From: an uncultured delta proteobacterium | GTDB lineage: Bacteria > Desulfobacterota > DSM-4660 > Desulfatiglandales > HGW-15 | Assembly (NCBI GenBank): GCA_963740905.1 | Contig: CAVUFY010000011.1 | Location: 124,926-188,925 of the forward strand | Length of the DNA: 64,000 nucleotides | Reading direction: 5' to 3' | Part shown: positions 1 through 64,000 of the stretch, piece by piece | Layout: each line of letters begins with the position of its first letter | Position numbering within the stretch: the stretch's first letter is position 1 | The notes under the pieces: model-generated | What the model was told of the DNA's origin: nothing | Database searches by the model: none | Seen by the model: only the letters and a program-made list of their open reading frames with translations | Translations under genes and position numbers: made by a program

Positions 1-27
1 GATTTCATAAGGAAAGGAGAATTAGCC

Positions 28-597
28 ATGCCTAAAGAGATTCAATGGGAAAAGCAACTGGACAAGGCCCTCTCCAGGGCAAAAACGGAGAATAAACCGA
101 TCCTGATGTTTTTCCACAATCCGGAGTGAATCGGGTGCCAGCAGATGGGAGCAGTTACGTTCCCCGATTCCAAGGTCATCAGCTTCATCACCCAGAATGT
201 CATCCCTTTAATGCTGCCCCACGATCACAAACCTCTCGCCGATCAATTCCAGGTGAAATGGACCCCCACCCTGGTGACACTCGATTCGGACGGGAAGGAA
301 CATCACAGGACCGTGGGTTTCCTTGCCCCTGAGGACTTGATCACTTCACTGATTCTCGGGAGAGCCAAGATTCACTTCGATCATGAGAACTTCGCAGAAG
401 CATTGAAAAGCTTGGACGCCCTGCTCGAAGATTATCCAAAGAGCGGCGCGGCGCCCGAAGCCATCTACCTGCGAGGGGTCTGTCTCTACAAGACGACCCA
501 TCAGGCTAAACCTTTGAAGGATGCTTATGACAAACTGCAGGCTGTATATCCTGAGAGCGAGTGGACTAAGCGCGCTTCTCCCTACAGGCTGCTTTAG
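28..597 (+). CDS. Thioredoxin-fold protein with a TPR/YbgF-like C-terminal half. Candidate selenoprotein with an in-frame UGA (127-129) in a U-x-x-C motif.
   Basis: ATG at 28-30 lies 7 nt after AAGGAGA (14-20). Frame 28-126 is open and reads MPKEIQWEKQLDKALSRAKTENKPILMFFHNPE. TGA follows at 127-129, then IGCQQMGAV... continues in the same frame into track ORF 145..597. FFHNPE-[TGA]-IGC occupies the position of the thioredoxin CxxC, with the first Cys replaced. Confidence 0.6.
128..170 (+). promoter_or_regulatory. Candidate bacterial SECIS hairpin downstream of UGA 127-129
   Basis: Inner stem GGGAGC (147-152) pairs with GUUCCC (159-164): 6 bp including one G-U. The loop is AGUUAC (153-158) and starts 23 nt after the UGA. 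An optional outer helix is GAAUCG (128-133) with CGAUUC (165-170). Folded by eye only. Confidence 0.4.
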
Positions 598-611
598 TAA
601 ACCGCATTGGT

Positions 612-826
612 ATCGTGCACAGGTGTTTGCATGAAACGATTTGCGAACCAAGCTTCGCAGTGGAAGGGCTGGGGTCTCTTCTGAAGCGACCAGCGGGAGG
701 GGGCAGAACTCCCCCGTAGATAAGCCGTCGAAAAGACCAGACCGGCAGCTTCGGAGCGTAAGAAAAGGACCCAGCCTTTCCAGGTGCAGCCCTCCCTCCT
801 ATGCAAACACTTTTGAATGTTTCCAA
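612..826. repeat. Repeat family R1 (long-hairpin intergenic element), degenerate copy with mainly the right half conserved
   Basis: The core AGCGGGAGGGGGCAGAACTCCCCCGTAGATAAGCCGTCGAAAAGACC matches the copies at 29.5, 44.9 and 49.2 kb. The terminal motif ATGCAAACACTTTTGAATG is at 801-819, and its degenerate inverse (GTGTTTGCATG) is at ~624-634. Confidence 0.55.
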
Positions 827-847
827 GGAATTACAGAGGACACGTCA

Positions 848-2891
848 ATGCCTCGCGACATCCCGGTCGGTAATAGTCACCTCCTGATCTGTTTTGACAA
901 GAACTATCTCATCCGCGACCTCTATTTCCCTCATGTGGGCCAGGAAAATCATGTGAGCGGCAACACCTGCCGTTTTGGCGTGCGAGCCGGGACCCGGTTT
1001 TCTTGGGTTGGTGAAGAATGGAAGAAGGAACTCCTTTATGAGGAGGACACTCTCGTCACGAAAGTGAGCCTCTACCATCAGGACCTGGAGGTGCTGATGG
1101 TGTGCCGCGATGCCGTGGATTTTCACGAAGATGTGTTTCTCCGGGAGATCGTGGTAGAAAACCTGGCCCCGGAGAAGCGCCGGATCGAAGTCTTTTTCGG
1201 CCAGGATTTCGACATTTCGGGAAACAGCGTGGGCGATACGGCGGCCTATGATCCCGTGACAGGCGGCATTGTTCATTATAAGGGATCGCGCTATTTTCTC
1301 GTCAACGGTTTCTCCGATCGAGAGCAACACATATCGCAGTTTGCCGTGGGCGCGAAGAGGGCGGGCGGCAGAGAAGGAACATTTAAGGATGCGGAAGACG
1401 GTGTCCTTTCAGGCAACACGATTGCCCAAGGGTCTGTGGATTCGGTTGTTTCTCTCTCTTTGGAGCTGGAAGCGCATGGGTCAGGAAACGCCTACTACTG
1501 GATCTGTGCTGCTGAGACATGGGCTGAAGCGAGGCGTATCGATTCCGTGGTCAGGCACAAGCACCCTGAGATTCTGATAAAGCGCACCGCCGACTACTGG
1601 AATCTCTGGGTTCGCAAGGAAACGATCCCGGACGACCATTTGCCCCCCAACATTCGAAAGCTCTATCGCAGAAGCCTGCTCGTGCTGAGCACCCAGCTTG
1701 ACTGGCAGGGAGGCGTGCTCGCCGCGAACGATTCGGACGTGATCCAGTACAACAGGGATACCTATTCTTATGTCTGGCCAAGAGATGGAGCCCTGACGGC
1801 GCACGCCCTGGATCAGGCCGGTTATCCCATGTCGGCGCAAAGGTTTTACCGTTTTGCGGCGAGGGCCATCGACGAACAGGGTTATCTCCTCCATAAGTAC
1901 AATCCTGACGGGACCCTCGCATCATCATGGCATCCCTGGTTTGGGACCCATGGAACGCAGCTTCCTATCCAGGAAGATGAAACGGCGCTTGTTATCTGGG
2001 CTCTGTGGCATCACTTCGTCATCTACAGGGATATTGAATTCATCAAGTCCCTTTACCGGCCTCTCATCAAGCGTGCCGCCGATTTCATGGTTTCCTATCG
2101 AGACAAGGAAACAGGTCTACCTGCGCCCTCTTACGACCTGTGGGAAGAGCGCAGGGGCATCTCCAGCTTCACCGTTTCTGCTGTTTTTGGAGGTTTGGCG
2201 GCTGCCTCTATTTTCTGCACGGTTTTCGGCGAGGACGAAAAGGCAGGAGTCTACAGACAGGCTGCTTCGGATGTGCGAGACGCTGCATCCATGCATTTGT
2301 GGAGGGGAGAACCGGGCCGTTTCTGCCGCATGCTGTATCGCGATGACGGGAATAATCTTGAAGTGGACGGTATATGCGATTCAAGCCTCTGGGGGCTTTT
2401 TGCTTTCGGTCTTTACACCGCAGACGATCCCCGAATCGTGGCGACCATGGAAGCCCTGCGCCAAAAACTCTGGCTTTCCACAAAGACCGGCGGCATGGCA
2501 CGGTATGAGAACGACACTTACTATCGTGGGGCGAATGACGTTACAGGGAATCCCTGGTTCATTTCCACCCTTTGGCTCGCAGACTATTTTCTGGAAAAGG
2601 CCGATCAGGAAAAAGGCCCTCCCTGATGCCCTGGAACTACTCAACTGGGTGGCTGACCATGCGCTGCCGTCAGGGGTTCTTCCCGAGCAGTTACATCCCC
2701 ACACCGGGGAGCCTCTTTCCGTCTCTCCCCTGACCTGGAGTCATGCCGCTTTTCTCACCACCACGCTGCGCTACTTGCGCCGCAAGGCGGGCAAGGAGTG
2801 GGCCGCGGCTACCGCGAATCGAGAGGACTGGATCTCGAAGCTTTTCGCTGACACATGCGATGCCATCCATGGGGCATGCCGAATCAAGTGA
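848..2891 (+). pseudogene. Glycoside hydrolase family 15 (glucoamylase/glucodextranase/trehalase-type), interrupted by a 1-nt frameshift near 2610-2620
   Basis: MPRDIPVGNSHLLICFDKNYLIRDLYFPHVGQENHV... is typical of a GH15 N-domain plus (alpha/alpha)6 catalytic domain (WPRDGA, LPIQEDETALVIW). The frame of 641..2626 stops at 2624-2626. The conserved C-terminus ALELLNWVADHALPSGVLPEQ...SVSPLTWSHAAF continues in the frame of track ORF 1854..2891. Removing one G from AAAAAGGCCC restores EK-ALPDALELL. Confidence 0.75.
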
Positions 2892-2907
2892 GTTCTTTGA
2901 GAAAATA

Positions 2908-2974
2908 GGTGTTGTACCGGTGAAAATACAATATTCACCTCATTCACTCGTTCAATTCCCAGTCGTACCTTGAG
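2908..2974 (+). repeat. Repeat family R3 (about 65 nt, non-palindromic), copy A
   Basis: GGTGTTGTACCGGTGAAAATACAATATTCACCTCATTCACTCGTTCAATTCCCAGTCGTACCTTGAG aligns with the copies at 25981-26050(-), 26800-26875, 31283-31350 and 36525-36592. Confidence 0.65.
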
Positions 2975-2989
2975 ATTCTCTGTTCCCTT

Positions 2990-3125
2990 GAGTGAGTCTC
3001 CTTCCGCAGAGCAGGATGCATCGGGGGGCCCCCCGAGGGGGAGAGGGGCTCAGGGACAAAGCCTTTTCTGGAGAGACTGGCGAGAGGGCGCCGTCTTTTC
3101 GTGATTTATCTGTAGGGGAAACATC
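2990..3125. repeat. Repeat family R1, left half plus left extension only
   Basis: GAGTCTCCTTCCGCAGAGCAGGATGCATCGGGGGGCCCCCCGAGGGGG...GGCGCCGTCTTTTCGTGATTTATCTGTAGGGGAAAC matches the left part of the 44788-45026 copy. The right arm is missing. Confidence 0.6.
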
Positions 3126-3310
3126 CCGAGCAGGCAAGAAACGCCCTGGGCACTGGAAACGGAGGAAGTGGCCGACATCTGCCGTGAGCTGCCTTAAAAT
3201 CACGGAACCCCTGCTACCGGACGTGACCAACTACGGCACCCGGGGCAGCCTGAAGCTGATCGGATCATGCCGGAAGGTGGCGGTCGGCACACCCCCAGTC
3301 CTGAGGAGGG

Positions 3311-4024
3311 ATGAGAATGACAATACCCTGTGACGTTGTTTTCCTGTTCGATGTGGATAACACCCTGCTCGACAACGACCGGATAGAGAAAGACCTCCGG
3401 CGTAACTTGGAGCAGGAGTTTGGAGGTGAGAACCGGGACCGTTACTTTGGTATCTTCGAAGACCTGCGCGCCGAACTTGGGTACGCGGACTACCTGGGTG
3501 CCTTGCAGCGCTATCGACTCCAGGACCTGTGCGATCCCCGACTGCTCATAATGTCTTCCTACCTGGTGGATTATCCCTTTGCGAACCGGTTGTACCCCGG
3601 TTCTCTCGACGCCCTTGAGCATGTTCGGCCGTGGGGGCTCACGGTCATCTTGTCCGACGGCGATGTGGTCTTCCAACCACGGAAGGTGCAACGCTCGGGA
3701 CTATGGGAAGCCGTTGAAGGGCGGGTCCTGATTTACATTCACAAAGAGCAGATGCTGGACGATGTCGAACGCCACTATCCCGCCGGACATTACGTCATGG
3801 TCGACGACAAGCTGCGAATTCTGTCGGCCATGAAAAAAGCTTGGGGAAACAGGTTAACAACCGTTTGGCCACGACAGGGACATTACGCCCTCGATCCCCA
3901 GGCCCTCGCCATGTATCCTCACGCCGACCTCACTTTGGAGCGAATCGGCGATCTGGTCAGTTATGATCAATCCGTGCTGCTCGGCAATCTCAAATCTGCC
4001 CCCGGGCGATGCAGCACGAAATGA
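3311..4024 (+). CDS. HAD-superfamily hydrolase
   Basis: The N-terminal HAD motif I is VVFLFDVDNTLLDND and motif IV is VMVDD. A 41-codon paralogous fragment lies at 10499-10624(-). Confidence 0.7.
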   Translation: MRMTIPCDVVFLFDVDNTLLDNDRIEKDLRRNLEQEFGGENRDRYFGIFEDLRAELGYADYLGALQRYRLQDLCDPRLLIMSSYLVDYPFANRLYPGSLDALEHVRPWGLTVILSDGDVVFQPRKVQRSGLWEAVEGRVLIYIHKEQMLDDVERHYPAGHYVMVDDKLRILSAMKKAWGNRLTTVWPRQGHYALDPQALAMYPHADLTLERIGDLVSYDQSVLLGNLKSAPGRCSTK

Positions 4025-4179
4025 TACGCGGTCGGCAACTGATGGGGGCCAATGGATTTATCTACACCGCTCAGGTGCCTTCGGACCGCCCGGTAATGGA
4101 TTATACTGTGAGAGCAATCCCACACATCCCTGGGGTTGCGGTTCCACTCGAAGTTGCCCGAATCCTATGGCAGCGTTGA
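4021..4179 (+). pseudogene. Possible remnant of the C-terminus of an alpha-glucan (glycogen/maltodextrin) phosphorylase
   Basis: A 52-codon frame reads MIRGRQLMGANGFIYTAQVPSDRPVMDYTVRAIPHIPGVAVPLEVARILWQR*. From memory it resembles the ...YTVRv.P.HP....PlE..lI.W C-terminal tail of DUF3417-type GlgP. No upstream body is present. Confidence 0.3.
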
Positions 4180-4202
4180 CTCGATGAGAGGCGGACGTTT
4201 AG

Positions 4203-4934
4203 ATGAAAAAGGAACAGTCTTCAGCAGATTCCGAACTTCGGACATATTACAAACAGCAGGCTGCTGAGCGAGGGGTCGAGTTTGTGCAATCGGGTATGGT
4301 GGTAGGGCTCGGGACGGGCTCCACGGCTATTTTTGCGACCCGGCGCATCGCTCAATTGCTCCGCGACGGCGAGCTAAAGGATATCATCGGTTTCGCCACC
4401 TCAAAGGCAGTCTGGCATGAAGCGCAGCGGCTTCGCATCCCAATGATGGCCGAAGAGATGCCGCGCGCCATCGACATCACAATCGATGGTGCGGACGAGG
4501 TAGACCCTGACCTGAATCTGATCAAGGGTGGCGGTGGTGCGTTGCTGCGCGAAAAGATCGCTGCTCAGGCAAGCCGTCGTCTCACTATTGTGGTGGACGA
4601 CGACAAACTCTCCCCGCGATTGGGCACACGCCAATCGCTGCCGCTGGAAGTGCTCCCTTTCGGCTGGCTTTCTCAGTTTCGCTACATCGAGTCTCTGGGC
4701 GCCAAGGTCGAGGCTCGGCTGAATTCGGAGGGTTCACCGTTTATAACCGACTCGGGAAACATGATCCTCGACTGTAACTTCGGCCCGATTGCTAATCCTG
4801 TTGAGCTGGCTGCTGAGTTGAGCCTGCGCGCCGGGATCGTTGAGCACGGTCTGTTTCTCGGGCTGGCAACGGAGGCGATTGTCGCCGGAAGGGATGGCGT
4901 TCGCGACATCACTCGCAAAGATAAAGGAGGTTAA
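4203..4934 (+). CDS. rpiA: Ribose-5-phosphate isomerase A
   Basis: GLGTGSTAIFATRRIA and DITIDGADEVDPDLNLIKGGGGALLREKI are RpiA signature blocks. The length is 243 aa. Confidence 0.9.
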   Translation: MKKEQSSADSELRTYYKQQAAERGVEFVQSGMVVGLGTGSTAIFATRRIAQLLRDGELKDIIGFATSKAVWHEAQRLRIPMMAEEMPRAIDITIDGADEVDPDLNLIKGGGGALLREKIAAQASRRLTIVVDDDKLSPRLGTRQSLPLEVLPFGWLSQFRYIESLGAKVEARLNSEGSPFITDSGNMILDCNFGPIANPVELAAELSLRAGIVEHGLFLGLATEAIVAGRDGVRDITRKDKGG

Positions 4935-5747
4935 ATGGATGAATTTCGAGAAGAAAAGACCCAGTTTGTTGCCTCAATCCTTTCGGGTCCATCGATGAAT
5001 TCGAAGAAACCCTCCGTGACTTCGGATTCTTTCGGCGCAGTCTTATTCGATCTCGACGGGGTGCTGACCGCGACCGCCAAGGTACATGCTGCGTGCTGGA
5101 AGAAGACCTTTGACGACTACCTGAAGCAGCGCGAGGTGAAAACCAACGAGCCTTTTCGGCCCTTCGATCTGGACAAGGATTACAGCCTGTACGTGGACGG
5201 TAAGCCGCGTTACGACGGGGTCAAGAGCTTTCTCGAATCCCGGCGCATCCATCTCCCCTATGGAGATCCCCGCGACCCTCCGGACCGCGAAACCATCTGC
5301 GGCATCGGCAACCGCAAGGAAGAAATGGTCATCAAAATCCTTAAGACTGAAGGTGTAGAAGTATACGAAGGATCGGTGGCCTGGGTTCGTCATCTTCGCC
5401 AGGCAGGGATCAAGACTGCGGTGGTGTCATCGAGCAAGAACTGCCTCGCAGTGCTCAAAGCCGGTGGCATCGACGGATTGTTCGATGTGCGGGTGGACGG
5501 CCACGTGGTGGAAGATCAAAAACTTCCCGGCAAACCGGCGCCGGATACGTATCTTCACGCTGCCGCCTTGCTCAGCGTCACTCCCCGGCGGGCAGTAGTG
5601 GTGGAGGATGCCCTCGCAGGCGTTCAGGCGGGCCGGAATGGCGGTTTCGGTTTGGTGATCGGGGTCGATCGCAAAGGCCATGCCGATGCCCTCCGGGAAA
5701 ACGGGGCCGACGTGGTGGTGACCGATCTTGAGGAAATGCTTCCATGA
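4935..5747 (+). CDS. Beta-phosphoglucomutase-family HAD hydrolase
   Basis: It carries VLFDLDGVLTATAKVHAACWKKTF, a KPAPD motif and VVEDALAGVQAGRNGG. The start codon directly abuts the rpiA stop. It lies upstream of a GH65 phosphorylase, which is the classic pairing. Confidence 0.8.
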   Translation: MDEFREEKTQFVASILSGPSMNSKKPSVTSDSFGAVLFDLDGVLTATAKVHAACWKKTFDDYLKQREVKTNEPFRPFDLDKDYSLYVDGKPRYDGVKSFLESRRIHLPYGDPRDPPDRETICGIGNRKEEMVIKILKTEGVEVYEGSVAWVRHLRQAGIKTAVVSSSKNCLAVLKAGGIDGLFDVRVDGHVVEDQKLPGKPAPDTYLHAAALLSVTPRRAVVVEDALAGVQAGRNGGFGLVIGVDRKGHADALRENGADVVVTDLEEMLP

Positions 5748-5924
5748 TTCTTTGGAGCTGCACATCTGTATGAGGAAGGTGGTGGGCCGGGAAGGTTCAC
5801 GTTGGCGCCGCTATCGGGTCGTTTATTACGAAGTTATTCAGTTCGCCGAAGCAAGAGGAAATCTCTTCAAGGACGGGAGGAATGGCGTGGTAGTCACCGA
5901 CCCGTGCCGACTCATGGAGGCTGT

Positions 5925-8288
5925 ATGATCAAGCACTCAGCATTTCTCGTCGAGCCGTGGGCTCTCCACGAGACCGATCTGCGACTTGATCTCCTGGCTC
6001 AGAGCGAGTCACTTTTTGCCTTGTCCAATGGCCACATCGGTTTGCGTGGCAACCTCGATGAAGGGGAACCTCACGGGCTGCCGGGCACGTACCTGAATGG
6101 ATTCTACGAACTGCATCCTTTGCCCTACGCCGAGTCCCAGTACGGATCGCCGGAGTCTGGCCAGACACTCGTCAATGTAACGAACGGGAAACTGATACGC
6201 CTGCTCGTCGACGATGAGCCCTTTGACGTTCGCTACGGAGAGCTTCGGGTCCACGACCGGGTGCTCGATTTTCGCGCCGGGACATTGAGGCGAACGGCTG
6301 AATGGACCTCTCCAGCCAACCGTACCGTGCGCGTAACCTCGCTAAGATTCGTCTCACTTACGCATCGGGCGATCTTCGGCATCAGCTACGAGATCGAGCC
6401 GCTCGACGGACCTGCGAATATCGTCGTGCAATCTGAGCTCGTAGCCAACGAGCAGTTGCCGCTTCTGGGATCGGACCCGCGCGCCGCCAGCGCCATTGAA
6501 TCCCCTCTCCAATCCGAGGAGCACCTGTCACGGGACATGGGAGCAGTGCTGATCCATAGCACGAGGCGCAGCGGTCTGCGCATAGCGGCGGCTATGGATC
6601 ACTTCATCAGCGGCACCTCAAAAGCACATATCGACACGGAGTCGTCGCCCGATTCGGCTCGCGTCGTTGTCACCGATTCGCTCGAGCCGGGACATCGCCT
6701 TCGCCTGCTCAAGCTGGTTGCCTACGGATGGTCTCTCGAGCGCACGCTGCCGGCGCTGCGCGATCAGGTTGCCGCCGCCCTGGCGGCCGCGCGCCAGTCC
6801 GGATTCGAAGGCCTGCTCGCGGATCAAAGGCGATACCTCGATGATTTCTGGGCACACGCCGATGTCCAGCTCAGCGGTGATTCAGAGCTGCAGCAAGCGG
6901 TGCGTTTTGCGCTTTTCCACGTGCTCCAGGCCGGTGCGCGGGCCGAGAAGCGCGCCATTCCTGCCAAGGGGCTGACGGGGACAGGTTACAACGGCCACAC
7001 ATTCTGGGATATGGAGACGTTTGTCCTGCCCGTCCTGACTTACACCATGCCAAGTGCCGCCGCCGATGCGTTGCGCTGGCGCCATTCGACGATTTCAGCC
7101 GCCCGGCAGCGCGCGCGCGAGCTGGGTCTGGCCGGCGCCGCTTTTCCATGGCGCACCATTCATGGCGAGGAATGCTCGGGCTACTGGCCTGCGGGGATGG
7201 CTGCGTTTCATGTGAATGCCGATATTGCTGATGCCGTGATTCGGTATGTGGACGCAACCGGTGATGAGGCCTTCGAGCGTGACGTGGGCACCGACATTCT
7301 TGTGCAGACGGCGCGGCTCTGGCGCTCCCTGGGCCACCATGACCTTCAGGGCCGTTTTCGTATCGACGGCGTGACAGGACCTGACGAGTACAGCGCTATT
7401 TCCGACAACAATGTCTATACCAACCTGATGGCGGCGCGAAACCTGTCCGGTGCGGCGGATTTCTGCGAGCGAAATCAGGGTAAGGCACGCGATCTCGGCG
7501 TGACGCCCGAGGAAATGGCCGAATGGCGCGCCGCCGCCGATCGAATCTTCATCCCCTACGACCAGCGGCTGGGTGTACACCCGCAGGCTGAAGGCTTCAC
7601 CGACCACCAGATGTGGGACTTCTCCGAGGCGAGCCCTGACAAATATCCGCTTATGTTGCATTTCCCCTATTTCGATCTCTACCGCAAGCAGGTTGTCAAA
7701 CAACCGGACCTCGTGCTTGCCATGCAGCTCTGCGGTGATGCCTTTAGCGGCGAGCAAAAGGCGCGCAACTTCGACTATTACGAGCGAATCACCGTACGCG
7801 ACTCCTCCCTTTCTGCATGCACCCAGGCGGTGCTTGCAGCTGAGGTTGGGCACTTCCGTCTTGCGCTCGACTACACCGCCGAGGCCGCGCTCATGGACTT
7901 GCATGATCTGGAGCGCAATACACGCGATGGCCTGCACATTGCGTCGCTCGCAGGGACATGGAGAGCATTGGTAAATGGCTTTGGCGGGATGCGCGATCAC
8001 GCCGGAGTGCTTTCGTTTGCGCCCCGCCTGCCGGATGGCCTCGCGGCCATGTCCTTCTCTATCTTGCATCGCGGTTGTTGTATTCACGTAGAGGTGACCA
8101 CGAACGCGGCAAACTACCGTCTGACACAGGGGGCCGGGCCGCTACGAATACTGCATCACGGAGTGCAGTTGACACTGAACAACTCCACTCCTATCGAGCA
8201 GCCGATTCCGGCTATAGCCCCACGTGAGCCACCCCGGCAACCTCCCGGCCGGGAGCCTCAGCGTCGCTCGCCGGGGGGAGGCCCTTGA
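5925..8288 (+). CDS. Glycoside hydrolase family 65 phosphorylase (maltose/trehalose/kojibiose phosphorylase type)
   Basis: GGAGG lies 5 nt before ATG 5925. The N-terminus is MIKHSAFLVEPWALHETDLRLDLLAQSESLFALSNGHIGLRGNLDEGEP. It also carries GLTGTGYNGHTFWDMETF and the catalytic-region block ISDNNVYTN. There is an unusual Pro/Arg-rich 30-40 aa tail. Confidence 0.85.
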   Translation: MIKHSAFLVEPWALHETDLRLDLLAQSESLFALSNGHIGLRGNLDEGEPHGLPGTYLNGFYELHPLPYAESQYGSPESGQTLVNVTNGKLIRLLVDDEPFDVRYGELRVHDRVLDFRAGTLRRTAEWTSPANRTVRVTSLRFVSLTHRAIFGISYEIEPLDGPANIVVQSELVANEQLPLLGSDPRAASAIESPLQSEEHLSRDMGAVLIHSTRRSGLRIAAAMDHFISGTSKAHIDTESSPDSARVVVTDSLEPGHRLRLLKLVAYGWSLERTLPALRDQVAAALAAARQSGFEGLLADQRRYLDDFWAHADVQLSGDSELQQAVRFALFHVLQAGARAEKRAIPAKGLTGTGYNGHTFWDMETFVLPVLTYTMPSAAADALRWRHSTISAARQRARELGLAGAAFPWRTIHGEECSGYWPAGMAAFHVNADIADAVIRYVDATGDEAFERDVGTDILVQTARLWRSLGHHDLQGRFRIDGVTGPDEYSAISDNNVYTNLMAARNLSGAADFCERNQGKARDLGVTPEEMAEWRAAADRIFIPYDQRLGVHPQAEGFTDHQMWDFSEASPDKYPLMLHFPYFDLYRKQVVKQPDLVLAMQLCGDAFSGEQKARNFDYYERITVRDSSLSACTQAVLAAEVGHFRLALDYTAEAALMDLHDLERNTRDGLHIASLAGTWRALVNGFGGMRDHAGVLSFAPRLPDGLAAMSFSILHRGCCIHVEVTTNAANYRLTQGAGPLRILHHGVQLTLNNSTPIEQPIPAIAPREPPRQPPGREPQRRSPGGGP

Positions 8289-8492
8289 CGAAATTCTACT
8301 GCGGGTCCACCTTGTCGAGCCCGTCAATGGTCACGTCGATCTTTGCAGGAGATTCTCGCTGCTGCTGCGCTCGCAAGCACCGCGAAAAATACTGCCGTGA
8401 TCACGACATGATGGGAAAACGGAAAAATCGGTCATGACTCCCTCCTCAGCTTGGCGGCGGCCGGTGCGTCCACCAGCCAGTGCAGTTCCCCG

Positions 8493-8609
8493 GAGGGCCA
8501 GGGTAAAGCGGCCGCGCGCGGCTATGGCTTCGGCAGACAGCTCGATGATCAAATCCGCTGCACTGCTGATCAGGCCTTCTTGGTCCGAGTAAACGGTAAT
8601 CCTGGACGT
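8493..8609 (-). pseudogene. pgl: 6-phosphogluconolactonase (pgl) N-terminal fragment with the start codon apparently mutated (ACG)
   Basis: The minus strand reads GGAAGGAAAC-ACG-TCC...: (T)SRITVYSDQEGLISSAADLIIELSAEAIAARGRFTLAL, a typical Pgl N-terminus. The expected SGGSTP motif and the rest of the gene are absent. There is no ATG/GTG/TTG where the start should be. Confidence 0.45.
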
Positions 8610-8659
8610 GTTTCCTTCCCGGATAGGAGACTAGCGGGGTCCCGAAAAAGTCCTTGTTT

Positions 8660-8786
8660 GCAGGTTGCTCAAAAATGCCTAAGATGCAAGGCGTCCGAAA
8701 TCCTGAGGAGTGAGACGTACATATAAGTACGTCGCAACGACGAAGGATGAGGGCAACGCCGCAGATGGGCATTTTTCAGCAACCTG

Positions 8787-8787
<1 letters not shown>
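8660..8787 (-). repeat. Repeat family R2 (about 125-nt imperfect palindrome), copy a
   Basis: GCAGGTTGCTCAAAAATGCC...GACGTACATATAAGTACGTC...GGCATTTTTCAGCAACCTGC. Its reverse complement is about 80% identical by eye to 38231-38355. It abuts the pgi stop codon. Confidence 0.75.
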
Positions 8788-10428
<1,641 letters not shown>

Positions 10429-10498
10429 GGTTATTCCTTTCCCTTAGACTGGTTCTTAAGTTCTTAGTCTCCGTCCCGATGGCGTTATGCAGGTCCCA

Positions 10499-10624
10499 TC
10501 ACGATACGTAGAGACGCGGCCCCTTCCTCCTGAGATACTGGCGCAGATCCTGCTCCACACGGTCATTGTTCAGCAGCGTATTGTCCACGTCGAACAGGAA
10601 TACATGTTCATGTTTTTCTGTCAT
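10499..10624 (-). pseudogene. Truncated HAD hydrolase fragment (41 codons), paralogous to 3311..4024
   Basis: MTEKHEHVFLFDVDNTLLNNDRVEQDLRQYL... aligns with VVFLFDVDNTLLDNDRIEKDLRRNL of the full-length gene and then terminates. Its ATG overlaps the zwf TGA (ATGA at 10621-10624). Confidence 0.6.
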
Positions 10625-12007
10625 GGCTTGCTTTCCGGAGGCCGCGGGTTGAGCCACGGCCCGTGTTTGCCGATGAGCTGGTAGGCTTCTTCCGGTCCCC
10701 AGGTTCCCGGCTCGTAAGTATACAAAGGCGTCACGTTGCCCAGGATGCTGTCCACCACCCGCCATTGGGCCTCGACGCTGTCCTCCCGGGCAAAAAGCTC
10801 GGCAGAGCCGCGCATGGCATCGCCCAGCAGACGCTGATACGGTGGCATGTCTTCGGCAGCCTGGCGGACGAAGGTCAACTCCACGTCTTGACCCGCCATC
10901 CGTTCTCCCGGTTTTTTCACCCGCAGTCCCATGGAGAGGGTGATGTCCGGACTGATACGCATCCGCATGTGGCTGGAGAGGACCGGCACGATTTCTCCGA
11001 AGGTCTCACGGGGCGGACGCTTGAACTCAACCATCACCTCCGTGGAGGTCAATGCCAACTTTTTACCGCAGCGTATGAAGATGGGAACTCCGGCCCAACG
11101 CCAGTTGTCGATGGCCACCTTCACGGCCACGAAGGTCTCCACCGTGGAACCGGAGCTGACCCCGGGCACAGAAAGGTAACCGTTATACTGGCCGCGCACC
11201 ACGTCCCCTGGCTTCAGGGGGGTAATGGCTTTGAACAACCGCCCCTTTTCATCCCGGACTGATTCGTGGTCATCACCGGTGTGCGGATCCATGGTCAGGC
11301 TGGCTAGGATCTGCAGCATGTGGTTTTGCAGGACGTCCCGAATGGCGCCGGCCTCGTCGTAGAACTTGCCGCGGTCCTCCACGCCGAAGTCTTCCGCCAT
11401 GGTGATCTGAATACTGCGCACGTAGTGGCGATTCCAGATCGGCTCAAAAATGGGATTGGCAAAGCGAGTGTAGAGGATATTCTGGACCGGCTCTTTGCCC
11501 AGATAGTGGTCGATACGGATAGATGGCCTCTTCCGGGAAGTACTGGTGGAGGATTTTGTTCAACTCCTGCGCGGAGGCCAGATCCCGACCGAAGGGTTTT
11601 TCAAGCACTACCCTGGCGTTGGTGCCGCAGCCCGATTTGGCCAGCCCCTCGGCCACCTCGACGAACATAGTTGGGTGGATGGCCAGGTAATACAACGGCC
11701 TCTCTGCCTTTCCCAATTCCTGGCGCAGTTTTTGATACGTCGCCGGGTCATTATAGTCGCCCTGAACGGCATGCAACAGTCCCGTCAGCTTCTGGAAAGC
11801 CTCCTGATCCAGGGTGCCATGGTGCTCCAGGCTATCCTTGGCGCGCTCCTTGAGCTTGTCAAGGGACCCGGACCGGGACACCCCGATAATGGGCAGATTA
11901 AAGCCTTCTTTCCGGATCAGCCCTTGAAGCGACGGAAATATCTTCTTGTAGGCCAGGTCTCCGGTGGCGCCGAAAAAGACCAGTGTATCCGAAACTGGAG
12001 CCCCCAT
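10621..12007 (-). pseudogene. zwf: Glucose-6-phosphate 1-dehydrogenase, interrupted by a 1-nt frameshift near 11512-11521
   Basis: The N-terminal ORF 11444..12007 carries VFFGATGDLAYKKIFPSL and EKPFGRDL. The C-terminal ORF 10621..11421 carries VRSIQITMAEDFGVEDRGKFYD. The bridging RIDHYLGKEPVQNILYTRFANPIFEPIWNRHY is readable only after removing one C from TATCCGTATC. Confidence 0.85.
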
Positions 12008-13038
12008 CAGCCACCTCCTGCCTTGTCCGGGCTCTTTTCCAGGTGGCCGCCGAATTCATAGCGCATGGCCGACATGAGTTTGTCCGCAAATTCATCTCCG
12101 CCCCGGGAACTGAAGCGGCTGAAGAGCGCCGAGCTGATAACCGGGGCGGGAACACCTTCGTCCACCGCGGCTTGCACCGTCCAGCGTCCTTCGCCCGAAT
12201 CGGATACCCGGCCGGCGAATTTAGACAGGTCCGGGTTGGCTAGTAGCGCGCTGGCCGTCAGATCCAGCAGCCAGGAGCCAATAACGCTGCCGCGCCGCCA
12301 CACTTCGGCCACATCCGGCAGATGGAATTCGTATTGGTACAACTCGGGATGACGCAGCGGCGTGGTCTCCGCATCCACCTCCTGCTGACGCTTCCCGATG
12401 TCGGCATTCTTGATAATATTCAGGCCTTCGGCGAAGGCTGCCATGATGCCGTATTCGATGCCGTTGTGGACCATTTTGACAAAATGCCCGCCGCCGTTGG
12501 GGCCGCAGTGCAGATAGCCGTTCTCCGCGGGGGTCGGCTCCCCTGCGCGGCCAGGGGTGCGCGGGGCCTCGTCCACGCCGGGCGCCAGGGCCTTAAAAAT
12601 GGGGTCCAGGCGCTGGACAGCTTCGACCTCGCCGCCGATCATCATGCAGTAGCCCCGTTCCAGCCCCCAAACCCCGCCGCTGACCCCCACGTCCACATAT
12701 TGGATGCGTTTTTCCTTCAAAGCGGCGGCCCGGCGAATGTCGTCGTGGTAGTAAGAGTTGCCGCCATCTACCACGATGTCACCCGGTTCCAGCAATGAAG
12801 TCAGGTCGTCCAGCACCTTATCCACTGCGGCGGCCGGCACCATCAGCCATACGGCCCGTGGCTTGTCAAGCATTCTGACGAACTCCTTCAGGTCGGTTGT
12901 GCCTTTGGCGCCTTGGTCCACTGCCTCCTTTATGGATTCTTCATGGCGGGCATAAACAACACACGTGTGGCCGGCCTTCATCAAGCGGGTTGCCATGTTG
13001 CCACCCATGCGTCCCGCGCCGATCATTCCCAATTGCAT
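12007..13038 (-). CDS. gnd: 6-phosphogluconate dehydrogenase, decarboxylating (short, about 343-aa form)
   Basis: AAGGAGG precedes ATG 13038. The protein carries MQLGMIGAGRMGGNMA (Rossmann), GGNSYYHDD, and GHFVKMVHNGIEYGIM. Its TGA overlaps the zwf ATG (ATGA at 12005-12009). Confidence 0.85.
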   Translation of the reverse strand: MQLGMIGAGRMGGNMATRLMKAGHTCVVYARHEESIKEAVDQGAKGTTDLKEFVRMLDKPRAVWLMVPAAAVDKVLDDLTSLLEPGDIVVDGGNSYYHDDIRRAAALKEKRIQYVDVGVSGGVWGLERGYCMMIGGEVEAVQRLDPIFKALAPGVDEAPRTPGRAGEPTPAENGYLHCGPNGGGHFVKMVHNGIEYGIMAAFAEGLNIIKNADIGKRQQEVDAETTPLRHPELYQYEFHLPDVAEVWRRGSVIGSWLLDLTASALLANPDLSKFAGRVSDSGEGRWTVQAAVDEGVPAPVISSALFSRFSSRGGDEFADKLMSAMRYEFGGHLEKSPDKAGGG

Positions 13039-13059
13039 GGCAGTCCTCCTTTTGAAAAG

Positions 13060-13290
13060 ATGGGTTCTCCTGCGATCAGCACTGTCCCAGGCCGTCAAAC
13101 AAAGGGACACTTCGCTGCCGGTGCCGATAAGGATCAGATCAGGCTGGCCATCCGGTGGATCGGCCAGCACATAGGCTCCCTTGGCCAAACCGCCGGTCGC
13201 GGTTGATCCATTGAGGGTCGTCAGGGTCGTGGCGCAGGAACCGTTGCCATCAAGAATCACTCTGCTACAACCCGCGCGGCGTAGCATCAT
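13060..13290 (-). pseudogene. tkt: Internal fragment of transketolase, fused in frame upstream of gnd
   Basis: The upstream extension of track ORF 12007..13290 reads ...TGGLAKGAYVLADPPDGQPDLILIGTGSEVSLCLTA. This matches the conserved Tkt block (E. coli TktA, from memory: [28 protein letters not shown]). No N-terminal 500 aa or C-terminal domain is present. Confidence 0.55.
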
Positions 13291-13896
13291 CCAAAAAAAT
13301 TAGAGGCTAATTGGCTTGCCTATAATTCTTCAAAAGTGAACTCTTTCATGAAGATGTACCTCCGCAATAATTCCCATTCTGCCAAACTCATTTTCAGGAT
13401 CAATACACTGCGTACTGTATTTTTGGGCTACAGTCCAGTATTCCTCAATGGGCTTGATGAGAGCATCTCAGATTCCGCCCTACCTCGCTTTTCCTGAGCA
13501 AATACATGGAACGCCCCATTCACTTCGCCATTCGGCTAACTTACGTTTACGCGGAAACGTACCTTTAGCTCGGAAGTGGTCCCTTAAGAGAAGGCGCAGA
13601 AGCAAAAGACGACGGATTTGAGAGAAGAACCGGCTTCCTTTGTAGTATTAGCCTCCCGCGGGTCGATCTTGCAGTTCTTCGAATTCTGTCTCAGAAGTAC
13701 GTTGAGATACGATGTGTGATCGCGGGGTTGGAGGTGGTCTTGCTCTCGAGTTGGCACCGGCCCACCATCTATTTTGCAAACGAGGTATGATATCGGGAGG
13801 AAAGTGCTGCTGAGCAAAAACTAAATTTACTGAGGCGTCTTTGTGGCCAACCTGTCTTCTCCCTGTCACACTTTTTAGATACGAGGTTATTGGCAG

Positions 13897-15219
13897 ATGA
13901 ACGGTCAAGAAAGTGGCATTATGTCCGAGGATCAACATCGAGACACGTCTGCATCCGCTTCAACGGGGCAAGCGGCAGGAGAACCACCTCTCTCGGCTAA
14001 CAGCAAGGACATCGCACCACACCCCCGCAAGCGTCGACGTCGCATGGTCGTCGGTGTCGTGCTGTTTCTTATAATCCTGATTGTTGGCTTGGCCTATTTC
14101 TTTCGCATGAGCAGTCCTTATCGAGAAACGGATGATGCCTATGTTCATGGAAATCAGATTTTCTTGACCTCGCGTGTCACGGGAACAGTCGTAGCCATCA
14201 ACGCCGATGCCACCGACCTCGTGCGAATAGGTCAGCCCCTGGTTCTTTTAGACGACAGCGACGCAAAGGTTCGGTCGCGCCAAGCTGAAGCTACTTTGGG
14301 AGACACGATGCGGAAGGTCTGTCAGTTCTATGTCAACGTCCGTCAGATGAAAGCGAATATTGCTGCAAGAAAAATCGACGTAGCCCGCACCGAAACCGAT
14401 TATCGACGGAGAACCTCTGTGGAGAAGGGTTCCGTTCCGGTAGAGGAAATCTCTCATGCGCGTGAGGGGGCGGATGCGGCCCGGGCTATGCTACAGGTTG
14501 CTAAACAACAACTGACCTCTGCACAGGCACTGGTCGTCAATACGGATTTGGAACATCATCCAATGGTCCTTCAGGCTGCTGCCAATGTTCTGGACGCGTA
14601 TTTGGCCTTGGAGCGAACGATTATCAATGCTCCCGCAACAGGATATGTTGCGCGCCGAAGTGTCCAGATCGGAGAGCGGGTCACACCTGGCGCGCCGTTG
14701 CTCACTATCATACCCTTAGATCAAATTTGGGTGGATGCAAACTTCAAGGAAGAACAACTCAAGGATGTGCGAATCGGCCAGCCCGTGAAGTTGCGCGCGG
14801 ACTTTTATGGTGACTCGGTTGAATACCGGGGTTACGTCGCCGGATTGAGTCCTGGCACCGGCGCTGCATTTGCGATATTACCACCTCAGGAGGCTTCCGG
14901 CAACTGGATCAAAATCGTGCAACGCGTGCCGATACGGATCCATTTGGACGAGAAACAGCTCAAAGAATTCCCCCTTCGCCTCGGCCTTTCCATGCAGGCT
15001 GTTATCGATACCACTAATCGCAGCGGTTCGGTTCTGGCCCAGGTTCCTCCCGAGAAGCCGGTCTATCTCACGAACATTTACTCAGACGAATGGGCAAAAG
15101 CAACTCAGTTGCTACAGGGCCTTTTAAAAACCAACTTGCAAGCATTGTCAAGCCTTGCTGGCCAGTGTTCGGCAAAAGAGGTTCAAGAGAATGCCAAGGG
15201 TAAGACGACCGATAAATGA
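13897..15219 (+). CDS. HlyD/EmrA-family membrane fusion (periplasmic adaptor) protein
   Basis: It has a single N-terminal TM helix (VVGVVLFLIILIVGLAYFF), then DDAYVHGN, a coiled-coil region, and the beta-barrel motifs INAPATGYVARRSVQIGERV. An alternative start is at 13921. Confidence 0.85.
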   Translation: MNGQESGIMSEDQHRDTSASASTGQAAGEPPLSANSKDIAPHPRKRRRRMVVGVVLFLIILIVGLAYFFRMSSPYRETDDAYVHGNQIFLTSRVTGTVVAINADATDLVRIGQPLVLLDDSDAKVRSRQAEATLGDTMRKVCQFYVNVRQMKANIAARKIDVARTETDYRRRTSVEKGSVPVEEISHAREGADAARAMLQVAKQQLTSAQALVVNTDLEHHPMVLQAAANVLDAYLALERTIINAPATGYVARRSVQIGERVTPGAPLLTIIPLDQIWVDANFKEEQLKDVRIGQPVKLRADFYGDSVEYRGYVAGLSPGTGAAFAILPPQEASGNWIKIVQRVPIRIHLDEKQLKEFPLRLGLSMQAVIDTTNRSGSVLAQVPPEKPVYLTNIYSDEWAKATQLLQGLLKTNLQALSSLAGQCSAKEVQENAKGKTTDK

Positions 15220-16822
15220 TGTCAGCATAGTCTCGGAGATGAAAGCACGGCGAACCTCGGGAGCCTTGCTTCTTGCCGAGTTCACAGGGGCAAAAGTCGG
15301 ATTGCTTGGCGCCTTGTGTTTATTGATTTTGCTCGACGGGGCCAATGGCGCCACGAGTTCGACGCTGGGTCCATATTTGATGGGGACCTTTGCAGCCACT
15401 CGTGATCAGATTGCTTGGACCGCTGTTTTCTACTTCGCAACAAAGCTTTATGCACTGCTGCTCGCGTCGCGCGTGCAGGAGCGATTCGGGCAACGAAGCT
15501 CATTGTTGGTAGCTTCCGCCGTCCTCGTCTTGGCCACCGGAGGCAGTGTTCTTGTGAGGGCATTCTTCTCGTTGCTTGTGGTGCGATTTTTTCAAGGCAT
15601 TTCAGGCGGATTGGTGCTAGCCCTCAGCCAAGGCGCGTTGTTGGGTGCGTTTCCACGACGAGAACAGCCATTGGTCCAAGGCGTCTTCGCGCTGGCTGCA
15701 GTCGTGTTTCCAGCAACCATCGTTCCTGCGTTTCTGGGTGGTTACGCCTATGGCTCGATTTGGCAATTTTCATACGTATGGATGACGTTCTGTGGGCTTG
15801 CAGGTTGGCTCTGGCTTTTCTGGAATAGAGAGTTGTTAGGAACCACTACATCAGCGGGCCCGGTACCGATCGGGAGAATTGCCATGTTGGGCAGCTCCCT
15901 TTTGGCGATCGCTTATGTATTGCAACAGGGTGATCGTTACGCATGGCTTGAGTCTCCTTATATCGTCTGGCCCGCATTGCTCGTCCTTGCTTGTTTGCTG
16001 GGACTAGGATTCATGGAATCAAGTGGAGGACCGACCTATTTGCGATATGCTTGCTTCCGGTTTGCTGATTTCACGTTTGGGGTATCCGTAAGTCTGCTTG
16101 CGGGAATGGCCCTCTTTGGCAGCGGGTTCGCTATTCCCAGCTTCACTGGTCGTGTTCTTCAATATCCCGTTTGGCACAGCGGACTCGTCCAACTCCACGC
16201 CGCATTGTATGCCACTCTCTCGCTCTTGGTGGTGGGCGCTGCATTGCGATTTACGAAGATACCATTATTCTTCTTTGTGTTTATCGGTCTGTTACTGTTT
16301 GGCACGGCGATGTGGAATCTTGGGAAAATGCCTTCAAACGCATCCTTTGGCAGTCTTATTCCCTGGTTGATTTTCCGTGGGCTTGCAGTGGGGTGCCTGT
16401 TTCTTCCACTCACTTTGCTCACACTAACCTGCGTGCCTGCAAAAGACAATGTGGCAGCTTCCGGGCTGTTCAATTTCGGCCGACAACTAGGTGCCCTAGT
16501 CGGCGTCGCCTGGATGGAAACTCTCCTGGACCATCTGACGGCCCGAAACCAGTCGGTGTTGGGCGAAGCGCTGTCGTGGTTGAATCCCCAAGTTGCGGTT
16601 TATGGGCAGACCGTACAGAACGCGCTTATGCTGAATGGAACACCAGCACCGCAGGTTTCAGGGACAGCTCTGGCGCTCATGGTTCAGGAAGCTCAGCGCC
16701 AGATGGCTAGCGTCGCGTTCAGTGGTTGCTTTCAGACTCTGGCCATGCTCTTTGTCTTCAGCCTGCCGTTGGTCGTGCTTGCACGTGTGCTGACCGCGCG
16801 TTTCCTTAAAGAGGCGTCATGA
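15155..16822 (+). CDS. MFS transporter, DHA2/EmrB-like (14-TM type)
   Basis: It is a multi-TM hydrophobic protein of about 530 aa, translationally linked to the EmrA-like gene and followed by an outer-membrane factor (OMF). The true start is uncertain; candidates are 15191 and 15239. Confidence 0.75.
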   Translation: MLASVRQKRFKRMPRVRRPINDVSIVSEMKARRTSGALLLAEFTGAKVGLLGALCLLILLDGANGATSSTLGPYLMGTFAATRDQIAWTAVFYFATKLYALLLASRVQERFGQRSSLLVASAVLVLATGGSVLVRAFFSLLVVRFFQGISGGLVLALSQGALLGAFPRREQPLVQGVFALAAVVFPATIVPAFLGGYAYGSIWQFSYVWMTFCGLAGWLWLFWNRELLGTTTSAGPVPIGRIAMLGSSLLAIAYVLQQGDRYAWLESPYIVWPALLVLACLLGLGFMESSGGPTYLRYACFRFADFTFGVSVSLLAGMALFGSGFAIPSFTGRVLQYPVWHSGLVQLHAALYATLSLLVVGAALRFTKIPLFFFVFIGLLLFGTAMWNLGKMPSNASFGSLIPWLIFRGLAVGCLFLPLTLLTLTCVPAKDNVAASGLFNFGRQLGALVGVAWMETLLDHLTARNQSVLGEALSWLNPQVAVYGQTVQNALMLNGTPAPQVSGTALALMVQEAQRQMASVAFSGCFQTLAMLFVFSLPLVVLARVLTARFLKEAS

Positions 16823-18294
16823 AAAGAACATGTTTCGGGAAGAAGAAGTCTGCTTTGGTCATCTTCCAAATGGCTATGCGCGCTATTTTGCTTCTTGGAT
16901 TGCTACCCGGTTGTACGGTCGGACCGGATTATCACCAACCGCACCTTCCCTCACCCTCTTCGTGGAGTTCTCCCATGGAAGGCGGTGAAACCAACGCTCA
17001 GCCCGTCGACGGCGCTTGGTGGAAAACCTTCCAAGACCCCAAACTGGATTCTCTCATTCTGCGCGCTGTTCAGTCGAATTTGGTTTTGCGCGTAGCCGAG
17101 GCGCGAATAAGAGAAGCCCGTGCGCAACGCGGTGTGGTCGCGTCGGGTGAAGGGCCTAGCATTGAAGTCCGAGGTTCGTATTCGCGAAATCGCTTCGGCA
17201 AAAACGGATTCCCTCCCCTGCCGCCGGGCGCGCCTCTGGATTACAATCTATACGCCGTGGGCTTCGATGCTTCGTGGGAACTTGACCTGTTCGGAGGCAT
17301 CCGCCGGGCCGTTGAGAGTGCTAACGCGGGAATTGCGGCGGCGGAATTTGGGTATGACGATGTGTTACGTTCCTTGTTGGGTGAGGTTGCTCGGAATTAT
17401 ATCGAGGCAAGAGCGTTTCAACGACGGCTGGCGATCACACACGAAAACATTCAGGCCCAACAGCGGATCGTCAATCTGACGCGCGACCGGTATCAAGCCG
17501 GGCTGACCTCCGAATTGGACGTGCAGCAGGCCGAGGCATTGCTGGCGACAACGACTTCGCAAGCCCCAACTTTCGAAACCGGTTTTCGGAACGCCACATA
17601 CCGGCTCGATGTTTTGTTGGGTCAGCCCACAGGGGATGTGTTGAATGACCTCTTGGAAGAGGTCCCCATTCCGGCCATACCGCCACAGGTTCCTGTTGGA
17701 TTACCTTCCGATTTGTTGCTTCGCAGACCGGACGTCCGACGCGCCGAGAGAGAGTTGGCCGCTGCAACCGCCCGGATAGGCGTAGCCAAAGCCGACTTGT
17801 TTCCCCGATTCTCGCTAACCGGTGACATTGGTCTAGTGAGCCTAAACGTCAGCGATTGGTGGAGCGCAGGGAGCCGGTTTTGGTCAGCGGGGCCGGTCGT
17901 GTCCTGGCCGGTTTTCCAGTCCGGCCGTATACGGGCAAATGTGCTCGTGCAAGAGACCCGAGAAGAGCAGGCGCTCGCTCAATATCAACAAAGTGTTCTG
18001 ATTGCTTTTGAGGATGTAGATTCAGCCCTGACGGCTTACGCCAAGGAACAAATCCGCCGCCGATCGCTTGTGCAATCAGTCCAAGCCAATAAAAGGGCGC
18101 TGAAACTGGCTGACGATTTGTATCGTCATGGGCTCACCGATTTCATTCGCGTGTTGGAGTCTCAACGCGGACTCTACCAGGCTGAGGATTCATTGGTCCA
18201 GAGCGATCAATTCGTGGCCTTGAATCTGGTGGCTCTTTATAAAGCCCTGGGAGGCGGATGGGGAGTGGATGAGGCGGGCGGATTGGCTCAATAG
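16819..18294 (+). CDS. Efflux outer-membrane factor lipoprotein, NodT family
   Basis: The lipobox is LLPGC followed by TVGPDY. It carries DLFGGIRR and the two OEP repeats. Its start overlaps the stop of the MFS gene. Confidence 0.85.
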   Translation: MKRTCFGKKKSALVIFQMAMRAILLLGLLPGCTVGPDYHQPHLPSPSSWSSPMEGGETNAQPVDGAWWKTFQDPKLDSLILRAVQSNLVLRVAEARIREARAQRGVVASGEGPSIEVRGSYSRNRFGKNGFPPLPPGAPLDYNLYAVGFDASWELDLFGGIRRAVESANAGIAAAEFGYDDVLRSLLGEVARNYIEARAFQRRLAITHENIQAQQRIVNLTRDRYQAGLTSELDVQQAEALLATTTSQAPTFETGFRNATYRLDVLLGQPTGDVLNDLLEEVPIPAIPPQVPVGLPSDLLLRRPDVRRAERELAAATARIGVAKADLFPRFSLTGDIGLVSLNVSDWWSAGSRFWSAGPVVSWPVFQSGRIRANVLVQETREEQALAQYQQSVLIAFEDVDSALTAYAKEQIRRRSLVQSVQANKRALKLADDLYRHGLTDFIRVLESQRGLYQAEDSLVQSDQFVALNLVALYKALGGGWGVDEAGGLAQ

Positions 18295-18551
18295 CCGTTT
18301 CCTTCAAACGAGCCCCACATCAAGGGTAGTTTGCTATTGACATGAAATACATCCTCTTGCAGCCAGATATAAAGTATTGATCGTATTTACCTTTCGGATA
18401 ACGCCGGGCAAGAATTCTTTCTCCGAGAATAGCGATAAGATGTTCTCAGAATGGGCTTTTTCCGCCGGTCAAGAGAAAACCATGCGTCACACTGCGAAAG
18501 GAATTATTGCAGCCTTCCTGGAATGGGTGGCTGTTTTGAAGAGACCGACTG

Positions 18552-19853
18552 ATGCGAAAAGAGAATAACAAGCGCATCTCCGAAACACTCCAGAAAGATA
18601 TGGAAAAGAAGGTGGAGTATCTGAAAAGACTGATGGAAATGTCTGCCCTATTATCATCGACACTCGAACTTGACGACTTAATATCCCTCGTCACCGAAAG
18701 AGCGAAGAGTCACCTGAAGGCTGAGGGATGTTCCATCCTGTTTTACAACAAAGAGACCAACAGGCTTGAGTTTAAGGGGGCAATTTGCGAAAACGGGAAG
18801 GGTTCCGGGATCCAGCAGAAGGAAGGCACTCTCGAAATCGGACAGGGCATCGCGGGCTCGGTCGCTGAGACCCTTCAGCCGGTTTTCATAGAAGACGTGC
18901 AGACTGACAGCAAGTTTCATCAGGAAGCCGACAGGTTTTCGGGATTTCCGATAAGAAGTCTCATGGCTATGCCGCTTGTAGGCAGAAGCGGTCTCATCGG
19001 CGTCGTGGAGATACTCAATCCCAGGAAGGAGGATTATGACCCGGAGATCGCTCAGCTTCTCGCCAGGCAATTTGCGACAGCGATAGAGAGTTCGCTTTTC
19101 CATAGGGAGGCTCTCGAGAGGGAGCGGCTCAAGCAGGAACTTGATATAGCGTCCACTCTTCAGAAGAGTTTTCTCCCGGAATCATCTACCTTTAGAACAG
19201 GTGACCTGTCGGTCAGCGCCGTGACCCTGTCCGCCGAAAAGGTCGGAGGCGACCTGTATGATTTCATTGAACGAGACGGGAACAGGGTCGGGATACTGAT
19301 AGGAGATGTCTCCGGGAAGGGGATATCCGCAGCCCTGTATATGGCAAAATTCAGCAGCGATTTCAAGTACGTATCCCGTCTTGCTGATTCACCGTCCCTC
19401 GCGCTTAACCGGTTGAACCTCTCTCTCCTCAAGTCACCGCGAGGAATGTTCCTAACATGTATTTACCTTTTGGTCGATATCGCGACCGGTGCTGCTCAAC
19501 TCTCCGTTGCCGGCCATCCGCCCTTCCTGTGGATAACGAAAGGACAGATGAAGGTCATGTCTGTTCCGGGGGGGCCGCCCCTCGGAATTATTCCCAGCGA
19601 ATATCCCGCAACGACGATATCACTCGAAAAAGGTGATAGGCTAGTCCTCCTTACAGACGGCGTCTTCGAGGCGAGGGACAAGGGCGGGCAGAGGCTCGGC
19701 TTTGAAAACCTTGTCAGCTTCATAGACTCACACCGAAAAGAGGAAGATCTCGTCAATAGAATGATTCATTATGTTGATGATTTCTCGAAAGGTGCCGAAA
19801 GGGCAGACGACCTCACAATCGTAGAACTCAAATGGGGGGTGAGCTCAGATTAA
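18552..19853 (+). CDS. GAF domain-containing PP2C/SpoIIE-type serine phosphatase (RsbU/RsbP-like)
   Basis: The N-terminal GAF domain carries GIAGSVAETLQPVFIEDV and LMAMPL. The C-terminal PPM domain carries GGDLYDF, IGDVSGKGISAALYMA, LLTDGVFEA, DDLTIVEL. Confidence 0.85.
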   Translation: MRKENNKRISETLQKDMEKKVEYLKRLMEMSALLSSTLELDDLISLVTERAKSHLKAEGCSILFYNKETNRLEFKGAICENGKGSGIQQKEGTLEIGQGIAGSVAETLQPVFIEDVQTDSKFHQEADRFSGFPIRSLMAMPLVGRSGLIGVVEILNPRKEDYDPEIAQLLARQFATAIESSLFHREALERERLKQELDIASTLQKSFLPESSTFRTGDLSVSAVTLSAEKVGGDLYDFIERDGNRVGILIGDVSGKGISAALYMAKFSSDFKYVSRLADSPSLALNRLNLSLLKSPRGMFLTCIYLLVDIATGAAQLSVAGHPPFLWITKGQMKVMSVPGGPPLGIIPSEYPATTISLEKGDRLVLLTDGVFEARDKGGQRLGFENLVSFIDSHRKEEDLVNRMIHYVDDFSKGAERADDLTIVELKWGVSSD

Positions 19854-19857
19854 AGAT

Positions 19858-20286
19858 GTGGTTAAAATCACGGTCCCTTCTCATCCGAAATATCTGGCTC
19901 TGGTGAGGGCGGTAACGGTCGGAATGGGGGCCCGAAATAACGTTGACGATACGGTAATCAAGCATATGGAACATGCCGTTGACGAGGCATGTTCAAATGT
20001 CATCAAGCACGCTTACGCAGGAAACCCGAACAAAAAGATTGGGATAACACTCAGGGTCTCACAGGCGGCCTTCGAAGTGATTATCGAGGACAGCGGGGTC
20101 AAGGCCGACGTCCCCTCTGTCAGGGGAAGGAATCTCGATGATCTAAGACCGGGAGGACTCGGAGTTCATTTAATCAAAAGGGCTTGTGACATCGTCGAGT
20201 TCGATGAACAAAAGAAGAAGGGTAACCGGCTCAGGCTCGTCAAGTATCTCCAGGAGAACCATGGAAATAGAAATCAGGGACCATGA
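19858..20286 (+). CDS. Anti-sigma-factor-type serine protein kinase (RsbW/SpoIIAB-like, HATPase_c)
   Basis: GTG start, 4 nt after the phosphatase stop. The N-box is EACSNVIKHAY, G1 is IEDSGV, G2 is GGLGVHLIKR. Confidence 0.8.
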   Translation: MVKITVPSHPKYLALVRAVTVGMGARNNVDDTVIKHMEHAVDEACSNVIKHAYAGNPNKKIGITLRVSQAAFEVIIEDSGVKADVPSVRGRNLDDLRPGGLGVHLIKRACDIVEFDEQKKKGNRLRLVKYLQENHGNRNQGP

Positions 20287-20590
20287 CGGTGCAAAGATCA
20301 TTGCAGTCTCCGGCGATATCGATATGTATACGTCCCCTGAGTTGAGAAAACAGTTGCTCCTCCTGAGTGATCAAAAGCTTCCAGTGATCATCATTGACCT
20401 TGAGAACGTCACTTATATCGACAGTTCGGGGATCGCGACTTTTGTCGAAGCATTGAAACATATGAGATCATACAGCGGTCGATTGAAATTCTTCGGCATA
20501 CCTATGAGAATAAAGCAGATATTCACCTTTTCAAAACTGGACAAGGTTTTCGAAATGTACGGGGGTATCGAAGATGCCCTCAAAAGCTGA
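20261..20590 (+). CDS. STAS-domain anti-sigma-factor antagonist (RsbV/SpoIIAA-like), a possible MlaB analogue
   Basis: MEIEIRDHDGAKIIAVSGDIDMYTSPELRKQL...VTYIDSSGIATFVEAL carries the phosphorylatable DSSG motif. The gene overlaps the kinase gene by 26 nt and mlaE by 17 nt. Confidence 0.85.
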   Translation: MEIEIRDHDGAKIIAVSGDIDMYTSPELRKQLLLLSDQKLPVIIIDLENVTYIDSSGIATFVEALKHMRSYSGRLKFFGIPMRIKQIFTFSKLDKVFEMYGGIEDALKS

Positions 20591-21380
20591 GACTCTCCTC
20601 GGTTTTATCGGCAGGAGGGCAATGCACTTCGGGGAGGATATCCACGGCTTCTCGAAGCTCATCAATGATACGATTCACTGGACGATCATTTCCGTCCTTA
20701 AGCACCAGCGAATGCAATTCAGGGCAGACATATCCGAAATGGTCAAGGCTGGATATAATGCCGTGCCGATCGTAGCGGTGATTTCTCTTTTCATCGGGAT
20801 TATCCTTGCTCTCCAGGCGGCATACCAGCTCAGGAGGGTTGGGGCGTTGATCTACGTGGCAAACCTTGTCGGGGTTTCGATGACGAGGGAACTCGGTCCT
20901 ATACTGACGGCGATCATCGTAGCCGGACGTAGCGGGTCGGCATTTTCCGCTGAGATCGGGGCGATGAAGGTGGAAGAAGAAGTGGATGCGCTTGTCACGA
21001 TGGGGATCAGTCCTGTGAAGTTCCTCGTCGTGCCGAAGCTGGTTGCAATGATGATCATGGTCCCAGCCCTCACTCTCTTTTCGGACTTGGTCGGGATCTT
21101 TGGCGGTTTTCTTTTTTCCGCAACTGCGCTTGACATGCCTCCTTACATCTATTTTCAGCAAACCCAGAACTCACTGCTGATTAAGGATATTCTCACGGGG
21201 CTTATAAAGGCATGGGCTTTCGGCACCGCAATAACACTCATAGGCGTCAACGAAGGATTCAAGGTGCAGGGGAGCGCGGTGGAAGTAGGGAGAAACACCA
21301 CCGCAGCCGTCGTGAATTCGATTTTTGTCGTCATCATGTTTGACCTCCTGTTTACGGCCTTTTTTTACTATTTTACGTGA
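20574..21380 (+). CDS. mlaE: MlaE-family ABC transporter permease
   Basis: VGVSMTRELGPILTAIIVAGRSGSAFSAEIGAMKVEEEVDALVTMGISP is the hallmark MlaE/Ttg2B block. Confidence 0.85.
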   Translation: MPSKAETLLGFIGRRAMHFGEDIHGFSKLINDTIHWTIISVLKHQRMQFRADISEMVKAGYNAVPIVAVISLFIGIILALQAAYQLRRVGALIYVANLVGVSMTRELGPILTAIIVAGRSGSAFSAEIGAMKVEEEVDALVTMGISPVKFLVVPKLVAMMIMVPALTLFSDLVGIFGGFLFSATALDMPPYIYFQQTQNSLLIKDILTGLIKAWAFGTAITLIGVNEGFKVQGSAVEVGRNTTAAVVNSIFVVIMFDLLFTAFFYYFT

Positions 21381-21434
21381 AGTCTCGTCGGAATTGCCCA
21401 AGGGCAAATATTTGTAAAATGGAGTGCGGGGGAA

Positions 21435-22217
21435 ATGGAAGCAGCCATAGAAGTGATGGGACTGCATTCTCGATACGGAGACGTGGAGATTCTAAGGAAC
21501 GTCACGGTTTCGATGCCGAAGGGGAAGATCACAGCAATAGTCGGTAAGAGTGGGTCGGGGAAAAGTACGCTCCTGAAGCATCTCATAGGGCTCTTAAAGC
21601 CGATCAAGGGAAAGATTTTGATCAACCGGCAAGATATTGCTTCTCTTGGAGGAGAGGACCTGGACAAAGTAAGAAAGAAAATGGGGGTACTGTTTCAAGG
21701 GGCCGCGCTGCTGCACTCCCTGAGTGTTTCCGACAACATCGCTCTCCCCATCAGGGAGCATACCAGGCTCAATGAATCGACGATCCATATCATGGTGCAT
21801 ATGAAACTCGACCTTGTGGGACTTTCAGGCTTCGAAGACTTTTTCCCCGCCCAGCTTTCCGGCGGCATGAAGAAAAGGGCGGGCCTTGCGCGTGCCTTGG
21901 CTCTGGATCCGGAAATCCTCTTTTTCGACGAACCTTCTTCCGGGCTCGACCCTATCACGGCCGCGGGGCTCGACAAACTCATTCTCAAACTCAGGGACAC
22001 ATTCGGAGTGACGATCGTCGTTGTTACCCATGAGCTTCCAAGCTTGTTCATGATTTCCGATCACGTCATCATGCTCGACCGCGGTGAGGCGATTTTCTCG
22101 GGTCCGCTCGATGATATGAAACAGGCCGAGGATCAGAGAATCAGTATGTTTCTCGACAGAAGACCTGAAGAGGAGACGCCATCCGACGATTATTTAAGGG
22201 TCCTTGCGGAAGGCTGA
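21435..22217 (+). CDS. mlaF: MlaF-type ABC transporter ATP-binding protein
   Basis: Walker A is GKSGSGKST, the signature is LSGGMKKR, Walker B is ILFFDEPSSGLD. Confidence 0.9.
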   Translation: MEAAIEVMGLHSRYGDVEILRNVTVSMPKGKITAIVGKSGSGKSTLLKHLIGLLKPIKGKILINRQDIASLGGEDLDKVRKKMGVLFQGAALLHSLSVSDNIALPIREHTRLNESTIHIMVHMKLDLVGLSGFEDFFPAQLSGGMKKRAGLARALALDPEILFFDEPSSGLDPITAAGLDKLILKLRDTFGVTIVVVTHELPSLFMISDHVIMLDRGEAIFSGPLDDMKQAEDQRISMFLDRRPEEETPSDDYLRVLAEG

Positions 22218-22218
22218 T

Positions 22219-23136
22219 ATGCAAGGGAAAAAGGAATACTTGAGTGAGGAGATCAAGGCGGGCGGAATCATTTTCGCGTCTTTCGTGATTCTTGGCGCCT
22301 TTATAATCTTGATTGGGGGTAGCCGCTTTTTCGAGAAATTTGATGCCTACTACATCAAGGTCATGAACGCGGCGGGTCTCACGAAAGGGGCCCAGGTCAG
22401 TCTGGGCGGGATAAGGGTGGGAAGAGTCTTGGATATCAAGGAACCGGGGGGACCGGGAAAGCCCCTGACAGTAGAGATAGCCGTTACGAAAGGGACCATT
22501 CTCTATAAAGGGACAAAAGCACTGATCACTCAAACCGGATTTGTCGGTGACACCTATCTCCTTCTTACCGTCGATCACACGACCGCCGGCAGGATCGGGG
22601 TGGGAGAAGAAATCCCGTCAGAGGAAAGGACAGATCTCAGCATGATCATGACAAGGGTGTACAAACTATCTGAATCCGTTGGTCTTCTGACCCAGGATGC
22701 CGATAGGTTTTTCAGCAAAGAAAATGCACGCGAAGTCGATAATTTGCTGAGCAATACGAGCGAGGCGATTGTTTCAATTTCTTCAAATCTGGATCAAGTC
22801 GCATCATCGCTGAGAGCGACCACGGCCAAGCTCGACAATGTCCTCAGCGAACTCCAAGAGATTGTGAAAGCAAATAAAGTCGAGGTGTCGAGACTAATAC
22901 GCAATGCGAGGAAAGATATCGATAAGGCCGGAGATATGATCGCGCGAATAGAGGCGGCGGCTAATAAAGTTGATAACGTGTCGGATTCCACGGGCCGGGC
23001 AATTGAGGACCTATCTCCGAACCTGGAAAACCTTATATTCGAAATGACTAAGACGACGGACGACCTGCGAGATGCCATTCAAGAGATCAGGAGAAGGCCC
23101 TGGAGCATCCTCTACAAAGAAAGAGATGGAAAATGA
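22219..23136 (+). CDS. mlaD: MlaD/MCE-domain substrate-binding protein
   Basis: It has an N-terminal TM helix (GIIFASFVILGAFIILIGG), an MCE beta-barrel (GLTKGAQVSLGGIRVGRV) and a long C-terminal helical region. Confidence 0.8.
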   Translation: MQGKKEYLSEEIKAGGIIFASFVILGAFIILIGGSRFFEKFDAYYIKVMNAAGLTKGAQVSLGGIRVGRVLDIKEPGGPGKPLTVEIAVTKGTILYKGTKALITQTGFVGDTYLLLTVDHTTAGRIGVGEEIPSEERTDLSMIMTRVYKLSESVGLLTQDADRFFSKENAREVDNLLSNTSEAIVSISSNLDQVASSLRATTAKLDNVLSELQEIVKANKVEVSRLIRNARKDIDKAGDMIARIEAAANKVDNVSDSTGRAIEDLSPNLENLIFEMTKTTDDLRDAIQEIRRRPWSILYKERDGK

Positions 23137-23137
23137 G

Positions 23138-23713
23138 ATGAAATCTTTTGCCGCGTTCGTCTTTTCACTCGTTTTCTTATTATCATGCGCCATGTCTGAA
23201 ACGAAGATTTACACCCTTTCTCTCCCTCCCATAAAGGAGCAGCCTAATGTTGAACCGCATGCATCAGTCAACGTAATCGTCCACGCACCGCGCTATCTTG
23301 AACAACCCTATATTGCTTACAGGATTTCTCCTTATGAGGTCGAACTGTCGAAGGATTCGAGGTGGGATTCGTCTCCGGCCGATATGATGAAGCGAGCGAT
23401 TAAAGAGTCACTTTGTTCTTCACGTTTCTTCGCAGTAGTCAGGACTTCGGCGTTTGCACCGCCTGGGTTCTATGATTGCGAGGTCAATCTCCGGAGGTTC
23501 GAGCGATTCGATAAAGGGAATGAGTCCTTTGGGGAACTCGATTTTGAAATCACCTTCCGTTCTCCTGGAGGCAGGGTGCTTTACAACGGATCACTGAAGA
23601 AGGAGTTGAAACTTGCTGACAGGAGCTATTCAAGCCTTGCAAAGTTCTTGAGTGAAGCGCTTTCTCAAGGATTGGATGAAGCAAGTGCCGCTATCGTAAA
23701 ATCCATTCCTTAA
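23138..23713 (+). CDS. ABC-type transport auxiliary lipoprotein (ABC_trans_aux/DUF330-like)
   Basis: The lipobox is FLLSC. IYTLSLPP, APRYLEQPYIAYRISPYEVELSKDSRWDSSPADMMKRAIKESL matches the family pattern from memory. An alternative start is at 23126. Confidence 0.65.
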   Translation: MKSFAAFVFSLVFLLSCAMSETKIYTLSLPPIKEQPNVEPHASVNVIVHAPRYLEQPYIAYRISPYEVELSKDSRWDSSPADMMKRAIKESLCSSRFFAVVRTSAFAPPGFYDCEVNLRRFERFDKGNESFGELDFEITFRSPGGRVLYNGSLKKELKLADRSYSSLAKFLSEALSQGLDEASAAIVKSIP

Positions 23714-23824
23714 AATGCTGAGTTTGTGGTCATGAAGAAAGCTCCATCCAGTGCACCTTATGAACCCTAGTCCTCAGGGCCAGGTCAGAGACAATGGCTG
23801 AGCCTGTGCTAGTGAGAAGGCTCT

Positions 23825-23990
23825 AAATTCGAAGCACGAAATTAGAACTCCGAAACAATACACAATGACAAAACCGGCAATGATCCAAACAAAATCGTGT
23901 TTGATGCCCCGAATCTAATTTTGTTTTTGTCATTAGAACATTTGGTATTCGAATTTGTTTCGTATTTCGAACTTCGGATTTCGGATTTTG
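23825..23990. repeat. Repeat family R4: AT-rich imperfect palindrome built from CGAAAT/TTCGAA-type short motifs
   Basis: AAATTCGAAGCACGAAATTAGAACTCCGAAACAATACACAATGACAAAA...TTTTGTCATTAGAACATTTGGTATTCGAATTTGTTTCGTATTTCGAACTTCGGATTTCGGATTTT. This is the only copy in the window. Confidence 0.6.
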
Positions 23991-24061
23991 CCGGCGCTAC
24001 ACTTGCAATCATGCTCTCTGGGCTTAGACCACAGCCGGGAGCTCTGGACCCGGATCTTTAC

Positions 24062-24790
24062 TCACCAGCGGCCGAAATGGGCGCCGCCATCGACATACAG
24101 GATGTGACCAGTGACCGTCGCGGCGTCGGTCAGGTACATGACCGCATCCGCGATGTCCTTGACCGTCGAAGGCCGACCCATCGGCGACAGGCTCTCCATC
24201 ACGTCCTTCGGAGTGTCCCGGTGAAGCGGCGTGTCGACGACGCCCGGCGCGACGGCGTTCACGCGGATGCCGTCTTTCGCGTACTCCATCGCAAGGTGCT
24301 GGGTGATCGTTTCAAGACCGCCTTTGGTGATCATCGGCACCGACGCCGTGACGCCCCGGATCGGGTTGCGAGCCAGGGCCGCCGTGATCGTGACGATGCT
24401 CCCGCCGGTCTTCTGCGCCAACATCTGCTTGATGGAGAGCTGGGTGACGTACAGGAAGCCCTCGAGGTTCGTCGAGACGAGCGACTTGAAGTCCTCGGCC
24501 GTGTAGTCCGTGAACGGCTTGGTGAAGAAGATGCCGGCGTTGTTGACCAGCACGTCGATCGACTTGAAGCGAGACAGCGCCGTCTCGACGATCCTGGCGG
24601 CCGTTGCCGGCTCGCCGATGTGGCCGTCCACCAGAGCGACATGGTCGGAAGCCGCGACCTCGGTGGATTGGGTCACCTTCCGGGAATTGGCAACGACGTT
24701 GAAACCCCGTTCGACAAACCCTTTCACGATTCCCGCGCCGATCCCCTGCGAAGCTCCGGTCACGATGGCTGTCTTCCGTGGGCCGCTCAT
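24062..24790 (-). CDS. Short-chain dehydrogenase/reductase (SDR) family oxidoreductase
   Basis: It carries TGASQGIGAGI (the TGxxxGxG motif), NNAG, and a catalytic-region Y/K. The codon usage is clearly GC-rich. Confidence 0.9.
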   Translation of the reverse strand: MSGPRKTAIVTGASQGIGAGIVKGFVERGFNVVANSRKVTQSTEVAASDHVALVDGHIGEPATAARIVETALSRFKSIDVLVNNAGIFFTKPFTDYTAEDFKSLVSTNLEGFLYVTQLSIKQMLAQKTGGSIVTITAALARNPIRGVTASVPMITKGGLETITQHLAMEYAKDGIRVNAVAPGVVDTPLHRDTPKDVMESLSPMGRPSTVKDIADAVMYLTDAATVTGHILYVDGGAHFGRW

Positions 24791-24845
24791 GGTTGTTTAC
24801 CTCGAAAACGTCTGTGTCACTAGAAAAATTCGATGGTCAAGCGGA

Positions 24846-25853
24846 TCAGAAATCCGCGTCCAGCACGATGCGGTAACGGGCCTTGCCTGATTCAAGTCGG
24901 GCGAAGGCCTCGTTGATCTTGCTCATCGGGAAGTGCTCGGTCTGCGGCGCGATATTGTGCCGTGAAGCAAAGTCGAGCATCGTCTCGATCGCCACCGGCG
25001 AGCCGGTCGGCGAACCTGAGACGCTACGCTGCTGCATGATGAGCGAGAACGCCGCGACCGGGATCGGTTCCAGCACGGCGCCGACGACATGCAGCCGGCC
25101 GTTCGGCGCGAGCGTGCCGATCATCGCGTCCCAATCGAGCTTCACGTTGACGGTGCTGATCAGGAGGTCGAAGCTGCCGCCGAGTTTCTTGATCGCCGCC
25201 GAGTCTTTGCTCGAAACGACGTGGTTCGCCCCGAAACCCTTCGCTTCATCGAACTTGCTCTCGCTCGACGTGAACGCCGTCACGTCGCAGCCGTACGCGG
25301 CGGCGAACTTCACGGCCATGTGCCCCAGCCCGCCGATGCCGATGATGCCCACCCGATCGGTCGGCTTGGCGTACATGGCCAGCGGCGCGAAGACGGTGAT
25401 GCCCCCGCACAGGAGCGGCCCGGCTTCGGCGAAGTTCAGCTTTTCCGGCAGCGGGATGGCCCAAGCCCAGTGCGAGCGGATGTGGGTCGCGAACCCGCCG
25501 CGATGACCGACGATGGTCGGCTGCACTTGCGGGCAAAGGTGATGGCTTCCCGACATGCACTGGCGGCAGTGCATGCAGCTACCCGAGTTCCAGCCGACGC
25601 CGACGCGCTGTCCGACCTTGAGTCCCTTGGCATTCGGACCCACGGCCGTGACCCGGCCGATGACCTCGTGGCCGAGAATCGCGGGGTACTGCGAAATGCC
25701 CCACTCATTGTTCAAGACGGAGAGATCGGAGTGACACAAACCGCAGTGTTCGACAGCGACTTCAACGTCCTCGGCCCCGAGCGGTCCGAGATCAACGGTT
25801 TCGAGCACCATCGGCTGTTTCGCCGCCTTCGCAACCCATGCCTTATAATTCAT
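24846..25853 (-). CDS. Zinc-dependent NAD(P)-alcohol dehydrogenase (YahK/AdhA-like MDR)
   Basis: It carries GLCHSDLSV, GHEVIGRV, the structural-zinc Cys cluster CMHCRQCMSGSHHLC and the GIIGIGGLGH Rossmann motif. Confidence 0.9.
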   Translation of the reverse strand: MNYKAWVAKAAKQPMVLETVDLGPLGAEDVEVAVEHCGLCHSDLSVLNNEWGISQYPAILGHEVIGRVTAVGPNAKGLKVGQRVGVGWNSGSCMHCRQCMSGSHHLCPQVQPTIVGHRGGFATHIRSHWAWAIPLPEKLNFAEAGPLLCGGITVFAPLAMYAKPTDRVGIIGIGGLGHMAVKFAAAYGCDVTAFTSSESKFDEAKGFGANHVVSSKDSAAIKKLGGSFDLLISTVNVKLDWDAMIGTLAPNGRLHVVGAVLEPIPVAAFSLIMQQRSVSGSPTGSPVAIETMLDFASRHNIAPQTEHFPMSKINEAFARLESGKARYRIVLDADF

Positions 25854-25980
25854 CGCGTCCTCCTTTGTTTCAGTGGTTAGCTGCGTTTTAGCAAATAGAT
25901 TCCGAGTCGAGAGCCCGATGTCGAAAGACTTCTCTTTTGCCGACCTATAATGAGGTTTCCATTTTTTTGACTCGGTCTCC

Positions 25981-26050
25981 CCGGTACCAAAGGTACGACT
26001 GGCATTTGGACTGGTAAATGAGGTGAATGTTGTATTTTTGCAGTACCTGA
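25981..26050 (-). repeat. Repeat family R3, copy C (minus orientation, 128 nt upstream of the adh start)
   Basis: The reverse complement reads GGTACTGCAAAAATACAACATTCACCTCATTTACCAGTCCAAATGCCAGTCGTACCTTTGGTACCGG. Confidence 0.65.
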
Positions 26051-26197
26051 ACTGTTTCGACCTGTCTGGAATTCAAATATATCTCCTCTTTAGATTGGCC
26101 TGCGGGTGTTTTTTCTCACGCAAATACACTGTGCGCCCTATTTATCCCCGTATATGCAAATCTTACAGTGGGATTAAGGCTATATAGGAGGCTGGAA

Positions 26198-26686
26198 ATG
26201 GCAAATACTCAGAAAACAGTGCCGGCCAGCGCCGAGCAGCGGTTGAAAGAACTTGGCATCGAGCTCCCGGCGCCGCCTGAGCCGTTCGGCACCTATGTGG
26301 AAGCGGTGCAGACAGGCAATCTGCTTTTTCTGACCGGAATGCTTCCCACAGAAGGCCGCGGGGCGAAATTTATTGGGCGCGTAGGCGCGGAGCTCGACGT
26401 GGAAGCCGGGCGCAAGGCGGCTTACCTCGCGGCACTCAACGCCCTCGCTGTCGCGCGGCAGCATCTGGGCTCGCTCGACAAAGTGACGCGGATTGTCCGG
26501 CTGGGCGTATCGGTGGCCACCTCGGGAGATGTCCGCGATCAGCCGAAAGTCGCTGACGCCGCCTCGGAGCTTCTGCAAGACGTCTTCGGGAAAGACAAGA
26601 ACCCTTGCCGCCTGGTTTATGGCGTCGCAAGTCTTCCGCTCGGCACCCCGGTCGAGCTGGAAATCATTTTCGAGGTGGCAGGGTAA
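26198..26686 (+). CDS. RidA/YjgF/L-PSP family protein
   Basis: GGAGG precedes ATG 26198. It carries LLFLTGMLP, and VELEIIFEV at the C-terminus. Confidence 0.8.
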   Translation: MANTQKTVPASAEQRLKELGIELPAPPEPFGTYVEAVQTGNLLFLTGMLPTEGRGAKFIGRVGAELDVEAGRKAAYLAALNALAVARQHLGSLDKVTRIVRLGVSVATSGDVRDQPKVADAASELLQDVFGKDKNPCRLVYGVASLPLGTPVELEIIFEVAG

Positions 26687-26799
26687 GATGAAGTTTTGCG
26701 GCAGGACAACTTACGCTCAAGGTCTTCCCCGGGCCCCTGCCTGCCGGCTGCTTCACTAACTGAGCATTTTGCAGACCCCTGCGTCCATCTTACATAGGG

Positions 26800-26875
26800 T
26801 GAACACTGTATTTGATGTACGACAAAAATACAACTTTCACCTCATTTACTTGTCCAACCACTAACACTAGTTTTG
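26800..26875 (+). repeat. Repeat family R3, copy B
   Basis: GATGTACGACAAAAATACAACTTTCACCTCATTTACTTGTCCAACCACTAACACTAG, about 109 nt upstream of the peroxiredoxin start. Confidence 0.65.
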
Positions 26876-26983
26876 GGGGCGTGAGGACATTACTTTTGTT
26901 GAACGCACGTTTCTGGATGGACAGGAAGTGCAAATGAGTGCAAGAAGCGGACGGCAAATACATGTAACCAGGAGGAGGATCCG

Positions 26984-27469
26984 ATGACATCTCTTAAACC
27001 CGGAGTTAGAGCTCCAGACTTTTCACTTTCCGCAACCCCCGATCAAAAAGTTTCCCTGTCCGACTTTCGCGGAAGGCCCGTTGTCCTGGTCTTCTATCCG
27101 GCTGATTGGAGCCCCGTTTGCAGTGACCAGTTGGGGCTCTACAACGAGTTGAAGGCCGAATTCTCCGAATTTCAAGCACAAATCATCGGCATTTCAGTGG
27201 ACGGTGTCTGGTGCCATCTCGCCTTCAGCAAGGACCGCAAATTGCGCTTTCCGCTCTTAGCGGATTTTGAGCCTAAAGGCGCAGTGGCCCGACAGTACGG
27301 CGTCTACCGGGAAAAAGAGGGCGAGTCGGAGCGGGCGCTATTTGTCGTCGATACCGAGAGCGTCATTCGTTGGAGTTATGTCTCGCCGGTGGGCGTCAAT
27401 CCGGGAGCCGACGGCATTTTGAAAGCTCTCGAATCGATGACCAAAGGCGAAAAGGCAGAGAGCGTCTGA
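26984..27469 (+). CDS. Peroxiredoxin (AhpC/TSA, BCP/PrxQ-like)
   Basis: APDFSL, VVLVFYPADWSPVCSDQL contains the peroxidatic Cys motif. Confidence 0.9.
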   Translation: MTSLKPGVRAPDFSLSATPDQKVSLSDFRGRPVVLVFYPADWSPVCSDQLGLYNELKAEFSEFQAQIIGISVDGVWCHLAFSKDRKLRFPLLADFEPKGAVARQYGVYREKEGESERALFVVDTESVIRWSYVSPVGVNPGADGILKALESMTKGEKAESV

Positions 27470-27502
27470 CACTGTTTTGATTCCCGAGGCAGGAGGTACG
27501 TT

Positions 27503-28036
27503 ATGGAAGAATCCCCAAAACTCACCCAGCCTGTTTCAGCGCGTGATCATGCGGAAGGACCTGCCGACCCGCCTTTGACTTTAGTAGAATACGGCGATTA
27601 TCAGTGCCCTTACTGCGGAGCCGCCTATCCCGTCATAAAGCGCCTGCAAAAGACCTTGGGGAAGAAACTCCGATTTGTGTTCAGGAACTTCCCCCTAACC
27701 CAGGCGCACCCATATGCCCAGATCGCGGCCGAAGCGGCGGAAGCCGCGGCGCTCCAGGGGAAGTTTTGGGAGATGCACGATCTCCTTTTCGAACGGCAGA
27801 CCTCGCTCAATCCGGAGATCATCCCTACGTGGGCAAACGGGATCGGATTGAATGTCGAACAATTCGGGAACGATATCAAAGAAGGCGTTGTCGAGAAGCG
27901 TATTAAGGAAGACCGCCAGAGTGGAATCCGCAGCGGAGTTAATGGCACGCCGACCTTTTTTATCAACGGGATACGCTACGATGGCTCTCATGATTATAAT
28001 TCGCTCCTGGCCGCTCTGCAATCGGCGGCATTGTAA
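27503..28036 (+). CDS. DsbA-family thioredoxin-fold oxidoreductase
   Basis: YGDYQCPYCG is the CxxC site. It also carries VNGTPTFFING. Confidence 0.85.
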   Translation: MEESPKLTQPVSARDHAEGPADPPLTLVEYGDYQCPYCGAAYPVIKRLQKTLGKKLRFVFRNFPLTQAHPYAQIAAEAAEAAALQGKFWEMHDLLFERQTSLNPEIIPTWANGIGLNVEQFGNDIKEGVVEKRIKEDRQSGIRSGVNGTPTFFINGIRYDGSHDYNSLLAALQSAAL

Positions 28037-28187
28037 TCCTGCTCCGTTTGAATACGGTTGTGGCACATCGGGAATCCGACACCGCGCAGCTAAAGTCATC
28101 AACACGAACTCTCTTTGCCAGGATAGCGATCCTCGTCAACTTTCTGCAAAGCGTTCTTGTGGCGTATAAAATAAAGGGGGCTTGAAC

Positions 28188-28622
28188 ATGACGGAAAAAG
28201 GTTTGACCCTGATACAGCGAGTGGCCATCTGCTTCACTGCGGGGGTTATAGGCGGACTGGCGGTAGTCCTTTTCAGCCAGGTCCTGTTTGGGTTGGGGCT
28301 TAGCGCGACCTTCGGGATAAAGGCTCCGGTATCCTTGAACCCGCCGGGTATATACAGGCCGCTCTTCTGGGCCGGGCTGTGGGGTATCCCGTTCGGGTTC
28401 CTTATAAAGGCCGTCTGGAACCGGCTCTACCTCTTCGGTCTCCTATACTTCCTCGCGCCGGTTCTGGCGTTGTTCTTATTCTTCCTACCGATGAGCGGCG
28501 CAGGGTATTTTGGGCTTCAGCGGGGCGGGCCGATGCTCACAGTCTACCTGCTGCTCGTAAATCTGCCGTACGGAATAATCACGGCTTTGGCCGCAAGGGC
28601 GATAACAGGGAAGAAGCCGTAA
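28188..28622 (+). CDS. Small integral membrane protein, unknown function (about 4 TM helices)
   Basis: The hydrophobic segments are AICFTAGVIGGLAVVLF, LFWAGLWGIPFGFLI, LFGLLYFLAPVLALFLFFL, LLLVNLPYGIITALA. AAGGGGG lies upstream of ATG 28188. Confidence 0.5.
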   Translation: MTEKGLTLIQRVAICFTAGVIGGLAVVLFSQVLFGLGLSATFGIKAPVSLNPPGIYRPLFWAGLWGIPFGFLIKAVWNRLYLFGLLYFLAPVLALFLFFLPMSGAGYFGLQRGGPMLTVYLLLVNLPYGIITALAARAITGKKP

Positions 28623-28701
28623 GCATCGTGGAGAAAGAGGAAAGCCTGAGCTTAGCGGTCACACGGTGTCCAAGTGCCGGCAGGCTGAGAATGGAGCTCG
28701 G

Positions 28702-29421
28702 ATGAGCGAAGAAAAGAACCCAGGGGAGGGTAATAAGCCCCAGATGGCAGCGAGCCGGAAAGGCGCAGCTATCAAGGCACTCTTTCTGGTCGCATTCGTC
28801 ATCGTGGCGATTTACATTATCCGCTTCACGTCGGCAAGGGAGTTTTTTACCGAAAAGGCCTTGAACCAGTTTCTCGATCGGGCTGGACTCTGGGCGCCTC
28901 TCGTCTTCATGCTGGTCTACACCGCAGGCGTATGTCTGTTTGTCCCCGGCACCCTGCTCACCGCCCTGGGAGCCGCTTTGTTTGGCCCTTACTGGGGATT
29001 CGTGTGTGTATGGATGGGAGCCATGGCTGGTGCCACTGCCGCTTTCTGGATCGGACGGACGCTGGGGAGAGATTTTGCCGCTTCCCTCATAGGGGAAAAA
29101 CTGAAGAAGTATGATGAGGCGATCGAGAGGAACGGATTCGCCACGGTGCTTTACTTGCGGCTGGTCTATTTCCCTTTCACCGCCATGAACTTTGGGATGG
29201 GGCTGACCAAGGTCCGGTTCCGGGATTATTTTTGGGGCACGGGTTTGGGCATTTTGGTGGGGACTTTTATTCTTACTTTTTTTATCGGCACGATTAAAGA
29301 AGTTTGGGTCGCAGGAGATTGGAGTCAGTTGATTTCTTCCAAAGTTTTTTTCTCGGTGGGTCTGTTTATTTTTTCCCTCTTCATTCCCAAAATTATTAAA
29401 AAGATAAAGAAAGAAAGTTGA
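28702..29421 (+). CDS. TVP38/TMEM64 (DedA-related, SNARE-associated) membrane protein
   Basis: VPGTLLTALGAALFGPYWGFVCVWMGAMAGATAAFWIGRTLGR...NGFATVLYLRLVYFPFTAMNFGMGLT is the family core. Confidence 0.8.
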   Translation: MSEEKNPGEGNKPQMAASRKGAAIKALFLVAFVIVAIYIIRFTSAREFFTEKALNQFLDRAGLWAPLVFMLVYTAGVCLFVPGTLLTALGAALFGPYWGFVCVWMGAMAGATAAFWIGRTLGRDFAASLIGEKLKKYDEAIERNGFATVLYLRLVYFPFTAMNFGMGLTKVRFRDYFWGTGLGILVGTFILTFFIGTIKEVWVAGDWSQLISSKVFFSVGLFIFSLFIPKIIKKIKKES

Positions 29422-29430
29422 TTTCTTGGC

Positions 29431-29722
29431 AACGTTCAGAAGAGTTTGCATGGGCTTACAAGTAGACCTCATGGGACCGGCCCAACATGGGACAGGGTTG
29501 GTACCTTTTCCGGAGTGACTGGCGGGAGGGCGCCGTATTTTCACGGTTTATCTGTGGGGGGAAACCCCTGGCCCCGAGCGCACGCGAGGGGAACAGCGGG
29601 AGGGGGCAAAACTCCCCCGCAGATAAGCCGTAGAAAAGACCCGCCCGGGAGCCCTTGGAACGAAGGAAAAGGTGGCAGCCACGTCTCTAAGCTTTGGTCC
29701 CATGCAACCACTATTGAACCTT
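29431..29722. repeat. Repeat family R1, most complete copy (about 290 nt, long imperfect hairpin with terminal inverted repeats)
   Basis: The left end is AACGTTCAGAAGAGTTTGCATGGG and the right end is CCCATGCAACCACTATTGAACC. The inner arms are TTTTCACGGTTTATCTGTGGGGGGA and TCCCCCGCAGATAAGCCGTAGAAAA. The central mini-hairpin is GGGGG-CAAAACT-CCCCC. Confidence 0.75.
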
Positions 29723-29744
29723 ACTAATTTTTTAGGAGGGGGTC

Positions 29745-31193
29745 ATGCTGGATTATGATTTTGATATCGGAATCTTGGGAGGAGGGTCGGGAGGTTTGAC
29801 GGTGGCGGCGGGAGCCGCTCAGCTGGGGGCCAAAACCCTGCTCATGGAGAAGGAAAAGCTGGGAGGGGACTGTCTGTATTTCGGCTGCGTCCCTAGCAAA
29901 ACCCTGATCCAAACCGCCCATGTCTACCATCTTATGAAAAATGCCAGGAAGTTCGGGCTTCCCGCGGTGGAAGTCAAGCCGATCGACTTCCGTGAGGTGG
30001 CCGCAAGAATTCAGTCGGTCATCCAAATCATTGAGAAGTATGACTCCGAGGAAAGGTTCTGTAAACTTGGAGTCAAAGTTGAATTCGGGAAGCCGGCCTT
30101 TGTGGATGAGCATTCCATCCGGCTGGAAGGGAAAACTTTTTCCGCCAAGAACTGGGTCATTGCCACTGGCTCTTCCCCCTCCGTTCCACCGGTAACCGGT
30201 TTGGACCAAACTCCTCACATCACCAACAAGGAAATGTATTCCTTCGAAAGATTACCGAAGTCCATGGTGATCCTTGGAGCCGGTCCGGTTGCCACGGAAA
30301 TGGCCCAGACTTTCAGTCGTCTGGGGACCGAGGTCAAGGTGATACAGCGCAGCGGCCAAATTCTGAGCAATGAAGACAAGGATATGGCTGATCAGGTCAT
30401 GAAGGTCTTGCAGACTGAAGGGGTCGAGTTCCATCTCAACACCTCGGTGGTGAGCACGAAGGATTTGGGGGACCGGAGAGAAATCGTGATTAAAAAGGGA
30501 GACGGACAAACTATTGCTCTTCATGCGGAAGTCATCCTGGTAGCCATGGGAAGAGAGGCTAACCTGAAAGGATTGAACCTGGAAGGGATCGGCATACCCT
30601 ATGATGACAAAGGCTTGAAGTTGGACCCGAGATTGAGAACGGTTCACAAACATATTTATGGAGCCGGCGATGTAACCGGAGCCTACCAGTTTACCCATGC
30701 GGCCGGATATGAGGGTTCCATCGTAGTCACTAATGCCATTTTCCATCTCCCCCGAAAGGTGAATTATACCTTCCTCCCCTGGTGTACCTTTACCGACCCG
30801 GAACTGGCAAGCATCGGGATGAACGAGAAAAGAGCCAAGGCCGAGGGCGTCGAATATGACGTATGGGTAGAAGAGTTTAAGGGCAACGACCGGAGCCTCG
30901 CCGAGGGGGAAGAGGTTGGAAAAATCAAAATGATCCTGGATAAGAAAGGAAATCCCATCGGCGTTCAGATTCTCGGCCCCCGGGCCGGGGACCTGGTGAG
31001 CGAGTGGGTTGCAGCCTTGAATGGGAACGTCAAACCCAGGACTCTGGCCGCCGCTGTACATCCCTATCCGACCCTGGGAGAGATCAATAAGAAAGTGGCC
31101 GGGACCTATCTCTCCAGTAAACTCTTCTCGGAACGAATCAGGAAAGGTCTTCATTTCTTCTTCGACCTGAAGGGTAGAGCTTGCGGAGGGTGA
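29745..31193 (+). CDS. Class I FAD-dependent pyridine nucleotide-disulfide oxidoreductase (mercuric reductase/dihydrolipoamide dehydrogenase-like)
   Basis: GILGGGSGG is the FAD site and GGDCLYFGCVPSK is the redox-active CxxxxC. The second Rossmann motif is ILGAGPVATE. The C-terminal dimerisation-domain block is HPYPTLGE. It lacks the MerA NmerA domain and the CC tail. Confidence 0.85.
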   Translation: MLDYDFDIGILGGGSGGLTVAAGAAQLGAKTLLMEKEKLGGDCLYFGCVPSKTLIQTAHVYHLMKNARKFGLPAVEVKPIDFREVAARIQSVIQIIEKYDSEERFCKLGVKVEFGKPAFVDEHSIRLEGKTFSAKNWVIATGSSPSVPPVTGLDQTPHITNKEMYSFERLPKSMVILGAGPVATEMAQTFSRLGTEVKVIQRSGQILSNEDKDMADQVMKVLQTEGVEFHLNTSVVSTKDLGDRREIVIKKGDGQTIALHAEVILVAMGREANLKGLNLEGIGIPYDDKGLKLDPRLRTVHKHIYGAGDVTGAYQFTHAAGYEGSIVVTNAIFHLPRKVNYTFLPWCTFTDPELASIGMNEKRAKAEGVEYDVWVEEFKGNDRSLAEGEEVGKIKMILDKKGNPIGVQILGPRAGDLVSEWVAALNGNVKPRTLAAAVHPYPTLGEINKKVAGTYLSSKLFSERIRKGLHFFFDLKGRACGG

Positions 31194-31282
31194 GCTTCTT
31201 GAAGAGGGAACAAGCCTTGCTAACGCACCACAGCTAAAGCAGTATCCCAATCTCCATCTCCGTGCCAAAATACTCCTATTGG

Positions 31283-31350
31283 TTCAGCTCACGTACGACA
31301 AAAGAACAACTTTAACCCTATTTACTGGTCCAACCGCTAGCCTTATTTTC
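31283..31350 (+). repeat. Repeat family R3, copy D (more divergent)
   Basis: CACGTACGACAAAAGAACAACTTTAACCCTATTTACTGGTCCAACCGCTAGCC. Confidence 0.55.
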
Positions 31351-31660
31351 CAACCAAAAAGGAAAAGGCGGGAATCCCATCAGTACGATCACGGCATCGT
31401 TAGACCCTTTCTCCGAATAGGCAGGCCACCGATTAATTGTTGGCACATACAGTATCTTTCCTCAAAAGATAGGGTCTTGAATGTATTTACTTCCAAGTCG
31501 GCGTGGGTATTCCTTTAGCGAAAGAGAGTCTTTATCAACTCCCTGCGCTCCTGCGGTAGCGGCGGAAGATCAACCCCATCGGTTTAAGAGTTAGCACGAG
31601 CTTGTATTTGTTTTCATCGACATCTAGTTCTTATTCTTATCATCTCGTCTGGAGGTCTCC

Positions 31661-32173
31661 ATGTCGAAAGAGAACCCCAAAGAACCAAGAGAAATAGGCG
31701 ATCGCTCCGATAGTGTGTCAGTCGTACTGCGCATCAACGGAAAAGAGCGGCGGCTTCGCATCGACCCGCGCACGACATTGCTGGATTGTCTGCGTGAGAC
31801 GATTGGTCTCACAGGCACGAAGAAGGGGTGCGATCACGGACAATGCGGCGCGTGCACGGTGCACGTCAATGGCAGGCGCGTGAATTCATGTCTTACTCTC
31901 GCGTTGATGCACGATGGAGATGAGATCACGACTATTGAGGGCCTGGGCACCCCGGACCAATTGCACTCAATGCAGGCGGCGTTCATCGCTCACGACGGAT
32001 ACCAGTGCGGATATTGCACATCAGGCCAGATCATGTCGGCGGTCGCACTGCTGAAAGAGCCGTGCGGTCCTGACGATACCGATGTGAAGGAGCTGATGAG
32101 CGGCAACATTTGTCGATGCGGGGCTTATCCCAATATCGTGGCCGCGATTCAAGAAGTTCGTAAAAAGCCTTGA
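31661..32173 (+). CDS. Molybdenum hydroxylase (xanthine dehydrogenase/aldehyde oxidoreductase family) small subunit, 2x[2Fe-2S]
   Basis: It carries CDHGQCGACTV and CGYCTSGQIM, CRCGAYPNI. Confidence 0.9.
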   Translation: MSKENPKEPREIGDRSDSVSVVLRINGKERRLRIDPRTTLLDCLRETIGLTGTKKGCDHGQCGACTVHVNGRRVNSCLTLALMHDGDEITTIEGLGTPDQLHSMQAAFIAHDGYQCGYCTSGQIMSAVALLKEPCGPDDTDVKELMSGNICRCGAYPNIVAAIQEVRKKP

Positions 32174-32212
32174 TCGGGGCGCCGCCCGCGAAGTGAAACA
32201 GGAGCTATCGAG

Positions 32213-33217
32213 ATGCATACATTTGAATTCATTCAGCGGAAGGATGCGCAGGCGGCGGTCGAGACAGCCGCCCGGGCCAGAACTGCGCAGCAGGGGGCTG
32301 ACATCCGGTTCCTTGCAGGTGGAACGACGCTCGTCGACCTGATGAAGCTGAACGTCGAAACGCCCGCGACGCTGATCGACATCAACCGATTACCGCTTGA
32401 CAAGATCCAAACGACGCCTGAAGGCGGGCTCAAGATCGGCGCTACCGTTCGAAATTCAGATCTCGCGCACCATCCGAAGGTGCAGCGGGATTATGCAGTG
32501 CTGTCGCAAGCCATTGTCTCAGGCGCATCTGCCCAGCTCCGAAATATGGCGACGACGGCCGGCAACCTGCTTCAGCGTACGCGATGCGTTTACTTCCGCG
32601 ACACTGCGATGCCTTGCAACAAACGCGAGCCCGGAGCAGGCTGCTCGGCCATCACCGGCAGTAATCGCACGCTCGCCGTCTTGGGCACGAGCGAGCACTG
32701 CATTGCAACCAACCCGTCAGACATGTGCGTGGCGATGGCGGTATTGGATGCGACAATTCACGTTCAAGGTCCGCCCCCCCGAGGCTCTCGTGCGATTTCG
32801 ATCGCCGACTTCCATTTCCTGCCCGGCAAAACACCGGAGCGCGAAACAGTGCTTGAGCCTGGCGATCTCATCACCCATGTGACGCTCCCTCCGCCCGTGG
32901 CCGGCAGCAGGCAACTCTATCTGAAGCTGCGCGACCGCGCCTCCTACGAGTTCGCGCTGGCCTCGGCGGCCGTAGTGATCACGGTAGAAGGAGGGAGGGT
33001 GACTTGGGCGCGCATCGCACTGGGCGGCGTGGGGACTAAGCCGTGGCGATCCCCCGAGGCCGAAGCCGTGCTCGCCGGCCAGGCAGTAAACCAGGCGACT
33101 TTTCGCAAGGCGGCAGAGGCGGCGTTGCGCTACGCTAAACCGCAGAGTGAGAATGGGTTCAAAATCGAGCTGGCTAAGCGCGGCCTCATCTACGCGCTTC
33201 AGACGGCGACGGCGTGA
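32213..33217 (+). CDS. Molybdenum hydroxylase FAD-binding medium subunit (CoxM/PaoB-like)
   Basis: FLAGGTTLVDLMK is the FAD_binding_5 motif. ATTAGNLLQRTRC includes the extra Cys cluster CVYFRD...C...C reminiscent of PaoB. Confidence 0.85.
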   Translation: MHTFEFIQRKDAQAAVETAARARTAQQGADIRFLAGGTTLVDLMKLNVETPATLIDINRLPLDKIQTTPEGGLKIGATVRNSDLAHHPKVQRDYAVLSQAIVSGASAQLRNMATTAGNLLQRTRCVYFRDTAMPCNKREPGAGCSAITGSNRTLAVLGTSEHCIATNPSDMCVAMAVLDATIHVQGPPPRGSRAISIADFHFLPGKTPERETVLEPGDLITHVTLPPPVAGSRQLYLKLRDRASYEFALASAAVVITVEGGRVTWARIALGGVGTKPWRSPEAEAVLAGQAVNQATFRKAAEAALRYAKPQSENGFKIELAKRGLIYALQTATA

Positions 33218-33235
33218 TTCATTTAAGGAGCGAAC

Positions 33236-35500
33236 ATGCCGACGACACAACAAATACAGACGACATCACCAATTGGTCGGAGCACGCCTCGCGTCGACGG
33301 CCCGTTGAAAGTGGCCGGCAAAGCGGAGTACACCTCCGACTTCCACTTTCCCGACATGCTGTATGCCGTCCCGGTCGAGGCGACGATCGCAAACGGCCTA
33401 GTTGTCAAACTCGACACGGCCGCGGCCGAGAAGATGGCCGGTGTGCGCGCGATCTTTCATCGCGAGAACATCGGAAAGATCTTCCGCTCGGTCCCGGAGC
33501 CGGGATTCGAAGGGATCTGCGAAGAGCGCCGCCCGCCTTTCGAGGATGATGTTGTTCGCTACTACGGCCAATACATCGCGCTCGCTGTGGCGGACACGTT
33601 CGAGACAGCCAAAGCGGCCGCGGCCGCGGTTCGCGTGACATACAAGAAGGAGAAGCCGAACGTCGCTACCGACCTCAAAAGCGACGACGATCCGGAAGTG
33701 GTTCTCGCCACATTCGGCCCGCAGAACCGATTAGAAAGCCGGCGCGGCGACGCCAGGGCTGCGTTCGCAGCCGCACCGGTCAAGATTGACCAAACCTATG
33801 TCACGCCGGCCCAGACTCACAACCCCATCGAGCTGCACGCCACGACCGCGATGTGGGATTCCCCATCGAACAATTTGACGCTGTACGATTCGACGCAGGG
33901 CGTCGTCAACCTGCGCAGCGTAGTTGCGCAAGTGTTCGGGTTGCCCAAGGAGAATGTCCGCGTCATCTCAAAGTTCCTGGGATCTGGCTTTGGCGGCAAG
34001 CTCTTTCCCTGGACGCATTGTGCGCTTGCCGCCGCGGCAGCGCGCCGGCTGGGCAAACCGGTCAAGCTCGTGCTCAGCCGCAAGATGATGTTCCAGACAG
34101 TCGGTCATCGGCCTCGCACCCAACAGCGAGTGCAGCTGGGTGCCACGCTCGACGGCCAGCTCGTCTCGCTTCAGCACGACTACGTCTACCACAGGTCGAT
34201 GCTTGATTACCACCATGAAGATTGCGGCGAGGCCACGGCGTACCAATACGGCGTGCCCAACCTTTGTGTTACGTTCGGCCGAGCCAAAAGGAACATCGGC
34301 GCCGCGACAGACATGCGCGGCCCCGGCGCCATACCCGGGCTTTACGCGACCGAGTCGGCGATCAACGAGCTGGCCTATCAGCTCAAGATCGACCCCGTCA
34401 AACTGCGCGTCATCAACGAGCCGAAGATCGACGAGGGGCTGGGGCTTCCGTTCTCATCGCGCCATTTGCTCGAGTGCTTTAAATTGGGCGCGAAGAAGTT
34501 CGGCTGGTCCGCTCGCACGCCGGAAATTGGATTGATGAAGCGCAACGGTTTGACGCTGGGCTGGGGAATGGCGGGATGCTCGTGGATTGCCGCAAGGTTT
34601 CCCGCCGAGGCAAGCGTTCAGCTCCGCAACGACGGCACGGCTCGCGTCGCATGCGCCACACAGGACATCGGCACCGGCACGTACACGATCCTCGCGCAGC
34701 TCGCCTCCCAGAAGACCGGTGTACCGCTCGACAAGGTCGAGGTCGCGCTCGGCGACACGTCGCTACCGTCAGGGCCGATCTCGGGCGGTTCTATGGCGAC
34801 CGGGTCAGTAGCCCCTGCCGTCTTTGCGGCAGCCGACAAAGCGATAGCCTCGCTGCTGAATATCGCAGCGACGACGCCGGGTTCGCCGTTCGAGAAACGC
34901 CTGCTAACGGATCTGGCGTTCGAGAATGGTCGCGTCTTTATGAAGGTGGAAGGTGCTGCGCACGGCGTGCCATTTGCGGATTTGCTCCGCCACGCCAACC
35001 TTCGAGTCGTCAACGGAAACGGCAAAGCCGAATCGACATTCGGTAATCCAAGACCGAAGTTCTCCACGCACTCGTTCGGCTGTCACTTTGTCGAGGTTAC
35101 CTGGCAGCAGGAGATAGCGCGGCTGCGGGTCAGTCGCGTTGTCACGGTCATGGACGCTGGCCGCATCGTGAACCCGCTGGCGGGCCGCAATCAGATCGAG
35201 GGCGCGGTTGCGATGGGAATCGGCATGGCGCTGCTGGAGCACACCACGTACGACCCACAGAACGGCGCGCCCATCAACAGCAATCTGGCCGACTACGTGA
35301 TGGCGGTGAACGCCGACTATCCCCAGATCGAGGTGTACTTCCTCGATTTCCCCGACAAGGAGATCAACGAGATCGGGGCGCGCGGCATCGGCGAGATCGG
35401 CTTGGCCGGCTTCGCCGCCGCTGTGACCGACGCCGTTCATCACGCCACCGGCGTCCGCGTGCGCGAGCTGCCAATCAAGATTGAGGATCTACTCGTCTGA
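33236..35500 (+). CDS. Molybdenum hydroxylase large molybdopterin-binding subunit (CoxL/PaoC-like)
   Basis: It carries GRSTPRVDGPLKVAGKAEYTSD, GSGFGGK, QDIGTGTYT, GIGEIG, and is 754 aa long. Confidence 0.9.
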   Translation: MPTTQQIQTTSPIGRSTPRVDGPLKVAGKAEYTSDFHFPDMLYAVPVEATIANGLVVKLDTAAAEKMAGVRAIFHRENIGKIFRSVPEPGFEGICEERRPPFEDDVVRYYGQYIALAVADTFETAKAAAAAVRVTYKKEKPNVATDLKSDDDPEVVLATFGPQNRLESRRGDARAAFAAAPVKIDQTYVTPAQTHNPIELHATTAMWDSPSNNLTLYDSTQGVVNLRSVVAQVFGLPKENVRVISKFLGSGFGGKLFPWTHCALAAAAARRLGKPVKLVLSRKMMFQTVGHRPRTQQRVQLGATLDGQLVSLQHDYVYHRSMLDYHHEDCGEATAYQYGVPNLCVTFGRAKRNIGAATDMRGPGAIPGLYATESAINELAYQLKIDPVKLRVINEPKIDEGLGLPFSSRHLLECFKLGAKKFGWSARTPEIGLMKRNGLTLGWGMAGCSWIAARFPAEASVQLRNDGTARVACATQDIGTGTYTILAQLASQKTGVPLDKVEVALGDTSLPSGPISGGSMATGSVAPAVFAAADKAIASLLNIAATTPGSPFEKRLLTDLAFENGRVFMKVEGAAHGVPFADLLRHANLRVVNGNGKAESTFGNPRPKFSTHSFGCHFVEVTWQQEIARLRVSRVVTVMDAGRIVNPLAGRNQIEGAVAMGIGMALLEHTTYDPQNGAPINSNLADYVMAVNADYPQIEVYFLDFPDKEINEIGARGIGEIGLAGFAAAVTDAVHHATGVRVRELPIKIEDLLV

Positions 35501-35507
35501 CTTGGAG

Positions 35508-35534
35508 CCCACGCAAACACTTTTGAACGATACC
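35508..35534 (+). repeat. Solo copy of the R1 terminal motif
   Basis: CCCACGCAAACACTTTTGAACGATACC shares a 15-nt identical block GCAAACACTTTTGAA with 803-817. It lies 8 nt after the stop of the large subunit gene. Confidence 0.5.
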
Positions 35535-35700
35535 GAGAGGTTAAACATGTTCGTAAGTCTAGGCGAACGTAATGCAGGGCCCGATGCCCGACCGGTGGGT
35601 GTTCTTGAGCAGGAGGGCATGACCATCTCTGCACCCAATTGATCAGCAGGGTGCCGCGCAAAGGGTGGGTGGCAGGCATCGTTTCATCCAGAGGCTCTGA

Positions 35701-36276
35701 ATGAGTAAGAACCGCATGGAAGCGTTTAGTGATGGTGTGCTCGCTATTATTATCACCATTATGATCTTAAACTTCTCAGTCCCGCATGCGGCTGATTTCG
35801 AATCATTGCGGAGATTACTTCCTACTTTTCTGAGCTACCTTCTGAGCTTCGTCTTTCTTGGCATTTATTGGAGCAACCACCATCATTTGCTTCAGTCAAT
35901 AAAGCAAGTTGACGGCCGGATTCTCTGGGCTAATCTCCATCTGCTTTTTTGGTTGTCCCTCACTCCTTTTGTTACAGGCTGGATAGGCGCGAGTCATTTT
36001 TCCGCGCTGCCGGTCGCGCTTTATGGTGCCGTGCTCCTTTTGGCAGCCATAGCGTACCTTATTCTCACCCGCACTCTCATCTCCTTGCATGGCAGGGAGT
36101 CGGTCCTGGCCACTGCAATGGGCCGGGACTTCAAGGGCAAGATATCCATCGTGATTTACGCCGCGGCGATCCCAATGGCCTTCTTTGGTCCCTTGTATTC
36201 CTGTTCCCTGTTCGTTCTTGTCGAAATCATGTGGCTTGTGCCGGATCGTCGCATCGAAAGGGTTTTGAAAGAGTAG
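35701..36276 (+). CDS. TMEM175/DUF1211-family potassium channel-like membrane protein
   Basis: The N-terminal hallmark is NRMEAFSDGVLAIIITIMIL. It has 6 TM segments. Confidence 0.8.
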   Translation: MSKNRMEAFSDGVLAIIITIMILNFSVPHAADFESLRRLLPTFLSYLLSFVFLGIYWSNHHHLLQSIKQVDGRILWANLHLLFWLSLTPFVTGWIGASHFSALPVALYGAVLLLAAIAYLILTRTLISLHGRESVLATAMGRDFKGKISIVIYAAAIPMAFFGPLYSCSLFVLVEIMWLVPDRRIERVLKE

Positions 36277-36524
36277 CTTGCTGACGGACGTTTGCATGAA
36301 CCTGCGATTGAAAAGTCGTTGTGCCTTTGCAACCGAAGGCAATGGAATTGGAAGCAATCCCCTACGCCCAACCATCTTGCTTCGTTTATTCAGCCAAGAA
36401 GGCTGGCCGCGTCCGGGAGGGTGTACGGTTGGACGGAGTTGGCCATCCGGTGCGAACCTGTAGAGGCCATGCACGGGTGGTAGGGCAGACTACTGTTTTC
36501 TGCCCTTTTTCTGCTTCAAAGATA

Positions 36525-36592
36525 CTTCGTCATTCCCGCCAAAATACTATTTTCACCCCATATACCTGTTCAAATCCGCCTTGTAGCTTCGG
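36525..36592 (+). repeat. Repeat family R3, copy E (divergent), 32 nt upstream of the OMF start
   Basis: CGTCATTCCCGCCAAAATACTATTTTCACCCCATATACCTGTTCAAATCCGCCTTGTAGC. Confidence 0.5.
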
Positions 36593-36623
36593 GGACGAGT
36601 AAGATTTCTCCAGGAGCCGCAGC

Positions 36624-38204
36624 ATGGCAAATCCTGACAAACTGTTTTCTGTCCTTTACGGTACTGCAGCCGTTGTAAGCGTAATGTTGTCCGGCTGCAT
36701 GGTCGGCCCCAACTTCGAGCGGCCAAATGTCACTGTTTCTCAAAACTGGATAGAGTCCGGCGATAAGAGGATCGACAATAGGGCCACGGACTACCGCAAC
36801 TGGTGGAAGACTTTCAACGACCCGGTGCTAGGCCTGCTTATTGACCGGGCATACCGCCAAAATCTCTCTCTTCAGATTGCCGGCATTCGTGTGATCGAGG
36901 CCCGCGCGCAACTTGGCATTGCCGTCGGCAACTTTTTTCCCCAGACGCAGGAGGCCAGCGGTTCTTTAGAGCATCAAAGATCGAGCAGTTCGTCGGCTCA
37001 GGCCTTTGGGCAGGTTGAATATAATCAGGATCAGATTGCAGTGAGCGCCAGTTGGGAACTGGATTTCTGGGGAAAATTCAGGCGAAGCATACAGTCGGCC
37101 GGCGCCTCATGGCTTGCGACAGCGGCCGATTACGACAACGTCTTTGTGAGCCTTGTGGCCGATGTTGCCAACGGGTATATAAACGTCAGGACCCTCGAAA
37201 AGCGCATAGATATCGCCGGCCGGAACGTGGAAACCCAGAAAGCGAGCCTGAAGATTGCCGAAGCGCGGTTTCGTTACGGCACTGTCTCACAATTGGATGT
37301 GGAGCAGGCAAAAACAGAACTCAATAACACCCTGGCTTCCATTCCTTCGCTTAAATCCCAGTTGAGGCAGCAAAAAGACGCCCTTTGCGTATTGCTGGGC
37401 ATGGCGCCGAACGATCTAGCTGATATCCTCAATGGTCCTTCGGAAATTCCTGTCTCCCCGCCCGGGGTGGTGGTGGGCATCCCCGCGGATCTCCTTCGCC
37501 GGCGTCCGGACGTGCGCAGCGCTGAATACCAGGCGGCTGCCCAATCGGCCCGGATCGGCGTGGCCAAAGCCGACCTTTATCCCGCCTTCTCTTTAATTGG
37601 AGAGTTCGGTTTTCTTTCAAGCAATGCCGGGAATTCAAACCTTGCCAATATCTTTGAGTGGAAGAGCCGCTTTTACCAGATCGGCCCCTCTTTGAGGTGG
37701 AATATTTTCAATTACGGCCAGATAACGAACAATGTTCGATTACAGGATGCCAAGCTACAGGAACTGCTTCTCGCCTATCAGAATACCGTTTTGACCGCCC
37801 AACAGGATGTGGAGGACAACCTGGCTGCCTTTCTCAAGTCTCAGGAACGCGCCGATTACCTGGCCAAAAGCACCCAAGCCGCAAAAAGCGCTCTCGACCT
37901 GGCGATCAAGCAGTATCGCCAGGGCACAAAGGATTTTACAACCGTACTGAGCGCGCAGCAGTCCCTACTGAGCGAACAGGACAGCCTGGCTTCCACGTTG
38001 GGCAACATCTCTCTAGGGCTTGTGGGAGTTTACAGGGCGATTGGCGGCGGCTGGGAATTACGCGAGGGTAAGGACCTGGTATCACCGGCCGTAATAGAGG
38101 AAATGAAAGGACGAACCAACTGGGGCGGGTTGCTGGCGCCTGCGTCATATAATCCGCAAATTACGGAAAAACCCAGTTCCTCAGTCAGGGCGCCGGATTG
38201 GTAA
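36624..38204 (+). CDS. RND efflux outer-membrane factor lipoprotein, NodT family
   Basis: The lipobox is MLSGC followed by MVGPNF. It carries WELDFWGKFRR, and two OEP repeats. Confidence 0.9.
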   Translation: MANPDKLFSVLYGTAAVVSVMLSGCMVGPNFERPNVTVSQNWIESGDKRIDNRATDYRNWWKTFNDPVLGLLIDRAYRQNLSLQIAGIRVIEARAQLGIAVGNFFPQTQEASGSLEHQRSSSSSAQAFGQVEYNQDQIAVSASWELDFWGKFRRSIQSAGASWLATAADYDNVFVSLVADVANGYINVRTLEKRIDIAGRNVETQKASLKIAEARFRYGTVSQLDVEQAKTELNNTLASIPSLKSQLRQQKDALCVLLGMAPNDLADILNGPSEIPVSPPGVVVGIPADLLRRRPDVRSAEYQAAAQSARIGVAKADLYPAFSLIGEFGFLSSNAGNSNLANIFEWKSRFYQIGPSLRWNIFNYGQITNNVRLQDAKLQELLLAYQNTVLTAQQDVEDNLAAFLKSQERADYLAKSTQAAKSALDLAIKQYRQGTKDFTTVLSAQQSLLSEQDSLASTLGNISLGLVGVYRAIGGGWELREGKDLVSPAVIEEMKGRTNWGGLLAPASYNPQITEKPSSSVRAPDW

Positions 38205-38230
38205 GTGGGCTTTAGCATCAATGGCGGTGG

Positions 38231-38355
38231 CAGGCTGCTGAAGACGCCCATCTGCGGCGTTACCCTCATTCCCCGTCATTGCGGCGTACTTCTATGTACG
38301 CCTCATTCCTGGGAATTTCGGGTGCCTTGCATCTGGACATTTTTCAGCGGCCTGC
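38231..38355 (+). repeat. Repeat family R2, copy b (between the OMF and adaptor genes)
   Basis: GCAGGCTGCTGAAGACGCCCATCTGCGGCGTTACCCTCATT...GGCGTACTTCTATGTACGCC...GGACATTTTTCAGCGGCCTGC is the reverse complement of copy a. It starts 27 nt after the OMF stop. Confidence 0.75.
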
Positions 38356-38409
38356 TCAGCCTATATTTTTCAGCAATTAGCGGAAAGGCATAAGCGCGAG
38401 GGCAAATCA

Positions 38410-39576
38410 ATGGCATACAGGAAAAACTCACATTTCATAATTAGGAACATCACCGGCGCGGTTTCCCTGGTTTGTCTTCTTCTGCTTGCTGATTGCAAAG
38501 AGCAAAAACCCCTACCCCAGCCGCCTCCCCCAAGGATCACCGTCGCCACCTCCCTGGAACGGGAAGTGACGTATTATCTGGAACTGGTAGGCAATACGCA
38601 GGCTGTCAATACGGTTCAACTGGTGGCCAGGGTACCCGGATATCTCGATAAAGTATTCTTCCGCGACGGCCAGATGGTAAAAAAAGGGCAACCGCTTTTT
38701 CTTATCGAGCAGGATACGTATGTGGCCAACCTCCGGCAGGCGGAGGGAAACGTTCTGGCGCAAAAAGCCCAGTTGGCCTATGCCCAGAGCCAACTCGACC
38801 GCTACACGAATCTTTTTCCTGAGAAAGCGGCCTCACAATCTGACGTAGCCAACTGGCAATACCAGAGGGATTCATCCGACGCCAACCTGAAGATAGCAGT
38901 CGCGAACGAGGAACTGGCCAAACTCAATCTGGGCTACACACGGGTTACTGCCCCCTTTGACGGCAGGATCGACCGAAGGCAGCAGGATCCCGGCAACCTG
39001 GTAGGTTCTTCATCGTCAAACGCCAACCTTGCCCAAATGAGTCAGATAGACCCCATCTACGTTTATTTCAACGTCAGCGATACGGATCTTGCCCGTCTCA
39101 TGAAAAGTGCTCACTGGATGCCCGAAAAAAGCGACGCCGGCAAATGGCCGGTTCTCGCCGGCGTGACCGGTGAAGATGGATACCCTCACGGCGGCCGCCT
39201 CGACTTTGCGTCGATCAGCGTCTCTCCAACAACCGGGACCCTCCTGATGAGAGGCATCTTCCCAAATGCTGACCAAAAAATCATGCCAGGCTTATACGCC
39301 CGCGTACGAGTGCCGGTTGAAACCAGGGTCGCAGTGCTCGTACCGGCCACGGCAGTGGGCAACGACCAGCAAGGCTCGTATGTACTCATTGTCGGGGCAC
39401 AAAACGTCGTGGAGCGTCGCAACATCAAGACAGGCCCTCTGGAAGGTAATCTGCGCGTCATCGAAGAAGGGCTTGCGGAAAACGAAAAGGTCGTTGTCAG
39501 CGCTTTGTTGAAGGCTTATCCCGGAAGCCGGGTCATTCCGGTGCCGGAGAATGTAGATCAAAAGGGGAATCGGTGA
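38410..39576 (+). CDS. RND efflux periplasmic adaptor (AcrA/MexA family)
   Basis: The lipobox-like sequence is LLLADC. It carries LGYTRVTAPFDGRI and the typical barrel-sandwich/beta-barrel organisation. Confidence 0.9.
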   Translation: MAYRKNSHFIIRNITGAVSLVCLLLLADCKEQKPLPQPPPPRITVATSLEREVTYYLELVGNTQAVNTVQLVARVPGYLDKVFFRDGQMVKKGQPLFLIEQDTYVANLRQAEGNVLAQKAQLAYAQSQLDRYTNLFPEKAASQSDVANWQYQRDSSDANLKIAVANEELAKLNLGYTRVTAPFDGRIDRRQQDPGNLVGSSSSNANLAQMSQIDPIYVYFNVSDTDLARLMKSAHWMPEKSDAGKWPVLAGVTGEDGYPHGGRLDFASISVSPTTGTLLMRGIFPNADQKIMPGLYARVRVPVETRVAVLVPATAVGNDQQGSYVLIVGAQNVVERRNIKTGPLEGNLRVIEEGLAENEKVVVSALLKAYPGSRVIPVPENVDQKGNR

Positions 39577-42500
39577 TTTCGAAATTCTTCATAGAGCGGC
39601 CCATTCTCGCCAATGTTATAGCGATCATCACGATGCTTATCGGGGGAATCTTCTTGCAGCGCCTCCCGGTGGCCCAGTATCCGGAGATCGTCCCTCCCAC
39701 CGTCCAGGTTTCAGCCCGCTATCCGGGAGCAAGTGCCGAAGTTGTGGCGGCCACTGTCGCGACGCCGATTGAACAAGCCGTAAACGGCGTGGAAAAGGCC
39801 ATCTATATGTCTTCTACCAGCGGCAGCGACGGGTCCTACAGCCTGACCATCACCTTCGATATCGGGACAGACTTGAACACATCGATGGCCCTGGTGCAAA
39901 ACCTTGTGAACAGCTCTTTGTCACAGCTTCCCGGAGGTGCTGATCGGCAAGGGGTCACGGTCAGGAAAGTCTCTCCCAATATCCTGCTGGTCGTAAGCCT
40001 TTACTCCGATGACAACCGCTTTGACGATATATTTCTGTCCAACTACGGTATCATAAATCTGCAAAACCCTATTGCGCGGTTGCCGGGTGTCGGACAGGTG
40101 AGGGTCTTCGGCGCGGGTCCCTACGGTATGAGGGTGTGGCTGGACCCAAGGAGGCTTCAGACTTTCGGCCTTAAAACGTCCGATGTGGTAGCGGCAATAC
40201 AGGGCCAGAATGCCGAGGTTACAGCCGGCCAGTTGGGCGCTCCGCCGGTGCCTGAGAATCAGCCTTTTCAGCTCACCATAACCGCCCTTGGCCGCCTGTC
40301 GAGTGAAAGCCAGTTTGAAGATATCATTATCAAGGCGGACGCGGGCACCGCCCCACAGATCGTACGCCTGCGCGATATAGCGAGGGTGGAACTGAGCCAT
40401 CAGAACTTCAACAATTTTGCCAGGGCTACGGGCCACAATTCCGCTCTGCTCGTAGTGTTCCCTCTGCCGGATGCGAATGCCATCGCCGTGGCCAACAGCG
40501 TTTATAAGGCCATAGCGGATATGAGCAAGACGTTTCCGGCGGGTCTGAAATATGCCATCCCTTACGACACCACTAAATTTGTGAGGGAGGCCATATCCAA
40601 GGTATACGAAACCCTGATTATAGCCGGCATTCTGGTACTTTTGGTGATCGTTGTGTTTCTTCAGAGTCTCAGGGGTATGCTGGTTCCGGCCACTACCGTT
40701 CCGGTCACCATCCTGGGCGCCTTTATCGCCATAGCCGCGCTCGGTTTCACCATAAACCTTATGACCCTGTTTGCGCTGGTCCTGGTCATAGGTATCGTGG
40801 TAGACGACGCGATCGTTATCGTCGAAAACAGCTCTTACTACGTCGAACGGGGCATGCCGCCGAAAGAGGCCACGATCAAGGCAATGCAGGAACTGACGGG
40901 GCCTATCATGGGGATTACCTTGGCCCTCGTTTCGGTCTTCCTTCCGGCGTCATTTCTCCCCGGACTCACCGGACAGATCTTTCGCCAATTCGCGCTCGTG
41001 ATAGCCTCCACGACCATCATCAGCGCCTTAAATGCGCTCACGCTAAAACCGGCGCAGTGCGCTTTATGGCTGAAGCCGCGGGGAGAAAAACCTCCAAACT
41101 GGTTTTTCCGTGGATTCAACAGGGCCTTTCAGATTTTGTCCAATCTCCAGGTGGGAATCGCCACTCGGATGGTCAAACTCCCTGGTCTGTTTGCGATCCT
41201 GTTTGCGGCCATCGTCACCGTGTCATTTTTGATTTTCTTGAGCAGGCCGACGGGATTTCTGCCGACCGAGGACCAGGGTTATGCCATTGTGGTGACCATA
41301 CTCCCTCCTGGAGCATCGCAGCCTCGGCAGGAGAGGCTGGCCGACCAAATCAATTCCATATTAAAGAAGACTCCCGGAGTTGCCGCCTGGGTAACCATAG
41401 GCGGCTTCTCGATCCTGGACTTCGCTACAGTCTCCAACGTATCAACCACATTCTTCGCTTACGAGGACTGGAGCATACGCGGCACTGCTTTGAGCCAGGA
41501 CGTCATTATCTCGCACATATACCACGACCTCGCCGGCATCCAGGAAGCGCTGGCATTTGTGGCAATCCCTCCGCCGATCCGCGGTCTGGGGCAGACGGGC
41601 GGTTTTCAGATGATGCTCGAAGACCGGGGCGGCCTTGGCCTGGATCAACTCAAGCGCGCCGCGGACGAGCTTGTCCGAGCAGGGAATTCAGAACCGGGCC
41701 TGAGGGGTCTTCAAAGCACGTTAAACATTGGCAGCCCTCAGCTCTACCTGAACATAGACAGGACGAAAGCAGAGGCTCTTCAGGTGTCCACTTCGGAAGT
41801 GTTCAACACCCTTCAGTCTTATCTGGGCTCCTCATTTGCGAACCTGTTCAATCTATACAACCAGGTGTTTCAGGTGTACGTCCAGGCTGACAACCGCTAC
41901 CGTCTGCAACCGGAAGATATAAAGAACCTGTACGTCCGCAATTCCGGCGGCGAGATGGTCCCTCTGGGGGCCTTGCTCGATGTAAAGCCGGCTACGGGGT
42001 CCGAGTTGATAACACGCTACAATCTCTACCCGGCGGCCGCAATTTTCGGCTCCGCGGCGCCCGGGTTCAGTTCCGGTCAAGCCCTCACTTTCATGGAGCA
42101 GATGGCAGCTCAAGAGTTGCCAAAAGGGATGGCCTACGACTGGACGTCCTCCAGTTACCAGGAAAAAAAGGTCGGCAACCAAGCTTACTTCATTTATGCC
42201 CTTTCCATCATCCTGGTGTACCTTGTGCTGGCGGCCTTGTACGAAAGCTGGACATCGCCCGCTGCGATCATCTTCGTGGTGCCCATGGCACTCGTGGGAG
42301 TTCTTCTGGCCCTAATAATCCGGGACTATGACAATAACCTTTATACGCAGGTGGGTCTGGTGCTGATGATCGCCCTTTCGAGCAAAAACGCCATCCTGAT
42401 AGTGGAATTCGCGCGCATCCTGCAAGAAGGCGGCATGGGTATTGCCGAGGCAGCGGTAGAGGCAACCCGCCGCCGTTTTCGTCCTATCATTATGACCTCA

Positions 42501-42752
42501 TTTGCCTTTATTCTGGGCGTAGTACCCCTTGTCGTGGCCTTCGGAGCGGGTTCCGCGAGCCAGCGCGCAATAGGCACGGTCGTTTTCGGCGGGATGCTCG
42601 CCTCGACACTTCTGGCCATGCCGTTCGTGCCGGTATTCTATGTGCTCCTCGAGCGCCTGCACAGACGGCCAACGAAGCGCAAAGACTTTCCTCCGACAGC
42701 ACCGGATGTACCAATTGGAGAAACCAAAAAGAACGATTCAGAGATGGGATGA
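39573..42752 (+). CDS. RND multidrug efflux permease (HAE1, AcrB/MexB family)
   Basis: It is 1059 aa long and carries FFIERPILANVIAI, VVDDAIVIVEN. The architecture is 12 TM helices plus two large periplasmic loops. The start overlaps the adaptor stop. Confidence 0.95.
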   Translation: MISKFFIERPILANVIAIITMLIGGIFLQRLPVAQYPEIVPPTVQVSARYPGASAEVVAATVATPIEQAVNGVEKAIYMSSTSGSDGSYSLTITFDIGTDLNTSMALVQNLVNSSLSQLPGGADRQGVTVRKVSPNILLVVSLYSDDNRFDDIFLSNYGIINLQNPIARLPGVGQVRVFGAGPYGMRVWLDPRRLQTFGLKTSDVVAAIQGQNAEVTAGQLGAPPVPENQPFQLTITALGRLSSESQFEDIIIKADAGTAPQIVRLRDIARVELSHQNFNNFARATGHNSALLVVFPLPDANAIAVANSVYKAIADMSKTFPAGLKYAIPYDTTKFVREAISKVYETLIIAGILVLLVIVVFLQSLRGMLVPATTVPVTILGAFIAIAALGFTINLMTLFALVLVIGIVVDDAIVIVENSSYYVERGMPPKEATIKAMQELTGPIMGITLALVSVFLPASFLPGLTGQIFRQFALVIASTTIISALNALTLKPAQCALWLKPRGEKPPNWFFRGFNRAFQILSNLQVGIATRMVKLPGLFAILFAAIVTVSFLIFLSRPTGFLPTEDQGYAIVVTILPPGASQPRQERLADQINSILKKTPGVAAWVTIGGFSILDFATVSNVSTTFFAYEDWSIRGTALSQDVIISHIYHDLAGIQEALAFVAIPPPIRGLGQTGGFQMMLEDRGGLGLDQLKRAADELVRAGNSEPGLRGLQSTLNIGSPQLYLNIDRTKAEALQVSTSEVFNTLQSYLGSSFANLFNLYNQVFQVYVQADNRYRLQPEDIKNLYVRNSGGEMVPLGALLDVKPATGSELITRYNLYPAAAIFGSAAPGFSSGQALTFMEQMAAQELPKGMAYDWTSSSYQEKKVGNQAYFIYALSIILVYLVLAALYESWTSPAAIIFVVPMALVGVLLALIIRDYDNNLYTQVGLVLMIALSSKNAILIVEFARILQEGGMGIAEAAVEATRRRFRPIIMTSFAFILGVVPLVVAFGAGSASQRAIGTVVFGGMLASTLLAMPFVPVFYVLLERLHRRPTKRKDFPPTAPDVPIGETKKNDSEMG

Positions 42753-42854
42753 CACGGAGAAGGAGCAAATGGTGCAACAACAGTGAAAGCCTGGAAGGCT
42801 ACGCAGTCGGATTATAGGAATTCTTTAAATACCAACAGCATGAGGAGGTGCAAC

Positions 42855-43214
42855 ATGGCAAATCCATTTGTTCACATTGAATTAGAGACAAAAGACTCGG
42901 AAAAATCAAAAAAGTTCTACACCAGCATGTTTGACTGGAACCTGGAAGAGATTCCGAATATGGACTACACGATAATCAAGGTCGGGGAGGGAACGGGAGG
43001 AGGGATGATGAAGAAGCCCGATCCCGACATTCCGGACATGTGGCTTCCATATATCCTGGTAGACGATGTGGCTGCATCAACAAAGAAAGCGAAGTCCCTC
43101 GGAGCTACCATTGCCAAGGATATCACAGAGGTTCCGGACATGGGGTGGTTCAGCGTAATCATAGATCCGACCGGTGCGGCCTTTGGACTTTGGCAGCCGA
43201 AAATGGCCAAGTGA
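42855..43214 (+). CDS. VOC/glyoxalase-family protein
   Basis: GAGGAGG precedes ATG 42855. It carries FVHIELETKDSEKSKKFYTSMFDW and GWFSVIIDPTGAAFGLWQ. Confidence 0.8.
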   Translation: MANPFVHIELETKDSEKSKKFYTSMFDWNLEEIPNMDYTIIKVGEGTGGGMMKKPDPDIPDMWLPYILVDDVAASTKKAKSLGATIAKDITEVPDMGWFSVIIDPTGAAFGLWQPKMAK

Positions 43215-43230
43215 GAGCCAAGGGTATGAT

Positions 43231-43947
43231 ATGAAACAAGAACAGTTTGTCTGCCTGGTCTGCGGCTTCAACATGATCGGTTTTCATCCTGATCACTGCC
43301 CTTTCTGTGGCGCGGAGAAGAGAAATTTCATCACCGCTGAGGAGTGCTCCTCCCGTTATAAGGTGGTGGCCACACCGGTGAGCGAGAAAGTGACGAGGCT
43401 GAATTCCCATCCTCCGCTCGGCCTTGAACACGCTGCCTACCGTATCGAAACCACCGGCGGTACCTGTTGGGTCGACTGTCCTTCATCTTTCGATCCTTCT
43501 CTGAAACGGGCGGAAAGGATTTTTTTTACTCACCACCACTTCCTCGGCGCCTCCAACCTGTACAGGGAACTCTTCGCTGCGGAGGTACAGATCCACCGCG
43601 ATGACTCGCTCCACGAGATCTGCCGTCCTTTCCCCTTCGATGTCGCCTTTGAAAGAAACTTTGTCCATCAAGGCATAGAGGCCTTTCACGTCGGCGGCCA
43701 CACACCCGGCTTTACTTTTTACATCTTTGAGGATCTCCTCTTCATCTGTGACTATGTCTTTCTCGAAGGCGACGGCATGAAGTATAACCCTTTCGGTCCC
43801 GCAGGAGAGACTGTCGAGGGCGGCCGCCGCATCCGCGAGATCCTCGAAGGACGGATACTGTCTACCGCCTGCGGGTACAATTACGTGATCGGATACGATG
43901 ACTGGAAGCGGCGGTTTGAGGCTGGGCCTCTGTTTGGCGGCTACTGA
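43231..43947 (+). CDS. Rubredoxin-like zinc-ribbon + metallo-beta-lactamase-fold protein
   Basis: The N-terminal CxxC...CxxC is FVCLVCGF...HCPFCGA. It is followed by FFTHHHF (an HxHxDH-like motif) and HVGGHTPG. Confidence 0.55.
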   Translation: MKQEQFVCLVCGFNMIGFHPDHCPFCGAEKRNFITAEECSSRYKVVATPVSEKVTRLNSHPPLGLEHAAYRIETTGGTCWVDCPSSFDPSLKRAERIFFTHHHFLGASNLYRELFAAEVQIHRDDSLHEICRPFPFDVAFERNFVHQGIEAFHVGGHTPGFTFYIFEDLLFICDYVFLEGDGMKYNPFGPAGETVEGGRRIREILEGRILSTACGYNYVIGYDDWKRRFEAGPLFGGY

Positions 43948-44114
43948 GGAGGCTTTGGGCAGAGCATACGACGGAGAATAGTATGAAAAAACTTGATCCA
44001 TGGAACTTGAACCGGCAGCGATCTTCGGCCGGCGCTGTCTTAATTTGGCACTTTGTAAAGAATGAACGAATAGGATGATAATCGGGGACGCACGAAGGAA
44101 GGAGACAAGAAGAC

Positions 44115-44633
44115 ATGGCAACTTCAACGGGCAATCAACTGGCTCAAAGTATCCGTCAGAGGATGAAGGAACTGAAGGAAGTATGTGAAGGGGTTGATGA
44201 GAGCATAGCCTCACGCGCCCCTGAGGGAAGATGGTCTCCCAAAGAAATCCTTTCCCATCTTTGGGGACCCGAAGGTGTCGGCCACCTGCCGATCCTTCAG
44301 AGGTTTCTCGACGAGGAGACTCCCAGGATCGACATCGAACCTGAGAATCCTTTTTTCTCCGAGAGGCGTGCCCGGATGACCTTTGCGCAACTCCTGTCAG
44401 AGGTCGAGAGAGAGTACGACCGCATGGCTAAGATTGCGGAAGGCTTATCTAGAGATCAGCTTGACCGGAAGGCGAATATTCCTATGCTCAAAAACTCGCC
44501 GTTCGGAGAATATCCGACACTTGAGGCGTGGATCGGCTTGCTCGCGGGCTCGCAAGAGTCCCATATGAGATTTCACATCGAGCATATGCGTGAAATTTTG
44601 CAGGCTCTAGGCGTACCGGCAAGAGGAAAATGA
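44115..44633 (+). CDS. DinB-family (DinB_2-like) four-helix-bundle protein
   Basis: [10 protein letters not shown] and the C-terminal [15 protein letters not shown] match the DinB metal-binding His pattern. Confidence 0.7.
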
Positions 44634-44787
44634 ATGCGGGCTTACGCGTCCCTATCGTTCCTATTGTTTACCTGGGATGGAGAACGTGAAGACGGAGGTC
44701 AAGCCGACCGAAGCAGTGTCTTCACTGCGGTAGGGGCCTTTCGGTCCCTCTGGGCAAGGTGAGGCCTTCCTGACGACGGCGCGCGGC

Positions 44788-45026
44788 GGTGAGTCTCCTC
44801 CTGCGGAGCGGGAGGCATCGGGTGACCCCCCGAGGGGGGCTCAGGGACGAAACCTTTTCTGGAGTGCCTGGCGAGAGGGCGCTGTCTTGTCGTGATTTAT
44901 CTGTGGGGGAAACCCATGGCCCCGAGCGAAGCCGAGGGGAACAGCGGGAGGGGGCAAAACTCCCCCACAGATAAGTCACAGAAAAGACCAGCCCGGAGCC
45001 TCGGAACGCAAGAAAAGACTTCGTCC
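44788..45026. repeat. Repeat family R1, full hairpin copy with left extension
   Basis: GAGTCTCCTCCTGCGGAGCGGGAGGCATCGGGTGACCCCCCGAGGGGGG...TGTCGTGATTTATCTGTGGGGGAAAC...AGCGGGAGGGGGCAAAACTCCCCCACAGATAAGTCACAGAAAAGACC. Confidence 0.75.
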
Positions 45027-45196
45027 TTGGGCTTCACTCTTCAACACACGACGATTCCTCTAGACCCCGGATCGATAGAACCTATCCGGGTCCTCCACCA
45101 GAGGTCCCAGAGGTGGAGGATTTGGTTACAACTAAGGTCGCAAGGTAGGCTCTATGTGAGAGAAAGAGCAGGAAGAAAGAAGAAAGGAGAAAAACC

Positions 45197-46105
45197 ATGG
45201 ATAACGTCCGCAAGATCAACAAGGTGTGGAAAAGCAAGCCGACCGTCGAGGGAGCCGGCGTTCATCTGAAACGGGCCTTCGGCTATTACCAGGTTCCCCT
45301 GTTCGACCCATTCCTCATGCTTGATGACTTCCACTCCAATCGTCCGGCAGATTATCTGAAAGGGTTTCCCTGGCACCCTCACCGGGGGATCGAGACGATT
45401 ACTTACGTCATCCACGGGAGGGTGGAGCATGGGGACAGCATGGGCAACAATGGTGTCATCGCCACCGGCGACGTGCAGTGGATGACCGCGGGCAGCGGCA
45501 TCATCCACCAGGAAATGCCGAAGGGTGATGACAACGGTCTCATGTGGGGATTCCAGTTCTGGGCGAACCTGCCAGCTTCCCACAAAATGATGGGACCGCG
45601 CTACCGTGGAATTGTTAGCGGGGAAATCCCCGAGGTCGCTCTCAAGGGTGGCGTTCGGGTGAAAGTCATCTGCGGTGAGATCGGCGGGATGAAGGGACCG
45701 GTGCGAGACGTGGTTGTCGATCCCGCCTATTTCGACGTGGCGGTGCCGCCGAAAACCGCCTTTCGTCATCCGATTAAACGGGGGCACAGAGTGTTCGCCT
45801 ACGTAGTGGAAGGCGAAGCATATTTTGACACGGAACGGAACTCCTTCGCTCACGAAGTGGTGGGGGACAACTATTTTGACATGGAGCGAAAGTGTATCTG
45901 CGGACCTGAAAGCCTCATTCTATATGATGACGGCGATGAAGTGACCATTGCCACTCAGGAGACGCCGGTACGCTTTCTCCTGGTGTCGGGACAGCCAATC
46001 GGCGAGCCGGTTGCGTGGTATGGCCCCATCGTGATGAACACGCAGGAGGAACTGCGGATTGCTTTCGAAGAATACGAAAAAGGCACGTTTATTAAGCAAC
46101 AATAG
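45197..46105 (+). CDS. Pirin-family bicupin protein
   Basis: GFPWHPHRGIETITYVIHGRVEHGDSMGN and GDVQWMTAGSGIIHQEMP are pirin signature blocks. Confidence 0.9.
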   Translation: MDNVRKINKVWKSKPTVEGAGVHLKRAFGYYQVPLFDPFLMLDDFHSNRPADYLKGFPWHPHRGIETITYVIHGRVEHGDSMGNNGVIATGDVQWMTAGSGIIHQEMPKGDDNGLMWGFQFWANLPASHKMMGPRYRGIVSGEIPEVALKGGVRVKVICGEIGGMKGPVRDVVVDPAYFDVAVPPKTAFRHPIKRGHRVFAYVVEGEAYFDTERNSFAHEVVGDNYFDMERKCICGPESLILYDDGDEVTIATQETPVRFLLVSGQPIGEPVAWYGPIVMNTQEELRIAFEEYEKGTFIKQQ

Positions 46106-46419
46106 CGATGCCCAGCTGTAAGCGCCACTTGTCTTACCCGAAGTTGGAAACGGCACGGTTCGGAATGCCGGGAGCCAACCCATGGCCATCTCCAGATAAA
46201 CTATAGCATACTGCTCAAGTACCTTAATCTTCGGGTTAAAGCCGGCGTCATGGGCATAACGGCCGAGGATCTCCAAAGCGACAAGGTTGTCTTTTTTCCA
46301 CAAGGTAGGTGAGGCGGGGGTTGCGGAGCTCGCCGCAAGGCTGTTGTGAGTCGTGGCAAGAAGAAACGGGGCGATGAATAGAGGGATGGTCTGAGCCGGG
46401 ATAAGGGATAGAACCTATG

Positions 46420-46701
46420 TCAGGCGTTGGAGGCCCTTGGCAGCGTATCCATATCGATTTCCTCAGTTCCCAGATGGCACAAGAGATCCTCAACGTCGAT
46501 ATGGGTGTCTAACCACGAGCCTATTTTACTTTTCATTTCCTCCGTGGTCTTAGGGCCAAGTACGATGAATTTCTTGCTGTTTTCCGTCTTGCTGTAGGCC
46601 AACCTTACTCTGGTTGACACACTCTCTGACAGGCTCAGGACCTTGTGGATTCTGAGATCAAAGACAGAATCCAATCTGTCCGGTATTCGTTCTGTTGTCA
46701 T
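46420..46701 (-). CDS. Hypothetical protein (93 aa)
   Basis: Only an ORF in an otherwise non-coding gap, with GGAGGAAATTC before the ATG. I recognise no family. Confidence 0.35.
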   Translation of the reverse strand: MTTERIPDRLDSVFDLRIHKVLSLSESVSTRVRLAYSKTENSKKFIVLGPKTTEEMKSKIGSWLDTHIDVEDLLCHLGTEEIDMDTLPRASNA

Positions 46702-46899
46702 GAATTTCCTCCTTCATAATTATTTTGATGAATACACTCTGAGCCCGGACAGTTGGGTTTGTGTTTGGATTTCGTTAGATTTTGGTGAGGTTTTTGAAGA
46801 TAGCGGCAGTCATTGAGATTTTGAGGACCTTGACACCCTTTTGATTCTCTCTGATGATTAAGACTCTGGAGCACCCCGTCAGGACAGGAGGCACTACAA

Positions 46900-48312
46900 A
46901 TGAACGATCTGTTGATCATCGGTGGAAGCGATGCAGGAATAAGCGCGGCCCTCCGTGCAAAGGAAGTGGATCCCTCGATGTGCGTGACCGTAATCGTGGC
47001 AGACGAATATCCAAACTACAGTATCTGCGGGCTCCCGTTTCTTCTGAGCGGCGAGGTCGAAGATTGGCGAACCCTTGCTCACCGGAGCATCGAGGAGATA
47101 GAAAGGGCTTCGGTTCGGGTTTTGCTCAACCACAAAGCCGAGGCGATTGATCCGCATGCGAAAATCATCGGGATCACAAACAGCGAGGGGCGCGATGCGG
47201 TATTGAAATACGACAGGCTTATCATCGCAACAGGGGCCGTCTCCGGCCGGCCTTCCATAGAGGGGCTGGACCTTCCAGGCGTCTTTTGTCTCCGCTGGAT
47301 GGGGGATGCTTTTTCTATCCGGGAATATGTCGCAAGATATTCTCCTGATGAGGCGATCATTCTTGGAGCAGGGTACATCGGCATGGAAATGGCCGACGCT
47401 CTGACCAGGAGAGGCATTTCGGTGACCATGTTGATTCGTTCAGGACGCGTGTTGAAAACTGTGGATAAAGAAATGGGAGAGATCATCCGGACCGAGTTGA
47501 TTAAAAAAGGCGTAAATCTGGTCGATCGGATTGATGTCACCTCCATAGAGAAACGAGGAGAGAAGCTCGTTGTGAAGAATTCTCAGGATATTCCCGTCAA
47601 AGGCGACCTTGTCCTGATCGCTGCCGGGGCAAGGCCGGAGACTGCCTTGGCTCGGAGGTCAGGGGTTTCGACCGGAATCCACGGCGCCATCAAAGTGAAC
47701 CACGCGATGGAAACCAATGTCATGGACATATACTCAGCAGGCGACTGCGCTGAGACCTGGCATCGCCTTCTTAGGAAATACACCTATCTTCCCCTGGGAA
47801 CCACAGCGCACAAACAGGGATGCGCGGCCGGGGAGAATGCGGCTGGAGGAGATGCAGAATTTGCAGGCTCTCTGAGCACCCAGGTGGTCAAGATCTTTGA
47901 TCTTGTGGTGGCGCGAACAGGATTGCTTGAGCAGGAGGCTCGGGACGCAGGCTTCGATCCTTTGAGCGTCCATCATCAGACATGGGACCATACGCCCTAC
48001 TATCCCGGAGCCACTCTTCTCCATCTCCGCATTACAGGAGATCGAAAGACGGGCAGACTCCTTGGGGGCCAGATCATCGGGCAGTACAAGGCGGAGGTAT
48101 CCAAACGTATCGATATTTTCGCCGCAGCCTTGTTCAACGAGATGACCATCAATGCGTTGAACCACCTCGATCTGAGCTATACTCCTCCCATGAGCAGCCC
48201 TTGGGACCCGGTTCAGCAAGCCGCTCAGGCATGGACATGCAAAAGAGAAGCAAATGGACAGCGTTCTCCGATAGGGACTTTCGCAAATCTAACCTTCTCG
48301 GATGCGCAGTGA
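46900..48312 (+). CDS. CoA-disulfide reductase/NADH oxidase-family FAD-dependent oxidoreductase
   Basis: IIGGSDAG is the FAD site. The single redox Cys lies in PNYSICGLPF. The second Rossmann motif is ILGAGYIGMEMA, and GDC is also present. Confidence 0.85.
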   Translation: MNDLLIIGGSDAGISAALRAKEVDPSMCVTVIVADEYPNYSICGLPFLLSGEVEDWRTLAHRSIEEIERASVRVLLNHKAEAIDPHAKIIGITNSEGRDAVLKYDRLIIATGAVSGRPSIEGLDLPGVFCLRWMGDAFSIREYVARYSPDEAIILGAGYIGMEMADALTRRGISVTMLIRSGRVLKTVDKEMGEIIRTELIKKGVNLVDRIDVTSIEKRGEKLVVKNSQDIPVKGDLVLIAAGARPETALARRSGVSTGIHGAIKVNHAMETNVMDIYSAGDCAETWHRLLRKYTYLPLGTTAHKQGCAAGENAAGGDAEFAGSLSTQVVKIFDLVVARTGLLEQEARDAGFDPLSVHHQTWDHTPYYPGATLLHLRITGDRKTGRLLGGQIIGQYKAEVSKRIDIFAAALFNEMTINALNHLDLSYTPPMSSPWDPVQQAAQAWTCKREANGQRSPIGTFANLTFSDAQ

Positions 48313-48329
48313 AGTGGCGCTCGGAGGGA

Positions 48330-48905
48330 TTAGCCCTTTTTTAGAATCACGGCCTTGCTAAGAAATACTTTCGGCCTGTCAACAGCCATCAAGCCGGCAT
48401 TGCGGGCTATACTGATGGTCTGTTCAAACGCAGCCTTGGAGACATGGAATGGTGGCTCTACAATGAGAACCCGCCCGGTCGGGTTGAGTATTGATTCTAT
48501 GTCTCTAAAAAATTCATTCTGGTCCGGGACTTCGTGAACCATGTAAAAAGCGAGGACAAAATCTACATTTTGGGACACGCCTATTTTGTTCTTTTGGCAC
48601 CTATGCAATGTGATACGTTCCTCAAGGTCGGATCCTCTAATTTTGTTTCTTAATCTCTGAAGCATTCCGTCTTGAAGATCAGCAGCGATGACCCGCCCCG
48701 ATTTGCCGACCATCCTTGCGATGTCGACGGTGAAGTAGCCGGAACCACATCCGAAATCCAGGACCGTCATCCCTTCTTTAATGTATGGGCCGAGTATTTT
48801 TCGAGGGTTTTGCAGCCATCCCCGGAACTTGTTGTCAAGACTGCCTGCCATTTCAACCGGGCACACACGATTTCTTCCATCACCCATCTTCTTCTCTCCT
48901 TTCAA
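48330..48905 (-). CDS. Class I SAM-dependent methyltransferase
   Basis: VLDFGCGSGYFT is motif I, followed by VIAADLQ. An alternative start is at 48887. Confidence 0.8.
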   Translation of the reverse strand: MKGEKKMGDGRNRVCPVEMAGSLDNKFRGWLQNPRKILGPYIKEGMTVLDFGCGSGYFTVDIARMVGKSGRVIAADLQDGMLQRLRNKIRGSDLEERITLHRCQKNKIGVSQNVDFVLAFYMVHEVPDQNEFFRDIESILNPTGRVLIVEPPFHVSKAAFEQTISIARNAGLMAVDRPKVFLSKAVILKKG

Positions 48906-49103
48906 AGCCGAACAGCCCGCTTAACCGGCTGAGCAAAGCTGGGCCAGTTCACCTCACTGTTCGCCATCCTACTCAGATAAACCTACAACCTCCTCGAATT
49001 AGAACTCCTGCAAATATCGAGCATGTTCCCGTTGAGTCGGTCGATGTGTGACTGATCCTGTATGCGGGAATTGTATCATATTAGCTGTTTCTAGTAGCCG
49101 TGA

Positions 49104-49292
49104 GGATCATGATTCTCTTTCTTGAGTGACTGGCGGAAAGGCGCCGTCTTTTCACGGTTTATCTATGGGGGAAACCCCTGGCTCCGAGCGAAGGCGAGGA
49201 GAACAGCGGGAGGGGGCAAAACTCCCCCGTAGATAAACCGTAGAAAAGACCAACCTGCGAGCCTCGGAACGGGAGAAAGGGAATCATGATCC
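49104..49292. repeat. Repeat family R1, compact near-perfect hairpin copy
   Basis: GGATCATGATTCTCTTTC...GTCTTTTCACGGTTTATCTATGGGGGAAAC...GGGGGCAAAACTCCCCCGTAGATAAACCGTAGAAAAGAC...GAGAAAGGGAATCATGATCC. Confidence 0.8.
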
Positions 49293-49679
49293 TTACCATA
49301 ATTACATAGAGCTAAAATGATGCCGGGAATTGAGGTTCTGTCAGGCGGTGGTTTGATAACCCGCTAGCAGGTCCTTATGGGTAGGCAAATGACCACACAG
49401 AATCACATCAACATTTTCTGAATAAAAAGGCAAAGAGGTTGTTTTGTCAAGCCAGATCCAGGTAAAGCTTCTATGAGACTTTGTCTAAACTCGTGGGATT
49501 AAGATTCCAGGATGTTTCCTGACAAGTCTTGATGGATGGTGGGAAACGTTGAAGGGTTTTCCATGCATGGAGGAAAGTCAAGATTAGGATGAAGTGGCCC
49601 AAGGATTCATAATACAAAGATTTCTGCTTCGCAGGATATTTCCTTCACTCTCCTTTCACGAGCCCCAAAACGCCTTTTC

Positions 49680-50102
49680 CTAAGCCTTTGAACCTGTTCC
49701 GGTGCCGTATAGTTTTAGCTGTGTACTCACTCCAAGCCGGGTAGCAGACGCCGGGAAATTCTCCAACGATTTTAGAATCCTCATCAACTGCTCGTTTCGA
49801 AACGGCTTCAGCATCGCAAAGTCAAACATTTCCTCTTGCACTTCATCTTCGTAGGCGGTAATCGCGGCAATCGGCGTCTCTGCCTTCTCCGAGTTTCTTA
49901 TGTGCTTGGCAACTTCATTGCCGTCCTTTCTTGGCATACGTATATCTGTGATGACCAAATCGAAACTGCCGGCACTGGTGAAGAGCTCGATGCCTTTTTC
50001 TCCGTCCTCAGCAACTTCCACATGGTGCCCAAGATTGCGCAATAGCATGGCAATAACGGTTCGAACGTTCCTGTCGTCTTCGATCAGTAGGATTCGCTGC
50101 AT
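49680..50102 (-). CDS. Stand-alone response-regulator receiver (CheY-like) protein
   Basis: ILLIEDD, and DLVITDIRMP carries the phospho-acceptor Asp. The conserved T/K region is at ...PIAAITAY. There is no output domain and no kinase nearby. Confidence 0.85.
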   Translation of the reverse strand: MQRILLIEDDRNVRTVIAMLLRNLGHHVEVAEDGEKGIELFTSAGSFDLVITDIRMPRKDGNEVAKHIRNSEKAETPIAAITAYEDEVQEEMFDFAMLKPFRNEQLMRILKSLENFPASATRLGVSTQLKLYGTGTGSKA

Positions 50103-50429
50103 GGAAGTTTCCGCCTCGTCTAAAGGAATCGGACGTCAGATGTTTGAGATCACAAAACCAGATCCAACGACTATGCTTAATATAAATTAACAGCTTTTAT
50201 ATCTCTTATATTCATTTATGTCAATAATTAATTTAAATTGTATGTATATTTAGTGATGAGTCTTAAACGATAGACTCTAGCCGCCACGTCTGCTACTAAA
50301 ACGGGCCATCGTCTTTGGAGGGTGCCAAGTGCAGGTCATCACGAAGAGTTGCCGGCAATGTTGCTTTCCTGCTTCTGCAGCAATCGCAGTCAAGACCTCT
50401 GGGTGCCTACGCCTTCTGGGTTGCCCTTC

Positions 50430-50633
50430 TCATTGTTGACCGACAGCTACAACAATAAGAGATTCCCGATCTGATTCATTTCTTCTGTCAACGAGCCCCC
50501 TTCTTTCCGGAATATGTGCATCATAGCAAAAGCGTCTACGTTCAATGCCTGAGCGCCTCTCTCCCCCGACGCTACGAATAGAAACGCAATTGCCAAATCT
50601 GACTCTTTCATCACGATGGCTTCCGGTAAGCAT
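50430..50633 (-). CDS. Small Arg-rich protein with an internal ERRxG-x-(E/D)RR repeat
   Basis: GAGGAG lies 9 nt before the ATG. The sequence ...GGERRSGIERRRFCYDAHIPERRGLVDRRN... shows two ERR..G..RR units. A competing 83-aa ORF in another frame (50447..50698) cannot be excluded. Confidence 0.3.
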   Translation of the reverse strand: MLTGSHRDERVRFGNCVSIRSVGGERRSGIERRRFCYDAHIPERRGLVDRRNESDRESLIVVAVGQQ

Positions 50634-50811
50634 CTCTTGTCACTCCTCTCATTCGCCCAAATGCGATTGATATAACCACTCCTTATAAGCGAATGCAAAG
50701 CGGATGCCAGAGTCTTTTAACCGGCTCAACGATTTGGTTTCACTCACTTTTGTCCCAATTAACCCAAGCGCTGAATGTAGATTCTGAAGGATTTTTCCTC
50801 CAGACCGTTTT

Positions 50812-51309
50812 TCATTCTGTTTGGTAGCACTCCAGGATTTCTCCAAAGTATAGGGTGTGATAGTCCTTTGCAGGATAGAGGCGCTCGCACTCTCTGTCCA
50901 GGCATTTGGGGTCCATGGGGGTCTTGAGAAGGATCTTGCATTCAAACTGGATAGCTGGTGTCCTGATAATGGGCGAAAGGACTTTCTTAGCGCTCGCGAG
51001 CTCCAGATTGCACGCCTTGTACTTGTCCACGTCTTTTCCGGATTTTGTGCCGCAGAACATCAGCGCATCGCGCATGTTCTTCGTGGGCACCGTGACCGTG
51101 AAGTCGGACGCTTTTTCCATGAAGCGATAGGTGTGCCGCGAATTCCGCACAAGCACCATCAAAACCGGTTTCTGCCACGCATAACCGATGAGGGACCAGC
51201 CAATGGTCATGGTGTTTGTGCCTTCTCCTGTCTTGACCGTCAAAAAGGCCCCTTCCCTGACTTGAGCGATAACCTTTTCAGCCACAGCCATGTAATCCAA
51301 CTCTTTCAT
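50812..51309 (-). CDS. Flavin reductase-like (FMN-binding split-barrel) protein
   Basis: GAFLTVKTGEGTNTMTIGW and VLVRNSRHTYRFMEKASDFTV fit the flavin reductase-like domain pattern. Confidence 0.75.
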   Translation of the reverse strand: MKELDYMAVAEKVIAQVREGAFLTVKTGEGTNTMTIGWSLIGYAWQKPVLMVLVRNSRHTYRFMEKASDFTVTVPTKNMRDALMFCGTKSGKDVDKYKACNLELASAKKVLSPIIRTPAIQFECKILLKTPMDPKCLDRECERLYPAKDYHTLYFGEILECYQTE

Positions 51310-51355
51310 ATCAACCTCCGATCCTAAGATGTGATGGGCCGCCTGCCCTTATTCA

Positions 51356-51535
51356 TCAGTTTCCGTCCGGCTCGTTATCTGCGGGCTGTTCAATAATGAC
51401 CGCACGATACTTTGTCGATTGTTCGCGCAAGTACTTGATCTCAAGATACTCTTTGGAGGCAAAGCACTTGTGTATACCCATTTCGTTTTCGAATCGGATC
51501 AAGACAAGCTTATCAGGAAGGCCGTTTAGGTCATT
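51356..51535 (-). pseudogene. C-terminal remnant of a DUF1330-family protein
   Basis: DKLVLIRFENEMGIHKCFASKEYLEIKYLREQSTKYRAVIIEQ matches the DUF1330 C-terminal pattern from memory (vVIEFPS.e.a..wy.SpEY....lR......vIIEG). The N-terminal half is missing or overlapped by the peroxiredoxin 3' end. Confidence 0.4.
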
Positions 51536-52148
51536 TGTTAAGAGCTTCAAGTGCCTTACGGAGTTCCATGAGCGGGGGTCTCTCGTTGATGTCATAGATG
51601 TCCATGAACCGGATGACGCCCTGTTTATCGATGACAAAAATGACACGCTCACTAAAGCCTTCCGACCTTAACACCCCGTACTTCTGTGCGACCTGGCCGT
51701 GAGGATAAAAGTCGGACAAGACCGGAAACCACAGTTTATCCTTGTTATTGGCAATCGCCTTGGTCCAGGCATAAAGGGTGGGGATATTATCAACCGTAAT
51801 GCCCAGCAGGACGGCATCATGGTCATCGAAAATGTCCTTGGCCAGATCATAGACGGGCCACTGGTAGGTGCAAACCGGAGTCCATGCGGCCGGCACAAAG
51901 GAAATCACGACGTTCTTCTTTCCCAGGTATTGACTCAGAGTCACCTTGCCACCGCCCAAGGCTGGGAGCGTAAAGTCAGGGGCTTTATCACCCACTTTCA
52001 GAGTCGTTTCACTGTTCCTCGGTTTAAGCTTCCCCAGCGGGAAAATATTGTTGGGAGTCTCGCCTTCACCACGGGCGTCGCCGTGCCAGAAAAGGATGAC
52101 CAAAGCCGCACAACATACCATAGCTGACATTAGATTTTTTCTTTGCAT
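51531..52148 (-). CDS. Secreted peroxiredoxin (AhpC/TSA family) with signal peptide
   Basis: The signal-like N-terminus is MSAMVCCAALVILFW. APDFTLP and VVISFVPAAWTPVCTYQ carry the peroxidatic Cys. Confidence 0.9.
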   Translation of the reverse strand: MQRKNLMSAMVCCAALVILFWHGDARGEGETPNNIFPLGKLKPRNSETTLKVGDKAPDFTLPALGGGKVTLSQYLGKKNVVISFVPAAWTPVCTYQWPVYDLAKDIFDDHDAVLLGITVDNIPTLYAWTKAIANNKDKLWFPVLSDFYPHGQVAQKYGVLRSEGFSERVIFVIDKQGVIRFMDIYDINERPPLMELRKALEALNK

Positions 52149-52364
52149 TTCCGACCTCTTGCGCGTTTCTCCATTCTTGCGACGGTGAAAGAGTGTAGGT
52201 CACCGCGATCGCCTGTAGGGAGTTCTTTTCTGATGGAGAAAAAGTATCAAATTTCCCGGAGAAGACAAGCTAAAACTGCGCCCTCTTCTGGCTGCAAGCT
52301 GTCGGCTGGAGCGCCTTATGTGGCTGCTCGCTGCGGACTTTTCTTCCCCAAGCGACAGGCTCCT

Positions 52365-53498
52365 TCATTTCCTGAGCATCAGTTTCGCCGCAACCTTCAT
52401 CTTACCGAGCCTTCCTTTCTTGTTAGCCATAATGACCTCATAAAGGCCCTCCGTGTCTTGAGGCGGCACGATTTCCTTTCCTTTCTTGAGAAGACTCATG
52501 GCCCCGGTCGGACAGGTGACCACGCAATTTCCGCAGCCGAGACAGCGGTTGAGGTTGACGAATGAGGAGCCCGATCGTTCATCAACTGCGACGGCGCCCA
52601 CCTGACATCTTTCAGCGCAGATTCCACAACCGGAGCAAGTCTCCGCGTTCACTGATGCGTAGTAGTTGGTTGCCCAGAAATCAACCGGTTTGGGCAGCAT
52701 TTTGTGAACGCGCAGCATCCCGCAGCAGCACCCGCAGCAGGCGCATACGAAATCAACTTTTCGGGTGTTGGAAGGCTGAAAGACCAATCCATCAGCTTCG
52801 TTCGTCCGGGCTATTTCAAGAGCCTCTTCTCTGCCTATGGCCCTGCCTCTCGCGTTTTGGATAACATTCCTCGCAGTGTCTCCCATGGCCATGCACGTTT
52901 CCTGACGAGAGGTTTTCTTGCAGGGATTCCCCTTCATGCCGGCCATTTTTCTGCAGATGCATTCGAGGATGGCAAAGGGACCCTCGGTGCCGCGAATGAT
53001 GTCGGATATGTGGTCATAGGTGGTTACATGATGCTCGACTGAGACGCTCTTTCCAACCGGTATGGTCCGCATCTGCGGCAATTCCGTACTCAGGAACGAG
53101 AGTCCGAAGGCCTTGTCGGTGACGTACTGCTCGACATCGCTGAGGAACTCAGGAGTGAGCCTCTTCAACTGGCCCTCAAACATGCCGACGACGAACGGTA
53201 TGCTGAAGAAGTGCCGCATACCTTCCTTTTCAACGAGCCCGATAACCTCATTCTTTGCCATGTTATTGAGCATGCGCTCGACGCTGTCGAAGGATATCCC
53301 GCTGCCTTTGGCCAATTCATAGATGTGCTCGATTGACGCGGGTTTGTAGGTCAAATGCATGGCCAGTTGGGCTTCCTCAGGGCTGAAGAAGCGCTTGAGG
53401 ATGCGTATCTCGGCTCCGGATTTTGTGGCAGGATAACCTACGGCTTGTTCGTCGAGGTGTTGCTGAAGATTCCGATAAATCTGTTCTTCCTTGTCCAT
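52365..53498 (-). CDS. wHTH-like N-domain + Cys-rich + 2x[4Fe-4S] ferredoxin-domain protein (paralogue of 59896..60987)
   Basis: It carries CICRKMAGMKGNPC, FVCACCGCCCG, CSGCGICAERCQVGAV and CLGCGNCVVTCPTGAM. AAGGAGAG precedes the ATG. Confidence 0.75.
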   Translation of the reverse strand: MDKEEQIYRNLQQHLDEQAVGYPATKSGAEIRILKRFFSPEEAQLAMHLTYKPASIEHIYELAKGSGISFDSVERMLNNMAKNEVIGLVEKEGMRHFFSIPFVVGMFEGQLKRLTPEFLSDVEQYVTDKAFGLSFLSTELPQMRTIPVGKSVSVEHHVTTYDHISDIIRGTEGPFAILECICRKMAGMKGNPCKKTSRQETCMAMGDTARNVIQNARGRAIGREEALEIARTNEADGLVFQPSNTRKVDFVCACCGCCCGMLRVHKMLPKPVDFWATNYYASVNAETCSGCGICAERCQVGAVAVDERSGSSFVNLNRCLGCGNCVVTCPTGAMSLLKKGKEIVPPQDTEGLYEVIMANKKGRLGKMKVAAKLMLRK

Positions 53499-53653
53499 CT
53501 TATCACTCTCCTTTCTTTGATAGATTGAGAGTACCTCATGGTTATTTTAGGAGACACCGCAGTTACCCGATTCCACTTTTTCCAGCACTTCCCCTCGTGT
53601 CTTTTGCCGTGCCCACAACGGGCCGCGACATATCTCGCAGCCCGGACCCAACC

Positions 53654-54040
53654 CTATCTTACATCAGCCCCTCTTTGAATAAGGAGTTCTCTCAAAATGG
53701 AACGATGGCAACGGTTCTCATCCTCACAGTAACAACCTATGGACATATTCGTTTGATGCGAAAGAGCGGCCAACAAGTCCAAGTCCTTGCTGGCTCCGGG
53801 CGCTTTCAACTCCGCCAGAAACTTTCTCTTGAACGCCTTCCATGATTTATCGTCATTCGCGGCCTGAGCCTCCTTCAACAGCGACTCACTGGGTGAGAGA
53901 TTAGGAAACCAAACATCATAGATGTTCTTCGAAGAATAGTCCTCCTTCCGCACTCCTCTGGGGGGACGCCTTACCGTACCTATCCGCAGCCCTTCCCCTT
54001 GTTCTCTGGGGCTACCCAGTCTCACTATTTTAATCGTCAT
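53654..54040 (-). CDS. DUF488-family protein
   Basis: IGTVRRPPRGVRKEDY, W.PNLSPS, LAALSHQTNMSIGCYCEDENRCHRSIL fit the DUF488 pattern. Confidence 0.8.
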   Translation of the reverse strand: MTIKIVRLGSPREQGEGLRIGTVRRPPRGVRKEDYSSKNIYDVWFPNLSPSESLLKEAQAANDDKSWKAFKRKFLAELKAPGASKDLDLLAALSHQTNMSIGCYCEDENRCHRSILRELLIQRGADVR

Positions 54041-54207
54041 TTCTCCTCCTAAATCCTGACATTTCCCGTCTTAGTCTGGTATCCAACGGGCTGAGAGGAT
54101 CCGCCGCCGTCTGGGGCAAGACAAACTGTGCTGCCGCACGACGTGCTGCTAACCGTGATGCCGGCGCTGTTCTCGCCGATACGGTTCAGCGGGTTGTTGG
54201 CGCTGTT

Positions 54208-54531
54208 CTAATGGATGTCCAGTTGTATCTTGATCGCTTCCTCTATCTTGCACATATCTTCTTGATTTACAGCGCCTGCCCGTTTGAAAAGCCTTTTCTT
54301 GCTCACGGTAGCTAGTTGGTCTGCCATAGCCTTGCTTTCCTTACCTTCGAAAACCACTGCCGCTTCACTGGGGTAGAGCCGGTCCAGGTTACTGGTAAGG
54401 GGAACAACCTGAACCCGGTTAAGGAATCTGTTTGAAGCATCATTGCTCACAACGACGGCCGGTCGCTTTTTCTTGATTTCTCCGCCTATCGATGGGTCGA
54501 AGTTTACCCACCACACCTCACCGCGTTTCAT
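54208..54531 (-). CDS. mazF: MazF/PemK-family type II toxin (mRNA interferase)
   Basis: [34 protein letters not shown]...VQVVPLTS is the canonical PemK fold signature. Confidence 0.9.
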
Positions 54532-54748
54532 GGGCTATATCCTTGAAAGTGGCCTCGGCCCATTCCAGGGCTTCCTTCTCTCTTTTCTTGTCTTTTGCCA
54601 TATCGGCATAAGCCGATTCCAGATTAGGACGGACTACGTGCGGCCGAACCAATTCCTGGATAAATCTGCTTATTTTACGTGGGCCAATTGTTTTGTTCAG
54701 GCCCTCATAGACTTCTTCATCTACGGTAATCGTGAGCTTCTTCTGCAT
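54518..54748 (-). CDS. Cognate type II antitoxin (76 aa)
   Basis: It overlaps the mazF start by 14 nt. The N-terminal beta-strand/helix [15 protein letters not shown] is typical of RHH/AbrB-like antitoxins. Confidence 0.7.
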
Positions 54749-54899
54749 TATACACCTCTTTGTGTTATACGTGTACTGTACGTGTAGCAGTGAAACATGT
54801 CAATGGTAAATCACAGTACTGATTGAGGTGGGAGAGAAGTTCATAGATATGAAAAGGAGAAACTCGGGTTAAGATTGTCCCTCAAGTGAGCCGGTTGGC

Positions 54900-55814
54900 C
54901 TAATCGAGTTTCTTTCTGGCCGGCCGAACTTCATACAGGGCTTGATCCTCCTGTATAAGGTTCGCCGGTTCTGTTGCAACCTTTTCAAATTGGAGCTTCG
55001 CTGTCGAAAAAAGGGTGCTGGTTTCGGCCTTGAGAAACCGAGCCGCCATTCGGCAATATTCGGGGTCGATCTCAACGCCTATGCTGTTCCGCCCTGCTCT
55101 CAGAGCTGCAATCATCGTGGTTCCGGAACCACAAAAGGGGTCTAACACGGTGTCAGCCGTGAAGGAGAACATGCGAACAAGCCGAGTGGCAAGTTCGAGT
55201 GGAAAGGGAGCGGGGTGCTGCCTAGTGGAGGCACCAGTAATATTCCATATCTGCTGAAACCAACGGTCAAAGTCTTCTTTGTCTATTCTGCTCGATTCTC
55301 GTTGTGCATTCGTTGGCTTCCTGTAACCGCCCGGCTTGCGCTGCATCAAGATGAACTCCATGTCGTTCTTGACGATGGCATTGGGCTCGTAAGGCTTTCC
55401 GAGGAACTTTGAGCCGTTTTCCACCTCATAGGAAGCGTTGGCGATCTTGTGCCAGATGATTGGGTTCAGATTGTCGAAGCCGAGGCGACGACATATGACA
55501 CATATGTCTGCGTGCAGGGGAAAAACCAGGTGACGTCCAAAATCCCGCCTAGCGACGCATACATCTCCAACAACGCACACAAGTCGGCCACCTGGAACAA
55601 GGACTCGGTAGATATGTCTCCAGACTTTCTCCACCTCAAAAAGAAATGTTTCGTAGTCCTGAATATGGCCGAGTTGGGCAGGGTTTTCGTTGTACTGTTT
55701 AAGATTCCAGTAAGGTGGTGAGGTCACGATGAGATGAATCGAAGCGTCGTCGAGAAATGAGAGGTCCCTCGAATCACCGTTTATCAATCTGTGAACTGTT
55801 GTCTTTTCCATCAT
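54900..55814 (-). CDS. Beta-class DNA methyltransferase (N4-cytosine or N6-adenine; the SPPY motif favours N4C)
   Basis: Motif IV TSPPYW is near the N-terminus and motif I DPFCGSGTT is near the C-terminus, the beta-class order. The gene is intact at 304 aa. Confidence 0.85.
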   Translation of the reverse strand: MMEKTTVHRLINGDSRDLSFLDDASIHLIVTSPPYWNLKQYNENPAQLGHIQDYETFLFEVEKVWRHIYRVLVPGGRLVCVVGDVCVARRDFGRHLVFPLHADICVICRRLGFDNLNPIIWHKIANASYEVENGSKFLGKPYEPNAIVKNDMEFILMQRKPGGYRKPTNAQRESSRIDKEDFDRWFQQIWNITGASTRQHPAPFPLELATRLVRMFSFTADTVLDPFCGSGTTMIAALRAGRNSIGVEIDPEYCRMAARFLKAETSTLFSTAKLQFEKVATEPANLIQEDQALYEVRPARKKLD

Positions 55815-55816
55815 AG

Positions 55817-56555
55817 TTACACAAAGGCCGTCAAGTGGGCTACAAGGACTCTGGCAAAGCGCTCAAGAGAGAGATCGTCCGCTGGTGTCAAAAATTGACC
55901 CAAAATTCCCCCCTCAGATGTCGAGGAAATGAAAGCTGCTGCCGAATAATGCCGCTCAAGCACGAGCTTTCGGCAGAAGAGCTCGTACCTGCGAAGATAC
56001 GAAGCTCCCACAAATTCCGGGAACACCTTGAAATGCGGCTCCTGTACTTTGACCGGTCGATTGGATGCCTCACAGTCCTCCAGCATGAAGAAGTAGCCCA
56101 AGAATGGCTGAGGACTTTTACGATAAGCGCCTTCCCTGTAAGCAGTCCACAGATCAAGAGCGCTCCCCATCGCTTCTTCCGTCCGATTGTTGAAGTTGTT
56201 GCCAAAAGACGGACCCACCTGCGACTTTGCTTCGATGGCTACCAAAAGAGTCTCCTCACGGACCACAAGCAGATCCCATTCTTTTGTGGGACGAGAAGAA
56301 TCCAGGAAGTTCTACCGCCTTTTTCCTGAAAACGTACCGCTCGGAGATACCGGAATCTGCAATGAGTTCCGTGAAAAGATCTATAAAGCCATCCATCTGC
56401 GCTCCGCCCGTCACCGCACTGCGGAGCCCCTGGTCAGCTTTTCCCGTCTGTTTCTGTTTGTCCCTCTGTCCCTGCCGAGTCTTCCAGTAATGGGCCACAG
56501 CCCGAGCAGATCGTTCAGTCAAACCTCGAATGATATGCTCATGGTTCACAGGCAT
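55817..56555 (-). pseudogene. Type II restriction endonuclease (possibly XhoI/PaeR7I-like), interrupted by a 1-nt frameshift near 56287-56300
   Basis: The N-terminal ORF 56256..56555 ends ...VELPGFFSSHKRMGSACGP*. A +1 shift gives PTKEWDLLVVREETLLVAIEAKSQVGPSFGNNFNNRTEEAMGSA, which continues into ORF 55817..56266. Deleting one base in TTCTTCTCGTCCC gives FFRPTKEWD. The family call rests on my recollection of the KSQ.G.SFGNNFNNR block. Confidence 0.6.
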
Positions 56556-56992
56556 TGTGTATCAGATTCCTCTTCCATCTTAACCGGACAATCGGGATAG
56601 GGAAAAAGTCTCTGTTAGCCGGATTGCCCAGATCATAATCTTCTGATATTCAAATATTATCATTCCATGACACGCGTTTTAAAGCCCTAAACATTTATCT
56701 TCATACCCCAAAATGCACTTCTGAGGCATCGCTGTCCATTCAGCGCAGTGGCCGACCTCTTTTACAAGACTCATTTGCCGGGCAAAAAGAGGCGTTCCAA
56801 GCCCCAAAACAGGCGGATCTTCACATCATTACTTCAGTATTCAAGAAGTTGTCTTGGACCTCAACTCACAAAAACCTTCCAGCAGTTCCCATTCCCCCAA
56901 GACACCGTTCTAAGGGTCAAAAACGCCCTATCCCAAGGCACTTTTTATTTAATTTCAACGACTTCCCGTGGACCGAGGCCAACGAGTCTCCC

Positions 56993-57040
56993 CCCCGGCT
57001 TCGGCTCGCTCCGGCGCAGGCGAGCCCGGTGAAGCCGGGG
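56993..57040 (-). terminator. GC-rich nested hairpin 33 nt downstream of the 619-aa gene
   Basis: The outer stem is CCCCGGCTTC with GAAGCCGGGG and the inner stem is GGCTCGC with GCGAGCC. There is no clear U-tract. Confidence 0.35.
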
Positions 57041-57072
57041 TATGCGGTTGAAGAAGGCGAAGGATCTCGAAG

Positions 57073-58932
57073 CTACCGCTTATCGAAAACCACCCCGTTG
57101 TCGCTCCACTGAAAGGCCTCACCGTTTACAATGAGCTTTTGTTTGGCAAACCAGAGCGCGCATTCCTTCGCGTCTTTCTCTTTCTCATCGGCTGCAGCAG
57201 AGACTTTTTCGGAGGCTTTGTCACCCGCGTCCATGGTGAAGAGATAGATGGAATACTTCTTAATCTTTGATAATTGCTCCGCGGAAGGCAGGATCGTGGA
57301 CCCAAAAAGCATCTCGATGTCATAGGCCTCTTTGTCGGTTCTGTCCTCCAAGAGCTTTTCGTGCACCAGAGCGATGGCGATCTGCGCGGATCGCTTTTCC
57401 TTGATGTATTTCTTGATGGAAAGAACATCCTTAAAGGTCAGCACCGTTATCTCCGGAAAATCCTTTAACGGCGATATCTCGGCGGGTCGAAAGCGATGCT
57501 CCCCCGATTCAGTCGTAAGGCGCAATGTCACGGTCAAATTGTCCGCCATCCAACGTGTCGGTAAATAAAGGATCAGGTTGTCCGCTTTGAACATGTTGAG
57601 TGGATTTAAGAGGGACTTGTTATCGGTGAGCAACATGACCCGGTCGAATTCCGGTTCTATTCTTTTCAGAATATCGCGGTTCCGGATCTGGCCATAAAGC
57701 CACAGTACGTCGTAATTTTTCACCTTCTCATTTTCCAACACCGTGTCCATGATTCTGTTGAAGACTTCGGGTTTGGCGTTGAGCAGCAAGGCCGGTCCGA
57801 CCGTCCGAATCATAGCCGGATTTTCGATAAAGGCGTCATGCCCGTTATCCAAATTGCGCAGAATCAGCCGGCCGGCCTTGTCCGCATCCCCCAGGCGCGC
57901 ATACTGAAGGGCTGCAAAAAGGATATTGCTCCAATCGGCATCATCCGAATTGGCCAAAACCACCTTCAGGTCTTTCCTGACCTCATCCGGCACAGCCTGT
58001 TCCGCCTTCAACATGGTCTTGCACATGGCGGTGGAGGCTGCGAAGGGATCCTTTCTCAGGATACCTTGATTGATCTGCTGAAATTGGTCGAAACAACGGA
58101 GCGCCTCTTCTTCTTTTCCGATCTCCTGGGCCGCTTGTCCGCGGTAATACCAATAGGGCGGAAACTTTTGGAAGCTGTTTTCGATCCGCTCCAATTTGCG
58201 ATAGCGCAATCCGAGGCCGGGTTCTTTCAGAATGGCGATATAATCGCTGAGTTGTTTTTCATTCAAGCGCCATTCATCGGGTAAATTGTAGCGCCGCATC
58301 AATTCCCAGGTGTATTTGAGGAGCTTCTTGTAAAAATTATTGAGCCCCTGCAGGGTGCCGGTTTCAATTTTCCATGCCTTCTCTTCGCGCTCCTTCTTGT
58401 AGTCTTCCATTTTGGTGCGGTAATTGAAATAAAAGGAGCCGACGTTGAGCACGGCACTTAAAACGGTCATATAGGGGTTGATGATCACGTCGGTATCGAA
58501 AATGCGGGACCGCAATCTATTTTTGAGTTCGTTTTGGACTTCTTTGTCATAGCTGCGCATGAGGAAGGCGCGGTCATGATCCTGAATCTTCGAACTTGTG
58601 AGCAGGTCCATGAGCTCCTGGAGCAGGGTGATGATGTCTGCGTCGGGGATTTTGCTCAAATTGAGGTTATTGATGATGGTGTTGTACTCCTGATCGAGAA
58701 CCACCTTGTCGTTATAGGTGATGATATGGGTCAACGACACCGCAATTTGATTCAAGGCTTGCAGCACCTGAAGCTGGGTATGGGGGTCGGGGGCCTTATG
58801 TTCCTGAACCTTATTCTCCTGCGCTCCCTTGTCCTGGACCTTGTTCTCTTGGGCCGGGACTTCCCCTGGGATTACAGCCCCTGCTGCAAAAAAAATCATG
58901 ATCAGAACGATAATCGAACGTAAGCTCGTCAT
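57073..58932 (-). CDS. Secreted 619-aa protein of unknown function (signal peptide, short tandem repeat, helical/TPR-like middle)
   Basis: The signal peptide is MTSLRSIIVLIMIFFAAGAVIPGEVPAQ. The duplicated unit is ENKVQDKGAQ-ENKVQEHKAP. I recognise no family. Confidence 0.6.
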   Translation of the reverse strand: MTSLRSIIVLIMIFFAAGAVIPGEVPAQENKVQDKGAQENKVQEHKAPDPHTQLQVLQALNQIAVSLTHIITYNDKVVLDQEYNTIINNLNLSKIPDADIITLLQELMDLLTSSKIQDHDRAFLMRSYDKEVQNELKNRLRSRIFDTDVIINPYMTVLSAVLNVGSFYFNYRTKMEDYKKEREEKAWKIETGTLQGLNNFYKKLLKYTWELMRRYNLPDEWRLNEKQLSDYIAILKEPGLGLRYRKLERIENSFQKFPPYWYYRGQAAQEIGKEEEALRCFDQFQQINQGILRKDPFAASTAMCKTMLKAEQAVPDEVRKDLKVVLANSDDADWSNILFAALQYARLGDADKAGRLILRNLDNGHDAFIENPAMIRTVGPALLLNAKPEVFNRIMDTVLENEKVKNYDVLWLYGQIRNRDILKRIEPEFDRVMLLTDNKSLLNPLNMFKADNLILYLPTRWMADNLTVTLRLTTESGEHRFRPAEISPLKDFPEITVLTFKDVLSIKKYIKEKRSAQIAIALVHEKLLEDRTDKEAYDIEMLFGSTILPSAEQLSKIKKYSIYLFTMDAGDKASEKVSAAADEKEKDAKECALWFAKQKLIVNGEAFQWSDNGVVFDKR

Positions 58933-59122
58933 CCTAATTCTTCTTTTAAATACTCGCCATACGCATTTTGGTAATGGTAAGGAGAGATAGAGATGTGATG
59001 TCCTATCGGAGGTGAAGTATAGGGAAAGCAGGGTTTGGTGTCAAGTTCGACCGAAAAGTGCGGCTCAGAGATGAGCCGCCGTCGCCAAACTCGACCCTGC
59101 CCAGACATCTGCTTCACTGCGT

Positions 59123-59818
59123 CTACTGGAAGCGTTCTTCCTTCCATGGATCAGCGGAGTTGCTGTAACCTTGGCTTTCCCAGAATCCGGGCTCATCGCG
59201 AGAGGTGACTTTGACAGCCTCCAGCCACTTGGCACTTTTGTAGAAGTAGCGATCAGGGATCACGACACGCACAGGGGCGCCGTGCGCCTGCTGCAGTTTC
59301 TCACCAAAGAAGCTGTGCGCAAGGATCACGTTCTCCTTTCGGATCTCACTTATTGGAACGTTGCTAGTATAATCTCCGGCGGCCTCAAAAATGATAAAAC
59401 CTCCTCTTCTGCGAGGCCTGACTCTATCCATGATTGTCGTCAGGCGAACGCCGCTCCAGCTGGAATCCAGAAGAGTCCAGCCGGTGACACAGTGAATATC
59501 ACAGATGATATGCACCTGGTCCAGGTCGAGCAGCTCTTTGTAGGAAAGGACGACCGGTCTTTCCACCTCACCATGGACGCGCAGGCGCCAGTTCGCAACA
59601 GTAGCGGTTCCAGGCGTGCCGCCCATATCCTTAATCTTTTCGACCGCCTGCTGCCCAGGAGGGAGACGGGGCCTTCCGTCCGGTCTGGTATTGGCTGCCA
59701 GAGCTCGTTGCTGCGCGTCCGAGAGTTTAATGAAGGCTCCGGGCAACCCTATACTCACTATGGTGCCGCCTGCTGCGGCCAGGAAGGTGCGCCTGGAGAT
59801 CTTCTGGTCTTTTTGCAT
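59123..59818 (-). CDS. Tat-exported sulfite-oxidase-family molybdopterin oxidoreductase (small, YedY/MsrP-like catalytic domain)
   Basis: The twin-arginine signal is SRRTFLAAAGG. WRLRVHGEV and DIHCVTGW carry the Mo-ligand Cys. GAPVRVVIPDRYFYKSAKWL is also present. Confidence 0.85.
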   Translation of the reverse strand: MQKDQKISRRTFLAAAGGTIVSIGLPGAFIKLSDAQQRALAANTRPDGRPRLPPGQQAVEKIKDMGGTPGTATVANWRLRVHGEVERPVVLSYKELLDLDQVHIICDIHCVTGWTLLDSSWSGVRLTTIMDRVRPRRRGGFIIFEAAGDYTSNVPISEIRKENVILAHSFFGEKLQQAHGAPVRVVIPDRYFYKSAKWLEAVKVTSRDEPGFWESQGYSNSADPWKEERFQ

Positions 59819-59895
59819 TGCTCCTCCTATGTCAGTTGAGTTGGTCTCTGCCCCCTCGATTCAGCCACAGTATCCGGGTTGATAGAGGCTTTTTC

Positions 59896-60987
59896 TCAAG
59901 GCGATTGGCGCGCTGCGCTCGCCTTGAGAGCCGTTACAAGGTCCTTCGTGGTTTTAGGGGGCTCGGGGAAACCGGGCTTGGGTTCCATGACGATCGCCTC
60001 TTGCTCACACCCCGTAGCACACGTGGCACACCCGAAGCAACGGTCAAGGTTTACGACCGGCACGTTCTCCTCCCCCATCTTTAAGGCCCCTGGGGGGCAG
60101 CGATCCACGCAGATCTCGCAGCCAATGCAACGTTCCGGGTCAAATTGAGGTTGAAAACCCGAATTGAAGACAAGGCCGGGCTTGGGTTGCTTGAGGACCA
60201 ATTGGATCACATCGCAATGCCATCGATCGCAATTGCACAGGAAATCAATTTCTTCGGTGGTATTCCGGCTCATGTGAACAAGGCCTGCTTCCTCGGCTCT
60301 ATCCAGGATCTCCATGGCTTCCTCTTTCGACACGTGTCGTCCGCCCAGGCGCTCAGCGGCAAACTCGGCTCGTTTTCCGAACCACATGCATGTCTCAATC
60401 GGCATACCGTGGACATCTTCCCCTCTCAGCATTGCTTCGTGACGGCAGTAGCAGCTTCCCACACAGACGGGATCATACTTGTCGATGTAGGTTACCACCT
60501 GGTCATACGTGTGCACAGCGTTCTTCATGCTGATCTTGCGATCCACAGAGATAACGCGGCTCACTGGGAAGGAAATCCGCTGCTGCCCTTTGACGGCGTT
60601 GTAGGCCTGCTTGTAGGCGTGGATGAGCCGGGCAATTTTTTTGTCTCTTTCCGTGGCCCCTCCCCCCATGAACTGAAACTCGAAAATACCGAGCATGAAG
60701 GCCGCGCCCTGATAATAGGTCTTTCCCTCGGAGTGAAAAGCGACGCACAACCCTTTGTTCGCCATCCCTTCGAGCAATGCCGTCACTTCCGCCTCATTCA
60801 TTCCTTTTTCTTTTGCGATCTCAGCCGCAGTGACAGGCTTTCGAGGCAAGGCATTGTTGAGCTCCGCCTCTTCAGGGGTGAACAGTTCCTGAACCAGTGC
60901 GTAGAACTCAGGGATGTTCACTCCCGTGTAAGGCCCACCGCGTTTTGTCATGACATCGAACATGTCCTTGTAAACCTGTGACTCCAT
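59896..60987 (-). CDS. wHTH-like N-domain + Cys-rich + 2x[4Fe-4S] ferredoxin-domain protein (paralogue of 52365..53498)
   Basis: It carries VGSCYCRHEAM, FLCNCDRWHCD, CIGCEICVDRCPPGAL, CFGCATCATGCEQEAI. Confidence 0.75.
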   Translation of the reverse strand: MESQVYKDMFDVMTKRGGPYTGVNIPEFYALVQELFTPEEAELNNALPRKPVTAAEIAKEKGMNEAEVTALLEGMANKGLCVAFHSEGKTYYQGAAFMLGIFEFQFMGGGATERDKKIARLIHAYKQAYNAVKGQQRISFPVSRVISVDRKISMKNAVHTYDQVVTYIDKYDPVCVGSCYCRHEAMLRGEDVHGMPIETCMWFGKRAEFAAERLGGRHVSKEEAMEILDRAEEAGLVHMSRNTTEEIDFLCNCDRWHCDVIQLVLKQPKPGLVFNSGFQPQFDPERCIGCEICVDRCPPGALKMGEENVPVVNLDRCFGCATCATGCEQEAIVMEPKPGFPEPPKTTKDLVTALKASAARQSP

Positions 60988-61288
60988 CGCTTGTTTGCCT
61001 CCTTTCCCTCAGCAGTGTCGCCATCATCATACCAGCCCAATAATGAAAATGGAATTTTTCGTTTATCCAGGTGTTGTGCTCGTCTATCTTCTGCCTGAAT
61101 CGGCCGGGGGCGGGAAGAATGGGGCTTACAATTAGCAACTCACGTCGAGTGCAGGACCAGGAAAGCGTCAGGTTATGACTTCCCAAATGAACCTCACCTC
61201 TGCGTGCCATTCAAGGATCACGAGGAGACAGACCGCATTGTTGACGCCCTCAGCGAGGCCGGGCTCTGATGCGTTGGGGGTGTCTGAT

Positions 61289-62635
61289 ATGATGATGCAG
61301 CCGCCTAAGAGGCAGATATCACAAGACAATGAGTTTATGAGTAATTCGGTTCGTGACAGTCATTTCAAGAAAAATGAGTTCTCGTCCTATGGCTTGGGTC
61401 GTGATAGAATAACTGTTATGATGTTTTCTAAAAATCGCGCAAAGCTCTACTGGAATCTATGGAAAAACTTTAAGGGCAATCCCGGTTTCTACTTCTATCT
61501 CCTTGGCCGCAGGCAGTCCATTCGCATCCGAAAGACTCTGGGGCGAGGCATCATGCCTTCGGCGGGGTCCTATTTCCCGACCAAGCTGAATCTGCGCATC
61601 CTCTATGCCTGTAACCTTAGGTGTAAAATGTGTGGTCAGTGGGGAAATACCGGGGCTTACTACCAATATGAACGCGCTAAACAGGCAACCCATCTCAAAC
61701 TTGAAATCATCCAAAGCATACTTGACGATCTGATGCCCCTCGGGCTCAGACTTATCGACATGGAGGGCGGGGAAACTCTGCTCTATCCCCATTTTGAAGA
61801 TCTGCTCAAAGTCTTTCAAGAACGCAATGTGTACGTGAAATTTGCCACCAACGGGACCCTGCTGGATCGGTTCGCCACTGAAATTGTTCGATCGGGAGTC
61901 AAATCCATAACTGTTTCTCTTGACGGAGACCGGGAGACCCATAACCGGATCAGAGGGAGCAGTTCGGCCTATGAAAGGACCCTAGAGGGCCTGCTAGCTC
62001 TATCACGCATGAAAAAGCAACTCAAAAAGAACACTCCCTTGGTCCAAATTGGATACACCGTGAGCAGACACAACGGCGCGGAGCCGTTGAAGAAACTCTG
62101 CGAAGACTTGCGGGGCAAAGGCCTCGTAGATGTTTTTCAAATCAAGCTGACACCCATTTTTGTGCCGCCAGAGGCGGAGAAAAAATATATTCGTCTGGTT
62201 ATGGATTACTTCAATCTCGAAGGCGGTATCTTCTCGGTGGGCGGATTCAGGGATGATTACATCGACTTCGCCGAGGAGGGCCAAAAAATCTCAAGGGTTA
62301 CTTCGGAGCTTTTGAAAGAAGATTTCGATTTCCTGGTTAATCCCCTTCCCCATATCCCACTCGATCAGGTACCTCGCCTTTACATGGACTATTCATGGGA
62401 TCTTGGGCGAAGTCCCTGTCCGGTACCATTTGATGAACCCACGGTGGATGCCGACGGCAACGTCTATCCTTGCAATCTTTTTACTGACGCGCCTTTGGCC
62501 ATGGGAAACGTCTATGAGACGCCGTTCCTGGAAATCTGGAACGGTGAAAACTTCAGGAAATTTCGCAGGATGCTCTTTGGAGAGGGCGGCCTGCTACCCA
62601 TCTGTAACCGCTGTTGCCAACTGACAGAGTATTAA
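61289..62635 (+). CDS. Radical SAM enzyme with a C-terminal SPASM/twitch-like Cys cluster
   Basis: The CxxxCxxC motif is ILYACNLRCKMCGQWG. It also carries GGETLLYP. The C-terminal cysteines are CPVPF...GNVYPCNLF...LPICNRCCQ. The start is uncertain: 61175, 61289 (GGGGGTG upstream) or 61418. Confidence 0.75.
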   Translation: MMMQPPKRQISQDNEFMSNSVRDSHFKKNEFSSYGLGRDRITVMMFSKNRAKLYWNLWKNFKGNPGFYFYLLGRRQSIRIRKTLGRGIMPSAGSYFPTKLNLRILYACNLRCKMCGQWGNTGAYYQYERAKQATHLKLEIIQSILDDLMPLGLRLIDMEGGETLLYPHFEDLLKVFQERNVYVKFATNGTLLDRFATEIVRSGVKSITVSLDGDRETHNRIRGSSSAYERTLEGLLALSRMKKQLKKNTPLVQIGYTVSRHNGAEPLKKLCEDLRGKGLVDVFQIKLTPIFVPPEAEKKYIRLVMDYFNLEGGIFSVGGFRDDYIDFAEEGQKISRVTSELLKEDFDFLVNPLPHIPLDQVPRLYMDYSWDLGRSPCPVPFDEPTVDADGNVYPCNLFTDAPLAMGNVYETPFLEIWNGENFRKFRRMLFGEGGLLPICNRCCQLTEY

Positions 62636-62819
62636 GGTCAAAATCCATGAACAGCCTGTCAACGGAACTAAACCTGGACGCTGGTAAGAAAGTGAATTGC
62701 CATCAAACTCACGCCATGACCTCTTATACTGAATGGGATACTTACTTCCTTACCAGCGTCCCGCATCACGCGCACGGTACAAGTGTTGGAGGGTGGGTTC
62801 TGAAACTCCAGGAGATATT

Positions 62820-62842
62820 GGGAGCCGCCCAAGACGGCTCCC
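62820..62842. terminator. Hairpin between the convergent radical SAM and bicupin genes
   Basis: GGGAGCCG-CCCAAGA-CGGCTCCC forms an 8-bp perfect stem. It could serve either strand. The U-tracts are weak. Confidence 0.4.
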
Positions 62843-62878
62843 AACGGGTCACATTCATAGGATGAAAATCTATGCTAA

Positions 62879-63755
62879 TTAAATCACTTCAAATCCCACA
62901 GCCTTCTTGTGGGTGCGCAAGACATTTCTGGATTTTGGGGTAGAGTAGAAAACAAGCAGCCGCATATCCTCCTGGGTGGTATTGTTCCAGAACTTAGCAG
63001 GCTGTTCGGGCGCATGGTATGCGGCGAGGCCGGGGCGAAGGTTGTACGCCTTGTCGGGATAGATACCGATGCCATGGCCATCCACTATGTATACCAACTC
63101 CTTGACTTCAGGATGCGAGACAAAGTCAACCATCGGGGAAGAATTTCCAGGCTTCATTACTACATAAATACAACAGGTTCTTTCACCTTCGAAGATCGTC
63201 GAGACATAATAGCCTTTATCCGGGGCGCCCCGGAAAAACCTGGAGCTTCCTTGCTGGGAGCGTCGGGACAGTAGACCAGCTTGTGTCCTCCCTTTTTGGC
63301 ATATTTCTTCCCTTCTTCCAATCTGCGGCGGGCGACCTGGCTCAATTTCCCCGAGTATATAACAAGCAGATTCAGGGGATCCGGGTTATGGTTGTACAGG
63401 CGGTGGGGTTGGCCTGGCGCATGATACATGCAGGTCCCTGCTTTGACCTCGAAGGTGGATCCATCTGGATAAAACATCGTGCCGCTCCCGGAAATGACGT
63501 ATTCGATTTCCTCATGCTCGGGATGAAACACAAAATCCTCATAGGGGGAATCGACACCGGGCTCCTGGGTGGGCAGAAGCATGGAAATCTCATCAAAATC
63601 GTAGATGAATTTGACGAGGTGCCCGAAATCCGGTTTGTCATAGCTGCCTCCGACACGGCTTCGGGCACTGGGGACGTATTCACCCGTGTGAAGATCAATG
63701 CTTGTAGAACAGTCAATCAGTTGATAGTCGTTTTTGCCTTCTTTCAGCTTGTACA
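62879..63755 (-). pseudogene. Bicupin protein split by a 1-nt frameshift in a T/A homopolymer near 63231-63241
   Basis: Cupin 1 is FHPEHEEIEYVISGSGTMFYPDG...YHAPGQPHRLYN (ORF 63160..63852). Cupin 2 is SHPEVKELVYIVDGHGIGIYPD...YHAPEQPAKFWN (ORF 62879..63157). The second frame is open upstream as FFRGAPDKGYYVSTIFEGERTCCIYVVMKPG. Changing T5 to T6 joins ...KEAPGF-FRGAPDK. The probable start is ATG 63755, after AAGGAGA. Confidence 0.6.
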
Positions 63756-63831
63756 TGCATCGTCTCCTTCTGTTTTCATATATGTCCCTGATGCGTTTGC
63801 CTGGGAGATACTCCTCTTCGCAAGAAGAATT

Positions 63832-63850
63832 GGGGGCTCGGGTGGCCCCC
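63832..63850 (-). terminator. Rho-independent-like terminator of the partial upstream minus-strand gene
   Basis: The minus strand reads GGGGGC-CACCCGA-GCCCCC followed by AAUUCUUCUU. It lies inside the N-terminal extension of track ORF 63160..63852, which argues for the 63755 start. Confidence 0.45.
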
Positions 63851-63936
63851 AAGCATGCCGACTTAGATTACCCTCTCATTGAGATGCTTTTCGATGGGTC
63901 CTTCCTTGCCCCGTTCCCGTTCAAGCGGAGGTCTTC

Positions 63937-64000
63937 TTATTGGAGCTGTTTGAGCCGATCGAGAGCAAAATTCAATACCGCGTCGCCGGGCAGATTTTTC
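63937..64000 (-). CDS. 3' end of an unidentified gene running off the window
   Basis: The open frame ...KNLPGDAVLNFALDRLKQLQ* ends at TAA 63937-63939. It is too short to classify. Confidence 0.3.
   Translation of the reverse strand, partial: KNLPGDAVLNFALDRLKQLQ

Follow-up and report, generated by a model that had tools for sequence, protein, structure and literature searches.

A thioredoxin-fold gene with a conserved in-frame UGA and a SECIS-type hairpin is a probable member of a previously predicted selenoprotein family

The window is the whole 64-kb stretch of DNA that was analyzed. Close to its beginning, the forward strand carries a gene whose full coding sequence spans positions 28 to 597 and is composed of 189 codons, from an ATG at 28-30 to a TAG stop at 595-597. 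A Shine-Dalgarno-like AAGGAGA, read directly from the sequence, is found at 14-20 and leaves a 7-nt spacer to the ATG. The frame is open except for a single in-frame TGA at 127-129, codon 34, which is the predicted selenocysteine (Sec) codon and is referred to here as U34. The conceptual translation is MPKEIQWEKQLDKALSRAKTENKPILMFFHNPE-[TGA]-IGCQQMGAVTFPD..., where the residues flanking the TGA are ...KPILMFFHNPE-[TGA]-IGCQQM..., and the predicted redox motif is the UxxC sequence U34-I35-G36-C37 at 127-138. A preliminary description of this DNA had proposed the ribosome-binding site, the ATG at 28 and the single TGA, and all three are present. In the mechanical list of open reading frames (ORFs), the gene starts at the ATG at 145. 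This ORF of the standard gene callers (145-597) encodes 150 amino acids and contains neither U34 nor C37.

The 33 codons upstream of the TGA evolve like coding sequence. Among homologous loci that carry TGA at this codon (TGA-forms), a Shine-Dalgarno-like tetramer lies 4-18 nt 5' of the equivalent start in 135 of 144. A start codon is present at codon -33 in 123 of 134 distinct loci, and the upstream 33 codons are without an in-frame stop in 133 of the 134; the other two frames of this segment have stops in 88 and 105 loci. Codon-position entropy is 0.80/0.65/1.44 in the upstream 33 codons and 0.79/0.52/1.47 downstream, so the period-3 variation of the upstream segment equals that of the downstream segment.

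The protein is composed of a thioredoxin-fold domain of the Thioredoxin_2/Thioredoxin_7/DsbH type (37-342, residues ~4-105), assigned by Pfam and Foldseek, and a C-terminal TPR-like helical module (346-594, residues ~107-189), assigned by Pfam and the helices of a structural model. For the Pfam scan of the conceptual protein, U was replaced by C. Three thioredoxin-like domains begin at residues 4-18, upstream of codon 34: PF13098 Thioredoxin_2 (residues 18-105, 49.6 bits against a cut-off of 27), PF13899 Thioredoxin_7 (residues 6-69, 37.6 bits) and PF03190 Thioredox_DsbH (residues 4-78, 33.2 bits), the last two also above their gathering thresholds. TPR_6 matches residues 111-139 (26.6 bits against 26.3); TPR_16 and YfiO match below cut-off, and the TPR-type matches span residues 111-183. 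In a sequence alignment against the PDB, position 34 aligns with the first Cys of the WCxxC motif in 2kuc and in a thioredoxin. The claim of a thioredoxin fold with the TGA at the first Cys of CxxC is upheld by this alignment and by the Pfam domains that span the UGA.

An AlphaFold2 model was made of a full-length relative with Cys at the UGA column (P0057, 59% identical), using a 29-sequence alignment, and has a pLDDT of 91.4 and a pTM of 0.88. Residue 34 of the model is located between a strand (25-30) and a helix (35-44), and further helices are found at 101-118, 122-135, 141-157, 161-173 and 178-188. In a Foldseek search of the PDB, the N-terminal half matched 3f9u, DsbH (2ju5), DsbD-gamma (1uc7) and thioredoxin domains. 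The model predicts a thioredoxin fold in which the redox motif follows strand beta-1 and sits at the start of helix alpha-1. In alignment A1, G36 and C37 are nearly invariant and W78-T79-P80 (259-267) is invariant. The latter lies immediately before strand 81-85 in the model and, from what is generally known of thioredoxin folds, is presumably the cis-proline loop that faces the active site. No signal peptide is evident in the window protein, and it is thus presumably cytoplasmic.

Relatives of the gene are numerous, and the codon at position 34 was followed through them. A search of 5.8 billion proteins returned 874 relatives, most of which are 149-155 amino acids long. All of the close relatives (67-93% identity) are annotated with lengths of 150-155 amino acids, the same truncation as the window gene. 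Relatives of full length (53-62% identity) carry either Cys or Trp at the UGA column. In a scan that took one genome for each GTDB species, 285 relatives were found, and the best 80 loci were examined. In these best 80 of 285, tblastn matched residues 1-189, the column is TGA in 80 of 80, and the N-terminus upstream of it is conserved. The carriers are Desulfobacterota (Desulfatiglandaceae, Syntrophales, Desulfomonilaceae and others), Nitrospirota/Thermodesulfovibrionales and Ca. Brocadia, and the complete genome AP021856.1 is among them. A few metagenome-assembled genomes (MAGs) of this set have other taxonomic labels. At 82-85% identity, MAGs labelled 'Deltaproteobacteria' or Desulfatiglandaceae are the nearest genome relatives of the window copy. 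Cys-forms were also used to seed a scan of metagenomes, which contributed 80 further loci. With all sources combined, 144 of 170 loci have TGA and 26 have a Cys codon (TGC or TGT), and the 26 Cys-codon loci represent 20 distinct sequences in the hairpin region. The TGA-forms greatly outnumber the Cys-forms in the sample examined. The Cys-forms are single contiguous ORFs, and 30 Cys-form proteins have CIGC or CPGC at the column. Homologues with TGA and with Cys alike align over residues 1-33, as the preliminary description had anticipated for homologues of a selenoprotein. Homologues that start at the equivalent of Met145, which it had named as a possible refutation, are seen solely through gene-caller truncation.

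One explanation of these data is that the UGA is a genuine stop, where a 33-codon upstream ORF is followed by a real 150-residue gene that starts at ATG 145. This is the default call in the named database records of TGA-forms that were examined. An ATG is also almost universally present at the Met40 position, because M40 is an invariant residue. The 150-residue product, however, would be a thioredoxin fold that has lost strand beta-1 and both residues of CxxC, and the upstream 33 codons have coding-type conservation, their own Shine-Dalgarno sequence and their own start. Genuine termination is also at odds with the Cys-forms, which are contiguous single ORFs, and would leave a SECIS-type hairpin specific to the TGA-forms (described below) without explanation. 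This explanation is highly improbable.

The TGA could also have arisen from TGT or TGC, either as a sequencing error or in a pseudogene. The window does contain a frameshifted G6PD gene at 10621-12007, and errors or pseudogenes thus exist on the contig. Against this, the same TGA recurs in 144 independent loci, which represent many assemblies and phyla, and an identical copy of the gene is found on a separate Logan contig. A single contaminating sequence is excluded because the orthologues are spread over 53-93% identity. There is next to no chance that an error or a decayed gene accounts for the TGA.

A third explanation is an alternative genetic code in which UGA encodes Trp (code 4) or Gly (code 25). 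In favour of such a code, ten database proteins have W at the column. In the two of the ten that were checked (P0056 and P0049), the codon in the DNA is TGA and translation under table 11 does not yield the database protein, which is consistent with the 'W' being an artefact of code-4 gene models on short contigs. True homologues have Cys at the column, not Trp or Gly. Of the 34 window ORFs that reach 200 amino acids or more, 22 terminate in TGA, from which the code is taken to be the standard one; no window gene needs read-through, and the larger ORFs that were scanned annotate normally with Pfam under table 11. An alternative code is extremely unlikely. The Pfam annotation of the larger window ORFs revealed no further convincing selenoprotein gene. 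A naive scan for pairs of ORFs bridged by TGA produced 81 candidates, mostly off-frame noise. The pair examined in detail, a peroxiredoxin ORF (26984-27469) that ends in TGA and is in frame with a DsbA-like ORF (27503-28036), was rejected as a read-through candidate; the DsbA-like ORF has its own ribosome-binding site, its own ATG and an intact CPYC.

The RNA downstream of the UGA contains a candidate bacterial SECIS hairpin at 147-164. It has the sequence GGGAGC-AGUUAC-GUUCCC, with the 5' arm at 147-152, the loop AGUUAC at 153-158 and the 3' arm at 159-164, and is composed of 6 bp that include one G-U pair. From the UGA, it is 17 nt to the hairpin and 23 nt to the start of its loop. The bacterial SECIS consensus model of Zhang and Gladyshev (2005), as summarised in PMC13188914 (Fig. 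2), calls for a loop of 3-9 nt, a stem of 4-16 bp, a spacing of 16-37 nt and a minimum free energy of -7.5 kcal/mol or lower, with a G within the first two loop positions that is usually followed by G or U. The window hairpin satisfies all of these published criteria, with a 6-nt loop, a 6-bp stem, the loop G-U, a 23-nt spacing and an energy of -8.2 kcal/mol. The preliminary description had given this stem, loop and spacing, and all are confirmed; the 23 nt that it regarded as suitable fall within the 16-37 nt of the model. Compared to the consensus, the hairpin here is minimal, as no lower stem is conserved across the family. Nor does the RNAalifold consensus of 78 sequences contain a conserved bulged U of the kind present in the E. 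coli fdhF SECIS. A search of the whole window with Rfam at gathering thresholds produced no match.

Folded by itself, the 120-190 segment is not statistically distinctive (z = -0.58 against shuffles). Because a single local fold is no better than that of shuffled sequence, the case for the hairpin must be comparative. Alignment A2 is composed of 78 distinct sequences and covers the UGA with 6 nt of upstream and 63 nt of downstream sequence. RNAalifold found one consensus structure in this alignment, the same 6-bp hairpin at 147-164. Standard pairs are formed in 98.5% of cells, compared to 21-64% if the 3' partner columns are shifted by 1-3 positions, and one stem pair is broken in 7 of the 78 sequences. 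Two pairs are changed on both sides, from A-U to G-C in 11 sequences and from U-A to A-U in 6; these 17 cells were reached by 0 of 500 shuffles. The covarying changes replace amino acids, where Asp(GAU)...Tyr(UAU) is exchanged with Gly(GGA)...Phe(UUC) or Gly(GGU)...Tyr(UAC). The SECIS apparently constrains the protein to residue pairs that covary, Asp/Tyr versus Gly/Phe at positions 41 and 45.

The Cys-forms serve as a comparison. Of the 6 stem pairs, 5.92 are formed in the 119 distinct TGA-forms versus 3.85 in the 20 distinct Cys-forms (Mann-Whitney p = 5e-22). The Thr/Ser codon that closes the loop is NCG in 118 of 119 TGA-forms versus 2 of 20 Cys-forms (Fisher p = 2e-19), and the energy of the imposed hairpin is -6.5 kcal/mol in the TGA-forms versus +1.0 in the Cys-forms. 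All 119 distinct TGA-forms have G-U at loop positions 2-3. Across the family, the 18-nt hairpin taken by itself has a mean energy of -6.5 kcal/mol and only 22% of sequences reach -7.5, whereas the segment from the UGA to +45 reaches -7.5 kcal/mol in 99% of the family. A conserved stem-loop in the UGA-containing orthologues had been named as a check on the selenoprotein reading, and one is present there with compensatory changes. By these sequence comparisons, the hairpin is judged to be under selection, kept in the TGA-forms and decayed in most of the Cys-forms.

The conserved hairpin also bears on a fourth explanation, SECIS-independent read-through, in which a near-cognate tRNA inserts Cys or Trp and the hairpin is a generic stimulator. 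Downstream hairpins can stimulate read-through in other systems, and no Sec machinery was seen in the window or in the flanks of the related loci. Searches for selA, selB, selD and tRNA-Sec found none of them in the 64-kb window or in related loci totalling 1.43 Mb, too small a sample to be informative for genomes of several Mb. Specifically, ARAGORN found no tRNA-Sec in the window or any of the loci. In the window and related loci, selA, selB and selD were not found by motif scan or by tblastn with E. coli queries, and SelA and SelB were not found by tblastn with the S. aciditrophicus queries of the 2006 supplement (PMC1794560). Apparent Sec-machinery matches were the TypA/BipA GTPase (L049, L051, L052 and L058) and PurM (L033). 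The lack of Sec genes is expected because each genome was sampled only in small part. Against this explanation, the spacing, the loop size and the invariant loop G-U match a SelB-type bacterial SECIS specifically, and the pairing of Sec and Cys at a catalytic Cys site is a hallmark of selenoproteins. The family is also present in Geobacter and Syntrophus. The selenoproteomes listed for G. metallireducens and S. aciditrophicus both include SelD, and SelA and SelB are printed for S. aciditrophicus (PMC1794560). SECIS-independent read-through is very unlikely.

Conservation across ~140 loci from several phyla extends to the UGA, the hairpin and the reading frame that flanks the UGA on either side. 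From this evidence, we conclude that 28-597 very probably (a probability of roughly 0.93) encodes one 189-residue cytoplasmic thiol/selenol-disulfide oxidoreductase in which the UGA at 127-129 is decoded as selenocysteine.

Such a family has been predicted before. Kryukov and Gladyshev reportedly predicted a 'thiol:disulfide interchange protein' selenoprotein family in 2004. Members of this family were described in Geobacter metallireducens, G. uraniumreducens and Syntrophus aciditrophicus, with a supplementary sequence that reads ...LLDFFNPGUIGCKQMDAVTYP...KWTPT...EHHRTVGF...SEWVKRAQPYSLL (Zhang et al. 2006, PMC1794560). The preliminary description had been made without knowledge of this published family. 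A 2026 review lists the family as PF13098, UxxC, WP_011366075.1 (Table 1), and grades it as 'predicted with high confidence', not experimentally verified (PMC13188914). Cluster look-ups and a second homology search did not find a named Geobacter isolate record that links to WP_011366075.1. The window protein is 57% identical to the G. uraniumreducens selenoprotein over 185 amino acids with no gaps (E = 2e-85) and 47% identical to that of G. metallireducens over the full length, also ungapped (E = 4e-67). For this comparison, both sequences were given C in place of U, and the published U aligns with residue 34. The proteins are alike in length (186-190 amino acids), in U-I-G-C at the same position, in PF13098 as the best Pfam match, and in the blocks KWTPT, EHHRTVGF and SEW.KRA.PY.LL. 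Because the identity is full-length and the U is aligned at residue 34, the window gene is placed as an orthologue of the described selenoprotein family. As judged from sequence, it belongs to a family already predicted, and the result is an annotation fix rather than a discovery. The window copy is from a different clade than the published members; it has E before U where the published family has G, and its stem is GGGAGC/GUUCCC (Gly-Phe) instead of the common GGAUGC/GUAUCC (Asp-Tyr). Three Sec members of the family were known in 2006, whereas hundreds of loci are found here, including those of Nitrospirota and Ca. Brocadia.

Several other thioredoxin-fold families resemble the protein in part. 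Domains of the DsbD-gamma, DsbH and Thioredoxin_7 type (3f9u, 2ju5, 1uc7 and 2kuc) have the same fold with the active site in the same place. Foldseek aligned 100-145 columns to the DsbD-gamma/DsbH-type domains with E-values of 2e-6 to 1e-4 and an rmsd of 2.5-3.5 A, and sequence E-values to structures of these types are 1e-5 to 1e-4. The DsbD-gamma/DsbH-type proteins are Cys proteins and mostly periplasmic or membrane-tethered. The window protein, in contrast, has no signal peptide, has a predicted Sec in place of the first Cys and is fused to a TPR-like module. The DsbD model (NF001419) scores 35.7 against a cut-off of 330 and the DsbH model (NF043050) 32.4 against 190, and the relation to both is at the domain level.

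E. coli YbbN/CnoX and its Salmonella homologue (3qou and 3qdn) have an N-terminal thioredoxin fold followed by TPR helices, as is the case here, and were the only full-length PDB matches (Foldseek, E ~4e-6, ~200 aligned columns). CnoX is ~100 residues longer than the window protein. It is also not known to have a catalytic CxxC motif, with SxxC in its place. The superposition is poor (TMq 0.42, rmsd 11-12 A; 11.7), and the PDB search found no match to 3qou or 3qdn at the sequence level. Membership in CnoX/YbbN was rejected on these grounds, and the likeness is an architectural analogy.

The NCBIfam families TsoB, VPGUxxT, Trx7/PDZ, HUIPC and SaoT also have a thioredoxin fold in which Sec is part of the redox motif or adjacent to it. 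TsoB (NF045694), the best NCBIfam match, scores 45.8 against a cut-off of 805, VPGUxxT (NF041383/NF041382) 33.5 against 275, and Trx7/PDZ (NF041199) 17.1 against 300, and all three were rejected; HUIPC (NF047660) and SaoT (NF040730) gave no match at E <= 0.01. The motif in this case, (E/G)UIGC, differs from VPGU and from those of the other curated families, and no NCBIfam model reaches its cut-off for the window protein. A full-text literature search for a selenoprotein that combines thioredoxin and TPR parts returned nothing relevant.

Following the established bacterial mechanism, SelB with Sec-tRNA(Sec) and GTP would bind the apical loop and stem, including the invariant loop G-U, as the ribosome reaches the UGA, and delivery of Sec would compete with RF2. 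In the finished protein, U34 would cap the N-terminus of helix alpha-1, where CxxC proteins have their nucleophilic Cys. By analogy to the fold, U34 may attack substrate disulfides or oxidised thiols, and C37 may then resolve the intermediate via a selenenylsulfide bond. The disulfide oxidoreductase activity is putative and follows from the fold and motif. The TPR-like C-terminal module is a putative binding site and probably binds a protein or peptide partner. A more specific role is tentative and rather unlikely, namely that the protein works in the cytoplasm as a CnoX-like redox chaperone, depends on Sec, and shields or repairs the thiols of proteins in strict anaerobes, among them Nitrospirota and the anammox Brocadia. 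Such a role, the excess of TGA-forms and the residue pairs apparently imposed by the SECIS are not described in the literature searched.

The finding confirms a twenty-year-old prediction and opens no new question, and its practical value is in annotation and curation. It widens the known range of the family from three Deltaproteobacteria to Nitrospirota and Ca. Brocadia. The 119 distinct UGA-forms, the 20 Cys-form controls and the covariation-supported SECIS hairpin are a potential seed for an NCBIfam model. As we understand it, PGAP cannot correct the call because no NCBIfam model reaches its cut-off. The lack of an NCBIfam match fits the truncated state of the NCBI records. Standard gene callers had been expected to truncate the gene and remove its active site, and this is seen in the ORF list of the window and in the named records of TGA-forms that were examined (NCBI MAG submissions and JGI), which are ~150 amino acids long and labelled 'hypothetical' or 'tetratricopeptide repeat'. 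In other records, a code-4 gene model has wrongly translated the UGA to Trp. A 150-residue product identical to that of the window is on record, on a contig of 0.2-1 Mb, and on locus L086 a separate 33-residue ORF was called for the orphaned N-terminus.

The stem of the conserved bacterial SECIS hairpin (window 148-150 paired with 160-162) forces amino-acid covariation on codons 41 and 45 of the selenoprotein gene. The commonest pair is Asp41/Tyr45, encoded by GAU/UAU (78 sequences). Two variants occur: Gly/Phe, encoded by GGA/UUC in 14 sequences that include the window's gene, and Gly/Tyr, encoded by GGU/UAC in 11. Cys-forms mostly carry Asp/Phe at these codons (GAC/UUY), a combination that is non-complementary.

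In the window, the minimum free energy fold of this region has an extra 8-bp lower stem that pairs 128-135 with 163-170 (GAAUCGGG/CCCGAUUC). This stem surrounds the UGA and is in competition with two of the base pairs that make up the conserved hairpin. Judged by eye, a few close relatives, such as loci L007 and L009, seem able to form a comparable lower stem. The consensus structure of the family contains no such 8-bp stem.

The hairpin persists in some homologues that encode Cys. In locus L003 (1204-1245), where the Sec codon is replaced by TGT, the hairpin is still perfect (6/6 pairs) and the ACG codon is kept; in the Cys-form at L087, 5/6 pairs form. These intact or near-intact hairpins suggest recent Sec-to-Cys conversions. 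In addition, the Cys-form protein P0068 shares its 90%-identity cluster with proteins of 149 aa and 134 aa that resemble truncated Sec-forms. Sec/Cys switching in the Geobacteraceae may therefore be very recent. In one full-length homologue, P0225, the Sec/Cys column is occupied by Ser (LGSTGCNQM), which could be a true SxxC variant or one more translation artefact.

Several family members are misrepresented in public databases. Full-length proteins with Trp at the Sec position include P0056, P0049, and eight others. For both proteins examined, the Trp codon is TGA in the DNA (P0056, L001 289-291; P0049, L002 360-362), evidently because a code-4 gene model was picked for short contigs. Trp at this position is therefore a systematic artefact that masks selenoproteins as Trp proteins. 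A different gene call is found at L086, an independent contig with an identical gene, where the orphaned N-terminus is called as a separate 33-aa ORF (1835-1936) beside the 150-aa ORF. Upstream on this contig lies a gene for a zinc-type alcohol dehydrogenase.

The Sec-form is also present in anammox bacteria of Ca. Brocadia (L026, L027, L033, L041, L042, L056, L072, and L073), including the complete genome AP021856.1. The Ca. Brocadia hairpin has the stem variant GGAUAC/GUAUCC and the loop AGUUUC. Single metagenome-assembled genomes labelled Clostridia, Gammaproteobacteria, and Dehalococcoidia carry the Sec-form as well (L031, L078, and L081); these cases may reflect horizontal transfer or errors in binning.

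Besides the selenoprotein gene (28-597), the window has abundant thiol-redox genes (26984-31190 and 46900-52148), none of which is evidently linked to it in an operon. An AhpC/TSA peroxiredoxin (26984-27469, + strand) ends at TGA 27467-27469, in frame with the ORF of a DsbA-like protein (27503-28036, + strand). An apparent second Sec read-through across 26984-28036 was ruled out because the DsbA-like gene is preceded by a GGCAGGAGG ribosome-binding site of its own, starts at a separate ATG, and encodes an intact CPYC motif. The remaining thiol-redox genes encode two pyridine-nucleotide-disulfide oxidoreductases (29745-31190 and 46900-48309) and a second peroxiredoxin (51531-52148, - strand).

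The glucose-6-phosphate dehydrogenase gene of the window (10621-12007, - strand) is broken into G6PD_N (11447-12007, - strand) and G6PD_C (10624-11421, - strand), two ORFs that differ in frame. The split is a frameshift, reflecting either a pseudogene or an assembly/long-read error. Together with PGI (8790-10370) and 6PGD (12010-13290), the gene forms a pentose-phosphate cluster.

What the first reader, a model, noticed from the sequence alone, without database searches (positions are those of the whole stretch)
2908..2974. Repeat family R3: a 65-nt non-palindromic element always co-oriented with the next gene downstream
There are five copies: 2908-2974(+), 25981-26050(-), 26800-26875(+), 31283-31350(+) and 36525-36592(+). 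The shared core is GTAC..CAAAAATACAAC(A/T)TTCACCTCATTTAC..GTCCAA.

Four copies sit between co-directional plus-strand genes in plus orientation. The fifth sits between the divergent adh(-) and ridA(+) genes and points toward adh. It therefore cannot be a 3' element of any gene, which favours a promoter or 5'-leader role, or a promoter-carrying mobile unit.

Distance to the next start codon varies from 32 to 337 nt, which argues against a fixed riboswitch-like leader. Copies coincide with shifts in base composition: they lie before the GC-rich adh/SDR cassette, before the GC-rich molybdenum hydroxylase, and before the RND operon.
Basis: partly seen in the sequence, partly recalled or inferred. 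Interest (0 to 1): 0.6.

Follow-up and report, generated by a model that had tools for sequence, protein, structure and literature searches.

The report
Reused promoter module before detox genes
A roughly 60-80 base DNA segment found five times in this window is most likely a promoter that this uncultured bacterial lineage has copied in front of unrelated detoxification, peroxide-defence and efflux genes; this is a known kind of regulatory reuse, not a new class of element.

Summary
Five copies of R3 lie at the stated coordinates, and a pattern covering all five finds 5 matches against 0 expected by chance. I found seven more copies on four related metagenome contigs. All 12 lie on the strand of the next gene downstream.

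R3 stays with the downstream gene. It precedes the orthologous RND-efflux operon in three genomes whose upstream neighbours differ, and it is absent from more distant relatives. Similarity among copies ends at an invariant TAnnnT, 17 nt after TwTACy. This resembles a sigma-70 -35/-10 pair and sits below a strongly conserved upstream block, AAAATAC-N4-TTCACC.

R3 has no conserved RNA structure, Rfam match, terminal inverted repeats, target duplications or coding signal. Some copies were duplicated together with the 5' UTR, the ribosome-binding site and the first 4-8 codons. The adh and ridA genes next to R3 are gene-sized horizontally exchanged blocks, and R3 lies outside them.

Best explanation: a lineage-restricted promoter module, probably activator-dependent, spread by duplication or recombination, like the "putative mobile promoters" of Matus-Garcia et al. 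2012. Promoter activity is inferred, not shown. The hexamer match is weak in one subfamily, and the sigma factor and regulator are unknown.

Novelty: new member of a known kind. Interest is modest.

The parts
2914..2971 (+). R3 copy c1 (subfamily A). GTAC box at 2914-2917, AAAATAC-N4-TTCACC at 2923-2939, putative -35 TTCACT at 2943-2948, putative -10 TACCTT at 2966-2971. It heads the HAD / RpiA / HAD / GH65 gene run. A palindromic MITE-like repeat (from 2992) sits between it and the start codon at 3311.
   Evidence: gene families; MITE-like repeat
25990..26046 (-). R3 copy c2 (subfamily A), pointing to adh. Putative -35 TTTACC at 26018-26013, putative -10 TACCTT at 25995-25990. The adh ATG at 25853 lies 137 nt after the -10.
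26817..26873 (+). R3 copy c3 (subfamily A), upstream of ahpC/bcp (ATG 26984) and the DsbA-like gene. Putative -35 TTTACT at 26845-26850, putative -10 TAGTTT at 26868-26873.
   Evidence: similarity to the close relative L014 starts only at about 26877, at the 3' edge of R3
26798..26814 (-). Inverted partial copy of the upstream block (CAAATACAGTGTTCACC, 1 mismatch to AAAATAC-N4-TTCACC), abutting c3 head to head. Its meaning is unknown.
   Evidence: also flagged weakly by nhmmer
31293..31349 (+). R3 copy c4 (subfamily A). Putative -35 TTTACT at 31321-31326, putative -10 TATTTT at 31344-31349. It now lies about 310 nt upstream of coxS (31661).
31350..31396 (+). Remnant of the leader, Shine-Dalgarno sequence and first ~8 codons of an alpha/beta-hydrolase gene that once followed c4. 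It matches metagenome contig L012, where the reading frame starts VSTITTKDGTQIYYKDWG. In the window the gene body is gone.
36522..36589 (+). R3 copy c5 (subfamily B, with an 11-nt longer 5' part). ATAC box at 36522-36525, AAAATAC-N4-TTCACC at 36541-36557, putative -35 TATACC at 36561-36566, putative -10 TAGCTT at 36584-36589. It heads the RND efflux operon (OEP 36624, MFP, RND pump, then glyoxalase).
36590..36634 (+). 5' UTR, Shine-Dalgarno AGGAG and ATGGCAAATCC (codons M-A-N-P) that travel with subfamily-B copies. The same Shine-Dalgarno and first codons precede the glyoxalase gene at 42843-42865, and in L019 and L020 follow R3 copies before glyoxalase.
   Evidence: (family D19)
36482..36515 (+). 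Terminator-like hairpin (AGGGCAGA...TCTGCCCT, then TTTTT) ending a few bases before c5. This fits c5 opening a new transcription unit.
   Evidence: -12.8 kcal/mol, z = -1.78; sequence

Best explanation
R3 is a lineage-restricted, reused promoter module. Its 3' third carries a sigma-70-type core: TwTACy, a 17-nt spacer, then TAnnTT. Transcription would start about 7 nt past the end of the repeat.

Its 5' two-thirds carry conserved blocks in the position of an UP element or activator site. These are a (G/A)TAC box, AAAATAC-N4-TTCACC(Y)CAT and GTYCAA, spanning roughly -75 to -22 relative to the predicted start.

The module has been copied by duplication or recombination in front of unrelated genes for detoxification, peroxide defence and efflux. 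In some cases the 5' UTR, ribosome-binding site and first codons were copied too. Several of the genes it adjoins are gene-sized horizontal acquisitions. The family therefore acts as a local supply of expression signals, and probably places its genes under one common regulator.

Shown: the repeat, its orientation, its linkage to the downstream gene, its narrow phylogenetic range, and the absence of RNA-structure or transposon hallmarks.

Inferred: promoter activity, the start site, sigma-70 usage, and the existence of an activator.
For: 1. Orientation. All 12 copies are on the strand of the next gene: 5 in the window and 7 on L012, L013, L019 and L020. Counting orthologous copies once gives 8 independent placements. 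Six of these are informative, and all six are co-oriented (p about 0.016).

2. Linkage to the downstream gene. R3 precedes the OEP gene in the window, in L019 (87% aa identity) and in L020 (84%). The DNA further upstream is unalignable and the upstream gene differs: TMEM175 in the window, an F420-type oxidoreductase in L019.

3. The edge of similarity. In 12 aligned copies the last conserved positions are T and A (12/12) and T (11/12) of TAnnnT, 17 nt after TwTACy. The preceding 10 columns vary freely and nothing is shared after the hexamer unless the leader was co-duplicated.

4. The most diverged copy (L020b) has lost most of the upstream blocks but reads TTGACA-16-TAATTT in the same register.

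5. In 6 of 12 copies the hexamer lies 20-50 nt before a Shine-Dalgarno sequence and start codon.

6. A terminator-like hairpin ends just before c5.

7. Subfamilies A and B differ by an 11-nt indel. The upstream TAC box therefore sits 11 nt (12 in c1) or 22 nt, about one or two helical turns, from the ATAC box. This fits a phased protein site (counted by eye).

8. adh (24780-25857, 88% nt identity to a Verrucomicrobiae contig, with similarity stopping 4 nt before the ATG) and ridA (26221-26688, 91-92% nt identity to soil contigs that lack R3) are gene-sized exchanged blocks with R3 outside them.

9. There is no RNA structure and no Rfam match.
Against: - No transcription start data exist.
- The hexamers are weak. 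The consensus scan did not list them.
- An approximate sigma-70 weight matrix, with frequencies recalled from memory, gives 7.8-9.1 bits for subfamily A. That is the 90th-95th percentile of random 110-mers from the window. Subfamily B, including c5, scores only 3.9 bits, which is the background median.
- The copies are related by descent, so shared bases are not independent evidence of constraint. Across the OEP orthologues R3 is only moderately better kept (77-82% over 77 nt; about 90% in the 5' 52 nt, counted by eye) than fourfold-degenerate sites (72-80%).
- The conserved GTYCAA block falls in the spacer, where sigma-70 reads little.
- A sigma-32-like -10 (CCCCATAT) is also present in subfamily B.
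- No sigma or DNA-binding regulator gene was found in the window.
- The whole genome could not be scanned. The window's own 276-kb contig is not retrievable.
Confidence: 0.62

Rival explanations
1. R3 is a promoter for an alternative sigma factor, not the housekeeping one. Under a sigma-32-type reading, CC(C/T)(C/T)AT(A/T)T is the -10 and the A-rich tract upstream is a degenerate -35. Transcription would start near GTYCAA, and the regulon would be a stress regulon of peroxiredoxin, glyoxalase, DJ-1, ADH and efflux genes. An ECF-type reading (ACAAC-N16-GTC) is the other version.
For: Subfamily B copies carry a perfect CCCCATAT, and subfamily A carries CCTCATTT or CCCTATTT. This block is the best-conserved part of the element. 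The gene set looks like an oxidative or electrophile stress set. The sigma-32 and ECF consensus sequences used here are recalled from the literature, not tested with a tool. Subfamily A fits AAC-N16-GT(C/T). A partner-switching module (PP2C, RsbW-like kinase, STAS) lies at 18.5-20.6 kb.
Against: No TTGAAA-like -35 is found 12-15 nt upstream in most copies; these read GCCAAA, GACAAA or CGTAAA. The ECF reading fails in all subfamily B copies, which have TACCG or TACTA where AAC is required. Neither reading explains the invariant TAnnnT 20 nt further down. The diverged copy L020b has lost CCCCAT (it reads CCGTGT) but gained TTGACA-16-TAATTT. No sigma gene lies nearby.
Confidence: 0.15
2. R3 is a non-autonomous mobile element, or the outward-facing end of one. 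It is moved by a transposase or recombinase and carries a promoter only incidentally. Alternatively it is a recombination site that marks gene-cassette boundaries.
For: Copies show presence/absence differences between relatives. R3 precedes glyoxalase in L019 and L020 but not in the window. It precedes ahpC in the window but not in L015-L018. Density is high in a mosaic island rich in exchanged genes: 5 copies in 34 kb of the window, 3 in the 12.6 kb of L019, 2 in the 7.9 kb of L020. Two copies flank ridA in inverted orientation (pair I4). The genome carries other MITE-like repeats.
Against: There are no terminal inverted repeats, no internal hairpin and no flanking direct duplications (flanks read). 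Copy edges differ by subfamily, and some copies extend into the leader and first codons, which fits segmental duplication better than cut-and-paste of a fixed unit. The edges of the exchanged adh and ridA blocks lie more than 100 nt from R3, not at it. There are no hits in viral contigs or plasmids, and no transposase or integrase lies nearby.
Confidence: 0.1
3. R3 acts at the RNA level as a transcribed 5'-leader or small RNA element, for example an unstructured C/A-rich protein-binding or translation-control sequence. The real promoter would lie further upstream.
For: The sense strand of the core is strongly G-poor (7% G) and unstructured, as some protein- or ribosome-binding leaders are. Co-orientation is equally expected for a leader.
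Against: There is no consensus structure (0 pairs) and no Rfam match even at E <= 1. The distance to the start codon varies from 32 to 337 nt. At c5 a terminator-like hairpin sits immediately upstream, and similarity among the three orthologous loci begins only about 20 nt before R3, which leaves no shared upstream promoter. There is no codon-position pattern or conserved start for a leader peptide (read from the alignment).
Confidence: 0.08

Closest known systems
Putative mobile promoters (PMPs), 'promoter propagation in prokaryotes' (Matus-Garcia, Nijveen & van Passel 2012, PMC3488235)
   Same: Both are homologous 50-100 nt non-coding stretches upstream of non-homologous genes with non-homologous upstream neighbours. 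Both form small families and are restricted to a species or genus. Both show variable presence between relatives, and conservation sometimes runs up to the start codon (for the definition; for R3).
   Different: R3 pairs are at the edge of the PMP thresholds: 81-86% identity over 46-57 nt. Two of the five window copies lie more than 300 nt from the next start codon. PMP is an operational class with no defined mechanism, so membership says little about how R3 works.
Activator-dependent (class II-like) sigma-70 promoters of a stress regulon, such as the asymmetric, orientation-dependent sites of MarA/SoxS/Rob-type regulons (comparison from general knowledge)
   Same: R3 has a non-palindromic conserved site just upstream of and overlapping a poor -35, a fixed orientation relative to the gene, and a gene set of efflux, redox and detoxification functions.
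   Different: R3 does not match the marbox consensus on either strand when read by eye. No regulator gene has been identified. R3 copies are far more alike along their whole length than independent regulon sites usually are, which indicates duplication and not convergence.
Promoter-bearing intergenic repeats such as Correia/NEMIS elements or IS-derived outward promoters (comparison from general knowledge)
   Same: Both are short repeated intergenic DNA that can supply a promoter to the adjacent gene.
   Different: Those elements have terminal inverted repeats and target duplications and occur in either orientation. R3 has none of these features and is always co-oriented.

Membership tests
Putative mobile promoter (PMP) family, as defined in PMC3488235 | Two or more upstream regions align over more than 50 nt at 80% identity or better | tested here: inconclusive
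   c3/c4 are 81% identical over 57 nt (D4), which meets the threshold. c1/c2 are 86% over 49 nt and c2/c3 85% over 46 nt (I3 and I4), just under the length threshold. c5 against L019a and L019b is longer.
Putative mobile promoter (PMP) family, as defined in PMC3488235 | The downstream genes are not homologous, and neither are the upstream genes | tested here: met
   Downstream genes: HAD hydrolase, Zn-ADH, AhpC/Bcp, CoxS, OEP. Upstream genes: GH15, RidA (twice), pyridine-nucleotide disulphide oxidoreductase, TMEM175.
Putative mobile promoter (PMP) family, as defined in PMC3488235 | [quoted passage not shown] | tested here: inconclusive
   Met for c5 (32 nt), c3 (about 110 nt) and c2 (about 130 nt). 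Not met for c1 (337 nt, with a MITE-like insertion in between) or c4 (about 310 nt, with the original gene deleted).
Sigma-70-type promoter | A -35-like and a -10-like hexamer separated by 17 +/- 1 nt | tested here: inconclusive
   TwTACy-N17-TAnnnT is present in all 12 copies, with T1 and A2 in 12/12 and T6 in 11/12. The match is weak: it is not listed by the consensus scan, and an approximate weight matrix gives 7.8-9.1 bits for subfamily A, 3.9 for subfamily B and 11.4 for L020b.
Sigma-70-type promoter | A transcription start about 7 nt downstream of the -10, with activity lost on -10 mutation | not testable with these tools
   This needs 5'-end mapping or reporter assays.
ECF sigma-factor promoter | A conserved AAC in the -35, and GTC or CGT in the -10, about 16-17 nt apart | tested here: not met
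   Subfamily A fits (ACAAC-N16-GTC). All seven subfamily B copies lack AAC at that position, reading TACTA, TACCG, TAGAG or TACAG.
MITE, REP or Correia-type intergenic mobile repeat | Terminal inverted repeats or an internal palindrome, with flanking target-site duplication | tested here: not met
   No inverted arms lie within or at the ends of any copy. No hairpin is predicted. No direct duplication is seen in the flanks.
Cis-regulatory RNA (riboswitch, leader or sRNA) in Rfam | A match to a covariance model, or a conserved secondary structure with covariation | tested here: not met
   No Rfam hits at gathering scores across the whole window and none at E <= 1 around c2 and c3. Alifold predicts 0 pairs over 7 copies. 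Folding z-scores range from -1.6 to +1.2.
Integron attC or cassette recombination site | An imperfect palindrome with inverse core sites at the exact cassette boundary | tested here: not met
   The element is not self-complementary. The edges of the exchanged adh and ridA blocks lie 125-170 nt from the nearest R3 copy. No integrase was seen in the window.

The most novel reading that the evidence does not exclude
R3 could be the recognition site of a lineage-specific regulator or alternative sigma factor. This factor would define an undescribed oxidative and electrophile stress regulon in an uncultured lineage, probably Nitrospirota-related. The module would also serve as a portable promoter-plus-ribosome-binding-site 'adaptor', repeatedly recombined onto newly acquired foreign genes to bring them under that control.
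Probability: 0.2. Interest if true: 0.5.

Novelty: new member of a known kind. Interest (0 to 1): 0.3.

Why it matters
If R3 is a working promoter, it gives a concrete sequence-level example of regulatory rewiring in an uncultured bacterium. One local promoter family heads native genes (ahpC, the RND operon) and also recently imported ones (adh). At ahpC it sits where relatives carry a palindromic, operator-like sequence, next to a divergent TetR gene in Desulfomonile tiedjei.

R3 would also define a candidate co-regulated defence gene set and a testable promoter for a lineage that has no genetic tools. It does not reveal a new type of element or mechanism. Reuse of promoter-bearing DNA in front of unrelated genes has been catalogued across prokaryotes since 2012.

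Tried and rejected
1. Species-representative genomes. The exact-pattern scan gave 11 single hits in unrelated phyla, and none extends beyond the 20-nt pattern. The window's genome is not represented there.

2. The window's own contig. It is a 276,479-bp NCBI/ENA record, but it could not be retrieved. No genome-wide census was possible.

3. Viral contigs and plasmids. No copies were found.

4. RNA element. Rejected.

5. Small protein or leader peptide. In c3 an ATG opens a 38-codon frame through R3. Other copies lack the start, c1 is out of frame, and substitutions show no third-codon bias (read). Rejected.

6. Sigma-54 promoter on the opposite strand (TTGGAC...). The GG is lost in the GTTCAA copies, and the direction would face away from the genes. 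Rejected by eye.

7. ECF promoter. Rejected because subfamily B lacks AAC.

8. Known regulator boxes. I compared marbox, CRP/FNR, IHF and a deltaproteobacterial LexA box by eye from recalled consensus sequences. None gave a convincing match.

9. Single-subunit phage RNA polymerase promoters. A resemblance (AATAC-AC-T-CAC) needs a gap, and no such polymerase gene is present. Treated as coincidence.

10. Orthologue context of ahpC (L014-L018) and ridA (L024, L025). No R3 was found there. L014 (AhpC 96% identical) ends 18 nt upstream of the point where similarity starts, so it cannot show whether R3 is present.

11. Regulator or sigma genes in the window. None was found among the roughly 60 ORFs scanned.

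Full report
**Observation**

Reading the sequence and aligning it shows a shared core: GTAC..(C)AAAAATACAAC(A/T)TTCACCTCATTTAC..GTCCAA, followed after ten variable bases by TAnnTT. Three different degenerate patterns find 4-5 matches in the window against 0.00 expected from dinucleotide-preserving shuffles. A profile built from the copies places them at 2910-2975(+), 25987-26054(-), 26813-26878(+), 31285-31350(+) and 36524-36594(+).

- c1: GH15, then a HAD hydrolase.
- c2: Zn-alcohol dehydrogenase on the minus strand, divergent from RidA.
- c3: RidA, then AhpC/Bcp.
- c4: a pyridine-nucleotide disulphide oxidoreductase, then CoxS.
- c5: TMEM175, then the outer-membrane factor (OEP) of an RND operon.

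The distances of 32 and 337 nt to the next start codon are correct. The link with base composition holds for only two copies, at the 62% GC adh/SDR block and before the 60-63% GC Mo-hydroxylase genes.

**More copies elsewhere**

A strict 20-nt pattern found only chance hits in the species-representative genomes. A longer degenerate pattern that fits all five window copies found two real copies in metagenome contigs, L012 and L013, and none in viral contigs.

The closest homologues of the OEP protein (87% and 84% identity) lie on contigs L019 and L020. The R3 profile finds five further copies there:
- One before the orthologous OEP gene in each contig.
- One before a glyoxalase gene in each contig.
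- One before an F420-type oxidoreductase gene in L019.

All 12 copies are on the strand of the next gene. Counting orthologous positions once gives eight independent placements. Six of these are informative about orientation, and all six are co-oriented (p about 0.016).

R3 is absent from OEP loci at 75-77% identity, which include a Nitrospirota MAG. There a canonical TTGACT-16-TATACT sits before the gene. R3 is also absent from ahpC loci of Desulfomonile tiedjei and other relatives, which carry a palindromic GTGGAAATAATGTTTCCAC-type sequence instead. The family is therefore confined to a narrow clade.

The window's own contig is a 276-kb NCBI/ENA record that could not be retrieved, so no genome-wide census was possible. 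The phylum is not established. RND and Mla gene neighbourhood resembles Nitrospirota MAGs, while the order ahpC, dsbA-like, coxSML resembles D. tiedjei.

**Anatomy**

In the 12-copy alignment the conserved blocks are numbered from a start site assumed 7 nt after the last hexamer:
- A (G/A)TAC box at about -62 in subfamily A (c1-c4, L012), or at about -73 in subfamily B (c5, L013, L019a-c, L020a-b).
- AAAATAC at -55 to -49.
- Four variable bases.
- TTCACC(Y)(Y)AT at -44 to -35.
- TwTACy at -35 to -30.
- GTYCAA at -28 to -23.
- Ten variable bases.
- TAnnTT at -12 to -7, with T and A in 12/12 copies and the final T in 11/12.

Similarity stops right after that hexamer unless the leader was copied too. 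The two subfamilies differ by an 11-nt indel. The upstream TAC box therefore sits 11 nt (12 in c1) or 22 nt from the ATAC box, about one or two helical turns (counted). The sense strand of the core is only 7% G.

The element has no self-complementarity. Alifold predicts no pairs, folding z-scores are ordinary, and Rfam gives nothing even at E <= 1. There are no terminal inverted repeats or flanking duplications, and no coding signal.

**Linkage to the downstream gene**

At the three orthologous OEP loci the upstream intergenic DNA is unalignable and the upstream genes differ. From about 20 nt before R3 through the TAnnTT hexamer the three sequences align without gaps. Similarity then drops in the 5' UTR and returns at the Shine-Dalgarno sequence and start codon.

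Identity over R3 is 77-82% across 77 nt, and about 90% in the 5' 52 nt. Fourfold-degenerate sites of the OEP gene are 72-80% identical. Constraint is therefore plausible but not dramatic.

Subfamily B copies before OEP and before glyoxalase share the leader, AGGAG and ATGGCAAATCC, the first four codons M-A-N-P. Copy c4 and L012 share a leader and the first eight codons of an alpha/beta-hydrolase gene that has since been lost from the window. A terminator-like hairpin ends just before c5.

**Mosaic context**

The adh gene (24780-25857) is 88% identical at the DNA level to a Verrucomicrobiae contig, and the similarity stops 4 nt before the ATG. The ridA gene (26221-26688) is 91-92% identical to soil contigs that have no R3. 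R3 lies outside both blocks, by 125-170 nt. R3 is thus local DNA next to imported genes, not part of the imported pieces and not their exact boundary.

R3 also shows gain or loss between relatives. It is present before glyoxalase in L019 and L020 but absent in the window. It is present before ahpC in the window but not in more distant relatives.

**Mechanism**

The best reading is a promoter module. The repeat ends at a -10-like hexamer spaced 17 nt from a -35-like hexamer. In six of twelve copies it sits 20-50 nt before a ribosome-binding site. It stays with the downstream gene, and its most diverged member (L020b) reads TTGACA-16-TAATTT in the same register while most of the upstream blocks have decayed.

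The hexamers are weak. The consensus scan missed them. An approximate weight matrix, with frequencies recalled from memory, gives 7.8-9.1 bits for subfamily A, about the 90th-95th percentile of background. Subfamily B scores only 3.9 bits, the background median. A poor -35 under a strongly conserved asymmetric upstream block is what an activator-dependent promoter looks like. I therefore favour a sigma-70-type core plus an activator or UP-like site, with the family spread by duplication or recombination.

Alternative-sigma readings were examined. An ECF-type AAC...GTC fits subfamily A but fails in all of subfamily B. A sigma-32-like CCCCATAT is present but lacks a matching -35, and it leaves the invariant TAnnnT unexplained. 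A transposon-like element, a recombination site and an RNA leader each lack their defining features.

**Comparison with known systems**

R3 fits the operational class of "putative mobile promoters" (PMC3488235): homologous stretches of 50 nt or more upstream of non-homologous genes. Identity and length are borderline, and two copies are displaced from their genes by later events, a MITE-like insertion after c1 and a gene deletion after c4. In function it resembles activator-dependent stress-regulon promoters, but no known box matches and no regulator gene is nearby.

**Verdict**

R3 is a new member of a known kind, of modest interest. Start-site mapping, reporter assays and a whole-genome census would settle it.

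Noticed in passing
window 683-827, 2992-3122 (and beyond), 29483-29728, 44789-45035, 49075-49321: A separate family of about 150-250 nt palindromic, MITE-like intergenic repeats with a GGGGGCAAAACTCCCCC-type hairpin. The copy at 49075-49321 has 48-nt inverted ends. One copy sits between R3 copy c1 and its gene.
   Followed up: no
window 8682-8775 and 38241-38334; 3337-3399 and 10542-10604: Two further inverted-repeat pairs: 94 nt at 83% complementarity and 63 nt at 76%. They lie in intergenic or gene-end positions, one of them between the OEP and MFP genes of the RND operon. These look like other repeat families.
   Followed up: no
window 24780-25857 and 26221-26688: adh and ridA are gene-sized blocks with 88-92% nucleotide identity to contigs from unrelated soil bacteria (a Verrucomicrobiae bin, and contigs that may be Acidobacteria). 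The pirin gene (45197-46105) also belongs to a >90% identity cluster that includes Methylomirabilis. The 24-48 kb region looks like a mosaic island of widely exchanged detoxification genes.
   Followed up: partly
window 641-2626 with 1854-2891; 10621-11421 with 11444-12007: The GH15 glucoamylase-like gene and the glucose-6-phosphate dehydrogenase gene are each split over two ORFs. These are frameshifts, pseudogenes or assembly errors.
   Followed up: no
window 36612-36634 and 42843-42865: The RND outer-membrane factor and the glyoxalase gene share the same Shine-Dalgarno sequence, start codon and first four codons (AGGAG..GCA.CATGGCAAATCC). The true glyoxalase start is therefore ATG 42855, not the GTG at 42783.
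   Followed up: yes
window 26798-26814 (-): A head-to-head inverted partial copy of the AAAATAC-N4-TTCACC block abuts R3 copy c3. No other copy has this.
   Followed up: partly
L015 about 3470-3500, L017, L018 (D. tiedjei) upstream of ahpC: Relatives carry a palindromic sequence (GTGGAAATAATGTTTCCAC type) before ahpC, with a divergent TetR gene in D. tiedjei. In the window this region is replaced by R3, an apparent case of regulatory replacement.
   Followed up: partly
window 18552-20590: A partner-switching module: a GAF-PP2C (SpoIIE-type) phosphatase, an RsbW-like kinase (HATPase_c_2) and a STAS-domain protein, directly upstream of the MlaE / ABC / MlaD genes. No sigma factor gene is nearby.
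   Followed up: no
window 54208-56266: A MazF/PemK toxin, a DNA methylase (N6_N4_Mtase) and an XhoI-family restriction endonuclease that matches only the C-terminal two-thirds of the Pfam profile, so it may be truncated.
   Followed up: no
window 798-827, 29699-29728, 35508-35537: A 30-nt direct repeat (CCYAYGCAAMCACTWTTGAA...) occurs three times. Two copies lie at the ends of MITE-like repeats and one just after the coxL stop codon.
   Followed up: no

Follow-up and report, generated by a model that had tools for sequence, protein, structure and literature searches.

What does a complete partner-switching set control when it is encoded within the operon of an ABC transporter? Sets of kinase, phosphatase and STAS protein normally control sigma factors. 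The locus that raises this question lies in a window of 64 kb (the whole stretch of DNA analysed), which is of metagenome-type sequence and has a step in G+C content directly downstream of the seven-gene block. The ORF list and Pfam searches confirmed seven ORFs at positions 18552-23713, all on the plus strand, as are all coordinates below. In the 5' to 3' direction they encode a GAF-PP2C phosphatase, an RsbW-type kinase, a STAS protein, MlaE, MlaF, a long MCE protein and a PqiC-like lipoprotein. We lean towards the explanation that a complete phospho-module was recruited to control an MCE-type envelope lipid ABC transporter post-translationally, in place of a sigma factor. We found no literature that links RsbW/RsbV-type proteins with Mla/MCE systems or describes such an operon.

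The junctions between the genes were read in the sequence. The TAA stop of the phosphatase gene (19851-19853) is separated by 4 nt from the GTG start of the kinase gene at 19858. The STAS gene begins at an ATG at 20261, preceded by AGGAGA, and overlaps by 26 nt with the kinase gene, whose stop codon occupies 20284-20286. The mlaE gene starts at an ATG at 20574, overlapping by 17 nt with the STAS gene (stop codon 20588-20590). The seven co-directional genes, the 4-nt gap and the two overlaps described in an earlier note on this DNA were all borne out. The same note had claimed that a sigma factor and a separate mlaB and mlaC are absent. A search for sigma-70-family ORFs, in which the control queries cross-detected each other, gave none across the 64-kb window and none within 8 kb for the first 88 related loci. 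MlaB, MlaC and paralogues of the STAS protein, kinase or PP2C phosphatase were likewise found nowhere in the 64-kb window, so that both absences hold within these bounds.

Both enzymes of the module have intact catalytic motifs. The phosphatase (18552-19853) is a cytoplasmic GAF-PP2C protein of the SpoIIE-family PPM type with 433 residues (Pfam GAF, 5e-16; SpoIIE, 2.9e-45), and its metal-binding motifs GGDxYD, GDVSGKG and TDG are kept in 77 orthologues; it is predicted to be both the sensor/input and the phosphatase of the phosphorylated STAS protein. The kinase (19858-20286) is a 142-residue GHKL serine kinase of the RsbW/SpoIIAB type (Pfam HATPase_c_2, 7e-25) in which the N box (DEACSN), G1 (D.G) and G2 (PGGLG) motifs are kept in 81 orthologues. 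Among NCBIfam models it matches RsbW best, the 78.7 bits falling short of the equivalog cut-off (145); the STAS protein likewise scores below the equivalog cut-off of its counterpart, SpoIIAA.

The STAS protein (20261-20590; 109 residues; Pfam STAS, 8e-21) is a single-domain protein of the canonical anti-sigma-antagonist (RsbV/SpoIIAA) type by both sequence and fold. It scored 75.6 bits against NCBIfam ant_ant_sig, above the cut-off. Foldseek searches with its AF2 model (pLDDT 93) gave RsbV complexed with RsbW and SpoIIAA complexed with SpoIIAB as the best matches (TMq 0.85-0.89), compared with 0.65 for E. coli MlaB. A search of 1.84 billion representatives gave generic STAS proteins, single or tandem, as its closest relatives, and the 150 nearest STAS representatives include no STAS-MlaE fusion. 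Membership of the MlaB family was ruled out on the same grounds of sequence and fold: the protein reached 23 bits against mlaB_1 (cut-off 90). A. baumannii MlaB matched it weakly (E about 0.25), and hhalign gave a probability of 42% for E. coli MlaB. In that alignment, at the same match probability of 42%, Ser55 pairs with E. coli MlaB Thr52. Ser55 (codon 20423-20425) is the predicted phospho-acceptor; it is the first serine of the DSSG motif (residues 54-57) and caps the N-terminus of helix alpha2, which begins at residue 55 in the model. The sequence YIDSSGIATFVE is invariant across the family in an alignment of 25 sequences, Ser55 included, and across 82 sequences this serine is conserved to at least 98%.

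The transporter, whose MlaD has 310 residues and which includes a PqiC-like lipoprotein, is an MCE system and not an E. coli-type Mla system. The label of Mla operon used in the earlier note is therefore right about the MlaE, MlaF and MCE genes and imprecise for the rest, given the long MlaD, the PqiC-like lipoprotein and the lack of MlaC. The permease MlaE (20574-21380; 268 residues) matches PF02405 at 5e-77 and TIGR00056 at 239 bits, above the cut-off of 212. MlaF (21435-22217; 260 residues; Pfam ABC_tran) carries the LSGGM signature, has MlaF as its best NCBIfam match and is 44% identical to E. coli MlaF; its best PDB matches are P. aeruginosa MlaF, E. coli MlaF and M. smegmatis MceG. It ends in a C-terminal extension (residues 239-260, FLDRRPEEETPSDDYLRVLAEG; 22149-22214) with the consensus FLERRPExExYSPEDYF[RK]IIAGD in 72 orthologues. 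The E. coli counterpart is FLDGIADGPVPFRYPAGDYHADLLPGS, in which Tyr261 and Leu265 correspond to Tyr253 and Leu257 here, and the Y-x3-L motif is also retained in the KSB1-type clade. In E. coli this Tyr/Leu "handshake" motif packs between MlaB and MlaF (PMC7367683); such an extension is not specific to MlaB-containing systems, since V. parvula MlaF, which has no MlaB, was also reported to have one (PMC10665443).

The MlaD-like protein (22204-23136) has a single MCE domain (PF02470, 1e-10, residues 49-121) followed by about 190 residues of helical/coiled-coil character; it scored 58 bits against TIGR00996 (Mtu_fam_mce) and 37 bits against TIGR04430 (MlaD), both below the cut-offs. Its start may be the ATG at 22219 instead of 22204. 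A faint 'Helical_needle' match was seen in the orthologue from one related locus, L098. The ABC_trans_aux (PqiC/YmbA-like) lipoprotein (23072-23713; PF03886, 1.5e-14) has a signal peptide with an LLSC lipobox. Its true start is likely the ATG at 23138 (MKSFAAFVFSLVFLLSC), from which the conserved lipobox cysteine is retained, and the 65-nt overlap with the MlaD gene is probably an artefact of ORF calling.

The arrangement recurs widely. The overall figure for a kinase/phosphatase/STAS set in one operon with an Mla-like ABC transporter is about 180 species in at least two phyla. Synteny was counted in 80 species-representative genomes of the class Thermodesulfovibrionia, with 8 kb on either side covered in each. 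The kinase was present in 79/79 loci, PP2C upstream of the kinase in 74/75 and MlaE in 77/78; MlaF followed in 71/77, MlaD in 59/71 and the lipoprotein in 58/70. The flanks are variable: leaving aside the uncalled lipoprotein, each flanking gene cluster occurs in at most 11 of 77 loci. A sister STAS clade from KSB1/Zhuqueibacterota and other MAGs (36-48% identity) showed the same order in all seven loci examined, and the linkage was kept there despite rearranged or inserted genes (the latter in L094), or with MlaE alone downstream (L093). Thus the adjacency is not peculiar to this genome, and for one order to recur in about 80 species genomes whose flanks differ is far beyond chance. There is a negligible probability that the genes lie together by accident, or through an artefact of assembly, and without functional meaning: the G+C step and the metagenome-type source could suggest it, but about 90 assemblies, independent of one another and drawn from different studies and phyla, show the same order and overlaps, and these synteny counts effectively refute it.

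The gene overlaps are conserved as well. The 17-nt STAS/mlaE overlap is kept in 60 of 76 loci and the kinase and STAS genes overlap in 63 of 79, which suggests that STAS is translationally coupled to the transporter. In magnetotactic Nitrospirota MlaE is the last gene of the block in 5 loci and MlaF in at least 6, so linkage of MlaF is not universal. A gene for a sigma-54-dependent response regulator adjoins the block in L095, L097, L098 and L099. The module could also be an ordinary anti-sigma switch, or act on another unlinked regulator, and be co-transcribed with the transporter as one envelope/stress regulon. Its proteins are typical of the RsbU/V/W type, the neighbourhood covered was 8 kb on either side, MlaF, MlaD and the lipoprotein are non-adjacent in some lineages, and the response-regulator gene lies beside the block in those four loci. 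We nevertheless consider this improbable, because the window and the first 88 related loci contain no sigma-70-family gene, the surroundings offer no other conserved gene as a potential target, and the MlaE linkage, with its STAS/mlaE overlap, persists across phyla, insertions and changes of flank.

Co-variation of divergence points to MlaF as a candidate partner of STAS. In mirror-tree analysis the partial correlation of STAS with MlaF was 0.35 (p = 0.001), compared with 0.38 and 0.45 for the known contacts MlaE-MlaF and MlaE-MlaD, whereas STAS-MlaE and STAS-MlaD were about 0. STAS divergence thus co-varies with that of MlaF and not with that of MlaE or MlaD; values near 0.3 do not amount to proof, since kinase-MlaD reached 0.32 despite no expected contact. 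The wiring could instead be canonical with the transporter replacing sigma, the kinase binding and inhibiting MlaF or MlaE and STAS merely sequestering the kinase without ever contacting the transporter. Synteny fits this equally well, the STAS protein and kinase are closest to RsbV/RsbW and SpoIIAA/SpoIIAB, in which the kinase holds the output protein, and residual rate correlations link the kinase to MlaE (0.23) and MlaD. We regard it as rather unlikely: the kinase-MlaF correlation is 0.04, mlaE is overlapped by the STAS gene and not the kinase gene, the known fusions are STAS-MlaE, and the sole cytoplasmic accessory of MlaF known from experiment is a STAS protein, MlaB (PMC7367683).

The STAS/mlaE overlap, the Ser55-Thr52 pairing, the MlaF extension and the mirror-tree signal are compatible with a phospho-switchable MlaB analogue. 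The earlier note had proposed a phospho-controlled one; the recurrent order and the lack of a linked sigma factor favour the proposal, which needs revision in that the STAS protein is of RsbV/SpoIIAA type and not an MlaB family member. In the mechanism we propose, where we infer STAS-MlaF binding and the sign of regulation as well as the nature of the GAF ligand and the transported lipid and its direction, unphosphorylated STAS would dock through its helical face (alpha1-alpha3, Ser55 central) onto the helical subdomain of MlaF, at the position of MlaB in E. coli MlaFEDB, and stabilise or activate the MlaF2E2 motor. The RsbW-type kinase would bind the same face and phosphorylate Ser55, expelling STAS from MlaF and switching the transporter off; the cytoplasmic GAF-PP2C, sensing an intracellular ligand, would dephosphorylate STAS and switch it on again. 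Work on the E. coli proteins placed Thr52 in the middle of the contact between MlaF and MlaB and found that T52E makes binding weaker and that MlaF needs MlaB to stay on MlaE; its authors raised phosphoregulation as an open possibility (PMC7367683). The operon makes the question of transporter switching by phosphorylation of a STAS subunit directly testable.

Partner-switching outputs other than sigma factors include Bordetella BtrUVW and P. aeruginosa HsbR-HsbA. Partner-switching-like examples are SypE-SypA of V. fischeri and a HenR/STAS-glycosyltransferase module of Anabaena (PMC10120452, PMC13555669). The present system would share with all of these a phosphorylatable STAS protein and a non-transcriptional target, including envelope/polysaccharide machinery; unlike it, none of them is known to act on an ABC transporter or MCE lipid-transport system. 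Compared with E. coli MlaFEDB (Thong 2016, PMC5016091; Kolich 2020, PMC7367683), the MlaE/MlaF core, LSGGM, the "handshake" extension, a small single-domain STAS protein in the operon and a Ser/Thr at the alpha2 N-cap are common to both. The STAS protein here, however, is of the RsbV/SpoIIAA family, its gene lies immediately upstream of mlaE whereas E. coli mlaB is last in the operon, it is accompanied by a dedicated kinase and phosphatase that E. coli lacks, MlaD has 310 residues against 183, and a PqiC-like lipoprotein is present without MlaC. The last features resemble long-MlaD/Pqi-type trans-envelope MCE systems (Grasekamp 2023, PMC10665443; E. coli PqiABC), which also have one MCE domain ahead of a long helical region, lack MlaC and include an ABC_trans_aux lipoprotein; the STAS/kinase/phosphatase module, not reported for those systems, is present here. 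N-terminal STAS-MlaE (DUF140) fusions are documented (Casali & Riley 2007, PMC1810536), and the position of STAS in them implies that it is a transporter subunit; here STAS is likewise immediately upstream of the permease, but as a separate gene with a conserved 17-nt overlap and with kinase and phosphatase partners not described for the fusions. Like Bacillus SpoIIE-SpoIIAA-SpoIIAB and RsbU/P-RsbV-RsbW, the module combines a SpoIIE-type PP2C bearing an N-terminal sensor domain, a STAS protein with DSSG/DSTG and a HATPase_c_2 kinase; unlike them, it lies inside an ABC-transporter operon, and neither that operon nor the rest of the window nor the first 88 related loci carry a sigma factor gene.

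Seven open reading frames, all on the + strand, were found at 18552-23713, as the earlier note had described. The block opens with a phosphatase gene carrying GAF and SpoIIE (PP2C) domains (18552-19853, +; Pfam 5e-16 and 2.9e-45, respectively), followed by a HATPase_c_2 kinase (19858-20286, +; PF13581, 7e-25), a STAS protein of 109 aa (20261-20590, +; Pfam 8e-21) and MlaE (20574-21380, +; Pfam 5e-77). An ABC ATPase, MlaF (21435-22217, +), an MCE/MlaD domain protein (22204-23136, +) and an ABC_trans_aux lipoprotein (23072-23713, +), each assigned by Pfam, complete it. Direct reading of the junctions confirmed the three spacings proposed for the first four genes, namely a 4-nt gap between the PP2C gene and the kinase gene, which starts with GTG, a 26-nt kinase/STAS overlap and a 17-nt STAS/mlaE overlap; an AGGAGA ribosome-binding site lies 5' of the STAS ATG at 20261. 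The large overlap between the MlaD and lipoprotein genes is probably an artefact of first-ATG choice. Starting the lipoprotein at ATG 23138 instead yields MKSFAAFVFSLVFLLSC, whose lipobox cysteine is conserved, and leaves a 1-nt spacer after MlaD.

Scanning 18000-24200 for promoters and terminators returned counts no higher than the shuffled expectation, with nothing in the 257-nt spacer upstream of the PP2C gene, and an Rfam scan of 18200-24100 gave no match. A perfect hairpin, TTGCCCAAGGGCAA, is located at 21394-21407 inside the 54-nt mlaE-mlaF spacer; it is not a conserved feature, since this spacer is only 0-4 nt in most relatives. Genes for a HlyD-type membrane-fusion protein, an MFS permease and an OEP outer-membrane factor immediately precede the 257-nt spacer on the same strand (13897-18294, +) and together make up a tripartite efflux pump of the EmrAB-TolC kind; by flanking-ORF clustering, related loci do not share this neighbour. 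On the other side, the AT-rich spacer 23714-24061, which contains several short inverted repeats, coincides with a step in G+C content: the operon has about 0.48-0.50, the region downstream 0.62. An SDR and a Zn-alcohol dehydrogenase are encoded in that downstream region, on the minus strand (24062-25853). The step may mark a horizontal-transfer or rearrangement boundary.

The phosphatase retains the conserved metal-binding motifs GGDxYD, GDVSGKG and TDG of the SpoIIE-family PP2C enzymes. Pfam places a GAF sensor domain at its N-terminus and detects no transmembrane domain in the protein, and the sensor is therefore presumably cytoplasmic. The kinase is most like RsbW among NCBIfam models (78.7 bits, under the equivalog cut-off), and its N, G1 and G2 boxes (DEACSN, D.G and PGGLG), which are those of a GHKL serine kinase, are conserved in 81 orthologues. 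All 120 matches listed in a kinase homologue search belong to the same family, with identities of at least 53%, and include no distant, differently wired relatives. The kinase is predicted to phosphorylate the STAS protein and the phosphatase to reverse the modification.

The STAS protein scored 75.6 bits against the NCBIfam model ant_ant_sig of the anti-sigma-factor-antagonist superfamily (cut-off 53) and only 23.1 bits against mlaB_1 (NF033618; cut-off 90). Its AF2 model (pLDDT 93) has the full SpoIIAA topology including α4; the α2 helix starts at residue 55, and Ser55, the first serine of the DSSG motif, forms its N-cap. The motif had been put forward as phosphorylatable, and Ser55 is indeed conserved in alignments of the STAS family. 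In Foldseek the model matched best to RsbV in its complex with RsbW and to SpoIIAA in its complex with SpoIIAB (TMq 0.85-0.89), whereas E. coli MlaB ranks 39th among the structural neighbours (TMq 0.65). Sequence searches of the PDB gave the same picture: TM1442, RsbV and SpoIIAA were the best matches (1e-13 to 1e-10), A. baumannii MlaB chains reached E-values of only 0.25-0.3, and E. coli MlaB was not found at E ≤ 10. Thus, with RsbV and SpoIIAA leading both the structural and the sequence matches and MlaB only weakly matched, the protein is not a member of the MlaB family, and the possibility that it is an MlaB orthologue was rejected on family scores and fold ranking. STAS-MlaE fusions were sought among the nearest relatives as well. 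The top 150 matches in a profile search of 1.84 billion representatives are single, tandem or multi-STAS proteins with 0 fusions among them, so the STAS protein has no visible descent from the fused type.

What links it to MlaB is its position, as a small STAS gene within the operon of an MlaF/MlaE/MCE transporter. A weak hhalign alignment with E. coli MlaB (42% probability) pairs YIDSSGIA with RVDTGGLA and puts Ser55 at the position of Thr52. With MlaB the protein thus shares the genomic context and a Ser/Thr at the Thr52 position, but not family membership by sequence (23.1 versus 90 bits). The STAS protein is an anti-sigma-antagonist-type protein that occupies the genomic niche of MlaB.

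Assignment of the transporter to Mla holds in part. MlaE scored 239 bits on TIGR00056 (cut-off 212). The ATPase has MlaF as its closest NCBIfam model (231 bits, below the equivalog cut-off of 441), shares 44% identity with E. coli MlaF and bears the Mla/TGD-specific LSGGM signature. The MCE protein, by contrast, is not the short MlaD (∼180 aa) that goes with MlaC: it has 310 aa and a long helical tail, reaches 37 bits on TIGR04430 against a cut-off of 135 and scores higher on the mycobacterial Mce model of NCBIfam than on MlaD. The claim that no separate mlaB or mlaC is present was upheld, with no homologue of either protein in the 64-kb window, which also contains no second STAS, kinase or PP2C gene. 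The transporter belongs to the long-MlaD type of MCE system, with no MlaC and with an outer-membrane lipoprotein resembling PqiC. Grasekamp et al. (2023; PMC10665443) argue that such an architecture is common and could span the envelope.

The proposal in the earlier note had looked to conservation of this gene order among relatives. The STAS family is compact, with 109-aa proteins of 59-96% identity among the 120 matches listed, mostly from Nitrospirota. About 80 related sequences (50-96% identity) were collected. The same gene order was found on six independent contigs with different flanks. A one-genome-per-species scan identified 179 genomes holding a relative, and the best 80 of these, almost all from class Thermodesulfovibrionia together with four MAGs labelled Deltaproteobacteria or Thermodesulfobacteriota, were analysed by tblastn with the seven window proteins. 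Counting only loci where the contig leaves room, and requiring the same order and strand, the kinase was present in 79/79 loci, PP2C in 74/75, MlaE in 77/78, MlaF in 71/77, MlaD in 59/71 and the lipoprotein in 58/70. The order recurs among the best 80 of the 179 genomes and the adjacency is not unique to this one; these synteny counts exclude chance adjacency or an artefact. The junctions recur as well: the STAS and mlaE genes overlap in 68 of 76 distinct loci, in 60 of them by exactly 17 nt, and the kinase and STAS genes overlap in 63 of 79. Flanking-ORF clustering revealed no other conserved neighbour, the commonest cluster occurring in 11 of 77 loci, uncalled lipoprotein aside.

The block stops early in the magnetotactic Nitrospirota (Ca. 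Magnetobacterium, Ca. Magnetominusculus and relatives). It ends after MlaE in five of their loci (L024, L025, L053, L077 and L085) and after MlaF in six (L051, L067, L068, L073, L079 and L083); unrelated genes, such as BatD-like, DUF5684, thioredoxin-like and FGE-sulfatase genes, follow in the loci examined. Because the magnetotactic blocks stop at these points, the invariant core is PP2C-kinase-STAS-MlaE. The MAG that holds locus L011 carries a second, degraded copy of the module (L012, 6000-9300), with an intact kinase and STAS gene but a PP2C broken up into several ORFs; an alpha/beta hydrolase follows where MlaE would stand.

The next-closest STAS clusters in the profile search of 1.84 billion representatives bear the related motif YMDSSG[IV]ATLVEGLQ, and a search with one of their members led to candidate division KSB1 (Candidatus Zhuqueibacterota, FCB group), a 'Bacteroidetes' MAG and unclassified MAGs. 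In these KSB1-type contexts, GAF-SpoIIE, HATPase_c_2, STAS and MlaE occur in order in 7/7 examined, the ATPase and MCE protein in 6/7 and the lipoprotein in 4/7. The five cytoplasmic and membrane proteins share 36-54% identity with their window counterparts, the MCE protein and lipoprotein ∼20-25%. The KSB1-type locus L094 has two TPM_phosphatase-domain genes between PP2C and kinase (4561-6373) and two small ORFs between MlaE and the ATPase (8339-9188), with module and transporter still together. Persistence of this kind, over phyla and through rearrangements, is the classic signature of a functional unit. Several KSB1-type loci also have a sigma-54-dependent response regulator (Response_reg, Sigma54_activat and HTH_8) flanking the block, upstream in some and downstream in others (L095, 4365-4992; L097, 10647-11996; L098, 9610-10959; L099, 2639-4003), which may control transcription of the operon in these organisms.

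No sigma factor had been noticed in the sequence, and a phmmer search of all ORFs of at least 70 aa with E. coli RpoS, FliA and RpoE likewise gave no match, either in the 64-kb window or in the first 88 of the related loci. As a control, the queries recognised each other, at 1e-8 to 1e-14. Pfam annotations of the neighbour genes, covering the six contigs and the KSB1-type loci, contain no sigma-70 domain. The module could instead control an unlinked sigma factor or other regulator and simply be co-transcribed with the transporter. Such a target would lie beyond the ±8 kb viewed in each genome, but this reading would not readily explain why the linkage has persisted in different phyla.

In E. 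coli, MlaB binds the helical subdomain of MlaF through α1-α3, Thr52 is at the centre of the interface, and the phosphomimetic T52E weakens binding; without MlaB, MlaF is not retained on MlaE (Kolich et al., 2020; PMC7367683). Tyr261, Leu265 and Leu266, which lie in a C-terminal extension of E. coli MlaF, pack between MlaB and the adjacent MlaF subunit (PMC7367683). The last 50 residues of the MlaF studied here gave no meaningful match when searched alone against the PDB, and the comparison was made with E. coli mlaF instead. The extension is strongly conserved, with the consensus FLERRPExExYSPEDYF[RK]IIAGD versus FLDGIADGPVPFRYPAGDYHADLLPGS in E. coli, and its Tyr-x3-Leu core is also retained in the KSB1-type clade. 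In the mechanism that we propose, unphosphorylated STAS would dock on the MlaF helical subdomain and the neighbouring MlaF C-terminal extension, and so stabilise or activate the MlaF2E2 motor. The kinase would compete for the same STAS face and phosphorylate Ser55, releasing STAS and silencing the transporter, and the GAF-PP2C protein, on sensing a cytoplasmic ligand, would restore the active form. Gene content, motifs, conservation and the lack of a linked sigma factor are observed; we infer that STAS contacts MlaF, whether the regulation is positive or negative, that the GAF domain has a ligand, and which lipid is moved and which way. The chances seem to us evenly balanced that partner switching has been re-targeted in this way from RNA polymerase to a membrane machine, with reversible Ser55 phosphorylation deciding on the docking of STAS on MlaF and so gating an envelope lipid ABC transporter post-translationally in response to a cytoplasmic GAF ligand.

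Pairwise distance matrices from 55 loci with all six larger proteins were compared by the mirror-tree approach, in which partial correlations control for the mean divergence of the other proteins. The known contacts MlaE-MlaD and MlaE-MlaF gave partial r values of 0.45 and 0.38, and STAS-MlaF followed at 0.35 (Mantel p = 0.001; bootstrap 0.18-0.50). Within the module, the values were 0.32 for STAS-PP2C, 0.31 for PP2C-kinase and 0.16 for STAS-kinase, and STAS gave -0.01 with MlaD and -0.04 with MlaE. The kinase gave 0.04 with MlaF, and 0.32 with MlaD and 0.23 with MlaE, where no contact is expected. The pattern is the one predicted by the MlaB-analogue model, but correlations of ∼0.3 are suggestive only, because nothing expected accounts for the values of the kinase with MlaD and MlaE; these two may be noise of the method or hint at contact of the kinase with the membrane complex. 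The kinase rather than STAS might bind the transporter, in a canonical wiring with MlaF or MlaE replacing the sigma factor. Synteny fits this arrangement equally well, but the E. coli precedent of MlaB and the overlap of the STAS gene with mlaE speak for STAS as the binding partner, and the mirror-tree pattern argues mildly against the kinase as the MlaF binder. We therefore disfavour it and retain docking of STAS on MlaF.

Regulation of MCE/Mla lipid transporters is an acknowledged gap, and Kolich et al. (2020) left phosphoregulation of MlaB as an open question, no kinase being known (PMC7367683). The operon family provides, in about 180 species, a STAS protein that takes the place of MlaB and is accompanied by a dedicated kinase and sensor-phosphatase, a defined seven-protein system whose reconstitution could test phospho-gating of an ABC transporter and so turn the MlaB question into a tractable experiment. 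If the model is true, this would be the first ABC transporter under a dedicated partner-switching cascade and natural evidence for MlaB-type subunits as regulatory switches; partner switching would gain a new output class, and a cytoplasmic signal, the GAF ligand, would tune envelope lipid traffic. Full-text searches found no literature linking RsbW/RsbV/PP2C or partner switching with Mla/MCE, and neither Mla nor ABC transporters come up in a review of STAS-only proteins. As far as we can tell, the combination seen in about 180 species, an ABC lipid transporter with a complete phospho-module of its own, is undescribed.

Its elements have precedents. Partner-switching-like modules with non-sigma outputs are known, among them SypE/SypA (PMC10120452) and the Anabaena HenR system (PMC13555669), and STAS subunits of Mla transporters are already known (PMC7367683). 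The RsbU/RsbV/RsbW and SpoIIE/SpoIIAA/SpoIIAB modules share with the block a PP2C phosphatase, a GHKL kinase and a single-domain STAS protein; RsbU/V/W-type modules, however, typically encode the partner sigma factor in or next to the operon, and none is linked here (±8 kb, 88 loci). The E. coli-type Mla system has the MlaE permease and MlaF ATPase in common with the block but combines them with a short MlaD (∼180 aa) that works with the periplasmic shuttle MlaC and the outer-membrane protein MlaA; here MlaD has 310 aa, the window holds no MlaC homologue and a PqiC-like lipoprotein is found instead. STAS domains fused N-terminally to MlaE-family permeases have been described (Casali and Riley, 2007; PMC1810536), and their domain order is the same as that of the overlapping STAS and mlaE genes of this operon.

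Follow-up and report, generated by a model that had tools for sequence, protein, structure and literature searches.

A hairpin repeat family in a Desulfatiglandales-like genome as probable MITEs with the termini of an ISH6-family insertion sequence

A long intergenic hairpin separates a VTT-domain gene from a pyridine-nucleotide disulfide oxidoreductase gene and recurs at several other places in the same DNA, and the question raised by this locus is whether such a repeat is mobile DNA, a structured RNA or a REP-like palindrome, and if mobile by which enzyme it would be moved. The window, by which is meant the whole 64-kb stretch of DNA that was analysed, had been credited in the first-pass annotation with six occurrences of this repeat family (R1), and all six are confirmed, the observation being real. 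The core motif GGGAGGGGGCARAACTCCCCC is present 4 times in the window with 0 expected, the end motif ATGCAAACACTTTTGAA (up to 3 mismatches allowed) is present 5 times with 0.13 expected, and a repeat search of the window recovers the family as D1-D3, D5 and D6. An nhmmer profile of the core, which is about 170 nt long and was modelled on a diverse set of 21 copies, detects five in the window and no more, all of them on the plus strand, at 49113-49280, 29501-29671, 44852-45016, 679-767 (a right half) and 3061-3132 (a left half). Half copies do therefore exist, as had been said, c1 holding the right half of the core and c2 the left, and it is likewise correct that every copy is intergenic, the flanking genes being functionally unrelated.

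The positions first given for the copies were roughly right and needed small corrections, c3 for instance running from 29428 to 29725 and not from 29431 to 29722. This copy (298 bp, plus strand) is complete and has paired terminal repeats of the kind called B-type below: the left terminal inverted repeat at 29428-29453 reads GGCAACGTTCAGAAGAGTTTGCATGG on the plus strand, and the right one at 29700-29725, on the minus strand, reads AGTAAGGTTCAATAGTGGTTGCATGG as its reverse complement. On the right the element is followed by AATTTTTT (29726-29733), which fits an AAnnnnTT consensus and directly precedes AGGAGG, the ribosome-binding site that serves the gene at 29745, and on the left it is preceded by GATTTCTT (29420-29427), a decayed copy of the same octamer in which 6 of 8 positions agree with the right one. 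The conserved core hairpin of c3 occupies 29501-29671 on the plus strand (nhmmer E = 4.6e-50) and shows covariation. A 93-aa open reading frame at 29446-29727 lies entirely within c3.

The second complete copy, c5, had been placed at 49104-49292, where a copy is indeed present; its terminal repeats and a perfect 8-bp duplication had been missed, and the true span is 49073-49323 (251 bp, plus strand, core at 49113-49280). Its termini, GTATCATATTAGCTGT on the left and AGAGCTAAAATGATGC on the right, are of a different kind (A-type), and CGGGAATT flanks it without a mismatch on both sides, at 49065-49072 and 49324-49331. It lies between two minus-strand genes with its core antisense to local transcription. 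The copy c1 (609-824, 216 bp, plus strand) has both B-type tips and has lost the left half of its core, the right half being retained at 679-767, and the octamers beside it, ACCGCATT and AAGGAATT, agree at 5 of 8 positions, a sign that the insertion is old. A truncated remnant, c2 (2992-3132, plus strand), consists of a left module beginning GTGAGTCTCC and the left half of the core; the same left module precedes the full core (44852-45016) in c4 (about 44789-45026, plus strand) and is found also at two loci outside the window (L064 and L191). Neither ends nor target duplications could be recognised for c2, nor a terminal repeat or a target duplication for c4. The sixth occurrence is a solo right terminal repeat on the minus strand at 35508-35534, the reverse complement of 35513-35534 being GGTATCGTTCAAAAGTGTTTGC, and it begins 8 nt past the stop codon of a molybdopterin oxidoreductase gene. 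Elements in the window measure 216-298 bp, and 245-339 bp is typical elsewhere.

That c3 has an orthologous empty site follows from its neighbours. The two genes that flank it are 323 nt apart in the window, and in three orthologous contigs (L206, L207 and L209) the same two genes are adjacent with no element between them. The orthologous gaps measure 17, 95 and 54 nt, at 90%, 88% and 80% protein identity respectively. In L207, the closest of these contigs, one AATTTTTT stands ahead of AGGAGG at the exact site of c3.

Outside the window, a scan of 185,579 species-representative genomes with a 21-nt core sequence returned 85 stretches, all of which, save two chance hits (L034 and L081), come from about ten MAGs labelled as Desulfatiglandales, Deltaproteobacteria or Desulfobacteraceae. 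Copies number about 35 in Ww165 and about 15 in each of Bins.026 and Meg22_1214_Bin_272, and many of those met in the scan are located at contig ends, as would be expected of near-identical dispersed repeats, which break assemblies. The Bins.026 set shows sharp limits, and in all 15 of its near-identical 245-bp copies the similarity stops at identical bases; the ends are GTATGAATTTAGCCC and GGGCTAAAGTGTTAC, with 8-bp duplications flanking, and a copy starts with GTATGAATTTAGCCCTTT and finishes with AAAGGGCTAAAGTGTTAC, which together make an imperfect terminal inverted repeat. The duplications are AT-rich, as in AAAAAATG, GTTTTTAT, GAAAATGA, TATTTTTT and GAATATTC.

Over the loci surveyed the terminal inverted repeats are 24-26 bp long. 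The B-type repeat of c3, c1 and the solo motif is GGTAWCGTTCAAAAGTGTTTGCATGG, also written GGTAWCGTTCAAAAGTGTTTGC, and the A-type repeat is GTAWSAnTTTAGCyS; the A-type tips of the c5 kind (GTAWCA...TTAGC) differ from those of the B-type, an 8-bp duplication accompanying both. Among B-type elements at all loci surveyed the duplication is perfect (8/8) in 24 of 56 and 7/8 in 12 more, and for A-type elements it is perfect in 14 of 29; in the window the agreement is 8/8 for c5, 6/8 for c3 and 5/8 for c1. A logo of 36 B-type duplications gives A (33/36), A (33/36), four positions of any base, T (33/36) and T (29/36). Internal-deletion derivatives of 46, 76, 131 and 144 bp (L017, L012, L066 and L007 respectively) keep both termini and duplications and are all without a core, the deletion in the last running between two ATGCCT repeats. 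The idea of the core as a separate element that had entered empty MITE frames was dropped, as the core-less copies are such deletion derivatives and not empty frames.

These ends bear directly on whether the family consists of REP- or BIME-like palindromes spread by a RAYT (TnpA-REP) enzyme, or of palindrome-associated elements of the IS200/IS605 type. The dense intergenic, palindromic and multicopy character of the repeats is what such a reading would draw upon. REPs are 20-40 nt long, lack flanking target duplications and are moved by Y1 (HUH) enzymes, and IS200/IS605 derivatives make no target duplication; what is found instead is elements of 245-300 bp with 24-26-bp terminal inverted repeats and 8-bp duplications, and termini that belong to a DDE-type IS. 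In place of subterminal hairpins, absent duplications and TnpA(Y1)/TnpB partners there are true terminal repeats, 8-bp duplications and a DDE partner. The REP-like option that had been raised in the first-pass annotation thus runs against both element size and target duplications, and we give it hardly any credence.

The partner came from a metagenome scan with a B-type end, which yielded over 120 stretches; in two of these, inverted matches lie about 1.46 kb apart. A full-length IS of 1483 bp (L162:375-1857) is bounded by a perfect 26-bp terminal repeat, GGTAACGTTCAAAAGTGTTTGCACGG, and an 8-bp duplication, AATCAATT, and the two ends of c3 differ from this repeat by 4 mismatches (the left) and 5. 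The IS holds a single ORF of 457-470 aa which matches the NCBIfam equivalog model NF041731, 'ISH6 family transposase', over profile positions 1-414 of 414 (E = 1.7e-137, 458.6 bits with a cutoff of 240); no Pfam model matches it. Its stop codon falls within the right repeat (TGC AAA CAC TTT TGA). The inverted ATGCAAAC..TTGAA motifs seen earlier at the ends of the longest copies are hence the IS terminal repeats, and in the IS they hold the last transposase codons. Five full-length IS copies of 1.48 kb have identical terminal repeats (L162, L091, L122, L167 and L197), and complete copies exist also in chromosomal contigs of two MAGs, in ordinary context. At least 967 homologues of the transposase are present in public data; the best 120 of these are at least 80% identical and have no Pfam hit, and where their sources are named they are labelled 'hypothetical'. 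An assignment of the IS to IS66 or IS256, suggested by the 'GTA' tips and the 8-bp duplication, was abandoned once the IS with identical termini proved to encode an ISH6-family transposase.

By tblastn the cognate transposase is found neither in the 64-kb window, where the earlier statement that no transposase is present thus holds for the cognate enzyme, nor in the 8-kb MAG loci around copies. An IS partner with A-type ends was not met among the loci surveyed, and a scan of viral contigs for one gave 8 single hits, about the estimated chance level. The IS and the MITE have only the terminal repeat of about 26 bp in common: nhmmer gives no core hit in any of the five full-length IS copies, on which ground a derivation of the core from the IS interior was rejected, and around two chromosomal IS copies the core is absent to a distance of 10 kb.

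We therefore read R1, with a probability of roughly nine in ten, as a MITE family in a Desulfatiglandales-like (Desulfobacterota) genome, of which c3, c1 and the solo end have the termini of an ISH6-family IS, and c3 is very probably a non-autonomous derivative that would be mobilised in trans by an ISH6-family (Mutator-like) transposase. The MITE idea of the first-pass annotation is borne out by the terminal inverted repeats, the 8-bp duplications, the deletion derivatives, the empty site of c3 and an ISH6-type IS with the same termini. The elements are small, carry no transposase gene, have terminal inverted repeats and a duplication of fixed length, and occur as dispersed copies with presence and absence at orthologous sites; an autonomous element with the same termini exists for the B-type only, and not for the A-type of c5. 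Copies of the latter type were presumably moved by a related transposase. Counting against the MITE reading are the want of recognisable termini in c2 and c4, the decay of the duplications of c3 and c1, the failure to find the cognate transposase or an A-type partner in the sequences named above, the small overlap between IS and MITE, and a core that is better conserved than its surroundings and sits in frames of unrelated ends.

By the mechanism proposed, MITEs, which themselves encode nothing, would have both terminal repeats recognised by a transposase supplied in trans from a full-length IS elsewhere, and would be inserted at AT-rich AAnnnnTT sites through an 8-bp staggered cut whose repair would leave the 8-bp direct duplication. 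Such sites are expected to be frequent in intergenic spacers and just upstream of ribosome-binding sites, and it is proposed that all copies are intergenic because of this. Old copies would then decay into half copies (c1 and c2), a tip-less copy (c4) and a solo end (35508-35534), and c5 would be a sister type with other tips and the same duplication length. With their duplications decayed, c3 and c1 are probably old copies and may be immobile; for the source genome we infer current activity.

Placing this family among known systems is helped by the work on ISH6, which corresponds to clade p-MULT 2 among the Mutator-like DDE transposases of prokaryotes (Guerillot et al. 2014, PMC3942029), and is described as rare and mostly archaeal (PMC9208149). 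The published direct-repeat consensus of the family is AANATNTT (PMC3942029), and the 8-bp repeats seen here lie at an AT-rich target that resembles it, the inner A/T positions of the B-type logo being less conserved than in the published form. Its one described bacterial member, ISDesp5 of an uncultured Desulfobacterium sp., has the tip GGTAGCGT and an 8-bp duplication, AAAATCTT (PMC3942029). The partner IS is like ISH6 and ISDesp5 in its single ORF matching the ISH6 model over the full length, in making direct repeats of 8 bp at AT-rich targets of the form AA....TT and in a host lineage within the Deltaproteobacteria/Desulfobacterota. Its tip reads GGTAACGT where ISDesp5 has GGTAGCGT, and it is 1483 bp long with an ORF of 457-470 aa, the corresponding figures for ISDesp5 being 1645 bp and 409 aa. 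Unlike ISH6 insertion sequences, what the window contains is only non-autonomous derivatives of 216-298 bp that lack a transposase. In the ISH6 literature searched (PMC9208149 and PMC3942029) we found no mention of MITEs of this family.

The hairpin itself poses a second problem, and here the suggestion of a structured RNA has to be weighed. The plus strand of 29431-29722 is predicted to form a rod-like structure of -136.7 kcal/mol (z = -5.25), as compared with -113 kcal/mol (z = -2.07) for the minus strand. Across 21 diverse copies 96.7% of the cells of the hairpin are paired, and double changes affect 17 of 52 pairs and 60 cells, where shuffles average 17 cells, no shuffle among 500 attains the observed figure and slid registers never exceed 9 cells. 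Folding the copies and asking for covariation, as had been proposed, thus shows a helix that covaries strongly in copies related by descent. The apical stem exists in at least four different sequence versions, all still self-complementary. By RNAalifold the plus strand reaches -69.4 kcal/mol with 52 pairs, as against -41.4 kcal/mol with 34 pairs for the minus strand, and of 82 distinct copies 81 fold more stably on the plus strand, the mean difference being 11 kcal/mol.

Whether such a fold would act as an RNA, either free-standing or regulating downstream genes in cis as a leader or in the manner of a riboswitch, and would not be mobile DNA at all, can be judged from position and orientation. 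All five window copies are on the plus strand and four lie upstream of plus-strand genes, which together with the strong and covarying fold is what a leader might look like. Over the loci of the 85-stretch scan the core is oriented at random with respect to its closest genes (same/same 13, opposite/opposite 16, mixed 14), c5 runs antisense to the genes on either side, and the genes downstream have nothing in common (a glycosyl hydrolase, a HAD hydrolase, a disulfide oxidoreductase and a pirin). Rfam has no hit in the whole window at gathering thresholds and, for 29380-29780 searched at E <= 10, gives as its sole hit rli33 at E = 3, which we do not count as a match. The duplications, IS-type ends, deletion derivatives and empty site moreover all mark the repeat as inserted DNA. 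A leader or riboswitch is accordingly set aside on the grounds of random orientation and unrelated neighbours, and the free-standing or cis-regulatory form of the structured-RNA option is, if anything only marginally less than the REP-like one, very improbable.

A subtler possibility is that the MITE carries the core of about 170 nt as a passenger under a selection of its own, its plus strand forming a structured RNA or a single-stranded DNA fold of benefit to the element (in transposition, stability or escape from host control) or to the host, and being packaged repeatedly in differing frames. The compensatory changes, the apical stem versions that all still pair and the almost invariable preference for the plus strand would all accord with this, as would the distribution of the core among frames. 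It is found with A-type and B-type termini, both with 8-bp duplications, in a frame specific to Ww165, and in an E-type frame, whose terminal repeat is CRGGCTGTTGCCCAAAT and whose duplication, TTRA, measures 4 bp; roughly one B-type MITE in two has a different interior, and the core is more conserved than the subterminal regions. Because the core sits in frames with unrelated termini, internal deletion from one IS alone is insufficient to account for it. In 4 of the 15 Bins.026 copies, furthermore, the core faces the other way within its frame, an inversion explained most simply by arm-to-arm recombination, which could also homogenise the arms.

Against the passenger stand the random orientation relative to host transcription, the Rfam result for the c3 region and a search in and around c3 in which no promoter-like (sigma-70-like) site was found. 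The strand preference is also weakened as a proof of RNA, because unrelated hairpin MITEs of about 293 bp with the same ISH6 ends are asymmetric too, by 2-18 kcal/mol. Since the copies share descent, inheritance or recombination between the arms may account for the asymmetry and for some of the covariation, and covariation of related copies is not proof of RNA function. On balance a passenger under its own selection seems to us unlikely, though it is much the more plausible of the rivals to a plain MITE, and the hairpin, given how strongly it covaries, may have a function of its own in a selected RNA or single-stranded DNA role.

For the MITE family as we read it, the hairpin is kept by compensatory change, and the candidates for what keeps it are a DNA or RNA fold that aids the spread or tolerance of the element, arm-to-arm recombination and gene conversion. 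The ordinary explanation of the varied frames is nested insertion followed by amplification of the composites, selected cargo being the more novel one. In its fullest form, in which selection acts on the core as a structured RNA, or a single-strand DNA fold, specific to one strand, and in which the core has been captured by or exchanged among frames of at least two unrelated transposases (ISH6-type with 8-bp and CRGGCTGTTGCCCAAAT-type with 4-bp duplications) and can invert within the frame, the cargo idea is a doubtful one, and somewhat more so than a passenger core in general; were it true, it would amount to a bacterial 'pack-MITE' with a functional RNA module.

Parallels to this architecture exist in bacteria and in eukaryotes. 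The Correia elements of Neisseria and the ERIC sequences of enterobacteria are short, intergenic, multicopy hairpin MITEs with terminal inverted repeats and target duplications, the whole element being able to fold into a long hairpin when transcribed and often lying beside gene starts. The present family shares with them its short length, intergenic position, multicopy state, terminal repeats, target duplications, long hairpin and frequent closeness to gene starts; it has no sequence relationship to them, belongs with another transposase family and another duplication length (8 bp here), and unlike them has an interior that exceeds the subterminal parts in conservation and is common to frames with different termini. 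With Pack-MULEs and non-autonomous Mutator-like elements it has in common Mutator-superfamily termini around an unrelated interior. Those elements are eukaryotic and carry fragments of host genes, whereas no host source gene was found for the core here. A preference for insertion at gene 5' ends is a further parallel with Pack-MULEs (PMC3942029).

For annotation the consequence is that these repeats should be masked as MITEs and not called as ORFs or RNA genes, the 93-aa ORF within c3 being an example, and in related MAGs they explain breaks in the assembly. The ISH6 family has an abundant unannotated bacterial branch, to which the at least 967 homologues attest, and this branch has very probably given rise to prolific hairpin MITEs in sediment Desulfobacterota. 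Insertions occur directly upstream of ribosome-binding sites, and c3 splits genes that are 17-95 nt apart in relatives, and so operon expression or mRNA stability may change where such elements land. The aspect that could prove surprising is solely the conserved covarying core common to MITEs with unrelated ends: hairpin MITEs are a common kind of selfish DNA, in which the inner hairpin is here unusually well preserved.

The core, the conserved hairpin of about 170 nt within the MITEs, is also carried by MITEs whose termini, CRGGCTGTTGCCCAAAT, are unrelated and whose target duplications are 4 bp long (TTRA) (L007:1474-1617, L010:311-577, L019:1807-2103, L053:961-1256 and L085:5724-6021 among the scanned loci). 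Because the termini are unrelated and the duplications are of 4 bp, these sequences point to a different transposase family that would serve the CRGGCTGTTGCCCAAAT-ended elements. The ISH6-type terminal repeats in turn frame other interiors at metagenome loci, namely an unrelated long-hairpin MITE family of about 293 bp with the interior GGGGATATCT...GGCTAAGAATTCGAGG and larger composites of 420-575 bp (L105, L114, L119, L127, L185, L100 and other metagenome loci). Of 15 copies in MAG Bins.026 that are otherwise almost the same, 4 (L031, L042, L066 and L075, versus L017, L029, L033 and others) have the core itself flipped within the asymmetric subterminal frame, and the inversion breakpoints fall within a 20-bp inverted repeat, GGAAATCATGCWCCCTTTCT.

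To the right of c4, the core copy near 44789-45026, the window reads CCCCGGATCGATAGAACCTATCCGGGTCC...GGTTACAACTAAGG (45060-45135). This sequence is found again beside core copies at two loci of another MAG (L032 and L064), which suggests an additional repeated module or a bigger composite element.

Public data hold at least 967 homologues of the ISH6-type transposase, with IS copies at, for example, L218:9900-11381 and L219:9900-11381. Among the 120 homologues listed (P0001-P0120) none has a Pfam match, and all source-named entries are labelled 'hypothetical'. Many homologues lie on contigs of about 1.5 kb, as is typical of collapsed repeats.

A 93-aa ORF with a TTG start (29446-29727), entirely within the complete MITE copy c3, is almost certainly spurious. 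The nearest orthologues of the oxidoreductase downstream are annotated 9-30 aa longer than others, which may represent N-terminal over-extensions.

Elsewhere in the window, the cumulative GC skew reaches its maximum at about 47000-48500, where gene orientation changes from mostly + to mostly -. A 94-nt inverted repeat, 83% complementary (arms 8682-8775 and 38241-38334), has an ORF of about 526 aa directly upstream of each arm (8787-10370, -; 36624-38204, +), and the arms may represent tails conserved between paralogous genes. Repeat detection also returned a second family distinct from the hairpin MITEs, a motif of about 50 nt, AAAATACAAnnTTCACCTCATTTACTnGTCCAA, at 2915-2971, 26817-26873, 31293-31349 and 36533-36589 (+) and inverted at 25990-26051. 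Each of these copies precedes the start of a gene and shares that gene's orientation, and the motif looks like a promoter or operator common to several genes.
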